The position numbers and the translations under genes were made by a program. From Chthoniobacteraceae bacterium (GTDB taxonomy: Bacteria > Verrucomicrobiota > Verrucomicrobiia > Chthoniobacterales > Chthoniobacteraceae): a stretch of DNA of 64,000 bases. The notes below the pieces were generated by a model that was not told the origin of the DNA, did no database searches, and saw nothing but the letters and a program-made list of their open reading frames with translations. Below are positions 1 through 64,000 of this stretch, piece by piece; within the stretch, counting starts at the first letter, position 1; each line of letters begins with the position of its first letter. The stretch lies in NCBI GenBank assembly GCA_037190965.1, contig JBBCKI010000034.1, positions 1-64,000 on the forward strand. The letters run 5' to 3'.

Positions 1-61
1 GGGGTGCGCGAATTGGTCGCCCGCCCAACCTAGGATGGCCGGGCGACGTGGCGATCGGTGT

Positions 62-319
62 TTATTTCGCGGCGTCGCGAACGATCTTCACGTATTTGGC
101 CGCATTCTTGTCGAAGTTCCGTTTGCAACTCTTGCAACAGAGCCAGACCTCGGTGCCCTCATGAGTGAGCTTGAACGGAACCATGTCGTCGGAGCCAAGC
201 AACTCTTTGGAGACCGGACAGGTCTTCAATGGGTACTCTTTGGGGACGGGGGTTTCGTTGGCATGAACGAGGCTGCCGGCGAGAAGGGTGGATACAATAA
301 GGGTAAGGATTGATTTCAT
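62..319 (-). CDS. Small secreted YHS/TRASH-like metal-binding protein
   Basis: Signal peptide MKSILTLIVSTLLAGSLVHA followed by YPLKTCPVS...LCCKSCKRNF, a YHS/TRASH-like Cys pattern. Start moved to the ATG at 319. Confidence 0.7.
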   Translation of the reverse strand: MKSILTLIVSTLLAGSLVHANETPVPKEYPLKTCPVSKELLGSDDMVPFKLTHEGTEVWLCCKSCKRNFDKNAAKYVKIVRDAAK

Positions 320-480
320 AAGATGAATGGAATGTTTACCTGCCGATTTGGTAGCCACGCCGACACAGGCAGGCGGATGCGTGGGCGGGGCAAGGGTGGG
401 TAATGTTGGTCGCGGCGCAGAAATGGGCGCGCGAAAGTCGCAGGCAGAACTCTCCGCCGCTAGCGGAGGCCTGTGAAGAA

Positions 481-894
481 TTAGGCGAGGGGCGGAGCAT
501 GCGCCAGCAGACACTGCTGGAGAACAAGCTCCGTAAAGGAGAATGAATCGGGTGGCGGCCCCGTCTCAAAGATAGCCAGGCTGGATTTCTGGGAGATGTC
601 AAAAAGAACCATCAGCATCAGCGGTAGCACGGCGAGCACCGGCTGCGAAGCGGGCGTCAGCTTTGAAGCGACATCGGGTGCGGCCGCCTTCAACGATTTG
701 CAGCACTCCAACGGCTGCCGCCCCGGAGAGTCCTCGCTTTTCTTAACGCCGGATTGGCAGCAGTGATGCTCCTCTTTGGCAACGGGTCCACCCTGGAAGC
801 TCGCGAGCGCGCAATGATTGGTCAGCACCATCCAGCCCACCAGCACCATCAGAGTGGTGACGGCTTGGAGCACCCGGCCGAAAAGCGATCCCAT
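481..894 (-). CDS. DUF2946-like leader protein ending in HAPP
   Basis: N-terminal hydrophobic segment, HHCC and ECC clusters, C-terminal TGPP...LAHAPPLA. It lies directly upstream of the metal-binding gene. Confidence 0.6.
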   Translation of the reverse strand: MGSLFGRVLQAVTTLMVLVGWMVLTNHCALASFQGGPVAKEEHHCCQSGVKKSEDSPGRQPLECCKSLKAAAPDVASKLTPASQPVLAVLPLMLMVLFDISQKSSLAIFETGPPPDSFSFTELVLQQCLLAHAPPLA

Positions 895-1243
895 GAAGGG
901 CCGTGCAGAACGGATGGGTTTCCATGCCTTTTTGATGGCGGAGCTTGGCACGGCGGGATTTTAACGAACGAATGTCATCCTCGCAAGGAGAAATGGGACA
1001 GGGTCAGAAGGCGAAGACCGGAGACCGGAAAGAAAAGAATTCTGGTTCGATGCAATTCGTCGAACCGTGCGGTAGCACGCCCGCGCCGCCGGGCGCGGGC
1101 ATCGGCTCCCGAGTCTCCCTCGGAAACTTCCATCATGCGCCCAAATTCTCGGTAAGTAAGAGAATGAACCGCTCTCTTTTCGTTGTTTACAGAGAACGCT
1201 TGATTTGCGTCCCTCGATCCTTTAGGGATCGCTGTTCCGAAAG

Positions 1244-1317
1244 GCGCCCGTAGCTCAGCTGGATAGAGCAACGGATTTCTAATCCGTGGGTCGCAGGTTC
1301 AAGTCCTGCCGGGCGCA
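1244..1317 (+). tRNA. tRNA-Arg (anticodon TCT), CCA not encoded
   Basis: GCGCCCG/CGGGCGC acceptor stem, D arm GCTCAGCTGGATAGAGC, anticodon arm ACGGA-TTTCTAA-TCCGT, T arm GCAGG-TTCAAGT-CCTGC. Confidence 0.97.
1271..1316 (+). repeat. attL core (46 bp, 3' part of tRNA-Arg)
   Basis: ACGGATTTCTAATCCGTGGGTCGCAGGTTCAAGTCCTGCCGGGCGC is identical to 38728-38773. Confidence 0.95.
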
Positions 1318-1452
1318 TCTCTTAAAAAAGCGGGTTTACTCTGTAGATTGGCTTCTCTCGGGCCCTTCAATCAGCGCAGATTGGCGCGAGTCATTGCCGG
1401 GCAGCGCGGCGAAAACGGTTGAAAAATAGCGAAAATCGCCAATATTCGCCAC

Positions 1453-2598
1453 ATGGCCAAAGAGCGAAAATCGCCAAAAGCACTCTATCGAGTCAAACTT
1501 TGCTCGGACGGAGGCCGATACGGAGCCGTGGTCCGGTGGGATCTCGGCGGCAGACCCCACCGGAAATACTTCGAAACGGAGAAAAAAGCGCGCACCTGGG
1601 CGGACCTCCAAGCCATCAAGGCGCAAAATTCCGGCATCGGTGTTTTGGAGATGACAGACGAGCTTCGACTCGAAGCCCTCAAGGCCGCTGCCATCATCGA
1701 ACCGTTCGGGCGATCACTCGTTGAGGCCGCGCAGTTTGCGGCAGAGCATTGGCGGGCCGCATCTGCCTCAATGAAGGTCAATGAGGCCGTTGACGCCCTA
1801 TTGGCCGCCAAGGAGCGCGATGACAGGAGTGCGCGATACAGGGACGACCTCAAAGGACGGTTGGCGAAATTCGCCAAAACCTTCGGCGACCGGAAAATGT
1901 CAGAGCTGACAAGTGGCGAAATTCGCCAATGGATCAACGCCTTGCCGGTCGGACCAACAAGCCGAAACAACACGCGCCGGGTGCTTTCCGTACTCTGGAC
2001 CCACGGCATCGAGCATGACTGGTGCTCCGAAAACTTAATCGACCGGATCGGCACGGCCAACGAAGGAGCGGACAAAATTGGCATCCTGACGCCACAGGAG
2101 ACCGCCAGGCTGCTTGTTGGCACCCCGGCTAGGTCTGTGGCCCTTTTCGCTGTCGGCCTGTTCTGCGGCCTGCGTCGCTCGGAATTGGAGAGGATTACAC
2201 CGGCATCAATTCGGCTCAATTCTGGGCTTGTAGAGGTTTCGGTACGCAAAACCGGGGTGGGGAGGCGCTTTGTTAGGATCCGGCAGAATTTAAGGGCGTG
2301 GTTGCTCGGCTGTGGGCCTATCCAGAGCCTTACCACACAGCAGTTTCGAAAGGATCTTGCCCAGGCTGCCGAGAGGGCCGGAATTGAATCGTGGCCACAC
2401 AACGCAATGCGTCACTCGTTTTGCTCCTACGCCCTCGCGCACGAGCGCAACCTTAACGACTTAACGCTTGAGATGGGCCACACAAGCCCGCACACGCTGT
2501 TTGCCCACTATCGCGAGCTGGTGACCCCGGAAGACGCGGCAGCTTACTGGCGGATGACTCCAGCGAGGGCCAGGGCAATGATTAAACAGCTTCCTTGA
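1453..2598 (+). CDS. int: Tyrosine recombinase (phage integrase)
   Basis: GLRRSEL, HNAMRHSF, MGHT and AHYR catalytic motifs; adjacent to attL. Confidence 0.93.
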   Translation: MAKERKSPKALYRVKLCSDGGRYGAVVRWDLGGRPHRKYFETEKKARTWADLQAIKAQNSGIGVLEMTDELRLEALKAAAIIEPFGRSLVEAAQFAAEHWRAASASMKVNEAVDALLAAKERDDRSARYRDDLKGRLAKFAKTFGDRKMSELTSGEIRQWINALPVGPTSRNNTRRVLSVLWTHGIEHDWCSENLIDRIGTANEGADKIGILTPQETARLLVGTPARSVALFAVGLFCGLRRSELERITPASIRLNSGLVEVSVRKTGVGRRFVRIRQNLRAWLLGCGPIQSLTTQQFRKDLAQAAERAGIESWPHNAMRHSFCSYALAHERNLNDLTLEMGHTSPHTLFAHYRELVTPEDAAAYWRMTPARARAMIKQLP

Positions 2599-2615
2599 GC
2601 TGCCCCGATGATCTC

Positions 2616-3176
2616 TTAACGCGACTTCAGATAGGCCTCGTAATCGTCGACGAGGCCCTTGAGCTTCTCCGGAGACGAGATGCTTGATAGTCCATTGGAA
2701 AAGTGCGGTCTGTACACCCCGTCCTTGTAATCCATTCCGATCACGTAGCCGATAAGCTTGGAGCCGGAAACATAGCGCACCCCAAGGGCGGCGTAGTTGG
2801 TGTTGTTCTCCGTCACTTCCGGCGAAACAAACTCGATGGACGACAACTGGGAATTCACATCCCGAGTGATCACCTCGCGTCGATAGACGTACGGGGATGA
2901 GCCTGATTGGTTGGATCGTGCGATCCAAAGAGCCCACACTCTTACCCCTTTTGCTGGATCGTTTCCAAACTTCGTCACCTCAACCAGAATCGTCTTTTTG
3001 CGGACGGTGTCGCGGTCGTAGCTACCGTAATCCGTCTTCCAGTTGTCGGTGTCCTGCTTCTTCGTTCCGGTTTCTTTGGCACGAAATGAAAGGTTGGAAG
3101 GCTTTGATGACGGCGCTTCTTGGGTTTGTGCGCATGCGATGGCGCATGTTGCAAGGAGAATTGAGATCCATTTCAT
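2616..3176 (-). CDS. Secreted phage protein of unknown function (lysogeny region)
   Basis: Signal peptide MKWISILLATCAIACA; converges on int. Confidence 0.7.
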   Translation of the reverse strand: MKWISILLATCAIACAQTQEAPSSKPSNLSFRAKETGTKKQDTDNWKTDYGSYDRDTVRKKTILVEVTKFGNDPAKGVRVWALWIARSNQSGSSPYVYRREVITRDVNSQLSSIEFVSPEVTENNTNYAALGVRYVSGSKLIGYVIGMDYKDGVYRPHFSNGLSSISSPEKLKGLVDDYEAYLKSR

Positions 3177-3213
3177 AGTCACCCTATTTCATATTTTGTT
3201 CTGCCTGGATAGG

Positions 3214-3711
3214 CTATTTGGCGGAAGATGCGGACAAAACAGACCAGGCCTCATCAGGATCAGATCGCAATACCCGCGTTCGAAATTCTCCGTTCTTCTG
3301 AATTTCTCCGCAATCATAGACGACCAGCCTATAAGTTTCGCCGTCTACCGCATCCTGTGGAGCCTTCCAATGAATGAAAAATTTACCTGGAAGCATAGGG
3401 CCTTGCATCAATTTGTATGTGTCGTAATCGACAATTGACTTAAAGACATTGCCCATGACGCCTTCTTCGGTGATTCGAGAAATCGTTATCCACACGACCA
3501 TTCGAGCGGCTACAAGGCGGTCGTTTTTTTCCTGATCCAGCTTTCTTTGTTCAATTTTGGAAAGCGACTCCTCGTAGGCGGCTCGCCTCTTCTTTGCAAT
3601 CGCCTCCTGCACAGCTCTGATCCGCTCCTCTTTGCTGCTGGAAGAGGAAGCATGGCTGACCTGGCCAAAGGCTATGGCCTCCGCAGCTAGCAAGATCAGC
3701 ATCCATTTCAT
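3214..3711 (-). CDS. Secreted phage protein of unknown function
   Basis: Signal peptide MKWMLILLAAEAIAFG followed by a coiled coil. Start moved to the ATG at 3711. Confidence 0.65.
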   Translation of the reverse strand: MKWMLILLAAEAIAFGQVSHASSSSSKEERIRAVQEAIAKKRRAAYEESLSKIEQRKLDQEKNDRLVAARMVVWITISRITEEGVMGNVFKSIVDYDTYKLMQGPMLPGKFFIHWKAPQDAVDGETYRLVVYDCGEIQKNGEFRTRVLRSDPDEAWSVLSASSAK

Positions 3712-3757
3712 TCCTTTGTCTAATCTTTGGTCGCACTGCGTGTCCAGCAATACCGGA

Positions 3758-4072
3758 TCATTCCTCCCTGCGCTCGGCGATCTCCCGCGCCAGCTCTTCA
3801 AGCCGATGCTCGAAGTAGCTCGACGGCTTTGCGGGCTCGTCGTAGCCGTCCGCAATCTCCCTAAAGACCGCCTCCCTCATTTCTGGCCGGTCATCGTTGG
3901 CCACCTGGAGGGTTAGGGCATGAGGCTTTTTGCACCACAGATCGAACAGGACAAGCCCTAGCAGGTAGGCGGAAACGGAACGGTATCCGAGCTCTTTCGC
4001 GCGTCTCCGCATTAAATCTGCGATCAAAAACGGGAAAGTTGCGGCCACCCTAACAGCCTTAAATGCAGTCAT
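3758..4072 (-). CDS. Ribbon-helix-helix-like DNA-binding protein
   Basis: Strand-helix-helix pattern VRVAATFP...LMRRRAKELGYRSVSAYLLGLV. Confidence 0.6.
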   Translation of the reverse strand: MTAFKAVRVAATFPFLIADLMRRRAKELGYRSVSAYLLGLVLFDLWCKKPHALTLQVANDDRPEMREAVFREIADGYDEPAKPSSYFEHRLEELAREIAERREE

Positions 4073-4280
4073 TTAGATTTAAATTGTGAATAACTTCGGA
4101 TGTCGAGGACATTGCCTCGTCATTGCATCGTTTTTCTTCGCGATGTAATATCAGGCCATGAAGAGTTTAGACACCGTTCTCCAGTCTGCTTTCAGTTGTA
4201 AGTGCTTGAATGCTGGCAACTTGCCACTTGCAAAAACAATGTGCCATCCCGTAATATCGCCGCCCATGATGACAGGGATT

Positions 4281-4541
4281 TTACGTCTTTTCGGGCACGG
4301 AAACTTTATCGCTGCTTTTGTCAGAGACGAACTCCAGCGGAATGGATATTTGTTCCTTTCGCTTTTTGGACTGAAGGACATATGCCTTTATCGCATCCAG
4401 AAAAAACGGAGTCATTTTACTCTTGCCCGAAAAATCCCCGCTCTCATCAAGAGCCTCCTGGAATTCGCGCTTAAGCCTGTCCGGTATTCGGAACGTGATG
4501 GTTTCGTCTGCCACCTCGTGAGAGTGAGGACTTAAAATCAT
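4281..4541 (-). CDS. Ribbon-helix-helix-like regulator (candidate repressor)
   Basis: ETITFRIPDRLKREFQEAL...FFLDAIKAYV is CopG/Arc-like. It is the first leftward gene at the divergent switch. Confidence 0.6.
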   Translation of the reverse strand: MILSPHSHEVADETITFRIPDRLKREFQEALDESGDFSGKSKMTPFFLDAIKAYVLQSKKRKEQISIPLEFVSDKSSDKVSVPEKT

Positions 4542-4562
4542 GGCGGAAAGATAAAACGTGTA

Positions 4563-4591
4563 TTGACCACGGTTAGTGCTACTGTTAGTAT
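4563..4591 (+). promoter_or_regulatory. Sigma70-type rightward early promoter
   Basis: TTGACC-17 bp-TAGTAT with an extended TG; overlaps two GTTAGT direct repeats. Confidence 0.7.
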
Positions 4592-4708
4592 CGCGTGTTC
4601 TCTAAACGAAAACAAGCCCCCTTTTGGATGCCCGTCCAAAACAAAAAACCCGCAACGCGAAAGGCGAAGCGGGCACCTAAAAAAAATGACTTAAACCCTA
4701 AAAAAGTT

Positions 4709-4741
4709 GAAGCCCCGCGAGGTACGAACTCGCGGGGCTTC
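4709..4741 (+). other. Perfect 13-bp hairpin in early leader
   Basis: GAAGCCCCGCGAG-GTACGAA-CTCGCGGGGCTTC. Confidence 0.75.
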
Positions 4742-4894
4742 TAAAACCATTCAAACTATGCCTAGCAGCATCTTTGATGGCCGGAGATTAAACACCTCCA
4801 GCCGTCGAATCAACACCTTTTTGTCAAAATTTCAAGGCCGAGTGACAATTTTCGGCTTTGATCGGGGATTCCCCTGTCGGAAAGGAGGCTCGAT

Positions 4895-5191
4895 GTGAGC
4901 GTCCTTGATCTATTTCCCGACAAGTTCACCCCTCAAATTCGCGAGGCCGCCCTCAAAAGGATGCTGGAGGGGCCGAAAACCGGAAGCCTCATTAAGCATC
5001 GGCAGAAGCTCACGCCGCAGGAATCCGAAGACGTGTTGCTCGTTCTTCTCGCTGTTGAGGCAGTCAACCGACATGCCGACTTTTCGAAAGAAGAACTAGC
5101 CCACCTTCGCGGGATCTCCGTCGACAAGCTCGGCGATGAAGCCGCAGCGAAAAACGAGGCGAAAAAGAACGCGAATTACAAACAACGGTAA
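4895..5191 (+). CDS. Phage hypothetical protein
   Basis: 98-aa ORF in the early operon with an upstream AGGAGG. Confidence 0.55.
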   Translation: MSVLDLFPDKFTPQIREAALKRMLEGPKTGSLIKHRQKLTPQESEDVLLVLLAVEAVNRHADFSKEELAHLRGISVDKLGDEAAAKNEAKKNANYKQR

Positions 5192-5446
5192 TTCACCGGC
5201 GATTCACTGGCTAAACACGGATACCCAAAAACAGCGGATCCCCTAATCTAGTCCCATCGCAAACAACTAGCGATGAGAACCAGAGAAGAATAACCCTAAC
5301 CCGCACAACACCCCATGAAGCCAGTCGCCGAAGTGTTCCATCTATTGTCAATTCTGCTCTCCGGAATTTCCATCGGGGCGGCCCTCGGAAACCTGCTCCG
5401 CCGCGACTAACTCCAGGAAAAAGGGAAATAAACAAAACCGCGCTTT

Positions 5447-5902
5447 ATGAACCTCCACAAAGTCCAACAAATCAAAGAAACCGACGACATCAACGAAGTA
5501 AACGCGCTGATCCAAGACGGATGGGCGATCCTCGCCATCTATGCATGGCCAACGCGCAAAGGGACGAGTTTCGTCTATAGCTTAGGAACGACTAAAAGCC
5601 CCAGCATTCCCGAACCCGATAATCAGCATCCTCAACAGGGCGAGGCCGCCTCACAATTCGCTGTACACTCAGGCCCGGAATGCGTCCATATTGACCCCCT
5701 TGGAAAATCCTCCATCGAACTCACTAAGGCCGATGCGGTCTTTCTCGCATGGCTGCTGTTGGAGCCGGTTGCTACCCGTTCCACTGCATGTTCACACGGC
5801 GACCCTTTAACCGTGCATTTTTCCGCTGAGTCTCACGCCAGCGGCGAAACATCGCAAGGAGCCGAGTCTCAGACCGGAGCGGCTGAAATCCCCACACGGT
5901 AA
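5447..5902 (+). CDS. Phage hypothetical protein
   Basis: ATG after an A-rich leader. The N-terminal half is protein-like; the 3' extent is uncertain because it overlaps the minus-strand ORF 5772-5978. Confidence 0.45.
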   Translation: MNLHKVQQIKETDDINEVNALIQDGWAILAIYAWPTRKGTSFVYSLGTTKSPSIPEPDNQHPQQGEAASQFAVHSGPECVHIDPLGKSSIELTKADAVFLAWLLLEPVATRSTACSHGDPLTVHFSAESHASGETSQGAESQTGAAEIPTR

Positions 5903-6065
5903 AGACGAAGTCTAACTCATTGTCGATCAGTCTGCCGGAAATCATCCGGCCTTGGTTGAACGGGTCTTGGTCCTCCATAAGCCGCCACCTCTAGCGGCCC
6001 GAAACAAACAGAGCAAGAACTTCCGGGGTAATTTACGCCCCATTCGTAAACACCCTTTTAACGAA

Positions 6066-6323
6066 ATGAATAACACTTCTCAAAACCTCGAACTTTTCGT
6101 ACAGGTCGCCCGTAACGGCTCCTTTCGTGGCGCATCCAGCGGCGAGAAAATATGCAATCGGATTGCTCTCATGCTGGAGGATATCGGCGATGACGTTGCC
6201 GTGATCGACTTCGAGCTACTGGAGGGCGCGATTGATCTCCTCCGACTCCAGCGCGGGCCATGGAAGACCTACGCTGAAAAACAAGCTGTGTTCCGCCTGA
6301 CTGCCCGCGCGGCTGGCAGGTAG
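6066..6323 (+). CDS. Phage hypothetical protein
   Basis: ATG at 6066 in ORF 5952-6323. Confidence 0.5.
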   Translation: MNNTSQNLELFVQVARNGSFRGASSGEKICNRIALMLEDIGDDVAVIDFELLEGAIDLLRLQRGPWKTYAEKQAVFRLTARAAGR

Positions 6324-6341
6324 TTGATTCCCTCGATCACT

Positions 6342-6521
6342 ATGCAACCGCCACTAACGCGGAAGGAACTGGCCAAGAAGTATGGAGTCGGAATGAGAAC
6401 CGTCGATTCTTGGGTCACATCTAGGCGCATCGCCCATCTTAAAATCGGTGGAATGGTGAAGTTCACCGAAAAGCACATCGCTGAATTCGAGAAAGCCCAC
6501 ACCGTCAAAGCCATTTCCTAA
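6342..6521 (+). CDS. Excisionase-like HTH protein
   Basis: LTRKELAKKYGVGMRTVDSWV...IAHLKIGGMVKF fits the Xis/MerR-like pattern. Confidence 0.8.
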   Translation: MQPPLTRKELAKKYGVGMRTVDSWVTSRRIAHLKIGGMVKFTEKHIAEFEKAHTVKAIS

Positions 6522-6525
6522 TCTC

Positions 6526-7248
6526 ATGACAACTCAATCAGTTAAACTCTCAGACATCCGCATCGATGGCGGAACGCAGACGCGGGCCGCGATAAATGAC
6601 AGCATTGTCGAGGACTATTCCATCGACATGGAACGTGGAGATAAGTTCCCGCCAGTCATCTTGTTCAACGATGGCGCTCATAAATGGCTGGCCGATGGAT
6701 TTCATCGCTACCATGCCTCGCGTAAGGCTGAATTCCTCGACGTCCTTGCCGATGTTCGGACCGGCACTAGGACGGATGCGGTTAAGTACGCGCTTGGCGC
6801 GAATCGCTCGAATGGATTGCGCCGGGATAACAGGGACAAACGGCGCTGCGTAGAGATCGCGCTGGAAGAGTTTTCCAGTCTCAGCGACCGGGCGATTGCC
6901 GAATTATGCGGAGTCAGCAACCAGTTTGTAAGCAATCTTCGGCCCCAGTTGTCAACGGTTGACACCTCAGATCAACCGGCTACGCGCACTGGTGCCGACG
7001 GCAAGCAATACCCGGTGAAGAAGAAGGCCGCCGAGCCCGTGCAGGAGCCAGAAACCCATTTGCCGGTCTCCAACGTCGAAGGGCGAACTGCGCCCATACC
7101 CGACATCGCCCTAACGCCAGAGCAGGCCCGCAACGTCGCAGAGGCAGAGCAGGACAGCGCAAATCTTTGGAACCTCAAATCCTACTGGAAGAGGGCCAGC
7201 AAACGAGACCGTCAGGCATTCCAAGCCTGGATCGCAGAGAATCAGTAA
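6526..7248 (+). CDS. ParB/Srx N-terminal domain protein with HTH
   Basis: PPVILF...LADGFHRYHA motif and HTH SDRAIAELCGVSNQFVSNLR. Confidence 0.85.
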   Translation: MTTQSVKLSDIRIDGGTQTRAAINDSIVEDYSIDMERGDKFPPVILFNDGAHKWLADGFHRYHASRKAEFLDVLADVRTGTRTDAVKYALGANRSNGLRRDNRDKRRCVEIALEEFSSLSDRAIAELCGVSNQFVSNLRPQLSTVDTSDQPATRTGADGKQYPVKKKAAEPVQEPETHLPVSNVEGRTAPIPDIALTPEQARNVAEAEQDSANLWNLKSYWKRASKRDRQAFQAWIAENQ

Positions 7249-7267
7249 CCAATCAGAAAAACAAGCC

Positions 7268-8110
7268 ATGAAAACAATCATTGAAACCGTCATCGAAACC
7301 ATCACGCCAAATCAGGCAAAAGCATACCTCAAGGCGAACACTCATAACCGCGTCCTTAGGCAAGATCGGATTGATCTATATACCAACGAAATTCGCGCTG
7401 GCCGCTGGCGTGTCACTCATCAAGGGATAGCCTTTGATGACGAGGGGACGCTAATTGATGGGCAGCATCGCCTTCTCGCAATCATTAAAGCTGATCGGCC
7501 TATTAAGATTCAGGTAACGCGAGGCATCCCTAAAAGCGATGGCGGGTTGTTCGCTCAAGACCTGATTGATGTGGGCGGTAAGCGCTCAGTCGCCGATTCC
7601 CTGCACCTTAGTCATGGAGTCCATAACGCGAATGTTGTCTCGGGCGTTGCAAATGCGATTGTCCAGATCTGCGCGCCTTCCACGCGCACTAGCAGCGTAG
7701 GACTCGCCCTTGCAGTCCTACGGATTTATGGGCCAAGCATCCATACGGCAATCCAACTGGTCGGAAATTTCAAGCCTGCCAAAAAATCCCCAATCATCGC
7801 GACGATTGCGTTTGCCATGCAGATTGATCCAAACGCGGTATCGCTCTTTGCTTGCCAGATTTCTCGTGGCGAGGACATCAGGGTCGGAGATCCGGCTTTC
7901 TGTCTCCGGGAATACATGATCAACCGAGGCTTGCAAACCGGGAGACTAGCTAGCCAGTTCGCAATCGAGTGCGTAGCCAACTCTATCTACAATGCGATCC
8001 ATGGAAACCAGATCAAGCTACTAAAGGCAGGATCACGAGGGATCAACTGGCTGCGCGATAAGCAGCGCGGAAGCGTGCAGGCGATCAGGGAGGCCGCTGG
8101 ATTGAAGTAA
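7268..8110 (+). CDS. ParB-like (DGQHR-motif) protein
   Basis: ITPNQAKAYL...QGIAFDDEGTLIDGQHRLLAII. Confidence 0.8.
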   Translation: MKTIIETVIETITPNQAKAYLKANTHNRVLRQDRIDLYTNEIRAGRWRVTHQGIAFDDEGTLIDGQHRLLAIIKADRPIKIQVTRGIPKSDGGLFAQDLIDVGGKRSVADSLHLSHGVHNANVVSGVANAIVQICAPSTRTSSVGLALAVLRIYGPSIHTAIQLVGNFKPAKKSPIIATIAFAMQIDPNAVSLFACQISRGEDIRVGDPAFCLREYMINRGLQTGRLASQFAIECVANSIYNAIHGNQIKLLKAGSRGINWLRDKQRGSVQAIREAAGLK

Positions 8111-8124
8111 CCAGACCTAATCAA

Positions 8125-9025
8125 ATGAGCCGAGAACGCCACGTCACCACCCGCATGTCTCTCATGGGTCGCCAGGGCGAAGGCCGGTCAACCCTGAAGC
8201 CCGGCGAAACCATGTCCACCTGCCAAGCCATCGCAAAGGCCGCTCGAAAATGCTCTTCGCCGTCACCATGGGCGCGTCGAGCTAAGAAGAACTAATTATG
8301 ACCAAACTCCAATTTGACAGTACAAAGATTGCAGCCGCAGCACGGAGATTTTCGATTCCTTATCCCTGGCTGCCTCCGACAGACCTTCCGCTTACGCAAG
8401 CGGCTATGGCGAATCTAAAAACTAGAGCTCAGGCAAAGGAGGAGGGCTGTCGTCAGCTCACCTCGCAATATGGAGCAACCCAGCACTGGATGATTGAGAA
8501 CGTGCTCAAAGATCATCCAAAGGGGGTTCTGGTTGAAGCCACTGAGGGTCACGAGGTTTGGGTTCCGAAAGGGGGCCAATGAGCGTACACGACGTATATA
8601 GCATAGCTTATTTTGTGATCCTCGCCCTGATCGCTGCCGCATTGATTGCCGCCAGTCGCGACAATCATCGCCTCAACAAGATGGCCGACAAATGCCGCAG
8701 AAAGCACAAAGGCGACAACGCTGAAGTTCTCAACGCGATCCGCAACTGGCGAGGCCGAGTCTGAGCAGAGGAAGCCCTCATGCTCTTCCAATTCGAAACA
8801 ACCCATCCCGACACGGGTGGCGCAATCTTAGTTAAAGCAGAGCACTTTCCGGCTCGAAAATCCCGGGATTGGGAGAGCCCAGACGATCCCGAGGAGATCA
8901 TCATCAAAGACGTGATCTGCAAGGGCTGCTCAATCCCATTCGCAGACTTCGAAGCCGATCTCGAAGAGCAGGCGTTCGAAGAGATCGCCGAGCTAAATCC
9001 AAACCACTTTCACCCCAAACCTTAA
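8125..9025 (+). CDS. Run of four small phage hypothetical ORFs (8125-8295, 8298-8582, 8579-8764, 8780-9025)
   Basis: Tightly packed ORFs, one pair with an ATGA overlap; 8579-8764 has one TM helix. Confidence 0.55.
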
Positions 9026-9051
9026 TCCAAAAACAAAACCAACCAAAAACC

Positions 9052-9756
9052 ATGTGTGACTTCCATTCTATCTGCGTGCGCCGCGACGGTGCCATTGCCC
9101 ATATCCCTGAAAATTCTCACTCCGGGGCCATCGAAAAGCTCGGATGGCGCGAGAATGACCAAATCGCCGCTGTTCGTGGCCCGTTCTTTGTTGAGGCCGA
9201 ATGGTCGTGCCAAGGCGAGTTTCCCGGCGTTGACAGGATTACGCGCGGCTCCTCGCTGAATGAAAAACAACGGAAGGTGATCGAGAATCACTATACGAAT
9301 CTCGCGAAGCTGCTTGCCGATCCAGCGGCACACGCAGAGCGAATGCTTTTTAATCGCGGGTTCTTTTCCGGCGAGGAGTACGCCGATATTCGCTGGAAAA
9401 TTTTGATCCATACGGAATGTCCAAAACGCGTTGCGGACAAGCTCGCTGAAACCTCGCTTTATGCAATGGGCGATGAAATCAAATCGCTGCATCCCCTGGT
9501 TAAGCGGGTTGATGGTAGTTTTTCTATTGCGGAGAAGTACGAGATCACCGCTCCCGCGCTGACGAAGTCCGGCTCCGTCTATGTCCAGCAGGGCGCGACC
9601 TTCACCGCTCCCGCGCTGACGAAGTCCGGCTACGTCGATGTCCAGCAGGGCGCGACCTTCACCGCTCCCGCGCTGACGGAAGTGTCCGGCTCCGTCTATG
9701 TCCAGCAGGGCGCGACCTTCACCGCTCCGAAACTTAACCGTTCACAAAAGTACTAG
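9052..9756 (+). CDS. Phage protein with C-terminal 19-20 aa LRR/solenoid-like repeats
   Basis: Starts MCDFHS after an A/C-rich leader and ends with three copies of TAPALTKSGSVYVQQGAT. Confidence 0.75.
   Translation: MCDFHSICVRRDGAIAHIPENSHSGAIEKLGWRENDQIAAVRGPFFVEAEWSCQGEFPGVDRITRGSSLNEKQRKVIENHYTNLAKLLADPAAHAERMLFNRGFFSGEEYADIRWKILIHTECPKRVADKLAETSLYAMGDEIKSLHPLVKRVDGSFSIAEKYEITAPALTKSGSVYVQQGATFTAPALTKSGYVDVQQGATFTAPALTEVSGSVYVQQGATFTAPKLNRSQKY
9545..9728 (+). repeat. Coding tandem repeat, 57/57/60 bp plus a partial unit
   Basis: TCACCGCTCCCGCGCTGACG...CAGCAGGGCGCGACCT occurs three times, nearly identical. Confidence 0.92.
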
Positions 9757-9769
9757 CGGAACTCCATTT

Positions 9770-9892
9770 GCCTCCCTGCCTCGTCGAAGCCTCACGCGTG
9801 ATGTGAGACACAAGTAGGCAGGGGCGGGGAGAGACGGTGCCCCTAAAGAAAGCGCGTCCATTTAGCCGGTTCGAATCCGGCCCGCCCGCACC
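9770..9892 (+). ncRNA. Candidate structured tRNA-like RNA
   Basis: Perfect T arm GCCGG-TTCGAAT-CCGGC, GGGCGG/CCGCCC acceptor-like stem, no D arm or canonical anticodon arm. Confidence 0.5.
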
Positions 9893-9920
9893 TTTTTCAA
9901 ACCAAACCTGAAACCAACCC

Positions 9921-10304
9921 ATGAACAACAAACCAAGAGGCAAGCCATACACAGGCTCATCGGGAGCAATGCGGGAATCTCCCTGGCTGGCAGCAGAAGA
10001 CCTAGCCGCCGCAGGCGATGTCAAAGTAGAGATCGAAGGCGTTTTCCAATATGAGTCAGTCGAGTTCGAAGCAGGCCGAAAGAAGGCCAATGTGTTCACC
10101 GTCAAGTTCAAAGGAAAGCAGAAGGAGCTTTGCTTGAACAGCACCAACCGGAGGACGCTCTATCGTCTCTACGGCTCTGACACCAAGGAGTGGACCGGCA
10201 AATCAGTAACGCTCTACGTCGATCCTAATGTCCGCGTCGCAGGCAAGAAAGTCGGAGGCGTCCGCTTCCGTGAATCTCAATCCGCAATCGTAAATCCAGA
10301 ATGA
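9921..10304 (+). CDS. Phage protein, possible ssDNA-binding/annealing partner of the exonuclease
   Basis: SPWLAAEDL...LCLNSTNRRTL...WTGKSVTLY; directly upstream of the RecE-like nuclease. Confidence 0.55.
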   Translation: MNNKPRGKPYTGSSGAMRESPWLAAEDLAAAGDVKVEIEGVFQYESVEFEAGRKKANVFTVKFKGKQKELCLNSTNRRTLYRLYGSDTKEWTGKSVTLYVDPNVRVAGKKVGGVRFRESQSAIVNPE

Positions 10305-11089
10305 AACCACGCATCATAACTATACCAGAGGCCGAGTACCGCAAAGCCGATGGAATCAGCAAATCAGACCTGGACCGGATCGCCCGTTCCCCGGCTCACT
10401 TCAAGCACGCCGTACGGGAGGAAACCGACGCAATGCGAATCGGCACTCTAGTTCATCAAGCTGTGTTCATGCAGGATCAGCTAGACTACGTGATGAAGCC
10501 GCGCGGAATGACATTTGCAACCAAAGAGGGCAAAGCCTGGAGGGACGCGCACAAGGGCACAACTATTATTACTCAGGCCGAGTCAGATATGATAGGCGGC
10601 ATCCTAAACAGTGTCATGAAGCACCCGGCAGTCAAAAAGCTTCTATCGGCAGGTAGGGCAGAGCAGTCCATTTTTGCGATGGACGGCAAAGGCACGCTTC
10701 GAAAAGGGCGCACCGATTGGCTCCCGGACAAGACGCCCGTGATCGTGGACCTCAAGACCTGCGAAGATGCACGACCTGAAAAGTTCACTCGATCTGTTCT
10801 GGATTACCGTTATCACGTCCAAGGAGCTTACTACTTAGATTTAGCTAAGTTGGCTGGCGAGGACAGGCGCGCTTTCGTCCTGATCGCCGTCGAAAAGACG
10901 CCACCATACGCTGTTATGGTCTATCAGATGATGGACGAGGACATCGAGATTGGCCGCGATCTCTATCGCCGAGATTTGCAGGTCTACCGGAACTGCATCG
11001 CGTCCGGTCAGTGGCCTGCCTACCCGGAGGAGATCGAACTGATCGGAATTCCCGAGTACGTCAAACAACAAATGGAGGAGGAACTGTAA
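10301..11089 (+). CDS. PD-(D/E)XK exonuclease, RecE/exonuclease VIII-like (DUF3799 type)
   Basis: ISKSDL...SPAH, KGRTDW, IVDLKT and YHVQGAYY motifs. Confidence 0.88.
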   Translation: MKPRIITIPEAEYRKADGISKSDLDRIARSPAHFKHAVREETDAMRIGTLVHQAVFMQDQLDYVMKPRGMTFATKEGKAWRDAHKGTTIITQAESDMIGGILNSVMKHPAVKKLLSAGRAEQSIFAMDGKGTLRKGRTDWLPDKTPVIVDLKTCEDARPEKFTRSVLDYRYHVQGAYYLDLAKLAGEDRRAFVLIAVEKTPPYAVMVYQMMDEDIEIGRDLYRRDLQVYRNCIASGQWPAYPEEIELIGIPEYVKQQMEEEL

Positions 11090-11090
11090 T

Positions 11091-11537
11091 ATGGCATCAC
11101 TCAACAAGGTAATGATCATCGGAAATCTTACCCGAGATCCCGAAATCCGCCACACCCCAAAAGGCACAGCCGTCGCCGAGATCGGTGTTGCCGTCAATCG
11201 ACGATACACCGCCGACAACGGCGAGAAGCGCGAAGAGACCACCTTTGTAGACGTCACCCTCTGGGGCCGTACTGCGGAACTGGCTGGCGAATACCTCAAG
11301 AAAGGCAGCTCAGTCTACATCGAAGGTCGGCTCCAGCTTGAATCCTGGGACGACAAGCAGACAGGCCAGAAGCGCAGCAAGCTGAAGGTCGTCGGCGAGG
11401 AACTCCAGTTTCTCGGAGGACGCGAGGGCGGTCAATCCAGGCCCTCTGAGCCCTCACAAGCAGCGAGGCGGCAGACTCCGGCGCGCCCTCCTGCCGATCC
11501 CGACCTCGATGCGGACGATTCGGACATTCCCTTTTAG
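11091..11537 (+). CDS. ssb: Single-stranded DNA-binding protein
   Basis: LNKVMIIGNLTRDPE N-terminus and DDSDIPF C-terminus. Confidence 0.96.
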   Translation: MASLNKVMIIGNLTRDPEIRHTPKGTAVAEIGVAVNRRYTADNGEKREETTFVDVTLWGRTAELAGEYLKKGSSVYIEGRLQLESWDDKQTGQKRSKLKVVGEELQFLGGREGGQSRPSEPSQAARRQTPARPPADPDLDADDSDIPF

Positions 11538-11599
11538 CCCCACCCACCGCAGAGGGCGAACCCTCCAGCCCGGTGAGAGGCCGGGCAGATTTACTACCC

Positions 11600-13291
11600 A
11601 TGAAAGCAATAACCCATCTAGCCGAGAGCGCCAACAGAACAGCTTGCGGGGAAGATATACCTTCGATCAACGCCCCGATTATGAGGGGTGCTCGCGTTGG
11701 CGTGATTGTCACCGAACTCGTAACAACAAGCTACCTGGTAGGCCCAAACGATACGAATCCGATCTGCTTTGCGTGCTTTAACTCAAATCAGGTAACCGAA
11801 CTCAAATCACAAGCATCTAACCGCATGACCTACAAAATCCAAGACCACGGCCCGGAGTGCTTCGGGCTTTATCACAACGGCAGCCGCCTCTGCGTCATTG
11901 CTGAATGCAGCGAGGAGCAGGCGAGGAAGATTGCCGCACTGCTTAATGAGCGAGATGGCTCATCACGGATGGAGCACCCGACGCTCTACACAGTCGAACC
12001 AATTCAGAGCGGCTACAAGCTATACCGCCACGGAGAACCTAACACGCATCCGGCTTACCTTCTGGACCTCGTAAACGGCGACATGAGTTTCGAGCAGACG
12101 GTCAAAGGGATCGTCGATGCGCTCAACTCCCGATCCGAGGATGCGAAGCTGATTGAGAATCTGGAATCCATGCTGCGCGGCGAGCACTGCACCTGCTCCG
12201 ATCCAGTCAACGACGGAGACTGCTCCTCGTGCATGATCGCTAAGTACCCCGAAATATCGGAGGAGCGGAGGAAGTTTGACGAGGAGGCCTGTGAGTTGAG
12301 CTCCAAACTCCACACAGCCAACGCCGCAATCGAAGAGTTGACGAAGGGCTGTCACGCTTGGAAAGCCAAACTCCACGCCGCCGAAGCTACGGGTGTGGAG
12401 ATGAGGGAGGAGATCAACCTTCTTGGTTGTCTCCAAACGCATTCTATCGCCGTTAACGGCAACAAGCTCTCCTGCTCGGAATCCGTCGCAGAGGCTTTTG
12501 CATTGGCTGCCATTGAGGCCGACAAGCTGCGGGAGGAGCGGGATGAGGCGAATGCAGCAATCGAAGCGATAACCAACGATGATGCTTCGGGCATTTTAAG
12601 AGTGTTCCGACGCCTAACCGACGAAGTTTCGAAACTCACCCAGGAGCGCGATAAAGCGGTTGCGGAAGCGAACAGGAGAGACGCAAAGTGGGAGGCAGGA
12701 ATCGACCATATTGCAGGGCAGCCTCTCCAGTATGACGGCATGGATCGATCTTTGCTCTATAGGCCGACCCTTGATCAGTTCATCAACGGCCTCCGCGCCG
12801 CCATCGAGCGGAAGGATGCGGCGTTGAAGCGTGCGGAAAACTTAGCCGAGGCAACATTTCGTCCTGAGCTAGCTCAGGTATTCCGCACCGCCCTCTCCCC
12901 CGCCGCTGAAGGGGAGAAGCAACCCGCCCAGCAATACCGCGACCTGATCCCCGGTGAGGATGTCTATCAAAGCGGCGATCAAGGGTTGCATCACGACCAA
13001 TGGCTACTCGTGGCTGATCTCGCATTAGGGTCGCTTGTGGAAGATTGGCATATACCCAGTCGCCGCCCACTCCCCGCAATCCCCGAAGGCTGGACGCTTT
13101 CCGAGGATGGGGCGCATATCGAACGGGAGGGTGATGGAGTGTGGATTGTGCCGGAAGGTGCGGAATGCCCTGTTTTGCTTGTCACTGGCTTAGTGTGGAT
13201 TCCAACGGTAAGGCAAAGACAGACTTCTTGGGAACACGCCCTCTACCGCCTCCCGTGGCCTCCGAAGGCAGAAGGAAAGGAGGGGAAGTAG
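11600..13291 (+). CDS. Long mosaic phage hypothetical protein with coiled coils
   Basis: Continuous ORF; the start is uncertain (11600 or 11825). Confidence 0.55.
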   Translation: MKAITHLAESANRTACGEDIPSINAPIMRGARVGVIVTELVTTSYLVGPNDTNPICFACFNSNQVTELKSQASNRMTYKIQDHGPECFGLYHNGSRLCVIAECSEEQARKIAALLNERDGSSRMEHPTLYTVEPIQSGYKLYRHGEPNTHPAYLLDLVNGDMSFEQTVKGIVDALNSRSEDAKLIENLESMLRGEHCTCSDPVNDGDCSSCMIAKYPEISEERRKFDEEACELSSKLHTANAAIEELTKGCHAWKAKLHAAEATGVEMREEINLLGCLQTHSIAVNGNKLSCSESVAEAFALAAIEADKLREERDEANAAIEAITNDDASGILRVFRRLTDEVSKLTQERDKAVAEANRRDAKWEAGIDHIAGQPLQYDGMDRSLLYRPTLDQFINGLRAAIERKDAALKRAENLAEATFRPELAQVFRTALSPAAEGEKQPAQQYRDLIPGEDVYQSGDQGLHHDQWLLVADLALGSLVEDWHIPSRRPLPAIPEGWTLSEDGAHIEREGDGVWIVPEGAECPVLLVTGLVWIPTVRQRQTSWEHALYRLPWPPKAEGKEGK

Positions 13292-13292
13292 G

Positions 13293-13592
13293 ATGGAAGC
13301 GAAGCACTCACCTTCTCCCTGGATCTTGAATTCTGATAGCTCATCAGGATGCATTGTAAGAATCACCATCAAATCTGCGGATGGTCACACGGTCCATTAT
13401 GCAAGTCGTCACGCATGGGATCCGGATGCACCGTGCAAATCTGTCTATCGCGCAAACAATAGACTCATCGCCGCGGCGCCGGAACTACTGGAGGCATTGA
13501 AGGAGGTTGTAGCCATAGCCGACCGAAAGACGGACGTGTTTGACAAAGCTCGAGCCGCCATCGCCAAAGCCGAAGGAAAGGAGGCCCGATGA
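13293..13592 (+). CDS. Phage hypothetical protein (HxPxPW...RLIAAAPELLEAL family)
   Basis: Common phage early-gene motif ANNRLIAAAPELLEALK...ARAAIAKAEG. Confidence 0.8.
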   Translation: MEAKHSPSPWILNSDSSSGCIVRITIKSADGHTVHYASRHAWDPDAPCKSVYRANNRLIAAAPELLEALKEVVAIADRKTDVFDKARAAIAKAEGKEAR

Positions 13593-14548
13593 CACCAGAG
13601 CCCTTGCACATCATCAGCCTCGGCGCGGGGGTTCAGTCGTCAACAATGGCGCTCATGGCCGCCGCTGGTGAAATTTCGCCGATGCCAAAATGCGCCATCT
13701 TTGCCGACACCCAGGCGGAACCGGCGAGCGTTTACAAATGGCTGGACTGGCTGGAAAAGCAGCTACCGTTTCCGGTGCATCGGGTGACGCGAGGGAGCAT
13801 TACCGATGTTAGTTTGACGACTCGGGAAAAGAAGGACGGAAGCGGCAAGTGGTCGAAAAGCCTGATCCCCGCTTACATCAAAAACTCGGACGGCTCGCGC
13901 GGGATTATGGGCAGAGCTTGCACGGCTGATTTCAAAATCGCCCCGATCATGAAAAGGGTCCGCAAGTTGGGCGCGGCGCTCGGAAGGAAAGAGTGGAGGA
14001 GGAAGCACAAGGCGGCACTAAGGTCGTGGGCTGAGTATATCAAAGAGAAGGCCGCAGCTAAAAGGGAACGTAGGACATGCCAACTCCCATATCCAAAAGA
14101 GGCGTGGGACTCAATGCAGTCCGATCCGCTTGTTGTTCAGTGGATCGGAATTTCTCTGGATGAAACGCAGCGCATGAAGCCGAGTCGGGAGCCGTGGTCG
14201 GCGCATCGCTGGCCGCTGATCGAAATGCGGATGCGGCGGGCCGACTGCTTGCTATGGATGGAGAAGCGAGGCTTTCCTAAGCCGCCGCGTTCGGCGTGCG
14301 TCTATTGCCCGTTTCACTCCAACCACGAATGGAGACGGTTGCGCGACGATGAGCCGGAGGAGTTTCAAAAAGCTGTCCAGTTTGAGCGCGATTTGCAGGC
14401 TGTGAAGCGTGTCACTGACAACATGGCGGGAGTGCCGTTTCTGCATAGCTCACTCATGCCACTGGACCAGGTTGATCTCTCAACCGACCTGGAGCGTGGC
14501 CAAGGCGACCTGTGGGGGAACGAATGCGAAGGGATGTGCGGAGTATGA
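13589..14548 (+). CDS. PAPS-reductase-like / adenine nucleotide alpha-hydrolase phage protein
   Basis: SLGAGVQSS PP-loop-like motif, IFADTQAE, RSACVYCPF, C-terminal ECEGMCGV. Confidence 0.75.
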   Translation: MTPEPLHIISLGAGVQSSTMALMAAAGEISPMPKCAIFADTQAEPASVYKWLDWLEKQLPFPVHRVTRGSITDVSLTTREKKDGSGKWSKSLIPAYIKNSDGSRGIMGRACTADFKIAPIMKRVRKLGAALGRKEWRRKHKAALRSWAEYIKEKAAAKRERRTCQLPYPKEAWDSMQSDPLVVQWIGISLDETQRMKPSREPWSAHRWPLIEMRMRRADCLLWMEKRGFPKPPRSACVYCPFHSNHEWRRLRDDEPEEFQKAVQFERDLQAVKRVTDNMAGVPFLHSSLMPLDQVDLSTDLERGQGDLWGNECEGMCGV

Positions 14549-15499
14549 AATCTAACCCACAACAAAAGGAGGTGATGCCAGTGCCAACCTATAGACAAGT
14601 AGGCCTGACCAGCCCCGCCAACGTCCTATCCGGCGGCGGGGCGACTCCTGAGCAGATTGAGATCGTGAGGGGAATGGCGGCAAACCACAGAAGGATGGCG
14701 AGCTTCTATCGAGGCGTAGAAGATAGGGCGCTATCGATGATTCACGCGAACAAGGCAGACGCCCTCGAATCCCTCCTCGCCGAGAGGGAGGGGCTTAGGA
14801 ATGCCCTGGATCGTCTCGTCAAAGCCGAGTGGGCATCTAGTCAGAAGTTTGAAGAACCAGAGATCAACGAACTCGAAGCGGCCCTCAAGCAGGCCGAGGA
14901 AGTTTTGAAGAAAGGAGAACCATGACAATCAACGACCTAAAGCAACTCTCCGAGGAGGAGATTAACAAGCGGGTGGCGGTACTTGATGGATGGGAGCCGG
15001 ATCAACATTTTGGCGGGCCCATGCATTGGCATAAAGGAACGCTTGTCGCCAGATCCATAGCGGAGCTACCCGCCTACGCCACGGACTTGAACGCGATGCA
15101 CGAGGCTGAAAACTGGCTTCTGCCAGCAGGGGCTCCAGGGATGCGCAAGAGGGCATATTCAGACCATCTATCCCGACTGGCCACCCTGGGTGGAAGGTCA
15201 GTGGAATGCGCCACCGCCCGCCAGCGCGCCGAGGCGTTGATTTGGACGGTGGAAGGGGGTGCAGAGTGAGGCAGGAAACCCTTGGATTGGGATTGATTAA
15301 TCCAGATGAAGCGCCCGATGGCTATCGAGCAGTGCTTAAATCCGATGTCGATACCGGCGTGAATTTTTGTCGCCACTGCGATTGGCGACCTCATTGCGAT
15401 GGCCGAGTTAGATGCTTCCCATACGAGGTGAGAACCCCAACAGGCGAGATTCTAACCCGCAAAGATAGATGCAGTGTTGTCTTCAAGAAGATCCCATGA
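14545..15499 (+). CDS. Three small phage hypothetical ORFs (14545-14925, 14922-15269, 15266-15499)
   Basis: ATGA/GTGA-coupled ORFs. The second has the common phage motif YATDLNAMHEAE...ATARQRAEA. Confidence 0.6.
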
Positions 15500-15969
15500 T
15501 CCTCCCCAACCACATACTTGCCATCGACCCCGGCACCGAAAAGTCAGCCGTACTTCAGTGGGATGGAGAGACAGTCGGCGGCAAGCTGATCATGAATAAC
15601 CACGCCATTCTGCCTCTCCTTGACGCCACAGAATGCCCCATCGCCATCGAAATGATCGCCTCCTACGGTATGCCAGTGGGCTGCGAGACGTTCGAGACGG
15701 TCTTATGGATCGGGCGGTTTATGGAGCGCGCTAAAACCCCCGTGCGTCTTGTCTACCGTCGAGACATCAAGCTGCACTTGTGCAATTCAGCGAGAGCCAA
15801 GGACGCGAACGTGCGGCAGGCTCTAATCGACCGGTTTGGCAAGCCGGGGATTAAAAAATCCCCGGGCGTCACCTACGGCATCACAAGCCACCTGTGGGCG
15901 GCGTTTGCAATCGCTGTTTATGCACATGACTGCCCGGATCGCGCGTTTTTGGGGGAGGTGGAGGGGTGA
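15496..15969 (+). CDS. RuvC-like (RNase H fold) resolvase
   Basis: ILAIDPG, IAIEMI and HLWAAFAIA motifs. Confidence 0.7.
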   Translation: MILPNHILAIDPGTEKSAVLQWDGETVGGKLIMNNHAILPLLDATECPIAIEMIASYGMPVGCETFETVLWIGRFMERAKTPVRLVYRRDIKLHLCNSARAKDANVRQALIDRFGKPGIKKSPGVTYGITSHLWAAFAIAVYAHDCPDRAFLGEVEG

Positions 15970-16621
15970 ATATCGTTTTATCTCTCTGCGACCGCACTGG
16001 GAATATGGTGCGTCCTTGGGCCGAAGCCGGATTTGAATGCTGGTGTGTTGATGTGCAGCACTCGATCCGCCGTGATCGGGTTGAGAAAGTCGGCCCTGGC
16101 TCGATCCGGTTTGTGTGGGGCGACGTGCGTTCCTGGTGCCCTTCTGATGGCGTGGGGATTCGCATGCTCTTCGGCTTTCCTCCGTGCACCGACCTCACCT
16201 GCACGGGTGCTCGCGATTTCCAGAAGAAGCGCGGATGGGCTCTAGCTGATGGTCTTCAGCTTTTCGATTCCTGCATGATGGCCGCCGTCTACAGCGGCGC
16301 ACCCTTCATGATTGAGAACCCGGCGACCAGCCGACTCAATACCCATCGACGACCACCAGATTACAAGATTCACCCTTGGGAGTACGCCGGATACCTGGAT
16401 GACATTCAGACGGACAATACCTCCAAGCTGACAGGGCTATGGACCGGGGGGGATTCATTATGCCTGAAAAGCTCACGGCCCCCGCTCCGCATCGTCAAGA
16501 CTGTTGGAAAGCTTCCCCATCGGATGACCGCGCCGACGTGCGAAGTGTCACTCCAATGGGATTCGCAAGAGCCGTTTTCCTTTCAAACCAAGACTCAACT
16601 TTTCGCCTGAGCGCAGCCTGA
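15966..16621 (+). pseudogene. Phage cytosine DNA methyltransferase-like gene, frameshifted at a G7 run (16446-16452)
   Basis: VLSLCDRTG, FPPCTDL and IENP in one frame. The family-type C-terminus RSVTPMGFARAVF is in the -1 frame; one extra G joins them. Confidence 0.7.
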
Positions 16622-16714
16622 CCATGCAACAACTAACCTTCCTCAATCAGCTCTGGCCCCTGTGCGCCTGCGGGTGTGGGGGCATTGCATTTAACCGAAT
16701 TTCACTGACAGCAA

Positions 16715-17512
16715 ATGAGTAAGCGATTCACAGAAACATCAAAATGGGATGACCCTTGGTTTCGAGAGCTTCCAGGAGTTCAAAAGCTCGTATTCATGTA
16801 CATTATCGACCGCTGCGACAATGCGGGATTTTGGGAGATCGACGAGGGCGCAATAGCTTGGCACACCAAGCTTGATCCGAAGCATATACAAGGGGCATTG
16901 AAGGGGCTTGAAAGGGGCTTGAAGGTTGTGGATGGATGGGCGTGGGTCCGCACATTCTTGCGGCACCAGAAAAACGAGATTTTGAATGAGTCGAACCCAG
17001 CTCATCGGCAGATCATCGGCTTGTTCAAAAATCAGATTGGGCGATTCTCTGGCTGTCCTGATTTCGATAAAATTGCATCAAATATTGATCAGGAAAGGGG
17101 CTTTCAAGCCCCTTCAAAGGGGCTACCTAGCCCCATAGGTATAGGTAAAGGTAAAGGAGAAGGTATTAAGAAAGAGGGGTCTGGGGAGAAAACGCCAGAA
17201 TTTCCTATCGATCTTCCGCCGTCGCTTGATACCGACGAGTTCAAGGCCGAATGGGCCGATTTCATAGCTCACCGCGCGGCGGCAAAGAAGAAGCTGACAC
17301 CCCAAGCCGCCAGGAAGCAGTTGGCGAAACTGGAGGCTATGGGACACGACCGGGCGGTCGCAGCGGTTAAACACTCAGTAGGCAATGGATGGCAGGGAAT
17401 CTTTGAGCCTGAGCATCATAGGGATTCCCAAAACGGAGTAAAGCAAACCGAAGCGCAACGCGACTTCGAGAAAACTGGCCTCACTCAAAAATTCAACGTG
17501 CCGATCGTATGA
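16715..17512 (+). CDS. Phage replication initiator protein
   Basis: KRFTETSKWDDPWF wHTH N-terminus, C-terminal WADFIAHR...SVGNGWQGIF domain, internal iterons, and an adjacent helicase loader. Confidence 0.8.
   Translation: MSKRFTETSKWDDPWFRELPGVQKLVFMYIIDRCDNAGFWEIDEGAIAWHTKLDPKHIQGALKGLERGLKVVDGWAWVRTFLRHQKNEILNESNPAHRQIIGLFKNQIGRFSGCPDFDKIASNIDQERGFQAPSKGLPSPIGIGKGKGEGIKKEGSGEKTPEFPIDLPPSLDTDEFKAEWADFIAHRAAAKKKLTPQAARKQLAKLEAMGHDRAVAAVKHSVGNGWQGIFEPEHHRDSQNGVKQTEAQRDFEKTGLTQKFNVPIV
16890..17164. repeat. Iteron-like AAGGGGCTT repeats (putative ori)
   Basis: Three tandem copies at 16890-16921, inverted pairs at 17095-17114 and 17119-17134, then ATAGGT/AAAGGT hexamers. Confidence 0.7.
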
Positions 17513-18188
17513 CAGAAGACGCGATGAACGCCGCCGGTGAAATCGGATCAATCCTTGACCGTCTTCGGGTGCTCGCTCCTGGTCACGCGAGCGAAAGGGC
17601 GAAGATTGGAAAAGCTCCAGTGAACGTAGATGCGGTGTTGAAGAAATCAGGCTTCCCACAACGGCACCGCGAGAACTTGGAGATCATGACGGGGCCGGGG
17701 CTGGAAAAGGCAAAGGAGCTGTGGCCGCGCATAAACGCCGGTGACGCCCTCGTTCTTCTTTTCGGCGACCGTGGCCCGGGAAGACCCAAATGGCCACGTG
17801 GTGGGCCTCACAGCGCGTTCTAGGGGGTGATTCTGCGGGGATCTATGCCAAGTGCGCCGACATCTTCCAGGAAATCAAGCGGACATGGAGTGACGGTGGT
17901 AAATCTGTCGGGACTGAATACGATGTTCTGCGGCGATACAGCACAACCCCGTTTCTCGTGATCGATGAACTGCACGAGATGAGCGGTCAAAAGTCTGACT
18001 GGGGGCCGAGAACGCTCATCAACATTCTTGATCATCGCTACGACTCGCGGAAGACGACGATTCTCATCGCGAACTTTTCTCTGAAGAATCTGAGTGAAGA
18101 GGTTAATCCGTCGATTCAGTCGAGAGCGGAGGAGACAGGCTGCTTCGTGAATTGCAACTGGCCGAGTTATCGAAGCAGGGGAAGTTGA
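17509..18188 (+). pseudogene. DnaC/IstB-like ATPase, frameshifted inside Walker A (17778-17781)
   Basis: LLFGDRGPG and KTQMA are in different frames; Walker B LVIDE and ILDHRY...TILIAN lie downstream. Confidence 0.75.
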
Positions 18189-18243
18189 CGTAAAGTGAGG
18201 CATTCCCCATGCGGGGGGTTGACATTGGATAACGTGATCCCCG

Positions 18244-18741
18244 ATGAATAGTTGCGTGCGAGATTTACACTCACCGCAAGGTTGCCCGTCTGATAGCTAT
18301 ACTCCCGACATCGCTGCCGAGATTGATACGCTGGAGGATCAACTAAGCGAGCGGTTCGAGCACCACAAGCCAAGCCGTAAGCTCATCAACGAGTTCGCGG
18401 GGTGGCACAGGTCCGAGATGGAGGCTGCTGAAACTGAAGGGCTATCGAAAACCCTCGCTCGCGTCATCGTCTGGCTAATCAAGCGAGACAACGCGCAGAT
18501 GGCCGCTTACTGCATGGCTTTCGCCGCCGGGCTGGATGAGCTCAACGGAATTAGTATGACTGCGGTGGCTGAAAAGCTCGGTGTTACTCGGGCCGCAATC
18601 TCGAAGGGAGCAAACGAGTGCTGCGATGAACTCGGGTTACCAAGAATCACGAAGTATATGCGCTCCGAGCAAGCGCGGGAGAACTGCTCAGCAGCTCAGA
18701 ACAAAAATCACTGGAGGAAGAATGGAATTAACAAAAACTGA
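18244..18741 (+). CDS. HTH protein with sigma70 region-4-like C-terminus (candidate late regulator)
   Basis: GISMTAVAEKLGVTRAAISKGANECCDELG; located between the replication and packaging modules. Confidence 0.6.
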   Translation: MNSCVRDLHSPQGCPSDSYTPDIAAEIDTLEDQLSERFEHHKPSRKLINEFAGWHRSEMEAAETEGLSKTLARVIVWLIKRDNAQMAAYCMAFAAGLDELNGISMTAVAEKLGVTRAAISKGANECCDELGLPRITKYMRSEQARENCSAAQNKNHWRKNGINKN

Positions 18742-19339
18742 CGAACTGCCAATCTCAATTCCTGGATTCAGGTTTCAAAAGACCGGGCTTCAGATCGACG
18801 AGGCGTTAACGGAAGATGACTGGAAGAGCGGGCTTTCGCTTTTACAGCGCGCTGAGGAGTCACTTCGATGGTGGGTTGGGGACTGGGTTGCTTTTGGCGA
18901 GAAGCGGTATGGGAGGACGTACGAGGAAATTGAGCAGATCACAGGATTAAGTCGCGGCAGCCTTTGGAATGCGGCATACGTGAGCGGCGCTGTCGAGCCC
19001 TCACGTCGACGTGAGGATTTATCCTGGAGCCATCACCAGGAGGTTGCAAAACTTGAGCCAGAAGATCAAATGAAGTGGTTGGAGCTCGCTGAGTCTAACT
19101 CAATGACCGTTCCCGATCTCCGCGCCTCGATCAAGGCCGGTGAAGTGGTCAAGGCAGCTTCACGCGCCTCTGGAAAGATTGGTACTATTCAGGCAATTCA
19201 CTTTGAGTTCGTCCAGTGGCGGAAGAAGATCGAAACCAAGACCATCGATTGGACGCCGACGCAATGGCTCGGCGTTCTAGATGAACTCAAGCCGATTGTT
19301 GAATTTTACGAGCAAGCGAAAGCGAGGGCAGGGATATGA
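18722..19339 (+). CDS. LmbU-family-like DNA-binding protein
   Basis: WWVGDW...GEKRYG...YVSGAVEPSRRREDLSWSHHQEVA. Confidence 0.75.
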   Translation: MELTKTDELPISIPGFRFQKTGLQIDEALTEDDWKSGLSLLQRAEESLRWWVGDWVAFGEKRYGRTYEEIEQITGLSRGSLWNAAYVSGAVEPSRRREDLSWSHHQEVAKLEPEDQMKWLELAESNSMTVPDLRASIKAGEVVKAASRASGKIGTIQAIHFEFVQWRKKIETKTIDWTPTQWLGVLDELKPIVEFYEQAKARAGI

Positions 19340-19839
19340 GGAGTGAATCTTCAATGAAAATCGGCCTATTTAAGGCGCTTCAGGATGCTGGCATTAGAAG
19401 CATCCAAGAGTACTGCTTGTCGGATAAGTGTATTTTTAGGACAAGGCGTCCAGAGATGGTCTTTGCTGATTTGCTTGCATTTTCCCCGGATGGGGAGTCG
19501 AGCGTGTTCATTGAGATAAAGGATAGCAATGGCACACATTCAATAACTCAAGCCGTTGGCCAGTGCTTGCTTTATAGGCAGTTTCACCCTGAGTCTGCCG
19601 TTGCTATCGTGGTCCCAAATTCGCTAAGGGTTGCCGACATCGCTCAAAAGCTCTGCGAGGATCTCGATATAATGCTTTGGAGTGATTCCAGGGCAGTTGA
19701 CGAGATTAGATCACTCTTCGGAATGCCCACCACTGATGAGGCTATGCCTTCAGAGGAATTCCTCCCCAGGAAGACAATGCGGGTCTTATCTACTCTCGCC
19801 TTCCTGTTTCCTGAAACTCAATCCGCGTTAGCTAAATGA
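19336..19839 (+). CDS. PD-(D/E)XK nuclease-like protein
   Basis: ADLLA...FIEIK...QAVGQCLLY. Confidence 0.6.
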   Translation: MRSESSMKIGLFKALQDAGIRSIQEYCLSDKCIFRTRRPEMVFADLLAFSPDGESSVFIEIKDSNGTHSITQAVGQCLLYRQFHPESAVAIVVPNSLRVADIAQKLCEDLDIMLWSDSRAVDEIRSLFGMPTTDEAMPSEEFLPRKTMRVLSTLAFLFPETQSALAK

Positions 19840-20339
19840 AAACTATCCTATTCCTTTTCGCAGTCGCCGGGGTTGTCGTTCTGATTGCTCCGTTCATAAA
19901 GGATGATTTGGATGGAGGTGCGGCATGAGAGAGCTAATTCAAATAATCCTGATGATCCTGATTGCGTTGTCCGCTTGGGTGCTTATTGGCTACGGCAGGT
20001 TCTGCGTATTTCGCGAGCTTCACCCAACTGCGCCAGTGTGGATGTTCTTCCTTAAATAAATATGCAGGGGGATGTTATTCAATCACTCCAGGCACAAAGA
20101 CCCGGAAAGGAATGGGAAGAGTTCCAGAATATGATTCTGCGGAACGCCATAGGGAGTATTGCTTCTTCGGGTGAGATCCATCAACGGCCTGGCACGGTTC
20201 CTGAGGTGGTCGAAAATCGACAATGCACCCCCGGTAAGGAATCTATTACCCTTGGGGCACCCCATGCAGGTTCAAAGGCCAGCGAGAGCTTTTCTTATGA
20301 ATGAGAATTCTCAGAAACGTTTCACAAATTAATTAGGAA

Positions 20340-20852
20340 TTGGCCGCGCCCTCTACCAAAAAGCGCCGCGTCGGGAGGCCTTCGAATCCCGATGCTTTGA
20401 GCTTCGATAGTATGCTCGCAGCGTGTGAGCATATCGGCGGCGATTGCACGCCGGAGCTACTGCGCGCGGCCAAAAAGGCCGGATGCGGAGCTTTTCGCAA
20501 TGGCCGGATCTACGTCAAAGAACTGTCGGACTGGCTGAAAAACAATGAGGGCAAGACCGCAAATCCCTCCAGCAAGGAGGCGCTTCAGATTGAAAAGCTA
20601 AAAGAGGAAGTGGCCCGTCTTCGCCGGGAGAATGCCATTGAAGATAGCCGTTACGTTTCGATTGAGGAGCACAAGCAAATTAACGCCAAGATCGACGGAG
20701 AAATCCTGACAGCGCTCGATGACGTCTTCAGTGATGGTCTCATTCACGACCTCGGGGGGCAGGACTTCGCAGGGCGTCGTGCCATGATCGACGATGCGCT
20801 GGCTACCGTTCGCGAGAAGATCCATGCACCCTCTAGAGCTGAGCCGTCGTAG
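20340..20852 (+). CDS. Terminase small subunit (putative)
   Basis: Basic N-terminus plus coiled coil (IEKLKEEVARLRREN); overlaps the terL start. Confidence 0.7.
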   Translation: MAAPSTKKRRVGRPSNPDALSFDSMLAACEHIGGDCTPELLRAAKKAGCGAFRNGRIYVKELSDWLKNNEGKTANPSSKEALQIEKLKEEVARLRRENAIEDSRYVSIEEHKQINAKIDGEILTALDDVFSDGLIHDLGGQDFAGRRAMIDDALATVREKIHAPSRAEPS

Positions 20853-22686
20853 ATCGTATGCCCCGAAAGATAGGCGTTCTCAGCGGGAGTGGTCATCGGG
20901 AATCAAGCTGCCTGCGGCCTATTCGATCACGGGACCATTTAGTCTAGGTCGCTCCCCATGGCTGTATCGCCAGTGGGAAGCCCTTGATGATCCCCGTGTT
21001 CGGGAGATCACCTGCCTAGCTGCGCCTCGCACAGGCAAAACAATGGGCGCTGACATCTTTTTCGCCAAGAAGATGGCGACGGAGTCGATGCCGATGATGT
21101 TTAATCTCGGCAATGACAGCGATGCAGAGGAGCACGCCACGACGCGTTTTATTCCCCTTCTCCGCTCAATCCCTGACGTCAGACGTAAGTTCACTTCGAG
21201 CCCTCACGACGTTACCAAAAAGCTGATTCGTCTGATTGACGATAGCTTCATCGTCATTCAGGGGGTTGAGAACCCGAAGAACTTCGACGGGAAGGGCATC
21301 TGCTATCTGGTCAATGATGATTGCCACAAAGCCAAGAAAGGCAATCTCGGGAAAGCAAAGAGCCGAACGGGCGACTTCAGGCGCAAGTGCAAAATCATGA
21401 ACATCGCCCAGGGCGGGGTCGCTGGCGACGACATGGATATCGAGTATCGGCGAGGCACCCAAGAGGCATTCGGCTTTAGGTGCCCGAAGTGCGACAGGCT
21501 TCAGGCTTTTGAGTGGAGAACGTCAGAGGGCGAGTTTTGCATTAAATGGGACAAGAACGAAACCACGTTCCCGGGCGGTCGCTGGAACTATGACGAGATG
21601 GCGAAGACCATCCGCTATGAATGCTCCAATCCCGACTGCGATCAAATCTTTCGCGACACGGAGGGGGATAGGCGCATTCAGACCTACGACTGTGGCGAGT
21701 TTCTTCCTCCCGCCAATCCGTTTGCCCCACGCGACACCGTGAGCATCACTTGGAATCAACTCTGCGTGCCATGGGTCCCATGGAAAGAGATCGTCATCGA
21801 CTGGATTGAGGCTATGGAGGCCTACGAAATTGGCGACTCAACCAAGCTGATGAACTTCATTCAGCGGCGGCTCGCGCAGAATTGGGAAGACGGCGAGATG
21901 CGGTTCAAGATGGACGACGATGCACCGCAGAGCGACTATGAACTAGGCGACGCGTGGCCGGATGAGAAGGAACGTTTCCTGTCTGGCGACGTGCAGCAAA
22001 AGGGAGGTCGGCATATCATCTGCGTGGTCAGGGCATTTGCCGAGGATGGCCGGTCCAGAGCCCTTTGGGCAGGGAGGCTTGAGTCTTTCGAGGAGGTAAA
22101 AGCAAAGCAGGAGGAATTCCAAATTCTGGGAAAACGAGTTGGGTTGGATTGTGCTCACGACTCCTCGGAAGTAGAGGCGGCCTGCGCGAAGTACGGATGG
22201 ATCGCAATGCTCGGCAATGATGGGATTAGCTGGCCATGGGAGGATGAGAAAACCGGAGGAAAGATTCAAAAACCGTTCGACTCAGGGAAAAAGGTATGGA
22301 CTGGCCTTGGAACAAGGGAGCAGGCAAAGCACCGCTTTTGCTGGCGCTTCCTGTGGTCCCGCCCGGTATTCAGCGACATCCTTCAGCGCCGATTAAGCGG
22401 AAAGTCGATCTATTACGGCGTTCCTGGAGACATCGCGGCATCATCAAGCTACCGCGATCCAAATCACCCAGACGAAGAGAAATTCACCTCCTACTGGCCG
22501 CAAATGCGATCTTGGCAGAAGATCAATAAAAGGAACAAGGAGACCGGCGTCGAAAAGCCGTTGTGGACTCGCATCGGAAAGCGGCATGACCACTACCGCA
22601 GTGCCGAACTAATGGCGCTTGTGATGGCCGGGATTGCTGGCTGTCTTGGCGGGGAGTCGCACTCCCGCACAGAATCACAAAGTTGA
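20824..22686 (+). CDS. terL: Terminase large subunit, lambda GpA family
   Basis: SPWLY, Walker A PRTGKT, CPKC...YECSNPDC zinc motif, nuclease GDVQ and LDC motifs. Confidence 0.92.
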   Translation: MHPLELSRRRSYAPKDRRSQREWSSGIKLPAAYSITGPFSLGRSPWLYRQWEALDDPRVREITCLAAPRTGKTMGADIFFAKKMATESMPMMFNLGNDSDAEEHATTRFIPLLRSIPDVRRKFTSSPHDVTKKLIRLIDDSFIVIQGVENPKNFDGKGICYLVNDDCHKAKKGNLGKAKSRTGDFRRKCKIMNIAQGGVAGDDMDIEYRRGTQEAFGFRCPKCDRLQAFEWRTSEGEFCIKWDKNETTFPGGRWNYDEMAKTIRYECSNPDCDQIFRDTEGDRRIQTYDCGEFLPPANPFAPRDTVSITWNQLCVPWVPWKEIVIDWIEAMEAYEIGDSTKLMNFIQRRLAQNWEDGEMRFKMDDDAPQSDYELGDAWPDEKERFLSGDVQQKGGRHIICVVRAFAEDGRSRALWAGRLESFEEVKAKQEEFQILGKRVGLDCAHDSSEVEAACAKYGWIAMLGNDGISWPWEDEKTGGKIQKPFDSGKKVWTGLGTREQAKHRFCWRFLWSRPVFSDILQRRLSGKSIYYGVPGDIAASSSYRDPNHPDEEKFTSYWPQMRSWQKINKRNKETGVEKPLWTRIGKRHDHYRSAELMALVMAGIAGCLGGESHSRTESQS

Positions 22687-22706
22687 CACCCAGCCATCTT
22701 TTGATG
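22682..22706 (+). promoter_or_regulatory. Late-gene element GTTGACA-N15-ATG
   Basis: GTTGACA CCCAGCCATCTTTTG ATG. Confidence 0.6.
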
Positions 22707-22976
22707 GCGGCTTACCAACCCAGCGGGCTATTCAAATCACTCACACTTTCTCAAGTCGCAGCAATACAGGCTCGCGCCGTTGAGATGCTTTCCGCTGGAC
22801 AGGTGATCATGTCCGGATCCGTTGCCGGCCAAAACTTCACTGGCCAGCTTACAATGCCAGTGAACGAGGTGCTCGCAGAGTGCAATTACGCGCTTCAGTT
22901 TTTGACTGGATCAGGCCTGGTTCGCCGAGTTCGTTCCGACTTCAGCAACCGCAGGGGGGAGCGCTTTGAATACTAA
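22704..22976 (+). CDS. Head-tail joining protein, gpW-like (positional)
   Basis: Small ORF between terL and portal; the ATG at 22704 is preferred. Confidence 0.65.
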   Translation: MAAYQPSGLFKSLTLSQVAAIQARAVEMLSAGQVIMSGSVAGQNFTGQLTMPVNEVLAECNYALQFLTGSGLVRRVRSDFSNRRGERFEY

Positions 22977-24489
22977 GGCCCCCGCGATCAATCGCAATTG
23001 GCTTGAGAGAGCCATTGACGGCACAGTCAAGGCGTTCTCCCCTGCACGGGCCGTGAGGCGGCATAATGCTCGCACCGCGCTGGCCCATCGCGCAGCCCGC
23101 CCGAGCGGAGACCGAGAAATGGCGTCAAGGACGCCAATGCACCCGAATAGTTCCGTTGTCCAGCGGGATCGCATCTCGTTGATGATGGAGGCCCGCGATC
23201 TTTCCGAGAACGTCGGTTTCGTTAAAGGGCACCTCCGGAAGGTGCAACTCTACGGAGCTGGAACACTCTCTTACGAGCCCGATACAGGCGATTCCGGCAT
23301 GGATTCGGAAATCTCTGGCTTCCTTGCCAATTGGATGCCGCGTGCTCATGTTGGCCTCTCGCACACTTTCACGCGACTGATTCAGCTTTCATTGGTCTCC
23401 ATGACCCGCGACGGAGATTCAATGCTGGTATGGGTCCGAGACGAAGACGCCCTGCGTCTACAGATCGTCGAGGCTGACCAGATTGGAGAGCTCCACTCGT
23501 ACAGAAACACCCCGGGCTACGTTTCCGGTGTATATATCAACCCTGACTCCAGCAAGATCGGGTACAAGGTATATGACAGGATTGCCGACATGCAGTATGG
23601 CAATCCTCAGTTTATTCCTGTCCAGGATGCGCTATTCTTTGCTGACCCGATCCGAAACGCGGTCCGATCGATCACCGCCTACGATACATCAATCGAGAAC
23701 ATCAGGGATAAGTTCGAGATCCTTGGATATGAAAAGCTCGTAGTCAAAGACATCTCCACAGAGGGAATCGTCACTTACACTCAGCGCGCCGGGGCAGATC
23801 GATTTGATTTTGACGACACAAAGCAAAGTGGCGATGGTGTCCAATCCTATATTCGTCGAATTGGCGGGGTCGTACGTGAGTACATGGGGATCGGCGAGAA
23901 GTTCGATGTCATCCCCCACAACAGACCCAGCCCGACATTCCAAGGCTTCATAAAGACCCTAGATATCGAGGACTGCCACGGCCTTAATTTGCCTTATGGC
24001 TTCCTGGTTGACCCATCAGAGCCAGGCGGTGCCGCAGTGCGAATCGTGGCCCACATGGCAAACCGAGAGTTTGGGCGCGTTCAGAATGACGTTCTCACGC
24101 CGAACTTAAACACGATCCGCGACATTGTTCTTCTGGATGCCGTAGATCGAGGGGAAATCTCACGGCATCGAGGAATTCGTAACGGAACGTGGATGTTTCC
24201 CCCTCCTCCTACCGCAGATATCCAGCGGGAGAGCGACATCGCCATCCGCGAAACGCGCGCTGGCCTCAGCACATACACCGAGCAATTCGCAATCTACGGC
24301 CAAAATCGCGCGCGCCAGTGGAAGATCAAGCAGCAGGAAATCATTGATCGCCATACGCTAGCGCATGAAGCGACTCAGGCCCTTCAGGCAAAGGGAATCA
24401 ATGTCACCGTCTCGCCGGATGAAATCGCCGCAATGAGCGAAAACCCTGCTGCGGCCCAGAATCCGAGCGCTCCAGCAAAGAAGGCATAG
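22966..24489 (+). CDS. Portal protein, lambda family
   Basis: ARDLSEN, RDGD, LQIVEADQI and RPSPTFQGF motifs; 507 aa. Confidence 0.92.
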   Translation: MNTKAPAINRNWLERAIDGTVKAFSPARAVRRHNARTALAHRAARPSGDREMASRTPMHPNSSVVQRDRISLMMEARDLSENVGFVKGHLRKVQLYGAGTLSYEPDTGDSGMDSEISGFLANWMPRAHVGLSHTFTRLIQLSLVSMTRDGDSMLVWVRDEDALRLQIVEADQIGELHSYRNTPGYVSGVYINPDSSKIGYKVYDRIADMQYGNPQFIPVQDALFFADPIRNAVRSITAYDTSIENIRDKFEILGYEKLVVKDISTEGIVTYTQRAGADRFDFDDTKQSGDGVQSYIRRIGGVVREYMGIGEKFDVIPHNRPSPTFQGFIKTLDIEDCHGLNLPYGFLVDPSEPGGAAVRIVAHMANREFGRVQNDVLTPNLNTIRDIVLLDAVDRGEISRHRGIRNGTWMFPPPPTADIQRESDIAIRETRAGLSTYTEQFAIYGQNRARQWKIKQQEIIDRHTLAHEATQALQAKGINVTVSPDEIAAMSENPAAAQNPSAPAKKA

Positions 24490-24514
24490 GTTGACACGCC
24501 TCACCTACTGAATG
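24490..24514 (+). promoter_or_regulatory. Late-gene element GTTGACA-N15-ATG
   Basis: GTTGACA CGCCTCACCTACTGA ATG. Confidence 0.6.
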
Positions 24515-25444
24515 CCCAAAGAATCGAAACCGCTCACGCAATTCCGCGCGCTTCCAGGCCCTGGCGCAATCGATCCCGAGGCTGGACTCATTAAAGGCGT
24601 CTCGGTTATGACCATCGGCCCGGCATTGGGCCACGGGATGGTGATTGATCGCAAAGGGCTTGAGCAATGCTTTAGCGCCTGCCAAAGCTGCGGTGACGAC
24701 GGGGTTAGCCTGATCATCCGTCATAGCGATGAAAATGGCGTTGAACTGAAAGACATCGTCGGCGCAGTCAAGAATTTCCGAATAGATGGCGAGCAGCTTT
24801 TAGGCGACGCGTATTTGCTGGATAGCGCGCCGGAAAGAACTCGAATTTTGGAGATGGCAGCAAAGCTCCCGAAAAACTTCGGATTGTCCGTGGAGACGAC
24901 CGGAGAACACGAAGCAGTACCTAACTCCAAGCAGAAACTTTACCGATGCGATGGCATTGACGCTATCGCGCTAGTGCCGAAACCGGCGGCCAACAAGACC
25001 GGGATATTCAGCGAAGTTGACAAACCCCAATCAAGTATGGACCCCGAAGAGATCAAAAACGCCATTGTCGAAGGCGTAGCCGCCGCAGTTGAGCCGATCA
25101 AAGATGAGCTTTCCAAGCTCGGAGATCGACTCTCAAAACTCGAAGAGCCCGAAAAGAAAGACGATGAGCCGAAGACCGACGAAGAGAAGCTGGAGAAGCT
25201 TGCAGCGAAGGCCGCAGAAGAGGGAGCCGAGAAGGCGCTCACGCGGTTTGCTTCTCAGATTGGCGTGAAGCGAGCGCCCAAGGCCGATGACAACCACAAC
25301 TCCCATCGAAAGCTCACGAGGTTTGAGGCAAAGGTCGAAGAGCTGACCAAGCTCGGCGTACGCAATCCCAATGCCGTGGCCGTCCATAAGCATCCTGATC
25401 TCTACGAGGAGTACCGTATCGGCCTCGAGAAAGGGGGCAACTAA
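24512..25444 (+). CDS. Prohead protease with C-terminal scaffold domain
   Basis: GPALGH...RH...FGLSV...LVPKPAAN protease-like N-terminal half and a charged helical C-terminal half. Confidence 0.75.
   Translation: MPKESKPLTQFRALPGPGAIDPEAGLIKGVSVMTIGPALGHGMVIDRKGLEQCFSACQSCGDDGVSLIIRHSDENGVELKDIVGAVKNFRIDGEQLLGDAYLLDSAPERTRILEMAAKLPKNFGLSVETTGEHEAVPNSKQKLYRCDGIDAIALVPKPAANKTGIFSEVDKPQSSMDPEEIKNAIVEGVAAAVEPIKDELSKLGDRLSKLEEPEKKDDEPKTDEEKLEKLAAKAAEEGAEKALTRFASQIGVKRAPKADDNHNSHRKLTRFEAKVEELTKLGVRNPNAVAVHKHPDLYEEYRIGLEKGGN
25016..25039 (+). promoter_or_regulatory. Internal late-gene element GTTGACA-N14-ATG
   Basis: GTTGACA AACCCCAATCAAGT ATG; the ATG at 25037 is in frame with the protease gene. 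Confidence 0.55.
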
Positions 25445-25824
25445 TGGGAAATTCCTCCCAACGCATTGAGGGCAGCTTTATCACTGTCGCGGTCGGCGCA
25501 TCCCCCATCTCGGCGTACAGGCGAATCAAGCTCGGAACCGATGGCAAGTATGTTGTTGCCGGTTTGACTGACTACGGGGATGCGGTGATTGAGCGCGACG
25601 CAAAAGCCGATGAAGTTGGCGTACCTGCCCGCCTCGTTAACGCCGAGGGTACGCAGTTCGGAATCGCAGCTGGGGCAATAGCCTCCGCAGGCCTTACGCT
25701 GTATTCAGCTGCCAGCGGGGAAGTCAGCACCACGCAGGGCACGAACGCTGTGATTGTCGGTAAATCGAGTGCTGCCGCCTCCAACGGCGACGTCACAACC
25801 TACATCGGAAAATCGGTCGCCTAA
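25444..25824 (+). CDS. Head decoration / capsid cement protein (DUF2190-like)
   Basis: 126-aa Gly/Ala-rich beta protein directly before the major capsid gene. Confidence 0.7.
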   Translation: MGNSSQRIEGSFITVAVGASPISAYRRIKLGTDGKYVVAGLTDYGDAVIERDAKADEVGVPARLVNAEGTQFGIAAGAIASAGLTLYSAASGEVSTTQGTNAVIVGKSSAAASNGDVTTYIGKSVA

Positions 25825-25838
25825 CCTTAGGATAAACT

Positions 25839-26822
25839 ATGTCTTTTCGTTCCACTATTTCCGCAGCGCCTCGCGAGGAGATTAGCGCCGCCATCATGGA
25901 GGGCGCGTCTCTAAACACCCAACTGATTTGGGATAAGGTGTTGCCGCCCTTGGGGCTCAATGATCGCACCGCTCACCTGCCGAAGCTAACCATTGCAGGC
26001 GCAGAGCTGATGCGAATCGTAACGGAGATCACCGCGCCTGGCACGAATGTGCCGCGCATGACGGCAACCATTGGCGACTTCGAGATGGCCACGGTTAACC
26101 GCAAGCAGGAAATTGGCATCCCGCTTGAGGATGAGATGACCTACGCCAAGTTGTTCAGCCTGGAGACGTTTTACTCCCGGATCCTCGGGCAGAAGATGCT
26201 ATCGCTTACGCTGGAATACTACGCAGCCCAGGCGCTCTTCAGCACTGCAAACTTCGGTTCGGCCACGAACTCTCTTGTTGCCTATACCAGTGGCAACAGC
26301 GATACAATCTCGCTTATCGCCGATATCCTCGCCGCGCTCAACCGCGTGAGAGACAACGGGGAAGAGCCCGACACCGTGATTATCCCGGCGCTCGTTCTGG
26401 AGCGTTGCAGCCAAGGCAAGCTCGTTAAGGAGTTTGTTGTTGGCCAGCTTTCTTCCGGGTCCGACGTGACGGCCACGTCGATTGAAAACGCCATCAATAA
26501 GCAGGGCTACAACATCAAGGTGCATGTCGGACGCGCTCAGTACAACTCAGCGCCCAAAGGCAAAAAGGCCCTCGCCCGCATCTGGCAGAATACCTACATC
26601 TGGGTTGGCCGGGCTGGTTACCGCAACAACACCAGCGATGAGGGCATTCCGATCATTGACGGCGTCGGAGCTACTGCATTCTGGGAGCCTTTCGGCCTGA
26701 TGAGCGGCGAGACCTACGAAGACAAGCCCAAAGATGAGCAGGTTGTTCGCGGCAAGACGTCGGGAACCCCCGCAATCTTCAATTCCAACGCTGGAACCCT
26801 CATCGCAACGCAGTTCTCCTAA
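25839..26822 (+). CDS. Major capsid protein (HK97 fold, lambda gpE-like)
   Basis: 327 aa, gene position, EPDTVIIP and IW-type motifs. Confidence 0.8.
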   Translation: MSFRSTISAAPREEISAAIMEGASLNTQLIWDKVLPPLGLNDRTAHLPKLTIAGAELMRIVTEITAPGTNVPRMTATIGDFEMATVNRKQEIGIPLEDEMTYAKLFSLETFYSRILGQKMLSLTLEYYAAQALFSTANFGSATNSLVAYTSGNSDTISLIADILAALNRVRDNGEEPDTVIIPALVLERCSQGKLVKEFVVGQLSSGSDVTATSIENAINKQGYNIKVHVGRAQYNSAPKGKKALARIWQNTYIWVGRAGYRNNTSDEGIPIIDGVGATAFWEPFGLMSGETYEDKPKDEQVVRGKTSGTPAIFNSNAGTLIATQFS

Positions 26823-26825
26823 GCC

Positions 26826-27032
26826 ATGTCAAAAGACCAACAGAAAGCACCCGAGCCCGCAAAGGCAGAAGCCAAGGAGGTTTTCTACGAGAATCTTCGC
26901 GATGGCGAACTCTACGCCCTTGAGATCGTAGAGGGCGATCCCCACGGAAAGACGCACAAGGCTCGCAACGAAGCGCACTTTTGGGAAGGCACGATGGCCG
27001 AGTTCAAGGCGAGCTTCGACCGAGTCGACTAA
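26826..27032 (+). CDS. Small head-module protein
   Basis: 68-aa ORF 3 nt after the capsid stop. Confidence 0.65.
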   Translation: MSKDQQKAPEPAKAEAKEVFYENLRDGELYALEIVEGDPHGKTHKARNEAHFWEGTMAEFKASFDRVD

Positions 27033-27051
27033 GTAGCTTCCTCCGCACCAC

Positions 27052-27094
27052 GCGCCGGGCCGGGTTTTGCATGTTTCCCCGGCTCGGCGCTTTT
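27052..27094 (+). terminator. Intrinsic terminator-like hairpin after the head genes
   Basis: GCGCCGGGCCGGG...CCCGGCTCGGCGC followed by TTTT. Confidence 0.65.
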
Positions 27095-27099
27095 GCTTT

Positions 27100-27423
27100 A
27101 TGTCGACTGAGTTTCAAAACTTTATCAAGGCGGGATTCCGCGCATCCTCCCGGGTATTTTCGAATACGGATGACCCGAAGGTTGTTGAGTTCGGAGACAA
27201 GACCGCCGAGATCGTCAACGGCACATTGCGGGCATCCCGCGAGATGAAGAACGCAGGAATGCAGACCAACTTTGATGAAAGCTGTGTTCTGATTCTGGAG
27301 GAATTCCAAGCGCTCGGGGCGACATTCAACGATGTGGTTAAGATCGGTGAAAGAATGCTCGAGATCAAAGATATTGAATACGCATCTCCCCTGGTTGTGC
27401 TGATGCTGAAGGCACCAAGATGA
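27100..27423 (+). CDS. Head-tail connector protein (putative)
   Basis: Position and size; ATG at 27100. Confidence 0.55.
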   Translation: MSTEFQNFIKAGFRASSRVFSNTDDPKVVEFGDKTAEIVNGTLRASREMKNAGMQTNFDESCVLILEEFQALGATFNDVVKIGERMLEIKDIEYASPLVVLMLKAPR

Positions 27424-28220
27424 GTAGAGAGATAGACGCCAGTAGGTTTTTCAAGATGTGCAGCGATCTTTCCCGGATCAGCGGAAGGGATTTTGAGCAT
27501 GTAGTAGTTGATCAGGTTGGTCAATTGATGGGGGTTTGTATTCGATACACGTACTCATCGAAGGCCGGCACGCTGAAAACAAGGGTTGAATTCCAGAATC
27601 GGAGTGCCACCGCCGATAATGAGGGGCGTCTAAAATCTCGCTATTATCGCACCAAAGGGGGAGCAGAGTGGCTTTCTGAGCGAAACGACTCAGATGAACG
27701 CACCAGCTATCTTATGAATGGCGGGGAGAGGCGTTGGAACGCATCAAGATGGGCTCGGTATCAAGTGCTCAAGCAGATCCTTGCTGATAAGCAGATTGAT
27801 CCATCATCAGCCGTTCAGTCTCGCGGGTCGGTAAAGAGGACTTGGTATGATATTGCGGCGGCGCTAGGTCAGGAAGCAGCCAACAGGACCAATGCGCCGA
27901 GTTATGTTACTGGAGCCCGGACGTTCCACGGCAAAGAGCATCCCCAGATTTCTAAAGCCGAAAGGCTCATCGAGGCGGCGGCCTTCTTTGTCGAAATCAC
28001 CAACGAAAGCAGGATCCTCACCGGATCAAGGAGCCTTCGGCTCAACGGCGGGAGGGACGATAGGTCGAGGATGAAGATCTCCGGGGGGCTCGACGGATTC
28101 GCCATCCTCCAGCGTGCAATCAACACACGCGCAAACGCATTTAGAACAGAGACCCGCAATGGTGTCTTCGAGGACATTGAAACTCGTGCAAAACGTTACC
28201 CAGGAATTTTTACAACATGA
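27420..28220 (+). CDS. Neck / tail-completion protein (putative)
   Basis: Basic 266-aa ORF, ATGA-coupled, in the connector position. Confidence 0.5.
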   Translation: MSREIDASRFFKMCSDLSRISGRDFEHVVVDQVGQLMGVCIRYTYSSKAGTLKTRVEFQNRSATADNEGRLKSRYYRTKGGAEWLSERNDSDERTSYLMNGGERRWNASRWARYQVLKQILADKQIDPSSAVQSRGSVKRTWYDIAAALGQEAANRTNAPSYVTGARTFHGKEHPQISKAERLIEAAAFFVEITNESRILTGSRSLRLNGGRDDRSRMKISGGLDGFAILQRAINTRANAFRTETRNGVFEDIETRAKRYPGIFTT

Positions 28221-28693
28221 CCGCGCCAGACATTGACACCCTGTTCATGCAGGAAGACCACGTTGAGGGAGCGTCCCAGCAGATCCTAAAATCCCTCGAC
28301 ATCAAAGCATTCAAGCAATGCGACCCCGAGGAAATCGGGCTCGCTCCCTACGTCAATATTCAGCTCGCCCTCGGCGGGGCAACGGGCCATTTTGGACAAG
28401 ATAGGAAAGGGACGCTCTGGCACGACGCATGGAGCGCGACACTCATCTTTGAGATCGTCACGAAGCGTTCAAAGGCGCAAATCGAGCATAAGACATATCG
28501 GGCGCACATCCGGCGCTTGATGCAATATGCAGAAGGTCTGTTCACCGAGGAAAGGCTCCCCTATCACGTTATCACCAAGATTCAAGAAGCAGGAACCCGG
28601 CCAACCATCGAGAACGGTGATGGCCTTGACATCTCGCAGGTGAGTTTCTCCTGCATCGTCTCGGTTCGCCAGAACGCATGGCCGGAAGTCTAG
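28217..28693 (+). CDS. Tail terminator-like protein (putative)
   Basis: 158-aa ORF directly before the tail tube gene. Confidence 0.5.
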   Translation: MTAPDIDTLFMQEDHVEGASQQILKSLDIKAFKQCDPEEIGLAPYVNIQLALGGATGHFGQDRKGTLWHDAWSATLIFEIVTKRSKAQIEHKTYRAHIRRLMQYAEGLFTEERLPYHVITKIQEAGTRPTIENGDGLDISQVSFSCIVSVRQNAWPEV

Positions 28694-28718
28694 TTGACAC
28701 AATGCCATAGTTACTATG
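28693..28718 (+). promoter_or_regulatory. Late-gene element GTTGACA-N16-ATG
   Basis: GTTGACA CAATGCCATAGTTACT ATG. Confidence 0.6.
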
Positions 28719-29129
28719 GCCGACGAAGAACCACCCGAAGAGCCAGGAGACGAAGAGCCTATGCCTGAACCCACTGGAACCCATAATGACGGCGGCCTCG
28801 TATGGGGCTCGCAAATAATCACAATTGGCGCAAAAACCTATGTTGCCGATGACATCAGCGTACAGTTTCCGGTAAAGGAGATCACCCGGACGAATGAAAA
28901 TGACGTCGAGAACGGAGACGTGCTAATCGAGGGGGCATTCACCGGAAGCGCGACATTGCAGGTGCTTAATTCAACAACCCCTGTTCCTCCTGTCGCCGGG
29001 GCGTTCACGATCACATCTCTCAACAGCGTAACGCTGAATTGCAAGGTCAAAGAGCCAGGCGTTAAGTTCGGGAAGGGCGATGAGGCGAAAATCCCGATCA
29101 CCTTTAAGAAGCGTCACGCGGGTTCGTAA
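28716..29129 (+). CDS. Tail tube protein (putative)
   Basis: Beta-rich 137-aa protein before the chaperone and tape measure genes; no sheath gene seen. Confidence 0.6.
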   Translation: MADEEPPEEPGDEEPMPEPTGTHNDGGLVWGSQIITIGAKTYVADDISVQFPVKEITRTNENDVENGDVLIEGAFTGSATLQVLNSTTPVPPVAGAFTITSLNSVTLNCKVKEPGVKFGKGDEAKIPITFKKRHAGS

Positions 29130-29135
29130 ATCCCG

Positions 29136-29750
29136 ATGATCCTGGATCAAATACCAGGCTTCAAGAAGAAGGTCGAGGCGGCCCGGGAGGAGGAGTCTAA
29201 ATTACGAGATTTTGCCTATACCGGGCTGCCTGAGACGATATGCGGCGTGGACGTTAAGCAGTTCACGCCGCGCCATTTTCTGAACTGCCTACTGGCCAAA
29301 TCTCCGTTCTTTGTTGGTGGAATTCCATCGCCGGTTGATGTTGGTCTTTTCTTGTGGATCGTCTCGCCAGGATTCAAGCCGTTTGATCTACAGGCGCGGA
29401 ATGAGTTTCTAGAAACAGTTATCGAGGTTCCGTATGCCGACGCAATTGCGGAGATTGACGCGTACATCGAGCGGGCCTTCTTTGATCGCCCATCTGGCGG
29501 AAGTTCTCGCCCGGCAGTCGCCAGTTTCCTGGCGTCGCTCGTCCATGAGATAGCCAGCGCTTACGGCTGGTATATTGATCAGATTTTAGACGCGCCGTTC
29601 GCATTGCTTTACCAACAGTTGCGAATGATTGCGCGCGAGGAAGATCCCCGCAGGCCGTTCCCCAATCGGCTTTCCGATAAAGTGGTCAGGGAATTGGTTT
29701 TGAAGCATCAGAAAAAGCAGAAGCGAATCGCCAAAGAGGAAGCTAAGTAA
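29136..29750 (+). CDS. Tail assembly chaperone (putative)
   Basis: Position; IASAYGW...ILDAP motif. Confidence 0.55.
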   Translation: MILDQIPGFKKKVEAAREEESKLRDFAYTGLPETICGVDVKQFTPRHFLNCLLAKSPFFVGGIPSPVDVGLFLWIVSPGFKPFDLQARNEFLETVIEVPYADAIAEIDAYIERAFFDRPSGGSSRPAVASFLASLVHEIASAYGWYIDQILDAPFALLYQQLRMIAREEDPRRPFPNRLSDKVVRELVLKHQKKQKRIAKEEAK

Positions 29751-31765
29751 TGGCCGCATCAGACGCAATTATTGCCCGCATGGGGCTGGATACTGAGGGC
29801 ATCGCCAAAGGTATGCGAGAGGCTGCCGCGAAGGTTGGCATTGGAGGAAAGCAGGTTGAGCAATCCATCAATCGGGTTACGCAAGTAGCTAAAAAGGCCG
29901 CAGAGGAACAGAGGAAAGCCGCCCAAGACCTGGGATCCGGGGTGTCTGGTATGACTCAAACGCTTCTTTCAGCGCAAGGCGCGACAGATGCATTTACCCA
30001 GTCTGCAACGGCGCTTGCGGACAGCTTGAAGCTAGGTCTTGGGGCATTAGTGGCTGTTGAAATTGGGGCAAAGATAATCCAGAAAATTCAACAGGTTGGC
30101 CAAGAAGCCGAGGCGTTAAAGCAAAAGATCGCTGATGCGCTGAAGCCTGGCGCGCCAACTGAGTTCACATCTCTGGAAGAGCTAAGATCGCAAATGCAAA
30201 AGACGGCAGAGGCCGCTTCGGCATTGAGCGATAGAGACTCGGGAGGAGTAGGTAATTTCTTTTCCGACATGTTCGAGGGGATGGGTGCGGCATGGGAGGG
30301 TGCAAAGGTCGAGCTTGGGTTAGAGAAAGACGGGCTCGGGGTAGGAAAGGGCATGCGCAGCGAGGGGGCGAACGCGCGCCGAGATCGTGAACATATTCGG
30401 CTGCTTGAGCGGAACGAGCAGCTTCTTGATGCCGCTCATAAGAAAGAGATGAACCTTGCGGATATCGAAGAGAAGCGGCTGCGCTTTAGCGAGAAGGCAG
30501 CGGCACTCGCCGAGATCCAGAACAAGTTCGGAGGAATGATCGATGCCGCTCAGAAATCCGATGACGGCAGCAAAATGATTCCCGCCCTCCAGCGCCAGAA
30601 AGCGCTGGCCGAGGAAGCAGCCAATCGTCAATTCGAAGCTCAGGAGCGCGCCCTTGTTTCGGAACAAGAGATCCTTGCCATCAAGAAGCGTGGTGCCGAC
30701 ACCGAGGTTGATATTGCCAGCGCCCGCGTGATGGCGGCTCGGGCCGAACTGGACGCGGGCGGCCCGGAAGAGAAGCAGAAAGCCAATGCGCTTGCGTTGG
30801 AGATCGCAGAGCATGAACTCAAGATCACGGAGCGGAAGACAGAGGAGCTACGCGCGCAGCTTTCATTAATTGAAAAGGTCGCCAACGCCCAAGTCAGTCC
30901 CGAGGAGAAGGCGCGAATGCTCAATGAGGGCGAAGGCGAAAACCTCCGCTCCCGCATCAACGACCCGCGCGTCGGAGATGACGAGAAACGAACGCTTGCT
31001 GTAGAGCTTGCCAAGAATGAAGAGCAGGCGCGTGCTCTCGCGAAGGCGACCCGGGAGCAGGGCTATCAGGTGCAGAACTCCGAGATCGATGCAACAACCG
31101 GGCGCGGTGAAGCCGAGCAGATCGAGTCCGTCCGACGCAAGCTGGAAGTCGCAAGACAAAAGGCCGGGGATCTGTATGCGCCAGGCTCTGGAGCGAGCGA
31201 GGCAGAGAAACAGGCGGCAAACGCTGCCGTCAACCAGCTCGTGAAAACTTACGATGATCTCATCGAGAGGCGTGAGATCATCGTTGATGTCGTAAAGGCC
31301 GAAACCGAGATCATGGAGGCCCAGCTAAAACACGCAGATAGCCTTGCTGGAAAGCTCCAGGTGCAAATGCGATATGAGCAGCAGATCAGGCAGGCCAAGA
31401 AGGACGGAAACGACGAACTCGCGAAACAACTCCAGAAACAACAACAGCTTGCGCTTTATGCTAAGGGGCTGGAAAACTTCAAAAGAACGCCCCAGCAGCG
31501 AGCCGCCGACAAAGAGAAGCAACGCGCCGGGAAGAGGGATGAAGACAGGTATGACAGGGAGGTTGAGGAGGTAAAAAGAGGCCTGCAAAAAGGAGTCAAG
31601 TACCATGGAGGCCGAAAGGGCGATATTGCCGAAGACATCAAAAACGGAACGCTGGGAAGCAAGGGCGCACCGGAAACCTCGGAGTTCAAATCCGCACTAT
31701 CCGGAACAGAGAAAAAGCTAGACACAATCATTAGCTACATCGGAGGGGGGGTCACGAATCAATGA
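29750..31765 (+). CDS. Tail tape measure protein
   Basis: IIARMGLDT N-terminus and a long Ala/Glu/Lys/Gln-rich helical sequence; 671 aa. Confidence 0.8.
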   Translation: MAASDAIIARMGLDTEGIAKGMREAAAKVGIGGKQVEQSINRVTQVAKKAAEEQRKAAQDLGSGVSGMTQTLLSAQGATDAFTQSATALADSLKLGLGALVAVEIGAKIIQKIQQVGQEAEALKQKIADALKPGAPTEFTSLEELRSQMQKTAEAASALSDRDSGGVGNFFSDMFEGMGAAWEGAKVELGLEKDGLGVGKGMRSEGANARRDREHIRLLERNEQLLDAAHKKEMNLADIEEKRLRFSEKAAALAEIQNKFGGMIDAAQKSDDGSKMIPALQRQKALAEEAANRQFEAQERALVSEQEILAIKKRGADTEVDIASARVMAARAELDAGGPEEKQKANALALEIAEHELKITERKTEELRAQLSLIEKVANAQVSPEEKARMLNEGEGENLRSRINDPRVGDDEKRTLAVELAKNEEQARALAKATREQGYQVQNSEIDATTGRGEAEQIESVRRKLEVARQKAGDLYAPGSGASEAEKQAANAAVNQLVKTYDDLIERREIIVDVVKAETEIMEAQLKHADSLAGKLQVQMRYEQQIRQAKKDGNDELAKQLQKQQQLALYAKGLENFKRTPQQRAADKEKQRAGKRDEDRYDREVEEVKRGLQKGVKYHGGRKGDIAEDIKNGTLGSKGAPETSEFKSALSGTEKKLDTIISYIGGGVTNQ

Positions 31766-33379
31766 GTGTGCCTAGCCCAATCTACGACCATGACCCGTCT
31801 TCGGGAGCGTGGACGACTGCCACTCAGAACGGGCCAACTGTTACCTCATTTGATCCGCTGTACCGCGTCAAGCAGTACAAGGTTCCAATGACACAGCGCG
31901 CGGGGAATTTCTCCAGGGTCGCCATCGGCACGGCTGGACCCGGCGATAGCTATCTCTACGAAGAAACTACGCCGCGCGCAGTCGGGGCCGACATCATCGA
32001 ATGGGATCGACTCTATACTGAGGTTCCGCCCGACCGCTACGAGGCTGAAAGCTTTGTCTACAATCAGCAGATTAACCTTGGCGGCAAGATCACCGAAATT
32101 CCGATCCCGGTCAACAGCGTCATTAAGTACAGCTATTTCAATACATCTGATCCCACCTCGATTACCACCGAGAAAGCCTATAAGGCCGTTTACGTTGAAT
32201 CAGAGGGAAGCTTCATCTTTTACGAGGTTGGCAGCATCCCGTCAGGGTCAACACGGCTTGCCGAAGATGAAAGCGTTTCACGCTGGAAAGGTGACATCTG
32301 GGAAATCAAGCGGCGGGAAATCTCAAACTCATCTCTGTTGGGAGCTAGCTAAATGGCCATTGAAAGAGTACTAGCCGGACAGTCTCCAACCCTGCTCCAC
32401 GCCGATAAGGCGAACGAGTTGATTGATGCCGTAAACTCGCTGAAGGCGATGACGATTTCACCCACGACCGCCGGGAAGGTCGTTCATAGCGACGGGAATA
32501 CCGTTATTCAGATTACCGCCGGGGGAGGAGGCGGGGGGGAGGGCGAGTGGGAGGAATGGACCGTATGGCATCTCGGCGCTCCAGGGAAACAAAACGTTAG
32601 AGTCGAAGGTCCAGCTGCTCCGATTTGATATGGCTTACTGTCATGGACAAGGATTACCGTGCCTGATTAAGGACTACGACACCTTATCTAGCTTTGATAA
32701 GAACAATTACTATTGTTTTGGCCTAACCTTCAAGCAGGCGTTCGACCTCTATTATAGAGTTAAAACTTTTGAATTTCGTGGTGAAGCCCGGGTTTGGGAT
32801 GGGCAGAATTCAGAGGATCCAGAATACTTTACTGTTGCGATTTCAACCACAGTTAAAGCATATGAGTTTGACTCCGGGGATATAATCGACGCCGAGCCAT
32901 CCTTAGTTGGAGATCACAATTTCATAGGAGAACAGTACGATGCGCCAACCGATTCTAGGCTTTCTGCCTATCTTTGCTATGAGCCGTGGAGCAATCCCGC
33001 ATACAACGCAAAGTTTGCCTTAAAAGATGGAACAACCTACTACCCGAGAACGTCGGTAGGTCTACAGATCGCCGTGGGAGGGGGCGGTTATTATGTCGCG
33101 CCTTTCGCTGGTTCATATGATGTAGGCATTTTTGACTTTGGCCCATTTGGAACATGGCCACTCACTACCGATTTACCTCCTCTTTATATTCCTTCGGCGT
33201 CGATGTCGTTGCTTCCCACTGAATGGTGGGAATACGACCCCGGCGACGCGGATCCTTACCCAGGAAAAGACGGCGCTGGCCCTGTCTATGACAAAGACAC
33301 GGGCGAACAGCTCCGTGATCCCTTCAGCATCGTCAAGCGCGGCGACGGGACATTCTACAACCCGAACTACGCTCCGTAG
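31762..33379 (+). CDS. Three tail-tip region proteins (31762-32352, 32353-32628, 32630-33379)
   Basis: Contiguous ORFs after the tape measure gene. Confidence 0.6.
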
Positions 33380-33402
33380 TTGACACCGCGCCATAATCAA
33401 TG
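33379..33402 (+). promoter_or_regulatory. Late-gene element GTTGACA-N14-ATG
   Basis: GTTGACA CCGCGCCATAATCA ATG. Confidence 0.6.
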
Positions 33403-34920
33403 CCGACCGTCAATATCGACCTCAAGGACATTTTTGAGAGCGGATTTAAGCGCACTATCTCTTTCCGATCCACATCCGCGCCCTACGTCAAGGGGCAATC
33501 CTTGGTCTCTTCGGAGGTGCGCGAGGTTCCAACGGATGCCGATGGGCTCGCGACGATCACGCTCCAGCCCGGCAACTACGAGGTTACGTTTGCTGCGTTC
33601 TCCAACAAGGACAAGCTGATCATCGGTGTGCCGGATGATGATCAGACCTATCCATTGACGGCGCTGATCAATGCCGGGACCACCGTTCCCATCCCTCCCG
33701 TCTACCAAGGTCAAGCCGCCACGGTCGAGATTGCCGAAACCATCACGGGCGAACCGATGACCGACGCGATTGTTGAAAACGTCGGCAATGAGAATGCAGC
33801 GCGGCTTCGGTTTACGATACCTCGGGGAGATCGTGGGTGGAGAGGGTTTCGCGGTTACGCCGCGACTGTAGCTATTGGAGACGTGGAGACCGTTGCGCCA
33901 GGCGAAGATGCCGAGGTAATCAATACCGGTAACGCGCACGATGCGGTGTTTGATTTCAAGATCCCGAAAGGCAACACGGGCGACATTGCGACCATTGAGG
34001 TCGGCAGTGTCACAACTGGCGCGCCGGGGAGCGATGCCATCGTTTCGAACAGCGGAACGAGCGAAGCCGCCGTGCTCGACTTTGAGATTCCGCGCGGCGA
34101 CACCGGAGCGGCGGCTACAATTGCCGTAGGAACCGTAACGACCGGCGCGGCTGGAAGCTCTGCGGCTGTCACCAATTCAGGCACGAGCGGGGCCGCTACT
34201 TTCAATTTCACCATTCCGCGTGGGAATACCGGGGCAACTGGTAACATTGCCCTCGTCGCAGCATATGACGCCACCGGCGACATCACCCTGCCAAACTCCT
34301 CAACGTGGCATCAGATCATCAATCCTAACGGCGCACAGCGCAACGTCACGCTGCCCGTGATCGCCGTGGCCCCGGTTGGTGATCAGGTCGCAATCGGCTG
34401 GAGTCAAAAAATCGAAAACTCTGGCGCAAGCGGCCTTGCCTTGATCGTCAAAAACTCAGCAGGGATCGAGCAGGCCAGGATCGAAAACGGCTCTGTCGCG
34501 CTCTTCATCGCGCGCGGTGCGCCGGGGCTCTGGACAGTGCATCACGAACCCGAGAATCAGCCGTTCGTCAAACATTTCTACGGGATCGACCTAAAGCAGG
34601 CCAACGGCACCGTCATTGACCTATTCACCGTTCCGACCGGTTTACGGTACATTGTCGAGTCGGCATGTGTGATCCTGACGGGCTATAACGGCTCGGGGTC
34701 GCCCGTGGTATCGCTAATTGAATCCAGTGCAGGGGTGGCAATTACGGGCAACCAGACCGTCACCGCGTCCACGGTTGGCCGGTGCATCGTGTTTTACCCA
34801 TCTAGTTCGTTCCCGGCTGTTGCGCCTGGAAACAAGGTTCAGTTCAAGATCGTCACGGCGAGCGCCGCGACAGAGTACACAGTCAACCTCAGCGTCAACG
34901 GCTACTACATCCCGGCATGA
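33400..34920 (+). CDS. Tail fibre protein with four ~42-aa ATIxVGxVTTG...FxIPRGxxG repeats
   Basis: Repeats with short collagen-like linkers and a beta-rich C-terminus. Confidence 0.75.
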   Translation: MPTVNIDLKDIFESGFKRTISFRSTSAPYVKGQSLVSSEVREVPTDADGLATITLQPGNYEVTFAAFSNKDKLIIGVPDDDQTYPLTALINAGTTVPIPPVYQGQAATVEIAETITGEPMTDAIVENVGNENAARLRFTIPRGDRGWRGFRGYAATVAIGDVETVAPGEDAEVINTGNAHDAVFDFKIPKGNTGDIATIEVGSVTTGAPGSDAIVSNSGTSEAAVLDFEIPRGDTGAAATIAVGTVTTGAAGSSAAVTNSGTSGAATFNFTIPRGNTGATGNIALVAAYDATGDITLPNSSTWHQIINPNGAQRNVTLPVIAVAPVGDQVAIGWSQKIENSGASGLALIVKNSAGIEQARIENGSVALFIARGAPGLWTVHHEPENQPFVKHFYGIDLKQANGTVIDLFTVPTGLRYIVESACVILTGYNGSGSPVVSLIESSAGVAITGNQTVTASTVGRCIVFYPSSSFPAVAPGNKVQFKIVTASAATEYTVNLSVNGYYIPA

Positions 34921-35693
34921 TTCTGACCAACTCGCCAGAAACGCTAGCCCGGGCCGATATGCTGGCCTACAAGGGTCAACTCAAGATCAAGGGTAAAACC
35001 CTCGATACGGCGGCACAGGACCGGCTTTTTGGCGGTGCTCGCGATCTTTACGCCGCGTTTGGGCGAATGGATTTTGCCTCCTTTCGCGACAACGTCGGAT
35101 CGGGAGACATCGCTTACACCTTTCATCGCAAGGTGTTCTCTCTGATTAGCTCACCCTCATGGGTTAGCGACGGCATCGAAAACAGCGCCACCGGATCCAT
35201 TCGCTCCACGGATTGGGTGTGGAATCCGACAAATCACACAATCCTTGTCGGATTCCAGCAGACGAATTTTACAGACCTTCAGACGTTGGCGACTTGCGGC
35301 GATGGCCTTTCAGGGATTGCGGCCGGTCGCAGGACGAACCTCCGCAGCGATTCGGCTTCGGCATCGTCTACATTTGTGTTCAACGGTGCTTTCACTCAAT
35401 ACTCAAGTTCCTGGGGGACGTATTCCTTGGCCGGATATTCATACGGATCGGGGGGAATCAGGCTGCATCGGGATTCGCTAACAAATACATTAACGGCATC
35501 CCCGGCTAGTTTGGATGGGGGAACTCCAACGAATCGAATTGTGCTCATGGCTTCTGACAGCGCGGACGGATCCCGAAGCCAGTTTTTCAAGGGGCGCGCA
35601 AGGTTTGCGATACTGTTTCCTCGGCAGCTAACCAGCGCCGAATACCTAGCGTTTCGGGCCATCTATAACACCTACTTCGCAGCAGGACTATGA
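34917..35693 (+). CDS. Tail-associated protein, possible lectin/LamG-like fold
   Basis: Ser/Thr/Gly-rich beta protein ending FFKGRARFAILFPRQLTSAE. Confidence 0.55.
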   Translation: MILTNSPETLARADMLAYKGQLKIKGKTLDTAAQDRLFGGARDLYAAFGRMDFASFRDNVGSGDIAYTFHRKVFSLISSPSWVSDGIENSATGSIRSTDWVWNPTNHTILVGFQQTNFTDLQTLATCGDGLSGIAAGRRTNLRSDSASASSTFVFNGAFTQYSSSWGTYSLAGYSYGSGGIRLHRDSLTNTLTASPASLDGGTPTNRIVLMASDSADGSRSQFFKGRARFAILFPRQLTSAEYLAFRAIYNTYFAAGL

Positions 35694-36082
35694 ATTGGAT
35701 AGAATGCGCTGTGTTTTTCCCATCTCGGCTTTTTGTCCCGGATGGGTCGCCACCTGAGTTTTTGCTTCAGTATCTCCAGGAGTATTTTGATCGCTATAGC
35801 GTCGATACCAGCCTTGAGCCGCAGACCATCGACGGCGTTCCGGTCGTTCAGTCTTATGCCGAACGTGAGCCGGTGATTGCGTCAATTTTTGGCGATGACC
35901 TCCCACGGAAGCGGTTTCGAACCGCATCGATTTTTAGAGGAACCATCCCATTCGAGCCAAGCGATGGAGGTTATATCCTTCGCTGTTGCTGGCCGGAAAC
36001 GTTCATCAACGACATCAACCGAGACCCGCAGCCCGAGCCGGAATGGTTTGAGGGGGTCCGCATCGTTGACACCAACTCTTGA
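35690..36082 (+). CDS. Phage hypothetical protein
   Basis: ATGA-coupled 130-aa ORF. Confidence 0.6.
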   Translation: MNWIECAVFFPSRLFVPDGSPPEFLLQYLQEYFDRYSVDTSLEPQTIDGVPVVQSYAEREPVIASIFGDDLPRKRFRTASIFRGTIPFEPSDGGYILRCCWPETFINDINRDPQPEPEWFEGVRIVDTNS

Positions 36083-36091
36083 TAGACACCC

Positions 36092-36430
36092 ATGACGCAA
36101 GACACATCCAGTATCACGGATCTGATTAATTTGGTTTCATCGGTCGGCCCTAACGGGTTGCTGGTGATCGCCATCATCTATTTCAAGCGAATCTCTGATA
36201 AACGAGAGAGGGAGCGCGATGATCAGATTGGTAAACAGGAAAAGCGGATAGCGGACCTTGAGACGAAGCAGGAGGAATCTCGCCTAAGGGAAGAAAAGAA
36301 TTCTCGGGAGCATACGGCCAGGGAGGAGAAGAACACTCAAGAGTACAAGGTGTTAGCCGAGAGGGTTACCGACGTCATGGATCAAACCCGGAGCGTCATG
36401 CAGCAGGTTTTAGCCAAGCTCGAAAAATGA
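36092..36430 (+). CDS. Holin-like protein (single TM plus coiled coil)
   Basis: GPNGLLVIAIIYF helix; first gene of the lysis cassette. Confidence 0.55.
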   Translation: MTQDTSSITDLINLVSSVGPNGLLVIAIIYFKRISDKRERERDDQIGKQEKRIADLETKQEESRLREEKNSREHTAREEKNTQEYKVLAERVTDVMDQTRSVMQQVLAKLEK

Positions 36431-36603
36431 AAACGATACCCATTATTGCAATCATCGCATTTCTCACCGGCTGTCAAACCATCACCGACGAAACCGGGAC
36501 TCATCGGCGGTACGTGGGGCCCGGTGTGTCCGTCACGTTCGACCTCGGCGGGGCTGACCTTGGATTCACCATTGCTAAACCTTTGGAGGATGCATCCAAG
36601 TGA
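36427..36603 (+). CDS. 58-aa lipoprotein (spanin-like candidate)
   Basis: MKTIPIIAIIAFLTGC lipobox; overlaps both neighbours; below the ORF-track cutoff. Confidence 0.7.
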   Translation: MKTIPIIAIIAFLTGCQTITDETGTHRRYVGPGVSVTFDLGGADLGFTIAKPLEDASK

Positions 36604-37139
36604 TCGACATCAAAAAAATCCAAACCGGGCTGAGGCCGTTTTACACGGGCGCAATCGATGGCGATTGGGGTCCGAAGACGCAGGCGGCAATGGACACCTA
36701 TCAGGCCTTGCGTGGCGAGGCTGTTCCGTCGTGGCTCAAGGTCGCGGCGGCAGAGCTGGGCGTCAAGGAGATCGCCGGGAGTCAGCACAACCCGAGAATC
36801 ATCGAGTATCACAAATCCACCGACCTCGGCGCGACAACCGACGAAACCGCGTGGTGTTCCAGTTTCGCCAATTTTTGCATGGCGCGCGCTGGCCAGTCCC
36901 ATGGCAGGAGCGCGGCGGCTCGCTCGTGGCTGCAATGGGGGGATGCCTTGCCAAGACCGCGTTACGGCTGCGTCGTTGTGCTCAAGCGCGGCACCTCCAG
37001 TTGGGAGGGGCACGTCGGGTTTCTGGTCGCCGAGGATGTTGACAGCCTGGCGCTACTGGGCGGCAACCAGGGCAACCGGGTCAAGGTGTCGGTTTACCGG
37101 CGCGCAGATTTGCTTGGGTTTCGCTGGAGCAAGCCTTAG
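36600..37139 (+). CDS. Endolysin: PG-binding-like N-terminus plus TIGR02594 (NlpC/P60-like) domain
   Basis: YTGAIDGDWGPKT, DETAWCSSFAN, GHVGF and LGGNQ motifs. Confidence 0.88.
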   Translation: MIDIKKIQTGLRPFYTGAIDGDWGPKTQAAMDTYQALRGEAVPSWLKVAAAELGVKEIAGSQHNPRIIEYHKSTDLGATTDETAWCSSFANFCMARAGQSHGRSAAARSWLQWGDALPRPRYGCVVVLKRGTSSWEGHVGFLVAEDVDSLALLGGNQGNRVKVSVYRRADLLGFRWSKP

Positions 37140-37352
37140 CGGTCTACATCAGCCCGTCGGCGCGCTTCCCACCCTTGGAAGCTTTGGTCTTCAAAGCTTT
37201 GATCAGAGCCTGAGTAATTTTAAGGCGCATCGGATTGCCTTCGTTTCCCTGTTGTTGGCCCGATTAATTAGGGGGAGATGCATTTTCTATTCCGCTGGGA
37301 GCGCCGAACGATCATGTCATTCTTCGGCCCATTCTGCAATGGGCGAGGCGCG

Positions 37353-37390
37353 AAATCATGCAAGCATTTTCTTTTATGCTTGCAGGATTT
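37353..37390. promoter_or_regulatory. Inverted repeat (operator) upstream of the P63C gene
   Basis: TGCAAGCAT-N8-ATGCTTGCA, extended by AAATC/GATTT. Confidence 0.6.
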
Positions 37391-37414
37391 AAGCATGCAT
37401 CATAAAAACAATGC

Positions 37415-38413
37415 ATGAGCATCAAAAGCGATATTCATTCAATGGGCGGCAAGGCTCGCGCCGAAAAACTTACTAAAGAAGAGCGGAGCGCCATTGCGCG
37501 CAAGGCTGCCTCGGCGCGATGGATCCCAAAGGCAACCCATGATGGCGACCTAACTCTCATAGAAGGCGCCTCTATTCCATGTGCTGTTTTAGAAGATGGG
37601 ACACGAGTCTTGTCAGAACGAGGAGTCACCAAGGCGCTAGGGGGTAAGCGCGGCGGATCTCATTGGCGCAGGCTGAAAGAGGGCGGCGCCGAACTGCCCG
37701 TTTATATATCGGCGCCGAACTTTAAACCGTTTATTTCCAAGGAATTAGAATCGGCGCTGACAACGCGAATTGATTATAAAACCAAGATGGGCGCCGTAGC
37801 GCATGGTATTCCTGCAACATTGCTCCCGGAGGTTTGCGAGGTGTTCTTAAAGGCTCGTGATGCGGGCCAGTTGCATCGCTCTCAGATTCGACTGGCCCAA
37901 ATGGCGGATATCTTGATGCGGGGCCTTGCCAGGATCGGGATCGTTGCTCTTGTTGATGAAGCCACCGGATATCAAGAGATCCGCAATAAGGAGGCCCTTC
38001 AGGCCCTTCTTGATGCGTTTCTACGAAAAGAATTTGCGGCATGGGCAAAAAGATTCCCGGATGAATTTTACAAGGAGATTTTTCGTTTGCGCGGATGGGA
38101 ATGGAATCGCCTCTCAGTCAAGCGCCCGATATTCGTAGGGAAATTGACGAACAACATCGTGTACGAACGTTTGGCGCCGGGGGTTCTCTCTGAATTAGAG
38201 GGCCGCAACCCAAAGGACGAGAAGGGCCGGCGCCTACAAAAACATCATCAGTGGTTGAGCGAAGATATAGGACATCCGGCCCTGGCCCAGCATCTGCATG
38301 CCGTCATTGGATTTATGCGAGCCTCGTTAGACTGGAAACAATTTCAAAGCCTTCTGGATAAAGCCTTTCCTAAAAGAGGGGCTGTTGTTCAGATGGAACT
38401 GATTTCAGACTAA
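37415..38413 (+). CDS. P63C domain-containing protein
   Basis: GGKARAEKLTKEERSAIARKAASARW, IVALVDEATGYQ, WAKRFPDEFY and HHQWLSEDIGHPAL motifs. Confidence 0.88.
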   Translation: MSIKSDIHSMGGKARAEKLTKEERSAIARKAASARWIPKATHDGDLTLIEGASIPCAVLEDGTRVLSERGVTKALGGKRGGSHWRRLKEGGAELPVYISAPNFKPFISKELESALTTRIDYKTKMGAVAHGIPATLLPEVCEVFLKARDAGQLHRSQIRLAQMADILMRGLARIGIVALVDEATGYQEIRNKEALQALLDAFLRKEFAAWAKRFPDEFYKEIFRLRGWEWNRLSVKRPIFVGKLTNNIVYERLAPGVLSELEGRNPKDEKGRRLQKHHQWLSEDIGHPALAQHLHAVIGFMRASLDWKQFQSLLDKAFPKRGAVVQMELISD

Positions 38414-38727
38414 ATTTGGATCAGGACGGGCGGGCACTTCGGCTCGGATGGCGGCCCATGCGTCAGGGTGTGCCGGATTTCGGCGCCATTGAATTTGATC
38501 ACGTCGAGGAGATCCCGGATTTCGTCGAAGCGATCACGATCCTCCTGCCGGATGGATCGGTCTTTTGGATTCGGAGCGAGCGACGGCCTGCTTGATGGGT
38601 AAACCAGACCGGAGACGGGGGAGGGGACGGGTGAAATCGGCAATTGACCCACGGATCGAAATCCTTGTGTTGTAGTGGCGAAAAATGGCGAACGAGTGGC
38701 GAAAAATTTGGCCAACAGAGTAAATTC

Positions 38728-38773
38728 ACGGATTTCTAATCCGTGGGTCGCAGGTTCAAGTCCTGCCGGGCGC
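38728..38773 (+). repeat. attR core (46 bp)
   Basis: Identical to 1271-1316. Confidence 0.95.
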
Positions 38774-38941
38774 GCTTCTGGAAAAGTGGGGATCTCACGG
38801 TTTCGTTCTTGGGGCTGGGATTCATGTCGATATTGTCCTCCAGGCTGCATCGGTCTTTCTTGGGATGGCGCGGTCAGGGTTTGCCCGTCTTGATATTCGC
38901 ATTCCTGAGGCGATGGTTTTCTTTGGAAGAAGGAGGAACTC

Positions 38942-39622
38942 ATGGCGGCTGATACAACATTTCAAGAAGGGTTTCGTGAGCCGGAAAGAAGCAAGGCATT
39001 GGAGACCACAATGGGTGGTTCGGGGCTTGAGGCTATTGGAGGGATTGCGGCGGTGGTGCTTGGAATTCTCGGGCTTCTCGGGGTCATCCCGGGGATGATG
39101 GCGTCGATTGGAATCATTGTCATCGGCGTCGGCTTTTTGAGTCAGGGGACAGCGGTTGCCACGCGTTATGCGGAATTGCTGAAGGCATTGGACGGAGGCG
39201 GTGCCAAGCAGGCGGCTGAACTGGCAGGGGGAATGACGACGGAGTTCATCGGAGGCATAACGGGCATTGTGCTCGGCGTGCTTGCGCTGCTGGGGATTGC
39301 GCCTCTGCCGCTAATGGCTGCGGCTTTGATTGCGTTTGGGGCGGCTCTCCTGATGAGCACGGCGGAGACCAGTCGGCTAATTTCGATGGGGACGCTGGAA
39401 GGAACACGAGCGCGCCAGATTTTTCGCATTGCGGTCCCGGCGGCAGCGGGAGGTCAGGTTCTTGTCGGTGTGGGTGCGATGATCTTGGGTATCCTTGCCT
39501 TGGTGATGGTGCCTCATTTGTCGTTGAAACTGATCCTCGTGGGCGTGCTGGCCGTTGGCGCAGCATTGCTCTTCAGCGGGTCAGCCGTTGCAGGTCGTTT
39601 AATGATGCTGCTCAAATACTGA
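38942..39622 (+). CDS. Multi-pass Gly-rich membrane protein
   Basis: About six hydrophobic helices in three similar pairs; AGGAGG upstream. Confidence 0.8.
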   Translation: MAADTTFQEGFREPERSKALETTMGGSGLEAIGGIAAVVLGILGLLGVIPGMMASIGIIVIGVGFLSQGTAVATRYAELLKALDGGGAKQAAELAGGMTTEFIGGITGIVLGVLALLGIAPLPLMAAALIAFGAALLMSTAETSRLISMGTLEGTRARQIFRIAVPAAAGGQVLVGVGAMILGILALVMVPHLSLKLILVGVLAVGAALLFSGSAVAGRLMMLLKY

Positions 39623-39883
39623 GATCCCGAAGGAGACTCATGGCCGTCGGGCTCCCATAGGGAGGCATTGAGCCATGATGAACGCACGAACGTTTGGCTC
39701 GGCTGGTCTTGAATTTGGAAACCGGCCGGGCTTCCCCTTTGCCTGGAGATGGACCCCAAGGGGTTTTGATTTGCAACGGGAGATCTTAAACGATAGATTG
39801 TGCCCTTCCCGGTGGGAGATGTGAACGCGCCTGGCGCCCTTTCCCTCCTGCGACGGAAGATTAACCCATCATCACACCACCTC

Positions 39884-40135
39884 ATGATTTATAAAGCATT
39901 GATCACTGCTGCCGCTGTTGCGGGGCTTTTTTCGAGTTCCATCGTGGCCCAGGCCGGCACATGCCCCTTCACGGGAGCGACGTCTGAATCAAGCAAGGGC
40001 GAGGGTGACAAAAAGGAGAGTAAGGACGCTTCCAAGGAGAGCGACAAAGCCAAAGATGGCGCCGCTAAAGACAGCGCCGGGTGCAGTGGTTGTCCGGCCG
40101 GTGCCGCTGCCAGTGCCGGTAGTGCCAAGAAGTAA
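39884..40135 (+). CDS. Small secreted low-complexity protein
   Basis: Signal peptide ending AQA, CPFTGATS, K/D/E/S-rich linker, CSGC. Confidence 0.7.
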   Translation: MIYKALITAAAVAGLFSSSIVAQAGTCPFTGATSESSKGEGDKKESKDASKESDKAKDGAAKDSAGCSGCPAGAAASAGSAKK

Positions 40136-40300
40136 TCAGTACTCGCCAGTGGGCGATACAGGCACCGCTACAGACGATTTTTTAGGCGGCGCTTTTTAGG
40201 GGAGATTCTCCCCAATCAATGGGCGGGAATCCGACGACGGTTCCCGCCCTTTGAGTGTCTCGGTTTTCACTTTCCCCCATTAGATCCCGAATTCCCTCAT

Positions 40301-41662
40301 ATGCAGATTCCTCCAGAAGCTGCCAACGTGACCCGCCGTGATTTCCTGCGCAAAGGCGCCCTTACCGGGGCGGGGTTGATGCTGGCGCCTTCGATCTTGC
40401 GGGCCCACGAGTCCCGCTCTGCGGACGCCCTGAACGTCGCCGTGATCGGCTGCGGCGTGCAGGGGGGCATCCTGCTGGACACGATGCTCAAAATGCCGGG
40501 ACTCCGAATCCAGGCGATTTGCGACATTTGGGAGACCGCGCAGGAGAAGGCAAAGGAGAAGCTCAGCAAGGCGGGACGCGAGGGGGAGGCCCGATATTAT
40601 ACCGATTTTGAGGAATTGCTTGATCGCGAGAAAGACCGTGGGTTGGACGTAGCGATCATCGCCTCGCCTGATTTCTGGCATGCCCCGCAGACGGTTGCCT
40701 GCCTGAAGGCGGGGGTCCATGTTTATTGCGAAAAAATGATGTCCAATACCGTGGAGGGAGCCCGCTCCATGGTGCGGGCGATGCGGGACACCGGAAAGCT
40801 GCTTCAGATCGGGCATCAACGCCGCAGTAACCCTCGATATCAACACGCGATCAATCAGTTGATCAAGAGCGCAAGGGTGCCGGGCCGGATCACTGCGGTT
40901 CGGGCCCAGTGGAACCATTCTTCCTCAGCGGGCGGACCGCATTGGCCCAGGGGAACTGAAATTCCGGCGGATACATTGAAGCGTTACGGCTACCCGAGCA
41001 TGCGACATTTTCGCGCTTGGCGGGCCTACCGCGATTACTCAGGAGGGGCGGTTTCCGATCTCGGCGCACACCAGATGGACATCTTCAACTGGGTGTTGGG
41101 CGTGCGCCCCACGACACTCACGGCCCTCGGCGGCATCGATTATTTCAAGGATCGCGAGCACTACGACAACGTCATCGCGGTTTATGAATACCCGACGCCG
41201 GAGGGAATGGTTCGCGCGCTTTATCAGGTGATCTCCAGCACCAGCGCAGGGGGCGGCGGTTTCGAGATGTTCATGGGAGACGAGGGGACGATCATCATCT
41301 CTGAGACGCCGCGTCTGACAAAAGCTTACCGCGAAGCCCGCGCGCCAAGCTGGGACCAATGGGTCACACAGGGTTACCTCTCCCAGCGAGCCGTAAAGCC
41401 CGCGATGGCGGGAGGAGGGGCGGACGAGCGGGTGGACATTCGAGAGACAATGGCGCTTGATGAATTCGGTATCCCTGTCGTGCTGGATAGGCCGATTTAC
41501 CAGCCGCACCTTGAGAATTTTTTTGATGCCATTCGAGGCAAGGCAACCTTGAACTTTGACGGCGCGCGGGCGCTGGAGAGCGAGGGGATCATTTTTCCGA
41601 TTAACGCAGCCGTTGCGGAGCAGAAAGCGCATCGGTTCACCCCGGCGGATTTTGAGGCCTAG
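40301..41662 (+). CDS. Tat-exported Gfo/Idh/MocA oxidoreductase
   Basis: TRRDFLRK Tat motif, VAVIGCGVQG, HVYCEK and DLGAHQMD motifs. Confidence 0.92.
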   Translation: MQIPPEAANVTRRDFLRKGALTGAGLMLAPSILRAHESRSADALNVAVIGCGVQGGILLDTMLKMPGLRIQAICDIWETAQEKAKEKLSKAGREGEARYYTDFEELLDREKDRGLDVAIIASPDFWHAPQTVACLKAGVHVYCEKMMSNTVEGARSMVRAMRDTGKLLQIGHQRRSNPRYQHAINQLIKSARVPGRITAVRAQWNHSSSAGGPHWPRGTEIPADTLKRYGYPSMRHFRAWRAYRDYSGGAVSDLGAHQMDIFNWVLGVRPTTLTALGGIDYFKDREHYDNVIAVYEYPTPEGMVRALYQVISSTSAGGGGFEMFMGDEGTIIISETPRLTKAYREARAPSWDQWVTQGYLSQRAVKPAMAGGGADERVDIRETMALDEFGIPVVLDRPIYQPHLENFFDAIRGKATLNFDGARALESEGIIFPINAAVAEQKAHRFTPADFEA

Positions 41663-41711
41663 CTTCCGTATGGGCTCCTTGAGTAACTGACTCCCTGGCG
41701 ATAACGCAATC

Positions 41712-42647
41712 ATGCCCGCCGAAACCTCCGTATTCCGTTTTCGTCACGAGGCAATGGCGACGGTCTTTGAGGTCCGGATCCGGGGCGAGGACTCGGAGCG
41801 CGATTATTTTGCGCAGGCGGCCCGTGAGGTATTTCAGGAGGTTGACCGGCTTGAGACGTTATTGAGCCGCTTTCACGAAGGGAGCGATGTCTTCCGCATC
41901 AATCGCCTGGTCCAGGGGGAGCAAATTCGGGTGAGCTTCGAGTGTCACGAATGCCTGAAGATGGCCATCAAGGTCAAAGAAGCCACGGGGGGCGCATTCG
42001 ATCCCGCCGTCGGAGGAGTGATGATGGCGGTGCGGGGGGAGGGAGAAGAGGGAACGATTGCCGGATGTGGGGAAACCGTGAGTCGAGCGTTCGACGCCTT
42101 TGCACAAGGCTCTCTGGTGGTGGATGCGACCGAAGCGGGAGTGGTTTGCACCGTGCCGGGGCTCCGGCTCGATTTCGGGGGCATTGGCAAAGGGTATGCA
42201 CTCGACCAGGCGGTGCCCATCCTGCGCCGGTGGAAAATTGAGGATGCTCTTTTGATTGCGGGCGGCAGCTCCGCGCGCGGCCTCGGCCGAAGCGGTTGGG
42301 AGGCGGATCTTGCGGGTGATCATTTCCGGCAAACGGTGCAACTGAGGGAGCGTGCGACGGGGGGCTCCGGCATCGGTGTTCAGGGTAACCACATCGTCGA
42401 TCCGCGCAGAAAGGTTTTGGAATCGCGGCACCGGAGGGCTTGGGCTCTCGCCGATACGGCTACGCTCGCGGACGCGCTCTCAACAGCTGCCATGACTATG
42501 AGCGCGCAAGAGATTCTTGAAGCGCTGCCGCGCCTGGAAGCAAGCTTCGGCCAGCATTGCGCAGTGGTCATGGAATCGTGGGAAAATGGAAGCCCGTTCC
42601 AATGGATTGCGTCGAAGGTAGATAAGGATCACCCATTGGGAACTTGA
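41712..42647 (+). CDS. apbE: FAD:protein FMN transferase
   Basis: AMAT, GAFDP, LDFGGIGKGYALD, HIVDPR and ADALSTA motifs. Confidence 0.9.
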   Translation: MPAETSVFRFRHEAMATVFEVRIRGEDSERDYFAQAAREVFQEVDRLETLLSRFHEGSDVFRINRLVQGEQIRVSFECHECLKMAIKVKEATGGAFDPAVGGVMMAVRGEGEEGTIAGCGETVSRAFDAFAQGSLVVDATEAGVVCTVPGLRLDFGGIGKGYALDQAVPILRRWKIEDALLIAGGSSARGLGRSGWEADLAGDHFRQTVQLRERATGGSGIGVQGNHIVDPRRKVLESRHRRAWALADTATLADALSTAAMTMSAQEILEALPRLEASFGQHCAVVMESWENGSPFQWIASKVDKDHPLGT

Positions 42648-43035
42648 TAGGGTGGATGGTGCGGTAGGGCAGCCTGGCGTGTAGGCTGCGGCAATGCTCA
42701 GTCGAGAGAGTCTGAATGCTGATATATACGTAGATGCCAATTTGTATTTGATTTTATAGGCCGGTCGCGGGAAGCAGTGAGATGTGTTGGCCGGTTGGAT
42801 TGCTTTCCGCAGATGGTCTCATTCTCCGCACTCCATAGAAACAATGTCACGGGGAGGCGCAGGTGCTTCAAAAATTAAATAAACGTTTCTAATGTGATGG
42901 CGATTGTGTATGACGTTGAAATGGAATGTCACGAGGCTCCGTAGCTGGTTTCACGGGTTCATCGGAATTGAGTCGTTGAAACCGGCGTGCGTCGTCGTTG
43001 TTTCGACCGGATTTCGAGAGGGTCGGGGTTAACTG

Positions 43036-43074
43036 TTGACGAGAGGAGGGCATGTCTGTAAAATCACATTTACA
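43036..43074 (+). promoter_or_regulatory. Sigma70 promoter with overlapping operator
   Basis: TTGACG-17-TAAAAT; TGTAAA-ATCACA-TTTACA at 43057-43074. Confidence 0.7.
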
Positions 43075-43079
43075 TTTGT

Positions 43080-44225
43080 ATGATGACACAGCGCCAGATC
43101 GCAAAATCGCTAGGGGTATCGTGTGCCACCGTGGCCAATATCCTGAGCGGAAAGCCGGGTTTGCGGTATAGTCAGGAAACCCGCCAGCGTGTCATCACCG
43201 CTGCGAAGGAGATGGGATATCAGCAGAACCGGGCTTCCCGCGTGATCCGGACGGGCCGTAGTAACCTGATCGGAATCGTGCATTTCGGAGCGGATGTGGA
43301 AGCGGCCCGCCGTGCCAATGAGGAAATATCGAAGTATTGTAGCGCTGCCGGGTTTCATTATCACGTTATGGATATGAACTGGCACGGAGGCAGTGTTGAA
43401 CGGACGCTGAACGAGTTGATTCAGGCCCGGGTGGAGGGCGTCATCATATCGCACATCCAGGAGGTTTTTAACGACAGCCACATCGACGTTTTGACACGGG
43501 CCAGTATTCCGGTGGTTTCGATCAACGGCGACCAGAGAGAGAATGTTCCTGCGGTCTGGGATAATGTCGGCAAGGCCTTTTACGGGTTGACGACTCACCT
43601 GATTCGTCATGGCCACCGCCGTTTGTTGCACATGGGGGCGGTTCCGCCGATTGTCGACACCAAGCATAATCGGAGCGGACGGGAAAGAGCGGTGGGATTT
43701 CACCGCGCGATTCGGGACGCGCAGGGAACGGTGGAAGTGTTGAATGAGGAACAGTTTTTCGCCCTTTGGCCTCTTGAGGATTCGACCGACACCCGGGTGA
43801 GGGGATTTCACATCATCCAGGACTCAAAACTTTACGAGTTGCTGAGCAAGCCCAACTATTTGTTCTGCAAACGGTTGTTCGCCACCGGCGTGCTGCCCGA
43901 TGCGGTCGTTTGCCTCAATGACATGTACGCCATGGAGGTGATCGCGGCCGGCCTGGAGTGTGGAATTCGTGTTCCTGAGGATCTCGCGCTTACCGGTTAT
44001 GACAATGACCGGATAGGGGGGTTCCCCGCATTTGGATTGACCACTGCGGAGCAGGATATCGAGGGGCTTTGCTCGGCCGCAGTCAAAACGTTGATCGAGC
44101 GAATCAAAAATCCTCGTGCAGAGGTCGTGTGTCAGACCTACGATTCCAAACTCGTGCTCCGCACATCATGTGGCCGCAATGTCAAACTGCGGAAGCCAGC
44201 GGCAAGGAAGGCCGTCAAAGTCTGA
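43080..44225 (+). CDS. LacI-family transcriptional regulator
   Basis: TQRQIAKSLGVSCATVANIL HTH; PDAVVCLND, VPEDLALTGYD and LVLRTSC motifs. Confidence 0.93.
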   Translation: MMTQRQIAKSLGVSCATVANILSGKPGLRYSQETRQRVITAAKEMGYQQNRASRVIRTGRSNLIGIVHFGADVEAARRANEEISKYCSAAGFHYHVMDMNWHGGSVERTLNELIQARVEGVIISHIQEVFNDSHIDVLTRASIPVVSINGDQRENVPAVWDNVGKAFYGLTTHLIRHGHRRLLHMGAVPPIVDTKHNRSGRERAVGFHRAIRDAQGTVEVLNEEQFFALWPLEDSTDTRVRGFHIIQDSKLYELLSKPNYLFCKRLFATGVLPDAVVCLNDMYAMEVIAAGLECGIRVPEDLALTGYDNDRIGGFPAFGLTTAEQDIEGLCSAAVKTLIERIKNPRAEVVCQTYDSKLVLRTSCGRNVKLRKPAARKAVKV

Positions 44226-44260
44226 GGGCTCTTTCCAACTTCTGAGGGCTCTTTCCAACT
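44221..44260 (+). repeat. 20-bp perfect tandem duplication
   Basis: TCTGAGGGCTCTTTCCAACT occurs twice, spanning the LacI stop codon. Confidence 0.9.
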
Positions 44261-44348
44261 GACCGGGGTTGATCGCGGTCATTGTTCAGGCCCGTCGCAT
44301 TCGGACCTCGCCAAAGCTGATGCGGGTCGCAACGGCCGGAGAAGACGC

Positions 44349-44368
44349 GCTCCCTTCGAAAAGGGAGC
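44349..44368. terminator. Hairpin between convergent genes
   Basis: GCTCCCTT-CGAA-AAGGGAGC; no strong U tract. Confidence 0.45.
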
Positions 44369-44396
44369 TCCACATCTCCTCCTTTCTCTTCTGCTC

Positions 44397-47246
44397 CTAT
44401 GGATTGAGGTTTCGGAAGTAGACGGTGCGGAACCGGACTTTGCTATTGGAATCCAGATACCGCTCCAGAATCGCATGTTGCCGCTGCTCTCCCGTGACCT
44501 GTAAATTCCCGCTGGAAGTCTGCTTGAGGGATTGGCCTATCGTATAGACTCCGAACACGTTGCTTCGGGTGGTGATAAAGTTGCTGATGCTTCGCACCAT
44601 TTCCTCGCTATCCTCACCGCCGTCTGCAATGCCCTTGATTTCAACAATCTCTCCCGGGCTGTCAAAGCCATTGGTGTAGCCATATTTAAAGGTGGAGGTG
44701 AAGTCGAGAATATTGTTCACGAGCGTGTTAGCCTCGGTCTCACTGAGCCGCGTGTTGGCATTGGTCGTGCTTTTCCGGGCATTTAGGAGAAATGCTTTCA
44801 AAGGCGATGAACGAGTGATTTTGAACGGCTCCACCTTGTTATTGATATTGATTCTCCCTGCGCCGGTTCCATGAGGGGAGAGTAGGGCGGCTGCGGCGGG
44901 GGATACATCGGCTGGTACGGTAAAGAGGTCCATCAAAGCCCAGTCGGGGACTTCCTTGATGGTCGTGTCCGTGCTTGTCGTGCCTTTCGTAGCCTGGAGA
45001 CGAAGTGTGCGCCAAGAAACCCCCCCTTTTGTATTTTCCGCTTTCCCTTCAATTCCGGTATGGACAAACCCCAGTTCCGCGGCGGATTTGACGATTCCGG
45101 GGCGGCCTTTGGATGGGTCTTTCGGATAAGGAACGCGAAAGCTGACGTCTGTCACTTTGTTGGCGCTTGTATGATCCCGCGGCGGGCGTCCGCCGCTGGG
45201 ATTAATTACGGAGCTGTTCAGGAGGCTAACAGGAGTATTCGCCGCGCCGAAGGTGTGTTCGTCGTTCTCAAACCAATCACGATAGGTCGCATTGACGCGG
45301 GGGTCATCGGTCATGAAGCTGCCGATAGCGGGAATTTCATCTGGGCCTGGTTCAGGAATTCCGCCTTGGGCTGTAATAGCGATGGGGAAGCCTAATGTGC
45401 CCCCATCCTTTGCGGGGGGATTTCCTAGTGGAGCAAGCTCAATGCGGCTTGCCTTGGCGGCTTCAGCGGCATCCTTCGCGATGGTCAAACCGTAGCGCAC
45501 ATTGATTTTCACCGGGTCGGGAAGAGGGGCTTTGACCTTGTTGTCCCTGTAGTAGAACTCAAACATCAGGGTCTTGTACCCCCCTGCATTGAGCATACGG
45601 TTTCCTCCAATGATGTTCTTCTGTTCAATTACATAGGAATTTTTCCTGTCATTTGCAATGAATGCATCCTGCCCATCGGCAAGGAAGGCATATCCTTCTT
45701 GATCCGCCTGGAAGATATACATGCATAACCTTTTTCCCGGTTCAGGCTCGAGTAAATCGACCGAGTCGATTCCCCCGTTTGCCGAAAGGTGCAGTTCTAC
45801 ATAAAGTTTGATTTTAAGTCGTCCTGTATGCGGAGGAGTAGTCTCCAACGCATCAGCCCTCCAGACTCCAAGCTCCGTTATGTAAAGGCGGCGCGGGCTT
45901 CCGATGAAAGTGTCGTCTGCTCCGGCGCTGACTGAGCCACTGACGCGGGTGAATTTCTTGAGGTTCTTATCGTATTTGACTCTGATGGGTTCGATGAAGC
46001 TTTTTGCCGATTCCACTGATCGAACGTACTCAATAATCCCAATGGCCAATTGTCCGAGTCGGTCGGGATCGCTATCGAAATACTTGGCTTGAAATGATTT
46101 GGAGGTGGCAGATGATGGGACCATCGGCCAATCGGTACGCTCGAGATATTTGACCAGTTTCAGCAACACGTTGCTGAGTTTGGTTGGATCGATCACATCT
46201 TCAACAGTGCCCGTTTCAGTAACTCTCTCGACCCATCCGGGATCGGTGTTATCGACTTTCAGAATGTCGAGGAAGTCATTATTGCCTGCAAGGCTTTTTT
46301 GGGTAGTGAGTACAATGCGCTTTTCGTTGAAGAAAGTGGTTTGCGGATCGTGATTGTAGTGAGTGAGGTCGAACTTGTTCTGGCGAAGCTTGGTGGCGAA
46401 ATTCGGGATCCGTCGGGCGTCGTTTGGAGAATTGAAGAAGTCTTTGAGTGTCCCAAAGTTGTCGGCGGAGATATAGTTATGAAACGCTTCGGCGTCATTT
46501 TCGGTAAAACCGGGGATCGCTGCAAGACTGATCCGTGTCGGACTGCCGGCGGAGAGTGTGTTCTTTGTGTTGGTGCCGCTCCAGGCGAGGTTGAGATTGA
46601 CCTTGGTGCTTTCGTCGTCAGCCCAGAAAGCGTAACGGCCGATGATTGGATCATACGACGGGTCGCTCTTATTGGTGACAATGCTGGGCGCTTCAGCCTT
46701 ATCCAACCGCCCGCTTTCACGGACATAGACCCATTTGACCTGCATAAGTCGGGCCGCGTCGGTGATCAGGTGTTCGCCTGCGTTGTCCCAGGTGGCTATG
46801 TTCAGGTTTGGGGGTTGCAACACGGCATCCAGAGTGCCGCCACTGGGAATTCCGGAATGGAGCGGGACGATTTTGGCCGCGTTTTTGTTCGTGCCGCCCA
46901 ACACGGCTCCGGTGAGTACCGTGCGTTCGTCAATGTCTAGTGTTGAGCCATTATCCTCTTCCGCCCCCAGCACGAGTTGCCCAGGCTGGCTGATCCAGTT
47001 GCGTCTGATGTCGCCGGTTTCCTTGTTCAGCGTTGCTGTAATGTGGTTGATGCCCCGCTCTGCCATTTGGGTGGACATTACCTCATTGACGTAGGAGACC
47101 GATGCACCGCGCTCGACGCGCAACGAATCGGACATGGCCAGGATCATGATTGCTATGAGGACGAGAAAGATCAGCGTCGTGATGAGGGCAGCGGCAGATT
47201 CCATCTTGGGGCCGCGGCCAGGAGGGCGTAAGGGAGTAGGCTTCAT
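44397..47246 (-). CDS. Verru_Chthon cassette protein A-like (PilX/GspK-like)
   Basis: ALITTL N-terminal helix, WISQPG, GRYAFWADDESTKVNLN, GRININ, TTRSNVF and GEQR motifs. Confidence 0.85.
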   Translation of the reverse strand: MKPTPLRPPGRGPKMESAAALITTLIFLVLIAIMILAMSDSLRVERGASVSYVNEVMSTQMAERGINHITATLNKETGDIRRNWISQPGQLVLGAEEDNGSTLDIDERTVLTGAVLGGTNKNAAKIVPLHSGIPSGGTLDAVLQPPNLNIATWDNAGEHLITDAARLMQVKWVYVRESGRLDKAEAPSIVTNKSDPSYDPIIGRYAFWADDESTKVNLNLAWSGTNTKNTLSAGSPTRISLAAIPGFTENDAEAFHNYISADNFGTLKDFFNSPNDARRIPNFATKLRQNKFDLTHYNHDPQTTFFNEKRIVLTTQKSLAGNNDFLDILKVDNTDPGWVERVTETGTVEDVIDPTKLSNVLLKLVKYLERTDWPMVPSSATSKSFQAKYFDSDPDRLGQLAIGIIEYVRSVESAKSFIEPIRVKYDKNLKKFTRVSGSVSAGADDTFIGSPRRLYITELGVWRADALETTPPHTGRLKIKLYVELHLSANGGIDSVDLLEPEPGKRLCMYIFQADQEGYAFLADGQDAFIANDRKNSYVIEQKNIIGGNRMLNAGGYKTLMFEFYYRDNKVKAPLPDPVKINVRYGLTIAKDAAEAAKASRIELAPLGNPPAKDGGTLGFPIAITAQGGIPEPGPDEIPAIGSFMTDDPRVNATYRDWFENDEHTFGAANTPVSLLNSSVINPSGGRPPRDHTSANKVTDVSFRVPYPKDPSKGRPGIVKSAAELGFVHTGIEGKAENTKGGVSWRTLRLQATKGTTSTDTTIKEVPDWALMDLFTVPADVSPAAAALLSPHGTGAGRININNKVEPFKITRSSPLKAFLLNARKSTTNANTRLSETEANTLVNNILDFTSTFKYGYTNGFDSPGEIVEIKGIADGGEDSEEMVRSISNFITTRSNVFGVYTIGQSLKQTSSGNLQVTGEQRQHAILERYLDSNSKVRFRTVYFRNLNP

Positions 47247-47266
47247 GGCAACAGGAGGGTTGATCG

Positions 47267-48193
47267 CTAGCGTGAATTGATAAGGGTGATGGATGTCGTA
47301 TGGGCTTGGACACCCCCGTGGATGGCTTTGAGTGTGGAATCGCCGAGGACGCTCGCCACGAATACATCCGCGTTGGCCGCAAGATTGGCTTTCGCCTGAA
47401 GGCTTTGGGTGAGACGGGCGGCGCTACGGGCATCAATGGTTGCGATGCTGACCCTGATTGATCTTGGAAGTGATCCGGGGGGGAGGCTGACTCCCTTGCT
47501 ATCGGTGTACCCGGAGCGGGAATTGAAGTCGCCGGAGATGGTCTGACCGTAGGCGTCCAGCGGTTCAAACCAAAGGCCGACGACGTTTTCTGACATCAGG
47601 CCGAGATACTTGTTGGTATTGTCAGCGGGTGCCATATTATCAAGGATTGTGTCGCTGAGCCAGGCCTTTCCCGGTTGCTGATGGATTAGATAATAATTTA
47701 CATCCCTGGGGGTGACAAACAGGCGGCATAGATTCGCTTTGTGGTCTGGCGTCCAACGGATGAAGTAACCCAGAACGGCGATATCGCCCTGTGAAGTATT
47801 GACCGAAGCGGGAGCCTGCCAAAAGAGCGTATGCCCGCTCCCATACTTGGTATTCAAAATCGAAGTGGGCGGTTTTTGCGGGTTGTGAATCATCTGGAGG
47901 CTGGCCGTATTATTAGGAACGATAGGCGGCAGCGCGCATTGCAGGTCGCGCGTAATGAAGTCGAGGATGACTCGTGCGCTTTGTTGGCGGGAGGTGCGCT
48001 TTTGGGTCATGACCCAAACGTTACTGACGTTCTGCGCTACTGCGCCCAAGATGACGATCAGCAGGGCAAAGACGGAAAGGGCGGTGAGCAACTCGACCAG
48101 GGAGAACGCCTGAAGCCGACTGGGGCGTGATGTCGATGCTTGAAGCACGCCATCAAAAGGGAAGGTCTGTGGCGGGGGGCATTTATTTGTCAT
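47267..48193 (-). CDS. Verru_Chthon cassette protein C-like prepilin-type protein
   Basis: AFSLVELL N-methylation motif, ARVILDFITRDL, GYFIRW. Confidence 0.8.
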   Translation of the reverse strand: MTNKCPPPQTFPFDGVLQASTSRPSRLQAFSLVELLTALSVFALLIVILGAVAQNVSNVWVMTQKRTSRQQSARVILDFITRDLQCALPPIVPNNTASLQMIHNPQKPPTSILNTKYGSGHTLFWQAPASVNTSQGDIAVLGYFIRWTPDHKANLCRLFVTPRDVNYYLIHQQPGKAWLSDTILDNMAPADNTNKYLGLMSENVVGLWFEPLDAYGQTISGDFNSRSGYTDSKGVSLPPGSLPRSIRVSIATIDARSAARLTQSLQAKANLAANADVFVASVLGDSTLKAIHGGVQAHTTSITLINSR

Positions 48194-48656
48194 AGCGTGC
48201 TAGATTGATGCGGAACGTTTTCTTAAAAATGTCCTTCGGGTAAGGCCAACTGAACTCGATTTTCGCCTCATAGAGATTGATGACACCCGTCGTGGCGGTA
48301 CTGAACTCTGGTTCCGCCGTTACTGTAACCGTGCAAGTGTAAAGCGGGTTGTTGTTGGTGGTCAGAGTAGCGCCCTCCATGCTGAAGTAGGTCAATTCGC
48401 CTGTCGTCGATTTACTGAGTTTTTCGAGCGAGTTATCGGTGCCCGACGCGGGCGGATCGAAAGGCCGCGCTCGCAATCCGGCTGCGACAGTCTTGGCGAT
48501 ATCAGAGAGAACGGTGTCCTCTGAGGACTCGCGGCCTGAGCTCATCAGCGAGCCCAGTAGGCCAAGCATGGAGATGATGCCGAAAGCCGCTATGCCGATG
48601 GCAATGGTGACTTCAACCAGGCTGAATGCTTTTTTTGTCTGAAAGCGTCGTTTCAT
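48183..48656 (-). CDS. Verru_Chthon cassette protein B-like prepilin-type protein
   Basis: KAFSLVEVTIAIGIAAFGIISMLGLL, YFSMEG, FSWP. Confidence 0.85.
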   Translation of the reverse strand: MKRRFQTKKAFSLVEVTIAIGIAAFGIISMLGLLGSLMSSGRESSEDTVLSDIAKTVAAGLRARPFDPPASGTDNSLEKLSKSTTGELTYFSMEGATLTTNNNPLYTCTVTVTAEPEFSTATTGVINLYEAKIEFSWPYPKDIFKKTFRINLARYDK

Positions 48657-48810
48657 GACTGAGAGGTGGGGATTGAATTGCAATTAGATGGAGCTTTGAC
48701 GGGGCCTTTTCACCGCCGGTTCTGCAGCGCTTTCTCCAGGCGGTTCCTGCTGTATCAATAAAGCCCGCTTTTGGCGGGCTGCATCCATCTTCTATCAGGG
48801 ACGCGCTTCC

Positions 48811-49506
48811 CTAGGGTCGAGTGATGACGCTATGGCCGGTTGCGGCGATAATGGTGATGGTGTAGGTATTGGCAGGATCTCCCGAAGAGTTTTTGTTGGT
48901 GTAAACAACCGTACCGCCGGAAATTGTGCCTTCCGCAAGGGTGAGGACCCCCGGATTGTGGGTGTTGCTTAGCAGGCCACCCGAGGGCAGAAAGAGCAAA
49001 TACCGAAAACCATTTGTAGAATTGAGGGTGGAGCTTCCAAACTTGATGGTCGGAAAAGAGGGGGGGACGCTTGTTGCCGTCAAGGTGCCGGGGCTCTCCA
49101 TCTCATCGGTTCCGGGGGATTTGAAGATGGTTCCTGCTCGCAGCGTCTCCCATCTCGAGGCTTGCTTCCAATTGGTGGGTGTCAATGCGGTTCCGTCAGT
49201 CTTCGGCGTGATCTCCCAAATGCTAACGGCGCGCAGATTTCCGTCAACAGAAGGGTCGGTTACGAGAATCAGGGCAGTTAACGCGTTCTTGGCCATCGCG
49301 TTCTGTCTGGCCAGGCTGACGAGGGCGGCGAGGCGATCGCCCTCTCCCGTAAGGGATGAACTGCTGGCGGTTCCCTTGAGGCCAAAAATCACCATGCCTG
49401 TGGCAAGGGCGATAATGGCGATCACAACGAGGAGTTCGATCAACGTGAATGCTCCTCGTCTTTTCTTGGGGGCGAGAAGAAGCGAGGGTGTTGAAGATCC
49501 CTTCAT
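48811..49506 (-). CDS. Verru_Chthon cassette protein D-like prepilin-type protein (GspH/FimT-like)
   Basis: GAFTLIELLVVIAII, LARQNAMAKN, FLPSG. Confidence 0.85.
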   Translation of the reverse strand: MKGSSTPSLLLAPKKRRGAFTLIELLVVIAIIALATGMVIFGLKGTASSSSLTGEGDRLAALVSLARQNAMAKNALTALILVTDPSVDGNLRAVSIWEITPKTDGTALTPTNWKQASRWETLRAGTIFKSPGTDEMESPGTLTATSVPPSFPTIKFGSSTLNSTNGFRYLLFLPSGGLLSNTHNPGVLTLAEGTISGGTVVYTNKNSSGDPANTYTITIIAATGHSVITRP

Positions 49507-49609
49507 CCAGTCGATGAGGCGCTGGGCGTGGAATTCGGTGTAGATTCGATGTGGGGGAGGGGCCATAGGATGGCTGGAGCGTTTTCGCCGGATGAATCAT
49601 TTGTAGTCC

Positions 49610-49627
49610 TGTAAAAGCGCGTTTACA
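49610..49627. promoter_or_regulatory. Operator upstream of the cassette
   Basis: TGTAAA-AGCGCG-TTTACA. Confidence 0.7.
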
Positions 49628-50081
49628 AGAAAATTCTTTCTCGACGGGTGCAACTGTGTGCACGACGCCTCTGTTGCCGATTTGGTGAAACCCCTCGGCT
49701 GTTCGGAGGGCGAGGTAGTCCGCTCGCGCCGTCGAGCGTGGGATTTGACGCGGAAGAGCGTTTGGCGTCCATCCCTATAGGCTACTTCTGGCAGGGAGGC
49801 GGCTTCAACGGAGGTGCGAAACTGATACCGCCCCCGAGGGTAGCGACGGAAATACCAGTGCTGCTCCGCCTATATCTGTACTCGACGTTGCTTCTTCTCA
49901 GCTCGGTTGTAGATTCCAACTCTTGGTTCTGATCTTGGGATAACTCACAGGAGTCTTTTCTGCGCGTTGCAACACGCTGCGCCACATATGGACTTTTTTG
50001 GAAGTTCTCCTAAGGACGGCGCGAATCCACAGCATTTTTATCACCGGTCGAGATTTTTCTTGCCGCCTTCCCATGTTTCGA

Positions 50082-50099
50082 TGTAAACACGCTATTACA
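50082..50099. promoter_or_regulatory. Operator upstream of the PEP-CTERM gene
   Basis: TGTAAA-CACGCT-ATTACA. Confidence 0.65.
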
Positions 50100-50201
50100 A
50101 ATTCTACCCGCGCCACCTCGAATCCCGCCGCGAGTGACGCGCTTGAAGCCGGAGGCGGGTCGAAACGCCATCGCATCGACTGAATCCCCCATCGAGAAAA
50201 T

Positions 50202-52874
50202 ATGAAGACGAACTCCCCTAAATCGTTCCGCGTGGCTGCCGCGGCGCTCGCAACAGCCCTTCTGGCAGGCTCCCCATCGATTCCCTCTGCGCGTGCCGCA
50301 ACGGTCGATTGGAATGGTGCCAACGCAACTTGGGCTACCGGCGCCAATTGGACTGGAGGAGTTGCTCCCGCTAATGACCTGACCAGCGACATTGCCCGTT
50401 TCAACCTGGCGAGTTACACGGCGATGCCAAATGCCGGAAATGCCAACATCAATGGCTTGATCTTCGGGGATGGATCGACCGCGACGGCGGCCATTACTCT
50501 CGGCAGTACCACCAATTTTACGATCGGTTCAAGCGGTATCTTGGTGAACGCCCTTGCAGGGGCCGTTACATTGAACGGTCCTGTCCGCCTGGGAGCCAAC
50601 CAGACTTGGACGAACAACTCAGCAAACGAAATGCTCATCAGTGGGGCGTTGACCAATGCTGGCAATGTTACCCCGTTTACCCTGACTCTCGCCGGTACGG
50701 GCGCTATCAAATTCACGGGGGCTATTAACAACGGTGGGGCCACCGGCACCACGGCGATTGTGGTCGATAAGACGAGCGGCATTGTCAATTTCAGTGGCGC
50801 AAAAGCGTTCACCGGCGGGCTTTTGGTGAAATCCGGGACGGTTTCCGGTGAACTTGGCGTAAATCCATTTGGTACCGGAACCATCACTCTTGGCGATTCC
50901 AGCGGCAGTGCCAATGTCACCCTGATCAATGGAGTGACAAGTACGTACGGCGCTAACACGATTCCGAACACCATTCATGTTGCTGCTGGGAGCACGGGGA
51001 CCATCAAGATTGCGTCCACCCAGGCGGGGGCAATTAGCGGCACAGTCGACCTGGCAAATGATCTCACGCTTTCTACCTTAAGCGCCAACCGTCTTCTGTT
51101 GTCCGGGGGAATCACCGGAACGGGCAACGTTACCCTCATTAACGAGGGCGGAAATTCCACATTTGAGCTTACGGCCAAGAAACTTGATTTCGATGGTTCG
51201 ATCACCAGCCAAAGCGGGGGCAATGTTACCATAACTGGCGGTGTAAGCTCGAAGGTTAAGGGAATCACTAATAATGGCGCAGGATCGGTCCTCATAAGGA
51301 CGACCGGCGTTGAGGTCAACAGTAACGGTAGCACCTTCACGACAAACAGCACTGGTGCAATCCAGTTTGAGACTGCCGTGACGGGCACGGGGAATCTTAA
51401 TCTCGTCCATAATTCCACAAGTGTCGGCAGCGCTGGCATCGTGGGCATCGCCGGAAGCTTCTTTAACGTCGCTGGCGAAATTCTTGTCTCCGGCACGGGT
51501 ATTCTCTCCGGCACGGGTGCCTTTGGCGGGGTTACTCTAGGGGCAGGCACTACAGGGACCGTGGTGGGGTCATCGGTTACAGCGATCCGGCAAAGTGCTT
51601 TATCAAAACTCACGGTTCGGCAGGGTATTATCGTCAATGAGCATGGAACCACCCTCGAAAACAACGGTGGTGGAGTGTTCAGCATTGAAGGGGGGACGAC
51701 AGGTACAGGTGACTTGATTCTCCGGAATAACCGCAACACAATCACATCCGGGACGAGCGGGATATATATCGCCTCCGTCACGACTTCCCTCGGTACTCTT
51801 GATCATGCCGGTGCGATTATCAATTCCGGCACGGGAATTGATAGTGTAGCGCTAAATTATATTATTACATCCAAGGTTACGGAGATCACGCAAAACAGCG
51901 CCACGTCTGAACTGTTGATTGGGGGAAGTAACAGCTTTACGGGAGATGTGAATGTCAATGCCGGGAAGATCACGGTAAGCAACACGAATGCAATCAGGAA
52001 TAGCACCCTCAAGATCGCATCGGGAGCTTCCGCTTCACTCACTGGAGGAATCACGGTAGGGGGCTTATCGGGAGCGGGGGACGTGACGGTGACAGCTTTC
52101 AATAGCATTTCAGTGGGAGCAAACAATCAGGACACTACGTTCTCTGGCTTGATTTCGGGAACTACCATTACTTTGAACAAGGTTGGAACGGGGACCCTCC
52201 AGCTCTCCGGCACCCAAACAGTCACTACTGTGAATGTGAACGGCGGATCTCTTCTGATTAATACAGATTTGGTTGAGGGCTACTCTGCAACGGGTGTCGG
52301 AAACGTCAATGTCAACAATACCGGCTCTTTCGGGGGTATCGGCGTTGTGCGACCAGGCGGCGCAAACAAGATCACCGTTGCCAACGGGGCTTATATTACT
52401 CCTGGCGATAGGACTGTTGGCGGAGATTTTGGAACGCTTGTTCTTGATGGCGGCGGCACGACGGCTGCGCTGCTTACCATGCAGACCGGATCGAAATTCT
52501 CATTCCGGATTGGCGAGGACTTCGCCAGCGACAAAATTGATCTCTGGAACTATGCTGGGTCATCGGACTTTGTTCGGAACAGTACAGTGATTGAGATTAC
52601 CATGGTGGGTAACGTCGCAGAGGGTAGTTACAATCTCTTTAACTTCTATGGAGATAACGGAGAAAATTTTGCCAACCGAGGCTTCACCTCGGGGCTATCT
52701 GTCGTCTTTCTCAATGGTTTAGGGGGCGAGATTGGTGAAGGTTATCTGACTTACGACTACGGACAGATCAACCTGGAGGTGACGTTTGTGCCCGAACCCT
52801 CCACTTGGACACTTGTGGCCGCCTCCTTGCTCGGCGCGGCGGCCTTCCGCCGCCGCTTCAAGCGGGCCGCTTGA
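50202..52874 (+). CDS. PEP-CTERM protein with autotransporter-associated beta-strand repeats
   Basis: Signal peptide, LNKVGTGTLQLSG-type repeats, C-terminal VPEPSTWTLVAASLLGAAAFRRRFKR. Confidence 0.93.
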   Translation: MKTNSPKSFRVAAAALATALLAGSPSIPSARAATVDWNGANATWATGANWTGGVAPANDLTSDIARFNLASYTAMPNAGNANINGLIFGDGSTATAAITLGSTTNFTIGSSGILVNALAGAVTLNGPVRLGANQTWTNNSANEMLISGALTNAGNVTPFTLTLAGTGAIKFTGAINNGGATGTTAIVVDKTSGIVNFSGAKAFTGGLLVKSGTVSGELGVNPFGTGTITLGDSSGSANVTLINGVTSTYGANTIPNTIHVAAGSTGTIKIASTQAGAISGTVDLANDLTLSTLSANRLLLSGGITGTGNVTLINEGGNSTFELTAKKLDFDGSITSQSGGNVTITGGVSSKVKGITNNGAGSVLIRTTGVEVNSNGSTFTTNSTGAIQFETAVTGTGNLNLVHNSTSVGSAGIVGIAGSFFNVAGEILVSGTGILSGTGAFGGVTLGAGTTGTVVGSSVTAIRQSALSKLTVRQGIIVNEHGTTLENNGGGVFSIEGGTTGTGDLILRNNRNTITSGTSGIYIASVTTSLGTLDHAGAIINSGTGIDSVALNYIITSKVTEITQNSATSELLIGGSNSFTGDVNVNAGKITVSNTNAIRNSTLKIASGASASLTGGITVGGLSGAGDVTVTAFNSISVGANNQDTTFSGLISGTTITLNKVGTGTLQLSGTQTVTTVNVNGGSLLINTDLVEGYSATGVGNVNVNNTGSFGGIGVVRPGGANKITVANGAYITPGDRTVGGDFGTLVLDGGGTTAALLTMQTGSKFSFRIGEDFASDKIDLWNYAGSSDFVRNSTVIEITMVGNVAEGSYNLFNFYGDNGENFANRGFTSGLSVVFLNGLGGEIGEGYLTYDYGQINLEVTFVPEPSTWTLVAASLLGAAAFRRRFKRAA

Positions 52875-52966
52875 TAGAAATTCTTGTTGAATCCAAAAGC
52901 CTACGGGGAATGGCTCTATCTCCCGAGTTACCAGGCTGCTGAATTTTAACATCTCCTGCGGTTTAC

Positions 52967-52992
52967 GGCCGCCCCTCATAGAAGGGGCGGCC
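52967..52992 (+). terminator. GC-rich hairpin after the PEP-CTERM gene
   Basis: GGCCGCCCCT-CATAGA-AGGGGCGGCC; no U tract. Confidence 0.4.
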
Positions 52993-53114
52993 TCCATGAT
53001 AAGCGTCAGGTCATTTATAGGCATGGCGCTCTATGTTCGATGGTACCCTCATGCCTCGATAAAAACTGACAGACTTAACCCCACCTTACCAAAATCAGCA
53101 CCCTCCCAGATATT

Positions 53115-56100
53115 ATGCGAAAGACCAAACGCGCAGCGACAAGAGCTTTTCCCTCGGCCATTTTAGCAGCGGGGATCATGATGGGAAGTTGGGGCACAGC
53201 ATCCTTTGCGGTTGGGCCCAAGGTTTATTTCACGGAAAACTTCCGGAACTATCACGATAAAGCGCCCACGGTGATTGAAGCGGAGGGGATCACAGTCGGT
53301 AACGATCCTGTCTGGACTCAAACGGCAGATATCAACCTCGATCTCAAAAAGGATGCGTTGATTCTCAAGGAGTATTCGCCTTCCCCCACGATCGCTCCCG
53401 ATCTGAAAAATTATGATGTGGTCTTCAAGTTCCGGCTTTGCAAGTCGAGGGTGGCGGAGACTCTCGGCAAATTTGAGCTTCGCCTCCGGCAGCAAATCGG
53501 GGGGAAGCCGGGCGAGATCCGGGTAGCCATCTCGACGGATGAAGTAAAGATCATGGGCGACGGCTCGGCGGCTTCCGTGAAAGGCGAGGCCAAGCTTCCC
53601 TTTACCATCGAGCGCGATCAGTGGCGTACCTGTGTCGTCACGGTGAGAGACGGCAAGATGGCCGTTTTTATCGACGAGGTTCGTGTGATGCAGAAAGTGG
53701 CCGATGTCACGATTCCCTCCGGAGTGGGCGCAGGAATCAATTTCTACGGTTTTACGAATTTCGCTTTCAGCATCTCGGAGATCGAGGTTCGCGAACCCGC
53801 GGCGCTGCCTGACCGTTCGATTGCCAACATCCTTCCTATAGTGCCCAAGGTCGATGCCGCGGCTTTCAAAGCGGGAGGAGCCGTCACAGTTCCCGCCAAT
53901 GACCTTTTTGGCGCAACGGTTCGGACGGGGCTTGAACCCGACGGAGTGCAGATGTCGGTGAAATGGAATGACGGACGGAGCGACGTGATCTCCTTCTCCG
54001 CGGTTGATTTTCGCGATGAACGTCTGACCAAGGAAGACGGAAAGACGGTCAAGAAACCTTACGATTGGCCAAACGCAATTATCCGTGTGACAGGCATCGG
54101 CGACCCCAAGAAGCCGATCAACTATCATATCCGTCCCAAGCTCGGTCGCTACCAGACCAGTTATAGCTATACCGACACCTATCACGACATCACTCGCGAC
54201 TGGGAGAAGCTGCCAGCGGCGAGCGATCATCCTTTGAAGATTGAAGCCCGCAGGAGTCCAAAGGGAGTTGATCTCTACTTGGACGGTTGCTATGCGGGCA
54301 CGCTGGAGGGGAGTGGCGTGAAGGAAATCAACTTTGCGGCAGCCTCGAGCGCTTCCATTGGCCCGGTGTTTTCCCTGAAGACCAAGTACGAAGCCTCAAA
54401 ATTCCTGCCCCTTGATCTTGCCGCTCAGAAAATGGCAAAGTCTTTTGCCGGGGCGAGTTCTTCGGTGCCTGCCGGGCTTTCGGAGTTGAAGGGCATCCCG
54501 ATGTTTGTCGCCACAAGCGAGGAGAGCGCCGACGTCGGGTTGACTCGGGAGGGACAGGGGAACTGGGCGTTGGAGGTGGACGAGTATCTGGCTCGCTCTC
54601 CCTTCGATGGCCTTCTCACCGAAGTTCATTTCACCGTTCCGGGAGGCTCCCCTTATGCGAAAGCCTGGGTGCTGGCGGCGGTCGATCCGGATCCGGCGAA
54701 GGATCCAATCTTCACCACACGAATCGCCAAGTATGTGGAGCACGGCGCAGGCGGCAATCAACTCGCCGACACGGTGATCACCCTCCCGCGCAATGGCGAA
54801 ACCCCGGGAGAGGGGATCACGCCGGTCGGTACCGTTACCAAGACCGACAAGAGCGGCAAAAAGGTGGAGGTGCCTCTTTATCTCGTCGAAGTTCCGCTCA
54901 ATGGCGGCAAGATCATCGACCTGATGATGGATGAGACCTCCTTGAACTTTGAGTTCTTTGGCAAGCCGTGGGAGAATTTTGAGCAGATCGACAACTCGAT
55001 CAAACCCGATCCGAAATCGACGAGCGCAGTTCAGATTTTTGGCGTCACGCTGGAACACGCCCCTGTGGGTCTTGCGTTTATCCAGTCTCAGCCCGCCAAT
55101 ATCTTTCACAATGGCGAGAAACCTGAGACCACGGCGGTGCTGAAGTCTGGCGCCGCTGCCAAGGGCAAGCTGGCCTGGGAGATTCTCGACGTGGATGGAA
55201 AGAAAACGGGCGGCGGATCGAAAGACTTTGCGTTCGCAAAGGCCGGTGAGGAGCAAAAAGTTCTGCTGCCCCTCGATGTTCCGCAGGTGGGATGGTATGA
55301 GTTGCGCGTTTTGATTCAGGATGCCAGCGGTAAGACCGTGTTGACGCATCCGGCCAGCTTCGGGGTGTTGGGCAAAGACGAGCGCAAGGCCAAGTATGAC
55401 TCCCCCTACGGGACCTGGTGGTTCGACGGCGCTCACAAGACTCCAAAGGAGCTTTCCTTCGCCGGGCCTGTCATGTTCAAGGCGGGAATGCGCAAGGCTT
55501 CCTGGACCAAGGCGACCGAGAAGGATATGGCGCAGTGGTACATCACCCGGGGGCAGTTGAACACGCCTCTCGATTTCCCCGATCTCAAAACGCCGGAGAA
55601 ATCCCTTGAGAAGGCGGAGATTGCTTTCAAAAAATTGGTGGAGGCGTACCCGAGCACTCGCGAGGTGGCGATCTTCCATGAGAGCGGCCCGGGTAACGAT
55701 CTTCCCGTGGAATTGTTTGGGCAGAAGCCGCAGCTCACCGAGTGGAGGACGGGCCACGAGAAGAGGTATGCCGATCTTGTTAACCTGAGCGGTGCGTTCT
55801 TCCGGGAAAAATTCCCGCAGATGAAGCTGGTGGTGGGCAATAACAGCGCCTCCCAGTCCGTGATGGCGGCGGTTCTCCGGCACGGAGGAAAGATCGAGTA
55901 CATCGACTATATCGGAATCGAGGCGCCTTCGCAGGTCTACATCCCCGAGAAACTTCAGGAATGGTCTGTGCAGGGAATGCATATTGCCATGGATACCGTC
56001 AAGGCGATCTCTGGCCGTCATGTTCCGGCCACGGGGTGCTATGAGTTTACCTACCGTTCGGAACGGGACATGGGTCAACAGCAGCAGGCAGAATGGTATG

Positions 56101-57242
56101 TGCGCGACATGCTGATCAGCCTGGCTAACAACTTCACGTTGATCTCCCCCGGCATTCTTTTCGATACCAGCAATGCCTATTACAACGGCTTGTGGGGTGG
56201 CAGCGGTGTTCTGGAGAGGGCTCCATACGGGTATCCCAAGAAGTCGTATGTGGCCTATGCCGCGCTCACCAATGTGTTCGATCAGGTGAAACTGCGGCGG
56301 CAGATCCCGACGGGATCAACGACCGTATATGCCGTCGAGTTCGACCGCGCGGATGGCAAGAAGGCCACGGCACTCTGGGCTTCTCGCGGTGACGCTGAGT
56401 TCAATATCGAGTTCGCGGGCGATACGCCGGTGAGAGTGGTCGATATGTACGGGCGTTCTCGCGAAGAGAAGACCGCGGGAGGCAAGTTGGTTGTGAAGGC
56501 TGGTACCTCCCCGGTCTATCTTCTCGCGGGCAAGGAGATTGGAAAGGTCACCCTTGGCAAGCGGTCCTTCCCGAAGGATGAAGCACGGGCGGCATTGGCA
56601 AACGTGGCGGCGCCGCTGGACAATCTCAACGACGTGAAGCTTGATTACGACAACGGGATCGACACGTTGTGGACCGTGCCTCTCCAGACCCCGGTACGCC
56701 AGATTGGCGAGTTCGACCTGCGCGCCGTCAACGACGAGGAGAAAGGTGGGAGTCTCGAACTTGAACTCAAGAAGAAGGGAGATGTTAACAAATACATCAC
56801 CGAGTACGTCACCGTCCGCCTCAACAAGCCGGCCGAAGTCAGCGGGACGCCTGCCGCAATGGGCGTTTGGGTGAAGGGGAATTCGAACTGGGGCCGTGTG
56901 ATGTTCGAGATTGAGGATGCCGATGGTGAAGTCTGGCGTTCGCTGGGAACCACGGGATGGGGATGCGATGTCCTCGACTGGCCGGGCAATATCGCGGTCA
57001 ACTTCGACGGGTGGAACTTCGTGGCGTTGCCGCTGAGGGACACCAAGCTCTTCAATGACCACAGCCCGGGGCCGGTCTCCGAACAGTGGGTGTCCAGCGG
57101 TGGTGACAAAAAGATCGCTTACCCGATCAAAGTAAGAGCCTTGATTGTCGAGATGCATCGGACACCGCTCGACCTCGCCGACTTCAAGCCCGCGACACCG
57201 GTCATTCGCCTGAAAGATGTCAGCGGGGTTTACGAAAAGTAG
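53115..57242 (+). CDS. Large secreted protein, probable clan GH-A-like TIM barrel with beta-sandwich modules
   Basis: Signal peptide; FHES and CYEFTY candidate catalytic Glu positions; PKKSYVAYAAL resembles a GH39-like C-terminus; family not assigned. Confidence 0.6.
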   Translation: MRKTKRAATRAFPSAILAAGIMMGSWGTASFAVGPKVYFTENFRNYHDKAPTVIEAEGITVGNDPVWTQTADINLDLKKDALILKEYSPSPTIAPDLKNYDVVFKFRLCKSRVAETLGKFELRLRQQIGGKPGEIRVAISTDEVKIMGDGSAASVKGEAKLPFTIERDQWRTCVVTVRDGKMAVFIDEVRVMQKVADVTIPSGVGAGINFYGFTNFAFSISEIEVREPAALPDRSIANILPIVPKVDAAAFKAGGAVTVPANDLFGATVRTGLEPDGVQMSVKWNDGRSDVISFSAVDFRDERLTKEDGKTVKKPYDWPNAIIRVTGIGDPKKPINYHIRPKLGRYQTSYSYTDTYHDITRDWEKLPAASDHPLKIEARRSPKGVDLYLDGCYAGTLEGSGVKEINFAAASSASIGPVFSLKTKYEASKFLPLDLAAQKMAKSFAGASSSVPAGLSELKGIPMFVATSEESADVGLTREGQGNWALEVDEYLARSPFDGLLTEVHFTVPGGSPYAKAWVLAAVDPDPAKDPIFTTRIAKYVEHGAGGNQLADTVITLPRNGETPGEGITPVGTVTKTDKSGKKVEVPLYLVEVPLNGGKIIDLMMDETSLNFEFFGKPWENFEQIDNSIKPDPKSTSAVQIFGVTLEHAPVGLAFIQSQPANIFHNGEKPETTAVLKSGAAAKGKLAWEILDVDGKKTGGGSKDFAFAKAGEEQKVLLPLDVPQVGWYELRVLIQDASGKTVLTHPASFGVLGKDERKAKYDSPYGTWWFDGAHKTPKELSFAGPVMFKAGMRKASWTKATEKDMAQWYITRGQLNTPLDFPDLKTPEKSLEKAEIAFKKLVEAYPSTREVAIFHESGPGNDLPVELFGQKPQLTEWRTGHEKRYADLVNLSGAFFREKFPQMKLVVGNNSASQSVMAAVLRHGGKIEYIDYIGIEAPSQVYIPEKLQEWSVQGMHIAMDTVKAISGRHVPATGCYEFTYRSERDMGQQQQAEWYVRDMLISLANNFTLISPGILFDTSNAYYNGLWGGSGVLERAPYGYPKKSYVAYAALTNVFDQVKLRRQIPTGSTTVYAVEFDRADGKKATALWASRGDAEFNIEFAGDTPVRVVDMYGRSREEKTAGGKLVVKAGTSPVYLLAGKEIGKVTLGKRSFPKDEARAALANVAAPLDNLNDVKLDYDNGIDTLWTVPLQTPVRQIGEFDLRAVNDEEKGGSLELELKKKGDVNKYITEYVTVRLNKPAEVSGTPAAMGVWVKGNSNWGRVMFEIEDADGEVWRSLGTTGWGCDVLDWPGNIAVNFDGWNFVALPLRDTKLFNDHSPGPVSEQWVSSGGDKKIAYPIKVRALIVEMHRTPLDLADFKPATPVIRLKDVSGVYEK

Positions 57243-57391
57243 AAAGCCCTGACTCGCAACTTTCTATCAAGCGCTTCCCCCTAACAAACCCAATAACCCC
57301 GGCGCTCTGCCTGGCAGTGGCACTTATCATGCTCCTCGCCCAGCAGAGGCCGGGGGCTTCTTCACCAAAGGAACGATTCCCCACCCCAAAA

Positions 57392-59563
57392 ATGGAACTC
57401 CCGAAATGCGGTATGTGGATAGGCACCGGTGTCTATCCGATGAGCAAAGACTATTTTGTCTCCGGTCTCTACGCTCACCAGGCGTGGACCCCTCAGAACT
57501 ATTCTCCGTTGGAGATGATTGACCTGATCCTTAAGGACAATCAGGGAAATCTCGCTCAAGTCTGGGGCTATGGACGTGGGTACGCACCCGCTACGATTGC
57601 CGAATGGGACTACGCTTTGGATGAAATGGGCATTTCGATTCCTTTTCCGGATTGGGAGAAAGGAACGAACATCCGGAGGCAGGATACGCCGGAACTCGAC
57701 AATCATCGGAATCGCCGCGGGGCGGGAGCGCTTCGTTTCATCCGGGAGGCCGCAAAGAAAGACCTCTACACGCTTTTCATCTACGTCGATGCGAGCAAGG
57801 AGTGGTCGAGCCAGTTCCAGAAGGTCGGCGGCAAGCATTACCTTGGCTACGATTTCGGCGAACGCTTCCACTTTGGCATTACGGACCGCAATTTGGAGGG
57901 GAAGAAGCTTGAGGACGTTACGCTGAAGGTCCTTGCCGACGACTTGGTGGAGCGCGTCAGCAAGCATGTCGACCAGCGCCATGCGGATGGGTGGGGGAAC
58001 GTGATGGCGACCAGCACGAACTTCTACATCGACTACGAGGTTGCCGCCGGGACAGACGTGCCGTTGATTGAAGACTTCGCTTTCGAACATCTCAACATGG
58101 CGTCTGCGCTCTCCCGTGGGCTTTATCGCCAGTATAAGCTACCCCTCTGGGGCTCGCATATGGCTCATGAGCATTACTCATGGATCCCCAACTCCAGCGA
58201 CTTCAAGTTCTTTCTCCTGAAGGCGGGCATGTACCAGAAATACATGGCGGGTTGCAAAATCATCATTAACGAAAGCGGGAACTGGTTCGTGGAGGCCTCG
58301 CTCTGTGAGGACTCGCCCAAGCACGAATTCCCGATCGTTCCCCTCAAGCCGAATGAGGTCTCCTGGGGCGGTCACACGCCTCCAAATTTCATTCCCTATA
58401 TCGAAGAGGCGAGGAAGCATTACCATAAGATCGACTACACCGGAGAGGTTCCACGGAAGTATCGGAAAGAGATTTCGGACTTTTATGATTTTGTAAAAGC
58501 CAACGGAACGCCATCCGGACAGCCCCAATCGACCATCGCGATTGCCAAGGGGAATCTTGATTTGTGCAATCATCGTTACAGCCCCAATGCAGCCGTGGCC
58601 GGGGCATTTGCTCTCGCCGATAAAAACCCCGCGTGGTTTGAAGGCGCTCCGGAACGTGGGTGGGAGATTGTGAAGGAAACCTTCTATCCCCGGCCTCCGG
58701 TCCTCGGGCAGTACCAGAACGCGTTTCTCTCCGGGAATCCGTTTGGAATGGTCGATATTGTCAGCTTCGCGCAGGATAACATCGACGCGGCCTTCCTTGC
58801 GGCAAACTACAAGGCTCTCCTCTTTTCGGGATGGAACACCTCCTCCCTGAAGCAATACGAGATTCTCAAAGCCTATGTCGAAAGCGGCGGGACTCTCTTT
58901 ATTTCGATTCCGCACCTCTCCACCAATGTCTCCCGCAACTACGGCGACTATGGAGTGGATGAGTTGGTCAACGGCGGCGACTTCTCGGCGTTGTGCGGGG
59001 TGAAGGTCAAGAAGCGCGGACGGAGAATCTATTGGGCGACGCCTCCGCGTGGCTCCGAAGCTTTGGGAGTCAAATATCCGCGGCGTTTCGGAATTCTTCA
59101 GAATTGCCTGGGGGAAATCGAAATCACCGATCCCACGGTCGAGGCGCTTATCGTCGACGACGAAGAGGCGGAGCCGCTGCTCTTGCGGCGCAAGCTGGGC
59201 AAGGGGACCGTCTATTTTCTGAACTCCTGGGGATACCCCGGAGCACTGAATGAAGATTTCGGCCCGGGGAGCCGCAGCGATTCAGTCGGGTTGATCGGCA
59301 CGATTTATCGGCATATCGCCAAGGAGGCACGCGGCGATGTCTGGATTACCGACGATCAGCATGATGCCGGCACGGAGTGTCGCTTTATCACGTTTTCCTA
59401 CTTTCCGGAGGACGGAACCATCTGTCTTCTGAACATCGACAACACAAACCCGCACAAGGCTTTTCTGCATCGGTGCGGAAAAGTTGAGCAGTTTGAATTG
59501 CAGCCTGGAGAATTCAGAATCATCAAGAGCAACCAGACCTCGGAAGGAAAAGGGAATCCATGA
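57392..59563 (+). CDS. Hypothetical glycoside-hydrolase-like protein
   Basis: YDFGE motif and a C-terminal GH42-trimerisation-like segment (LKAYVESGGTL...LGKGTVYF); no clear signal peptide. Confidence 0.55.
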   Translation: MELPKCGMWIGTGVYPMSKDYFVSGLYAHQAWTPQNYSPLEMIDLILKDNQGNLAQVWGYGRGYAPATIAEWDYALDEMGISIPFPDWEKGTNIRRQDTPELDNHRNRRGAGALRFIREAAKKDLYTLFIYVDASKEWSSQFQKVGGKHYLGYDFGERFHFGITDRNLEGKKLEDVTLKVLADDLVERVSKHVDQRHADGWGNVMATSTNFYIDYEVAAGTDVPLIEDFAFEHLNMASALSRGLYRQYKLPLWGSHMAHEHYSWIPNSSDFKFFLLKAGMYQKYMAGCKIIINESGNWFVEASLCEDSPKHEFPIVPLKPNEVSWGGHTPPNFIPYIEEARKHYHKIDYTGEVPRKYRKEISDFYDFVKANGTPSGQPQSTIAIAKGNLDLCNHRYSPNAAVAGAFALADKNPAWFEGAPERGWEIVKETFYPRPPVLGQYQNAFLSGNPFGMVDIVSFAQDNIDAAFLAANYKALLFSGWNTSSLKQYEILKAYVESGGTLFISIPHLSTNVSRNYGDYGVDELVNGGDFSALCGVKVKKRGRRIYWATPPRGSEALGVKYPRRFGILQNCLGEIEITDPTVEALIVDDEEAEPLLLRRKLGKGTVYFLNSWGYPGALNEDFGPGSRSDSVGLIGTIYRHIAKEARGDVWITDDQHDAGTECRFITFSYFPEDGTICLLNIDNTNPHKAFLHRCGKVEQFELQPGEFRIIKSNQTSEGKGNP

Positions 59564-61407
59564 GACACAGCAATCTTCGGTTGGCGATACTAACGGCTGC
59601 ATTTCTGACGAGTTCCCATTGGCCGCTAGCCGCCAAGAGTAAAATCAACTCTGCGGAAGCGCGTGTCCGGAGCGATATTGCGGATAGCAAGGCGAAGCCG
59701 CTTTCGGATCGCTTCGCATATTACACCGTCCCCGCGATGAGCAACGTCAAGCGGACGATGCACACCTATCCCGTGGATGGCACGCTGGGCGGACCGGTGC
59801 GGATCGTCGCCGCCAAGGGCGAGTTCGAACCCGCATCCGTCGTATTCTATCCGTTCGCCAATGCAGGGAAGGTGGAATTGAAAGTAAGCGAGCTGGTCGG
59901 AAAGAATGGGAAGATTCCGGCCTCCGCGCTCGATGTGAAGGTCGTCAAAGTCTGGTACCAGACCGGCACGGCATGGTATAGCTACTTTGCCGACACTGCC
60001 GGGCGTGAACTCGTCCCCGAGTTGCTGCTCAATGACGAGAGTCTCGTCAAAGTGGACCAGAAGACCCAGGACAACTACTTGCGCGTGGACCGGCCCAAAC
60101 CACGGGGGACCGAGTATGTGTGGATCAGCAATCCCATGCGGCTTGAGGTTCCCTTCAATGATCATCTTGAGCCGGTTTCCGATACGCCGACGCTTCAGCC
60201 CTTTGCTTTCACGGCGGGAGAGTTCAAGCAGATCTGGTTCACTCTTGAGGCCCCCGGAGACGCGGAGGGGGCCTATTCCGGCACCATCGCCGTCACGGTG
60301 GACGGCAAGCCGCAGGGGGCGATCCCGTTGGAGGTTGTCGTGCTGCCCTTCGAGCTTCCCGATCCTAAGACCAACTATGATCTTAGCCGGGAATATTATA
60401 CCTGCATCTATAACAACAACTACCTGAAGCTCTACCTCAAGAAGAATGGCGGCGACTTGGAAAAGGCAAAGAAACGCCTTTTCAACGAGTACGTCAATAT
60501 GCGCAAGCATAACCTGCTATATCCGATTCTCGACAATTACGATATGGGAGATGACTCCGTCTTGACGGAGCAGTTGGAGACCTACAAGAAGGCGGGCCTG
60601 AGAACCGACGCAATCTTCGGGGCTGTTCCCGCCATTCCCACCTACGATTGGATGATGTTGCCCGAGGTTCGGAGCAACCCCCTCGACAAACAGCCCGCTC
60701 CTCTCGACCTCTACGCCAGAATGGATCGTTCCGCAGAGATCGTTAAGAAGATCGTGGGGCACAGCAATATTTATGCGTTCGGTTGGGATGAACCGGCGAT
60801 GAACCTCCTGGTTTCCGAGCGGCTGCCCTGGAAGTACCTGCAGGAAAAGGGACTGAAGGTCTATACGACCGGGCATGATGGGCATTTGACCTATGGAGGT
60901 TACAATGAGGACTTCATCAACTATGGGGGAAGATATTCCAAGGAGACCTCGGCCAAATGGCATTCCGTAGGCACCAGGATCACCAACTACGCCGCTCCTC
61001 ATACCGGGCCGGAGAATCCCGATTTCGTTCGTAGAACGCACGGAATGGATACTTATCTGGCGGATTGCGACGGTACCAATAACTACATGCTCAACGGAAG
61101 CCCGTGGAATGATTTCGTGGGCGTGGAATACAATTTCCGGAGTTTCAACATGGTCTACCCGGGTATTGACGCTCCGATCGATACCCTCCAATGGGAAGGC
61201 TATCGTGAGGCGATCGATGACGTCAGGTACGCGACGTTGGTCCGGCAACTGGCCCAGAAAGCCATTGCCACCGGTAAAATTGACAACGTTTATCAGGGGC
61301 GGATGGCGCTCCAATGGCTGGCCGTGCTGGATCCGAAGACTTGCGATCTGAATGCCGCCCGGATGGAGATGATCTCCTATATCCTCAAACTCAAAAGCTT
61401 GCTGTAA
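59560..61407 (+). CDS. Secreted GH123/DUF4091-like glycoside hydrolase
   Basis: AAKGEFEPAS, GWDEP and WEGYREAIDDVRY motifs. Confidence 0.7.
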   Translation: MRHSNLRLAILTAAFLTSSHWPLAAKSKINSAEARVRSDIADSKAKPLSDRFAYYTVPAMSNVKRTMHTYPVDGTLGGPVRIVAAKGEFEPASVVFYPFANAGKVELKVSELVGKNGKIPASALDVKVVKVWYQTGTAWYSYFADTAGRELVPELLLNDESLVKVDQKTQDNYLRVDRPKPRGTEYVWISNPMRLEVPFNDHLEPVSDTPTLQPFAFTAGEFKQIWFTLEAPGDAEGAYSGTIAVTVDGKPQGAIPLEVVVLPFELPDPKTNYDLSREYYTCIYNNNYLKLYLKKNGGDLEKAKKRLFNEYVNMRKHNLLYPILDNYDMGDDSVLTEQLETYKKAGLRTDAIFGAVPAIPTYDWMMLPEVRSNPLDKQPAPLDLYARMDRSAEIVKKIVGHSNIYAFGWDEPAMNLLVSERLPWKYLQEKGLKVYTTGHDGHLTYGGYNEDFINYGGRYSKETSAKWHSVGTRITNYAAPHTGPENPDFVRRTHGMDTYLADCDGTNNYMLNGSPWNDFVGVEYNFRSFNMVYPGIDAPIDTLQWEGYREAIDDVRYATLVRQLAQKAIATGKIDNVYQGRMALQWLAVLDPKTCDLNAARMEMISYILKLKSLL

Positions 61408-61427
61408 ACCACCTGGGTATTTGCACA

Positions 61428-63725
61428 ATGAACTCAAAAGCTATGTCCAAACGTTCCCTATTCAGTACGCGGTTTGTGAGGGGGATCTCCTGTTGTTCGA
61501 TCGGGGCTGCTTTGCTTTTTACCACAGCGTTCAACGCGGGCGCTTTCGAAAATGCGGCGGACGCGATGAAGTCGGCTCGCGAGAAACTCAAGGCCTCGGA
61601 TTTTGTCGGGGCCTCCAAGGATGCCGACGAGGCCGCTCGTCTTGCCGGGGCTAATATCGCACAGCGTGCCGACGCGCTGTTTTTTAAGGCGCAGGTCGCG
61701 GAAGGTGAGAAGGACTATGCAAAAGCCTTGGCGGCGGTGGAGGCCGTTCTGGCCGAGCCGGAGCTCTCTCCAAATCATGCGTTTGGTGCAATCGTCAGGA
61801 AAGCTAACCTGCTTGGGAAGGAAGGGAAGAACGAGGAAGCGGCGAAGGTATTCCTCGACGCTGCCGCACACCCGAAGCTCCAAGCCCCCGCGGAAAAGTC
61901 GCGAGTTTTGAGTCAGTTCGCAGAGTTCCATGAGCGCAATAAGGAGCCAGAGAAAGCCGTGGAAATCTACGGGCAAATTCTGGCTGATGCCCAGACGCCG
62001 GTTTTATCGAAGGTCCACGCCCTGAGAAACCGGGCGAAGGTGAGGGTTAGCCAGTTTAAGTTCGACGAGGCGCAGGCCGACTATCAGGAAGCTCTTCGCA
62101 TTCCCGAACTCAAGACCCGGGATAGGGCGATTGTCCTGGGTGACGTTGCGCGAGCATTTTCAGCGCAGGGGGATTCGGAGAAGGCGCTGGAAACCTATGC
62201 CAAGATTCTTGAGGTTGAAGGCTTGACCGATGAGGACAAGAAGGTGGTTTCCGAACGCACTCGCGGGTTCTACAAAAACATCGGTGATGCCAAGCGGATG
62301 AAGAGCCTTCTGGAAGCCCTGGGCGGCGCGAAAACAGCCAGGGAATTTGCGTGGTTGCGTGACTACGCCCAAGTGGCGGAAGCATCGGGGCTTTTGATCG
62401 AGGCCGTCGATATTTGGGGGCAGGCGTTGGCGCTGCCTGAGCTTCCGCCAAAAAATTACACGGAGGCAGCCCTTGGAAAAATGACTTCTCTCGCATCACT
62501 CGGCAGGCGGGAAGAGTTGGCAAAGTTTGCAAGTGAGGTTGCCGAAAATGCGGCATTGGATGAAGAGAGCCGATTCTCTGCCTCACTGATCAAAGCATCG
62601 TTTTCGTCCGGTAAGCCCTCCGTGCTGGCGGCAGGGGCTCTCCCCAAGTCTTCGCTTGATGCTGAAAAGAAGGCAAAGGCATTCGATGTTGCCGGCAAGC
62701 TGCTGATGAGGGTGGGCGATTTTGAGAATGCACGTTTCCTGGGGCATCAGGCAGAAGCCATGTTCCAGAAACGCCCCGAAGTCGTTTACGAGTGCCGCTT
62801 TGTCGATCAAGCGCCCAGTGGCGTGACGGGTTGGTTTGGCTCTTCCATTTTCAAGGATCCCGGGAGCAGGGAGAGTCGTTTCGAGCCTTATAACCAGGCG
62901 GCGGCTGCGAATCTAATCAATGACGTGAACGTCACGCGAAGCGTCGTCAGTGACGGTAAGGCTGGAACGGGTAACGCAGCCTTTTACATGGCTGGGGACG
63001 CCCGGGGCTGGCATATCTTTATCGACTATAAAGATGACCAGATCGAACAAGCGATGGCGGGCCTGGTCGGCGGCGGCAACCTGGAGATGTATTTTACCCC
63101 TGGCAAAGGGGAGTGCTATTATCAATTCATGATCGATGTCCCCGGGGGCAAGACCACGTTTATTCCCTGGACCTCTCCCCATCGGAACTATCGCAAACTG
63201 GATGACTACCTGCAGACACAGATTGCTCCGGTCAAGGACGGGCTGGGAGTCTCCCTGTTTATCCCCTGGGAGGTGGTTTATGACAAGCTCCCCAAGGAGG
63301 GCGAACTGTGGCCGTTCGGGCTCATTAATTTCGCCCGTCAAGGCGGCTTTACATGGGGAAGCGGCCAGACGCATGAAATGAGCCGGTTCGGGAAGGTCCG
63401 ATTTGTAGGAATCGAAAAGGCCCTGCCTGCCATTCGTCGCGCCATCGTCATGAAGGCCTTCGCGAATTACAAAGAGTCGGTCAGGGGTGCCAGGAGGTTC
63501 TGGAACGACGAGGTCAAGGGCGATCGCGCCTTTTTCAACAATGTGCTTGTTCCCGAGATTGCAAAACTCGATGAGCTGGGCAAGCGGGTCACCCCGGATA
63601 TGAGTAAGGAGGATGTAGAATTGCTCTTTGCCCAGGCTGTCCCGAACTGGATGGAATTCAACTACCTTGTGGCCGAGTTGCGGACTCAGTTCTTGAATGA
63701 TCGGCTGTTCTCGCAGGCGAATTAA
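61428..63725 (+). CDS. Secreted TPR protein with C-terminal DOMON/CBM9-like domain
   Basis: Repeated TPR-like helices; LEMYF...YYQF...IPWE motif. Confidence 0.7.
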   Translation: MNSKAMSKRSLFSTRFVRGISCCSIGAALLFTTAFNAGAFENAADAMKSAREKLKASDFVGASKDADEAARLAGANIAQRADALFFKAQVAEGEKDYAKALAAVEAVLAEPELSPNHAFGAIVRKANLLGKEGKNEEAAKVFLDAAAHPKLQAPAEKSRVLSQFAEFHERNKEPEKAVEIYGQILADAQTPVLSKVHALRNRAKVRVSQFKFDEAQADYQEALRIPELKTRDRAIVLGDVARAFSAQGDSEKALETYAKILEVEGLTDEDKKVVSERTRGFYKNIGDAKRMKSLLEALGGAKTAREFAWLRDYAQVAEASGLLIEAVDIWGQALALPELPPKNYTEAALGKMTSLASLGRREELAKFASEVAENAALDEESRFSASLIKASFSSGKPSVLAAGALPKSSLDAEKKAKAFDVAGKLLMRVGDFENARFLGHQAEAMFQKRPEVVYECRFVDQAPSGVTGWFGSSIFKDPGSRESRFEPYNQAAAANLINDVNVTRSVVSDGKAGTGNAAFYMAGDARGWHIFIDYKDDQIEQAMAGLVGGGNLEMYFTPGKGECYYQFMIDVPGGKTTFIPWTSPHRNYRKLDDYLQTQIAPVKDGLGVSLFIPWEVVYDKLPKEGELWPFGLINFARQGGFTWGSGQTHEMSRFGKVRFVGIEKALPAIRRAIVMKAFANYKESVRGARRFWNDEVKGDRAFFNNVLVPEIAKLDELGKRVTPDMSKEDVELLFAQAVPNWMEFNYLVAELRTQFLNDRLFSQAN

Positions 63726-63745
63726 AGAGACCGATATCCTATCGG

Positions 63746-63793
63746 AAAGCGGTGGTGGAACGGGGTTTTTCCGATCCTCCATCGCTTTTTTTT
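63746..63793 (+). terminator. Intrinsic terminator
   Basis: AAAGCGGTGG...CCATCGC followed by T8. Confidence 0.65.
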
Positions 63794-63812
63794 GCCCAGA
63801 TCTCCTCGTCGA

Positions 63813-63852
63813 TTGACACTTGATTGATTTCGAGTGTAAATTCGATTTCACA
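63813..63852 (+). promoter_or_regulatory. Sigma70 promoter with overlapping operator
   Basis: TTGACA-18-TAAATT; TGTAAA-TTCGAT-TTCACA at 63835-63852. Confidence 0.65.
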
Positions 63853-63887
63853 AACCGTTTTCCAGAACTTATTTCCCCTGTTCCCCC

Positions 63888-64000
63888 ATGAAGAAATCCG
63901 TTTCCCTACTCCTGTTTGTCTTGGGAGGTGCCTTGATCAACGCCAATGCAGCGTTGCCCCCCGGGGCCGAGGTCTCGCCGGCTGATAACTTGGTTGAAGA
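63888..64000 (+). CDS. Secreted protein, N-terminus only (truncated by window edge)
   Basis: MKKSVSLLLFVLGGALINANA signal peptide. Confidence 0.7.
   Translation, partial: MKKSVSLLLFVLGGALINANAALPPGAEVSPADNLVE

Follow-up and report, generated by a model that had tools for sequence, protein, structure and literature searches.

Motif copies and gene units in the prophage

The window analysed here (the whole 64,000-nt stretch from a Chthoniobacteraceae bacterium) contains a temperate prophage in which the word GTTGACA precedes the start codons of several late genes at short distances. Distances (d) are given as the number of nucleotides between the end of the hexamer TTGACA, or of the heptamer GTTGACA, and the start codon, N15 being d15. 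The prophage, its motif copies and two regulatory candidates are as follows.

1453..38413, plus strand: temperate prophage, integrase to P63C-domain gene; ends approximate
18218..18246, plus strand: GTTGACA-N19-ATG, before the helix-turn-helix (HTH) gene at 18244
18244..18741, plus strand: 165-aa HTH protein, encoded upstream of the terminase and belonging to an unnamed phage family; putative activator
18722..19339, plus strand: conserved gene next to the HTH gene, with 18581-19339 as its longest ORF and ATG 18722 as the likely start; no family match
22682..22706, plus strand: GTTGACA-N15-ATG, before the gpW-like gene (ATG 22704); overlaps the end of terL, and its position is kept in related prophages
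24490..24514, plus strand: GTTGACA-N15-ATG, before the protease/scaffold ORF (ATG 24512); d16 in the orthologue of relative G137
25016..25039, plus strand: GTTGACA-N14-ATG, within the protease ORF, before an in-frame internal scaffold start (ATG 25037)
28693..28718, plus strand: GTTGACA-N16-ATG, before the putative tail tube gene (ATG 28716); d15 in the G137 orthologue
33379..33402, plus strand: GTTGACA-N14-ATG, before the tail fibre/minor tail gene (ATG 33400); d15 in the G137 orthologue
36065..36094, plus strand: GTTGACA-N20-ATG, before the holin-like gene (ATG 36092); a longer-leader variant

The original prediction had placed GTTGACA 15, 15, 14, 16, 14 and 20 nt before six late ATGs, and all of these coordinates and distances were reproduced; the copy at 18218 had been overlooked. 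As also reported there, six of the seven plus-strand copies in the late region precede an ATG, three copies (those at 22682, 28693 and 33379) share GTTGACAC-N3-GCCAT, and the spacers are without a Shine-Dalgarno. The seventh copy (37038) has no ATG within 60 nt, and a core of AGGA, GGAG or GAGG occurs in none of the six spacers. The three promoters cited as host-type, inspected by eye, do have normal spacing (TTGACC-17-TAGTAT at 4563, TTGACG-17-TAAAAT at 43036 and TTGACA-17/18-GTAAAT/TAAATT at 63813). HMM matches were found for the terminase, portal and major head protein, and the gene names proposed for the late region stood at 33400, where a minor tail family matched; the gpW-like, protease/scaffold, tail tube and holin labels had no HMM match and are assigned from gene position.

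By raw count, GTTGACA is in modest excess (12 copies versus 5.75 on average after shuffling, where 2 of 100 shuffles gave as many as 12). By position, five of the nine plus-strand TTGACA words between 20,000 and 37,400 lie at d13-17 of one of 23 listed starts (binomial P ~1.6e-9, a somewhat flattering value, since the internal ATG at 25037 entered the list because of the motif), while none of the 197 host copies of GTTGACA outside the prophage has this spacing. The signal is the position of the motif, and less so its raw count.

Within the window the motif heads gene units, and genes that overlap their upstream neighbour are without it, as is the major capsid gene. The copy at 25016 would head a unit of scaffold, decoration and major capsid genes. 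For the copy at 18218, self-activation of the HTH gene is possible; this arrangement is not general, because TTGACA stands at the gene's own start (d17-38) in just 7 of the 62 HTH-family genes examined.

Spacing and sequence context across related prophages

The element is spread across Verrucomicrobiota phages, and the enrichment at fixed spacing foreseen by the original prediction extends to relatives. In 40 stretches of related prophages, whose portals are mostly 20-31% identical, 98 of 227 TTGACA words stand 13-17 nt before an ATG ORF, versus 4 of 227 in the reverse-complement control. The distribution has a hard edge, with one site at d12 and 42 at d13, and an independent set selected by the HTH gene gave none at d10-12 and 49 of 155 at d13-17. 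Altogether 94 gene families carry TTGACA at compact spacing. Internal scaffold starts in relatives occur at d14 (n=10), d15 (n=6) and d17 (n=7), which puts the hexamer in two reading frames. The 13-17 peak was absent in non-PVC controls with the same terminase family (FP_Epona and SNW-1).

These comparisons narrow the element that was first proposed. TTGACA is the core of the heptamer, the leading G being a clade preference. The GCCAT of the three window copies is a subfamily feature, unconserved across the family, and was rejected as a second box: a scan for GTTGACAC-N3-GCCAT-N4-8-ATG returned 58 loci, about nine of them apparently true multi-site phages (L005, L006, L008, L010, L017, L019, L039, L043 and similar), and many of the rest belonged to one redundant unrelated family. 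The motif is enriched before late structural modules, as claimed, yet is not restricted to them, some sites standing before middle-type genes, and ParB/methyltransferase, Sak4 and exonuclease genes also being preceded by it. Single-protein searches gave no match for the capsid among viral contigs, for the HTH protein in a word index, or for the portal and HTH protein among annotated phages; profiles are needed for such searches. A description of the element was sought and not found in the literature covered, which lay mostly outside subscription journals and consisted of main texts as opposed to supplements.

In a promoter read by sigma-70, melting is expected to require a -10 element, with a gap of about 17 bp separating it from the -35. 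The compact sites have the -35 hexamer TTGACA, and a canonical start about 30 nt downstream is unmatched, the start codon coming at 13-17 nt. TAnnnT 16-18 nt after the hexamer was found in 0 of 94 families, a count partly constrained by the start codon, and within the spacer, which is 67% G+C, TAnnnT occurs in just 2.4 of 94. An SD-like core (AGGA, GGAG or GAGG, 3-16 nt before the start) lies in the spacer of about 12 of the 94 families, and the upstream 40 nt hold no conserved position except -1. At d13 sites the last two bases before ATG are G (76%) and C (83%). Where the ATG lies at least 15 nt away, G is kept at hexamer+12 in 26.4 of 54 families, while G at ATG-2 occurs in only 14.0 of 54 (background 15.4) and so does not shift with the ATG; the Y-R step is likewise kept at 13|14 (21.2 versus 13.7). 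In Akkermansia, YR at -1/+1 and 10% leaderless starts have been measured, according to the portion of the study available (PMC4782308). At ten loci, mostly representing one orthologous pair, back-to-back copies 2-9 nt apart serve divergent genes.

Because there is no -10 box, little SD signal, a fixed G-Y-R after the hexamer and divergent pairs of copies, the hexamer is, judged from sequence, likely to be a promoter core at about -19 to -14 that gives near-leaderless mRNA. The proposal of a compact phage promoter yielding a leaderless mRNA for each sub-module is in this respect partly supported and agrees with each of the computational tests made: the motif is prophage-specific in its host, its minimum distance of 13 nt is sharp, the G-Y-R is anchored to the hexamer and divergent pairs exist, while the heptamer, the GCCAT box and the restriction to late genes had to be corrected.

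A candidate activator and the reader of the hexamer

The HTH protein (18244-18741) is probably the activator of these promoters, and the adjacent gene (18722-19339), which lies behind the motif in many relatives, is a second candidate cofactor. The HTH family comprises 590 clusters. Members were found in sequence flanking 10 prophage regions that had been selected by their portals, and in 9 of 10 further motif-bearing genomes (one match is weak, and the missing case is a 76% complete genome); the distance from the HTH gene to the portal downstream of it is 27-64 kb in some phages. The motif was found in 9 of 12 HTH-selected regions. All these co-occurrences are counted among related phages, so that the pairs are not independent. 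Five motif-selected loci hold the HTH gene; of the motif-selected fragments, five records 41-64% complete gave weak HTH matches only (E 2e-4 to 1e-3) and three shorter ones gave none. In one HTH-bearing region (G323, 57 kb read) there was no motif site, and neither compact motif nor HTH family was found in two cultured phages, P8625 and the Akkermansia phage Moulinsart, where the HTH search lacked a positive control. Across 213 redundant loci, every 10 kb upstream of the HTH gene holds 0.09-0.52 motif sites, a figure that rises to 2.5-2.9 in the stretch 4-10 kb downstream of it. A cultured carrier is Chthoniobacter flavus Ellin428, whose region (L270) contains the HTH gene; in the provirus record matching it, sites precede genes for a protease (GTG start, d13), a scaffold (d17), a head-closure-like protein (d13) and a holin-like protein (d17).

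The predicted structure of the protein has a confident HTH and a basic C-terminal helix (pLDDT 89). Comparisons with sigma region 4, beyond a generic HTH, gave mixed values: hhalign gave 21-54% against host sigma-4 profiles (93% for a LacI control), the comparison with RpoD gave E 0.042, the best Foldseek match was sigma32 (E 0.13), and VIA aligned the protein with residues 198-280 of sigma32 at Z 5.0, its highest Z being 5.8. A complex prediction with the beta flap, beta-prime clamp and sigma regions 2-3, sigma region 4 being left out, scored 0.00 (mark 0.32) and weighs neither way.

We give an even chance to a compact TTGACA promoter that starts transcription at or near the ATG and is turned on by the phage HTH protein remodelling the host sigma holoenzyme. 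TTGACA 13-17 bases before the start codons of late units would then be the whole promoter core, at about -19 to -14, with transcription starting on or just before the ATG; a start fixed about 14 nt after the hexamer would leave leaders of 0-4 nt, or as many as about 7 nt for the holin-like gene. Host RNA polymerase and the primary sigma would use these sites only once the HTH protein is present. The remodelled holoenzyme would let sigma region 4 read TTGACA directly upstream of the melted region, in the place normally held by region 3, as with lambda Q at the pR' pause, and the lack of a -10 consensus would be offset by tight binding of the hexamer. Division into many short units, one of which begins within the protease gene, would in this way allow virion proteins needed in high copy number to be dosed without antitermination.

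Several observations fit this arrangement. In the host primary sigma the helix is the usual TRERIRQ, and the hexamer is the exact sigma-70 -35 consensus. If the ATG is taken as +1, the minimum spacing of 13 equals 1+6+6 and fits a -35-like site that abuts the -10 position on its upstream side. The same TTGACA accompanies recognition helices as different as TRAAVSKR, SKQAFHYH, TRALVSHY, TRMAVDKV and TRATPHQC, and we count a constant hexamer alongside a widely varying helix toward host sigma as the reader. Against it, a GC-rich spacer without a -10 consensus leaves DNA melting without explanation. The base 5' of the hexamer, moreover, tracks three HTH clades (G in 59% of 171 sites, T in 93% of 56 and T in 82% of 71), and in one lineage with a divergent HTH member (G376/G502) five late genes are preceded at d14-16 by (C/T)GCAAC, with no late TTGACA sites; both point toward a phage protein that touches or reads the site. 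Strict co-variation of helix and motif is unsupported, there being a single GCAAC lineage and a flank effect confounded by kinship.

The same compact promoter might instead be read by the phage protein itself, the HTH occupying the hexamer in the place of sigma region 3 and recruiting host polymerase from an Lpa-like site lying nearer the start. We consider this unlikely, while ranking it first among the alternatives. The flank base and the GCAAC lineage both speak for it, as do the modelled basic helix and the precedent of P1 Lpa, which binds a sequence centred at -22 in the part of the article available (PMC3152322). Very different recognition helices nevertheless go with one hexamer, the helix of the GCAAC lineage resembles those of TTGACA users, the flank effect is confounded with host as well as kinship, and an exact host -35 word would be a coincidence.

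A compact promoter switched on by the neighbour gene, by another phage protein or by a host factor or state in lytic growth has a small probability in our estimate. Co-occurrence with the HTH gene may reflect nothing more than common phage descent, conservation of the neighbour is almost as high, and some motif-rich fragments have no clear HTH match; but the host genome does not use the compact spacing, the neighbour's frequent position behind the motif is that expected of a target, and the HTH gene lies upstream of the terminase, the usual place of a late activator.

Marginally less probable still is a signal that acts as UUGACA in RNA, either enhancing translation at the edge of the ribosome footprint or guiding a processing event that creates leaderless ends. 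A narrow distance to the start codon with scarce SD sequences is what ribosome positioning would give, cleavage at a fixed distance could also yield a sharp edge, and internal starts could be translational. This reading is weakened by the divergent pairs, which would need two overlapping transcripts from promoters without conserved trace in the upstream 40 nt, by the major capsid gene of the window, which needs the most translation and is without the motif, by the anchoring of the G-Y-R step to the hexamer, and by P8625, where the same word stands at canonical promoter distance.

That the copies are ordinary -35 elements serving start sites within the genes, or that chance or the encoded peptides produce the pattern, is very improbable, and the counts go most of the way to refuting it. 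TTGACA is the usual -35 word and host copies show a small bump at d33-34 (11 of 835), but the families have no -10 motif at the required distance, the reverse-complement control is nearly empty and the internal sites fall in two reading frames.

Relation to known systems and significance

With sigma region 4 as the favoured reader, we hold it plausible, though somewhat short of an even chance, that the sites represent an undescribed mode of initiation in which the HTH protein makes polymerase start from a lone -35 word at the bubble, with GCAAC, presumably comparable to ECF -35 elements, taking its place in one lineage. P1 late promoters keep a -10 hexamer, whereas the compact sites have none and probably give leaderless starts. 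The sites resemble the P1 Lpa/SspA late promoters, as far as the available text describes them, in being several and in having a phage activator site near the start (PMC3152322); they differ in that the element is the host -35 word and, if the ATG counts as +1, has its centre near -16.5.

A structural precedent is the lambda pR' Q-loading complex, in which, on the available account, Q shifts sigma region 4 from the flap tip to a -35-like site directly upstream of the -10 position and displaces region 3 (PMC9388147); TTGACA would hold the position of that relocated site. Lambda Q, as described in the same extract, acts at an early-elongation pause and needs a -10-like element, an upstream promoter and a Q-binding element (PMC9388147), whereas the prophage sites have no -10 consensus, conserved upstream 40 nt or Q match and are repeated at many gene starts. 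The Thermus phages Lalka27a and YS40 share dense late promoters, divergent pairs (here as motif copies) and a proposed phage factor, and the sections available report mostly leaderless late transcripts without antitermination (bioRxiv 10.64898/2026.04.20.719267). Their promoters, in those sections, use TAGGGT as the -10 hexamer, six bases ahead of the start, and have C at -25 (bioRxiv 10.64898/2026.04.20.719267), in contrast to a -35 word and no -10 here.

Verrucomicrobia phage P8625 (NC_029047.1) has the same terminase family and exact TTGACA before late genes, but there the spacing is the canonical 29-30 nt, an inverted repeat covers the -10 position, and the search for the HTH family gave no match. 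RinA, ArpU and Ltr, activators of late genes in Gram-positive phages, are likewise encoded by a small gene upstream of the terminase (terS) in the part of the review available, which for RinA gives one promoter upstream of terS, in contrast to the many internal sites here (PMC3152322); the HTH protein had no match to these families over the cut-off in Pfam or PHROGs.

If the proposed mechanism is true, a promoter class with only TTGACA at -19 to -14 and a GC-rich melting zone breaks the expectations of a -10 element and 17-bp spacing, the sigma-4 relocation of lambda Q pausing would have been turned into a promoter without a -10 element, and one phage protein would be shown redirecting the host enzyme. 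The element is widespread in phages of a phylum abundant in soil, freshwater and the gut, and in genomes made up mostly of hypothetical genes it marks gene starts, including hidden internal scaffold starts. The complete unit measures about 20 bp and is expected to stay off where the phage factor is absent, which could make it useful as an orthogonal switch for gene expression in Verrucomicrobia.

A compact hexamer before prophage gene starts

The compact site studied here is TTGACA (GTTGACA in the window) separated from a start codon by a spacer (d) of 13–17 nt. It occurs within a temperate prophage, set out below with neighbouring features and side observations.

Features of the window
~1453–38413, temperate prophage with integrase, recombination/replication, lambda-type terminase and portal, head, tail and lysis genes
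6526–7248, ParB-like gene; at 6950–6964 within it, a palindrome formed by two TTGACA words in opposite orientation with a single base between them, encoding part of LSTVDT and with no start codon after it, possibly a binding site (seven similar pairs, 1–3 nt apart, occur in the fetched loci)
17509–18188, DnaC-like helicase loader, apparently divided between two ORFs that overlap in different frames
18244–18741 (+), gene for a 165-aa helix-turn-helix (HTH) protein, the candidate activator
18722–19339, downstream neighbour of the HTH gene
20321–20342, TTCACA (one mismatch to TTGACA) 13 nt before the TTG opening a putative terS ORF, possibly a weak compact site
~27050–27099, GC-rich inverted repeat then a T-rich run (by eye), between the capsid unit and a head-closure-like gene; it looks like a terminator closing the scaffold-capsid unit
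37415–38413, gene with a P63C domain, beyond the lysis region at the end of the prophage

The original prediction had placed GTTGACA 14–20 nt before six starts (gpW-like, protease, internal scaffold, tail tube, tail fibre and holin-like), and each copy was recovered at exactly the coordinates and spacing claimed. The heptamer is only mildly above chance in number (12 copies in 64 kb). Within the late region, five of nine plus-strand TTGACA words lie 13–17 nt before a gene start (P ~1.6e-9, one of these starts having been listed because of the motif). The proposed comparison with the host set the two apart: elsewhere in the host genome, scored against first-ATG ORFs of at least 100 codons, none of 197 GTTGACA copies fell 12–22 nt before a start, while TTGACA lay at 13–17 nt in 6/835 cases and at 33–34 nt, near the canonical leaderless distance, in 11/835.

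A portal search of the order's 301 genomes gave matches in 32. An ATG site at 13–17 nt was present in 24 of 29 non-self portal loci; the gpW-like gene and the internal scaffold start often recur among the starts so marked, though most portals are 20–31% identical. Across 40 larger stretches (687 kb), 98/227 TTGACA words lay at 13–17 nt (one at d12, 42 at d13) versus 4/227 in the reverse-complement control, bearing out the fixed spacing in related phages on which the prediction had been staked. Loci selected by the HTH gene, without reference to the motif, gave 49/155 words at 13–17 nt and none at 10–12 nt (26/55 loci). HTH loci in named genomes numbered 169; of the 80 best, 76 bear titles with Verrucomicrobia taxa, one names Kiritimatiellae, and three, on short contigs, name something else. 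Literature searches aimed at the element, incomplete in coverage, found no published description of it.

The association with late genes was upheld in part. Site density 4–10 kb past the HTH gene is 5 to 10 times that upstream of it (redundant loci), but ParB/methyltransferase, Sak4 and exonuclease genes also lie behind the motif. The motif is also used in phage fragments whose genes, judged by eye, resemble those for sheath and baseplate (L006, L010, L043), so it may cross tail types.

The candidate factor

The HTH protein had no Pfam match over cut-off and no PHROGs match; its family comprises 590 clusters (E up to 1e-10), and the Atlas places it nearest to clusters of hypothetical proteins from viruses. 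Its predicted structure is confident (pLDDT 89), with a long helix, a helix-turn-helix and a basic C-terminal helix. Among P0002, P0006, P0007, P0010, L119:11727-13004 and L123:15835-16956, some family members have two matched stretches, i.e. tandem domains, and one ORF is apparently fused to a domain resembling that of the downstream neighbour.

The gene was present in the retrieved flanks of 10 prophage regions chosen by portal and in 9/10 further motif-bearing genomes (in five on the portal's contig, 27–64 kb upstream, two of these matches being weak), and the motif in 9/12 HTH-selected regions, all these being counts over kin and thus not independent. Motif-selected fragments, which are incomplete records, gave weak or absent HTH matches. 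Genome G323 has the gene and no compact site in 57 kb; in the cultured phages P8625 and Moulinsart neither compact spacing nor the HTH family was found. In three prophages (L208:3658, L212:3269, L089 near 12130), TTGACA lies at the canonical 30 nt before the HTH gene, with no clear -10 box, and at 13–17 nt before late genes.

Promoter reading and its alternatives

Pooled ATG sites (n=276) represent 94 gene families, and in this pool GTG starts peak at 13 as well. The spacer shows no conservation, has 67% G+C and contains TAnnnT in 2.4/94 (family-weighted); upstream of the hexamer no position is conserved, save for the rarity of C directly before it. At d13, G (76%) then C (83%) immediately precede ATG; where ATG lies further off, the G and the Y-R step keep to the hexamer, though more weakly. 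Bacterial start sites, including those of Akkermansia, carry YR at -1/+1, and in Akkermansia 10% of starts lack a leader (PMC4782308). Opposed copies occur 2–9 nt apart in ten loci, each 13–17 nt from its own start codon; at internal scaffold sites the hexamer falls in two reading frames, so the constraint acts on nucleotides. In P8625, TTGACA precedes late genes at 29–30 nt. Together, these patterns make a promoter core at about -19 to -14 very probable, all promoter models counted.

The minimum spacing of 13 equals 1 + 6 + 6, which puts the hexamer directly upstream of a would-be -10 hexamer. In the loading complex of Q-lambda, sigma region 4 moves off the flap tip onto a -35-like site there, displacing region 3 (PMC9388147). 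By analogy, host sigma region 4, relocated by the phage HTH protein, would read TTGACA, to which we give an even chance. This reading is preferred because HTH helices as unlike as TRAAVSKR and SKQAFHYH accompany identical TTGACA, the word to which the host primary sigma is suited, and because the position matches. Profile and fold comparisons did not demonstrate sigma-4 likeness of the family.

The main rival, that the phage HTH reads the hexamer directly, seems unlikely given such dissimilar helices beside one exact host word, yet it draws on clade-specific signals. The base 5' of the hexamer follows HTH clade. In genus g86, probably Akkermansia, prophages with one clade have TT-TTGACA at d13–14 (19/20 loci), and one lineage with another clade has (C/T)GCAAC at d14–16 ahead of five genes, among them gpW, scaffold and head closure, and no late TTGACA sites. 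Flank base and variant word suggest that the phage HTH protein touches the site. In the (C/T)GCAAC-N14-16-ATG prophage (L223–L225 and L489, genomes G376 and G502), 4/5 sites end CATTTGT or CATAAGT, the HTH gene is inverted between tail genes and terS, and head genes lie ahead of the terminase. Neither sigma-4 relocation nor direct reading accounts for melting of a GC-rich region lacking a -10 consensus. An RNA-level signal is improbable, as opposed copies would require overlapping transcripts from unseen promoters. A canonical sigma-70 promoter is ruled out by TAnnnT at the canonical distance in 0/94 families, a Shine-Dalgarno signal by its core in only ~12/94 spacers, and a Q site is rejected as a class for the element.

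Relation to known late promoters

A phage-activated late promoter set, here proposed from sequence, would resemble those of P1 Lpa, described with an activator element at -22 (PMC3152322), and the leaderless late promoters of Thermus phage (bioRxiv 10.64898/2026.04.20.719267). The compact element differs from both in position and word and lacks a -10 hexamer, which the Thermus promoters possess. Starts of late genes in P8625 (L184) have, at 5412, 10736 and 15558, TTGACA at 30 nt with an inverted repeat of the GTATC...GATAC type spanning the -10 position, and as read from sequence are a different, undescribed late promoter design. The compact TTGACA feature is real and phylum-wide among these phages, in which it may, at a little under an even chance, represent a new mode of initiation.
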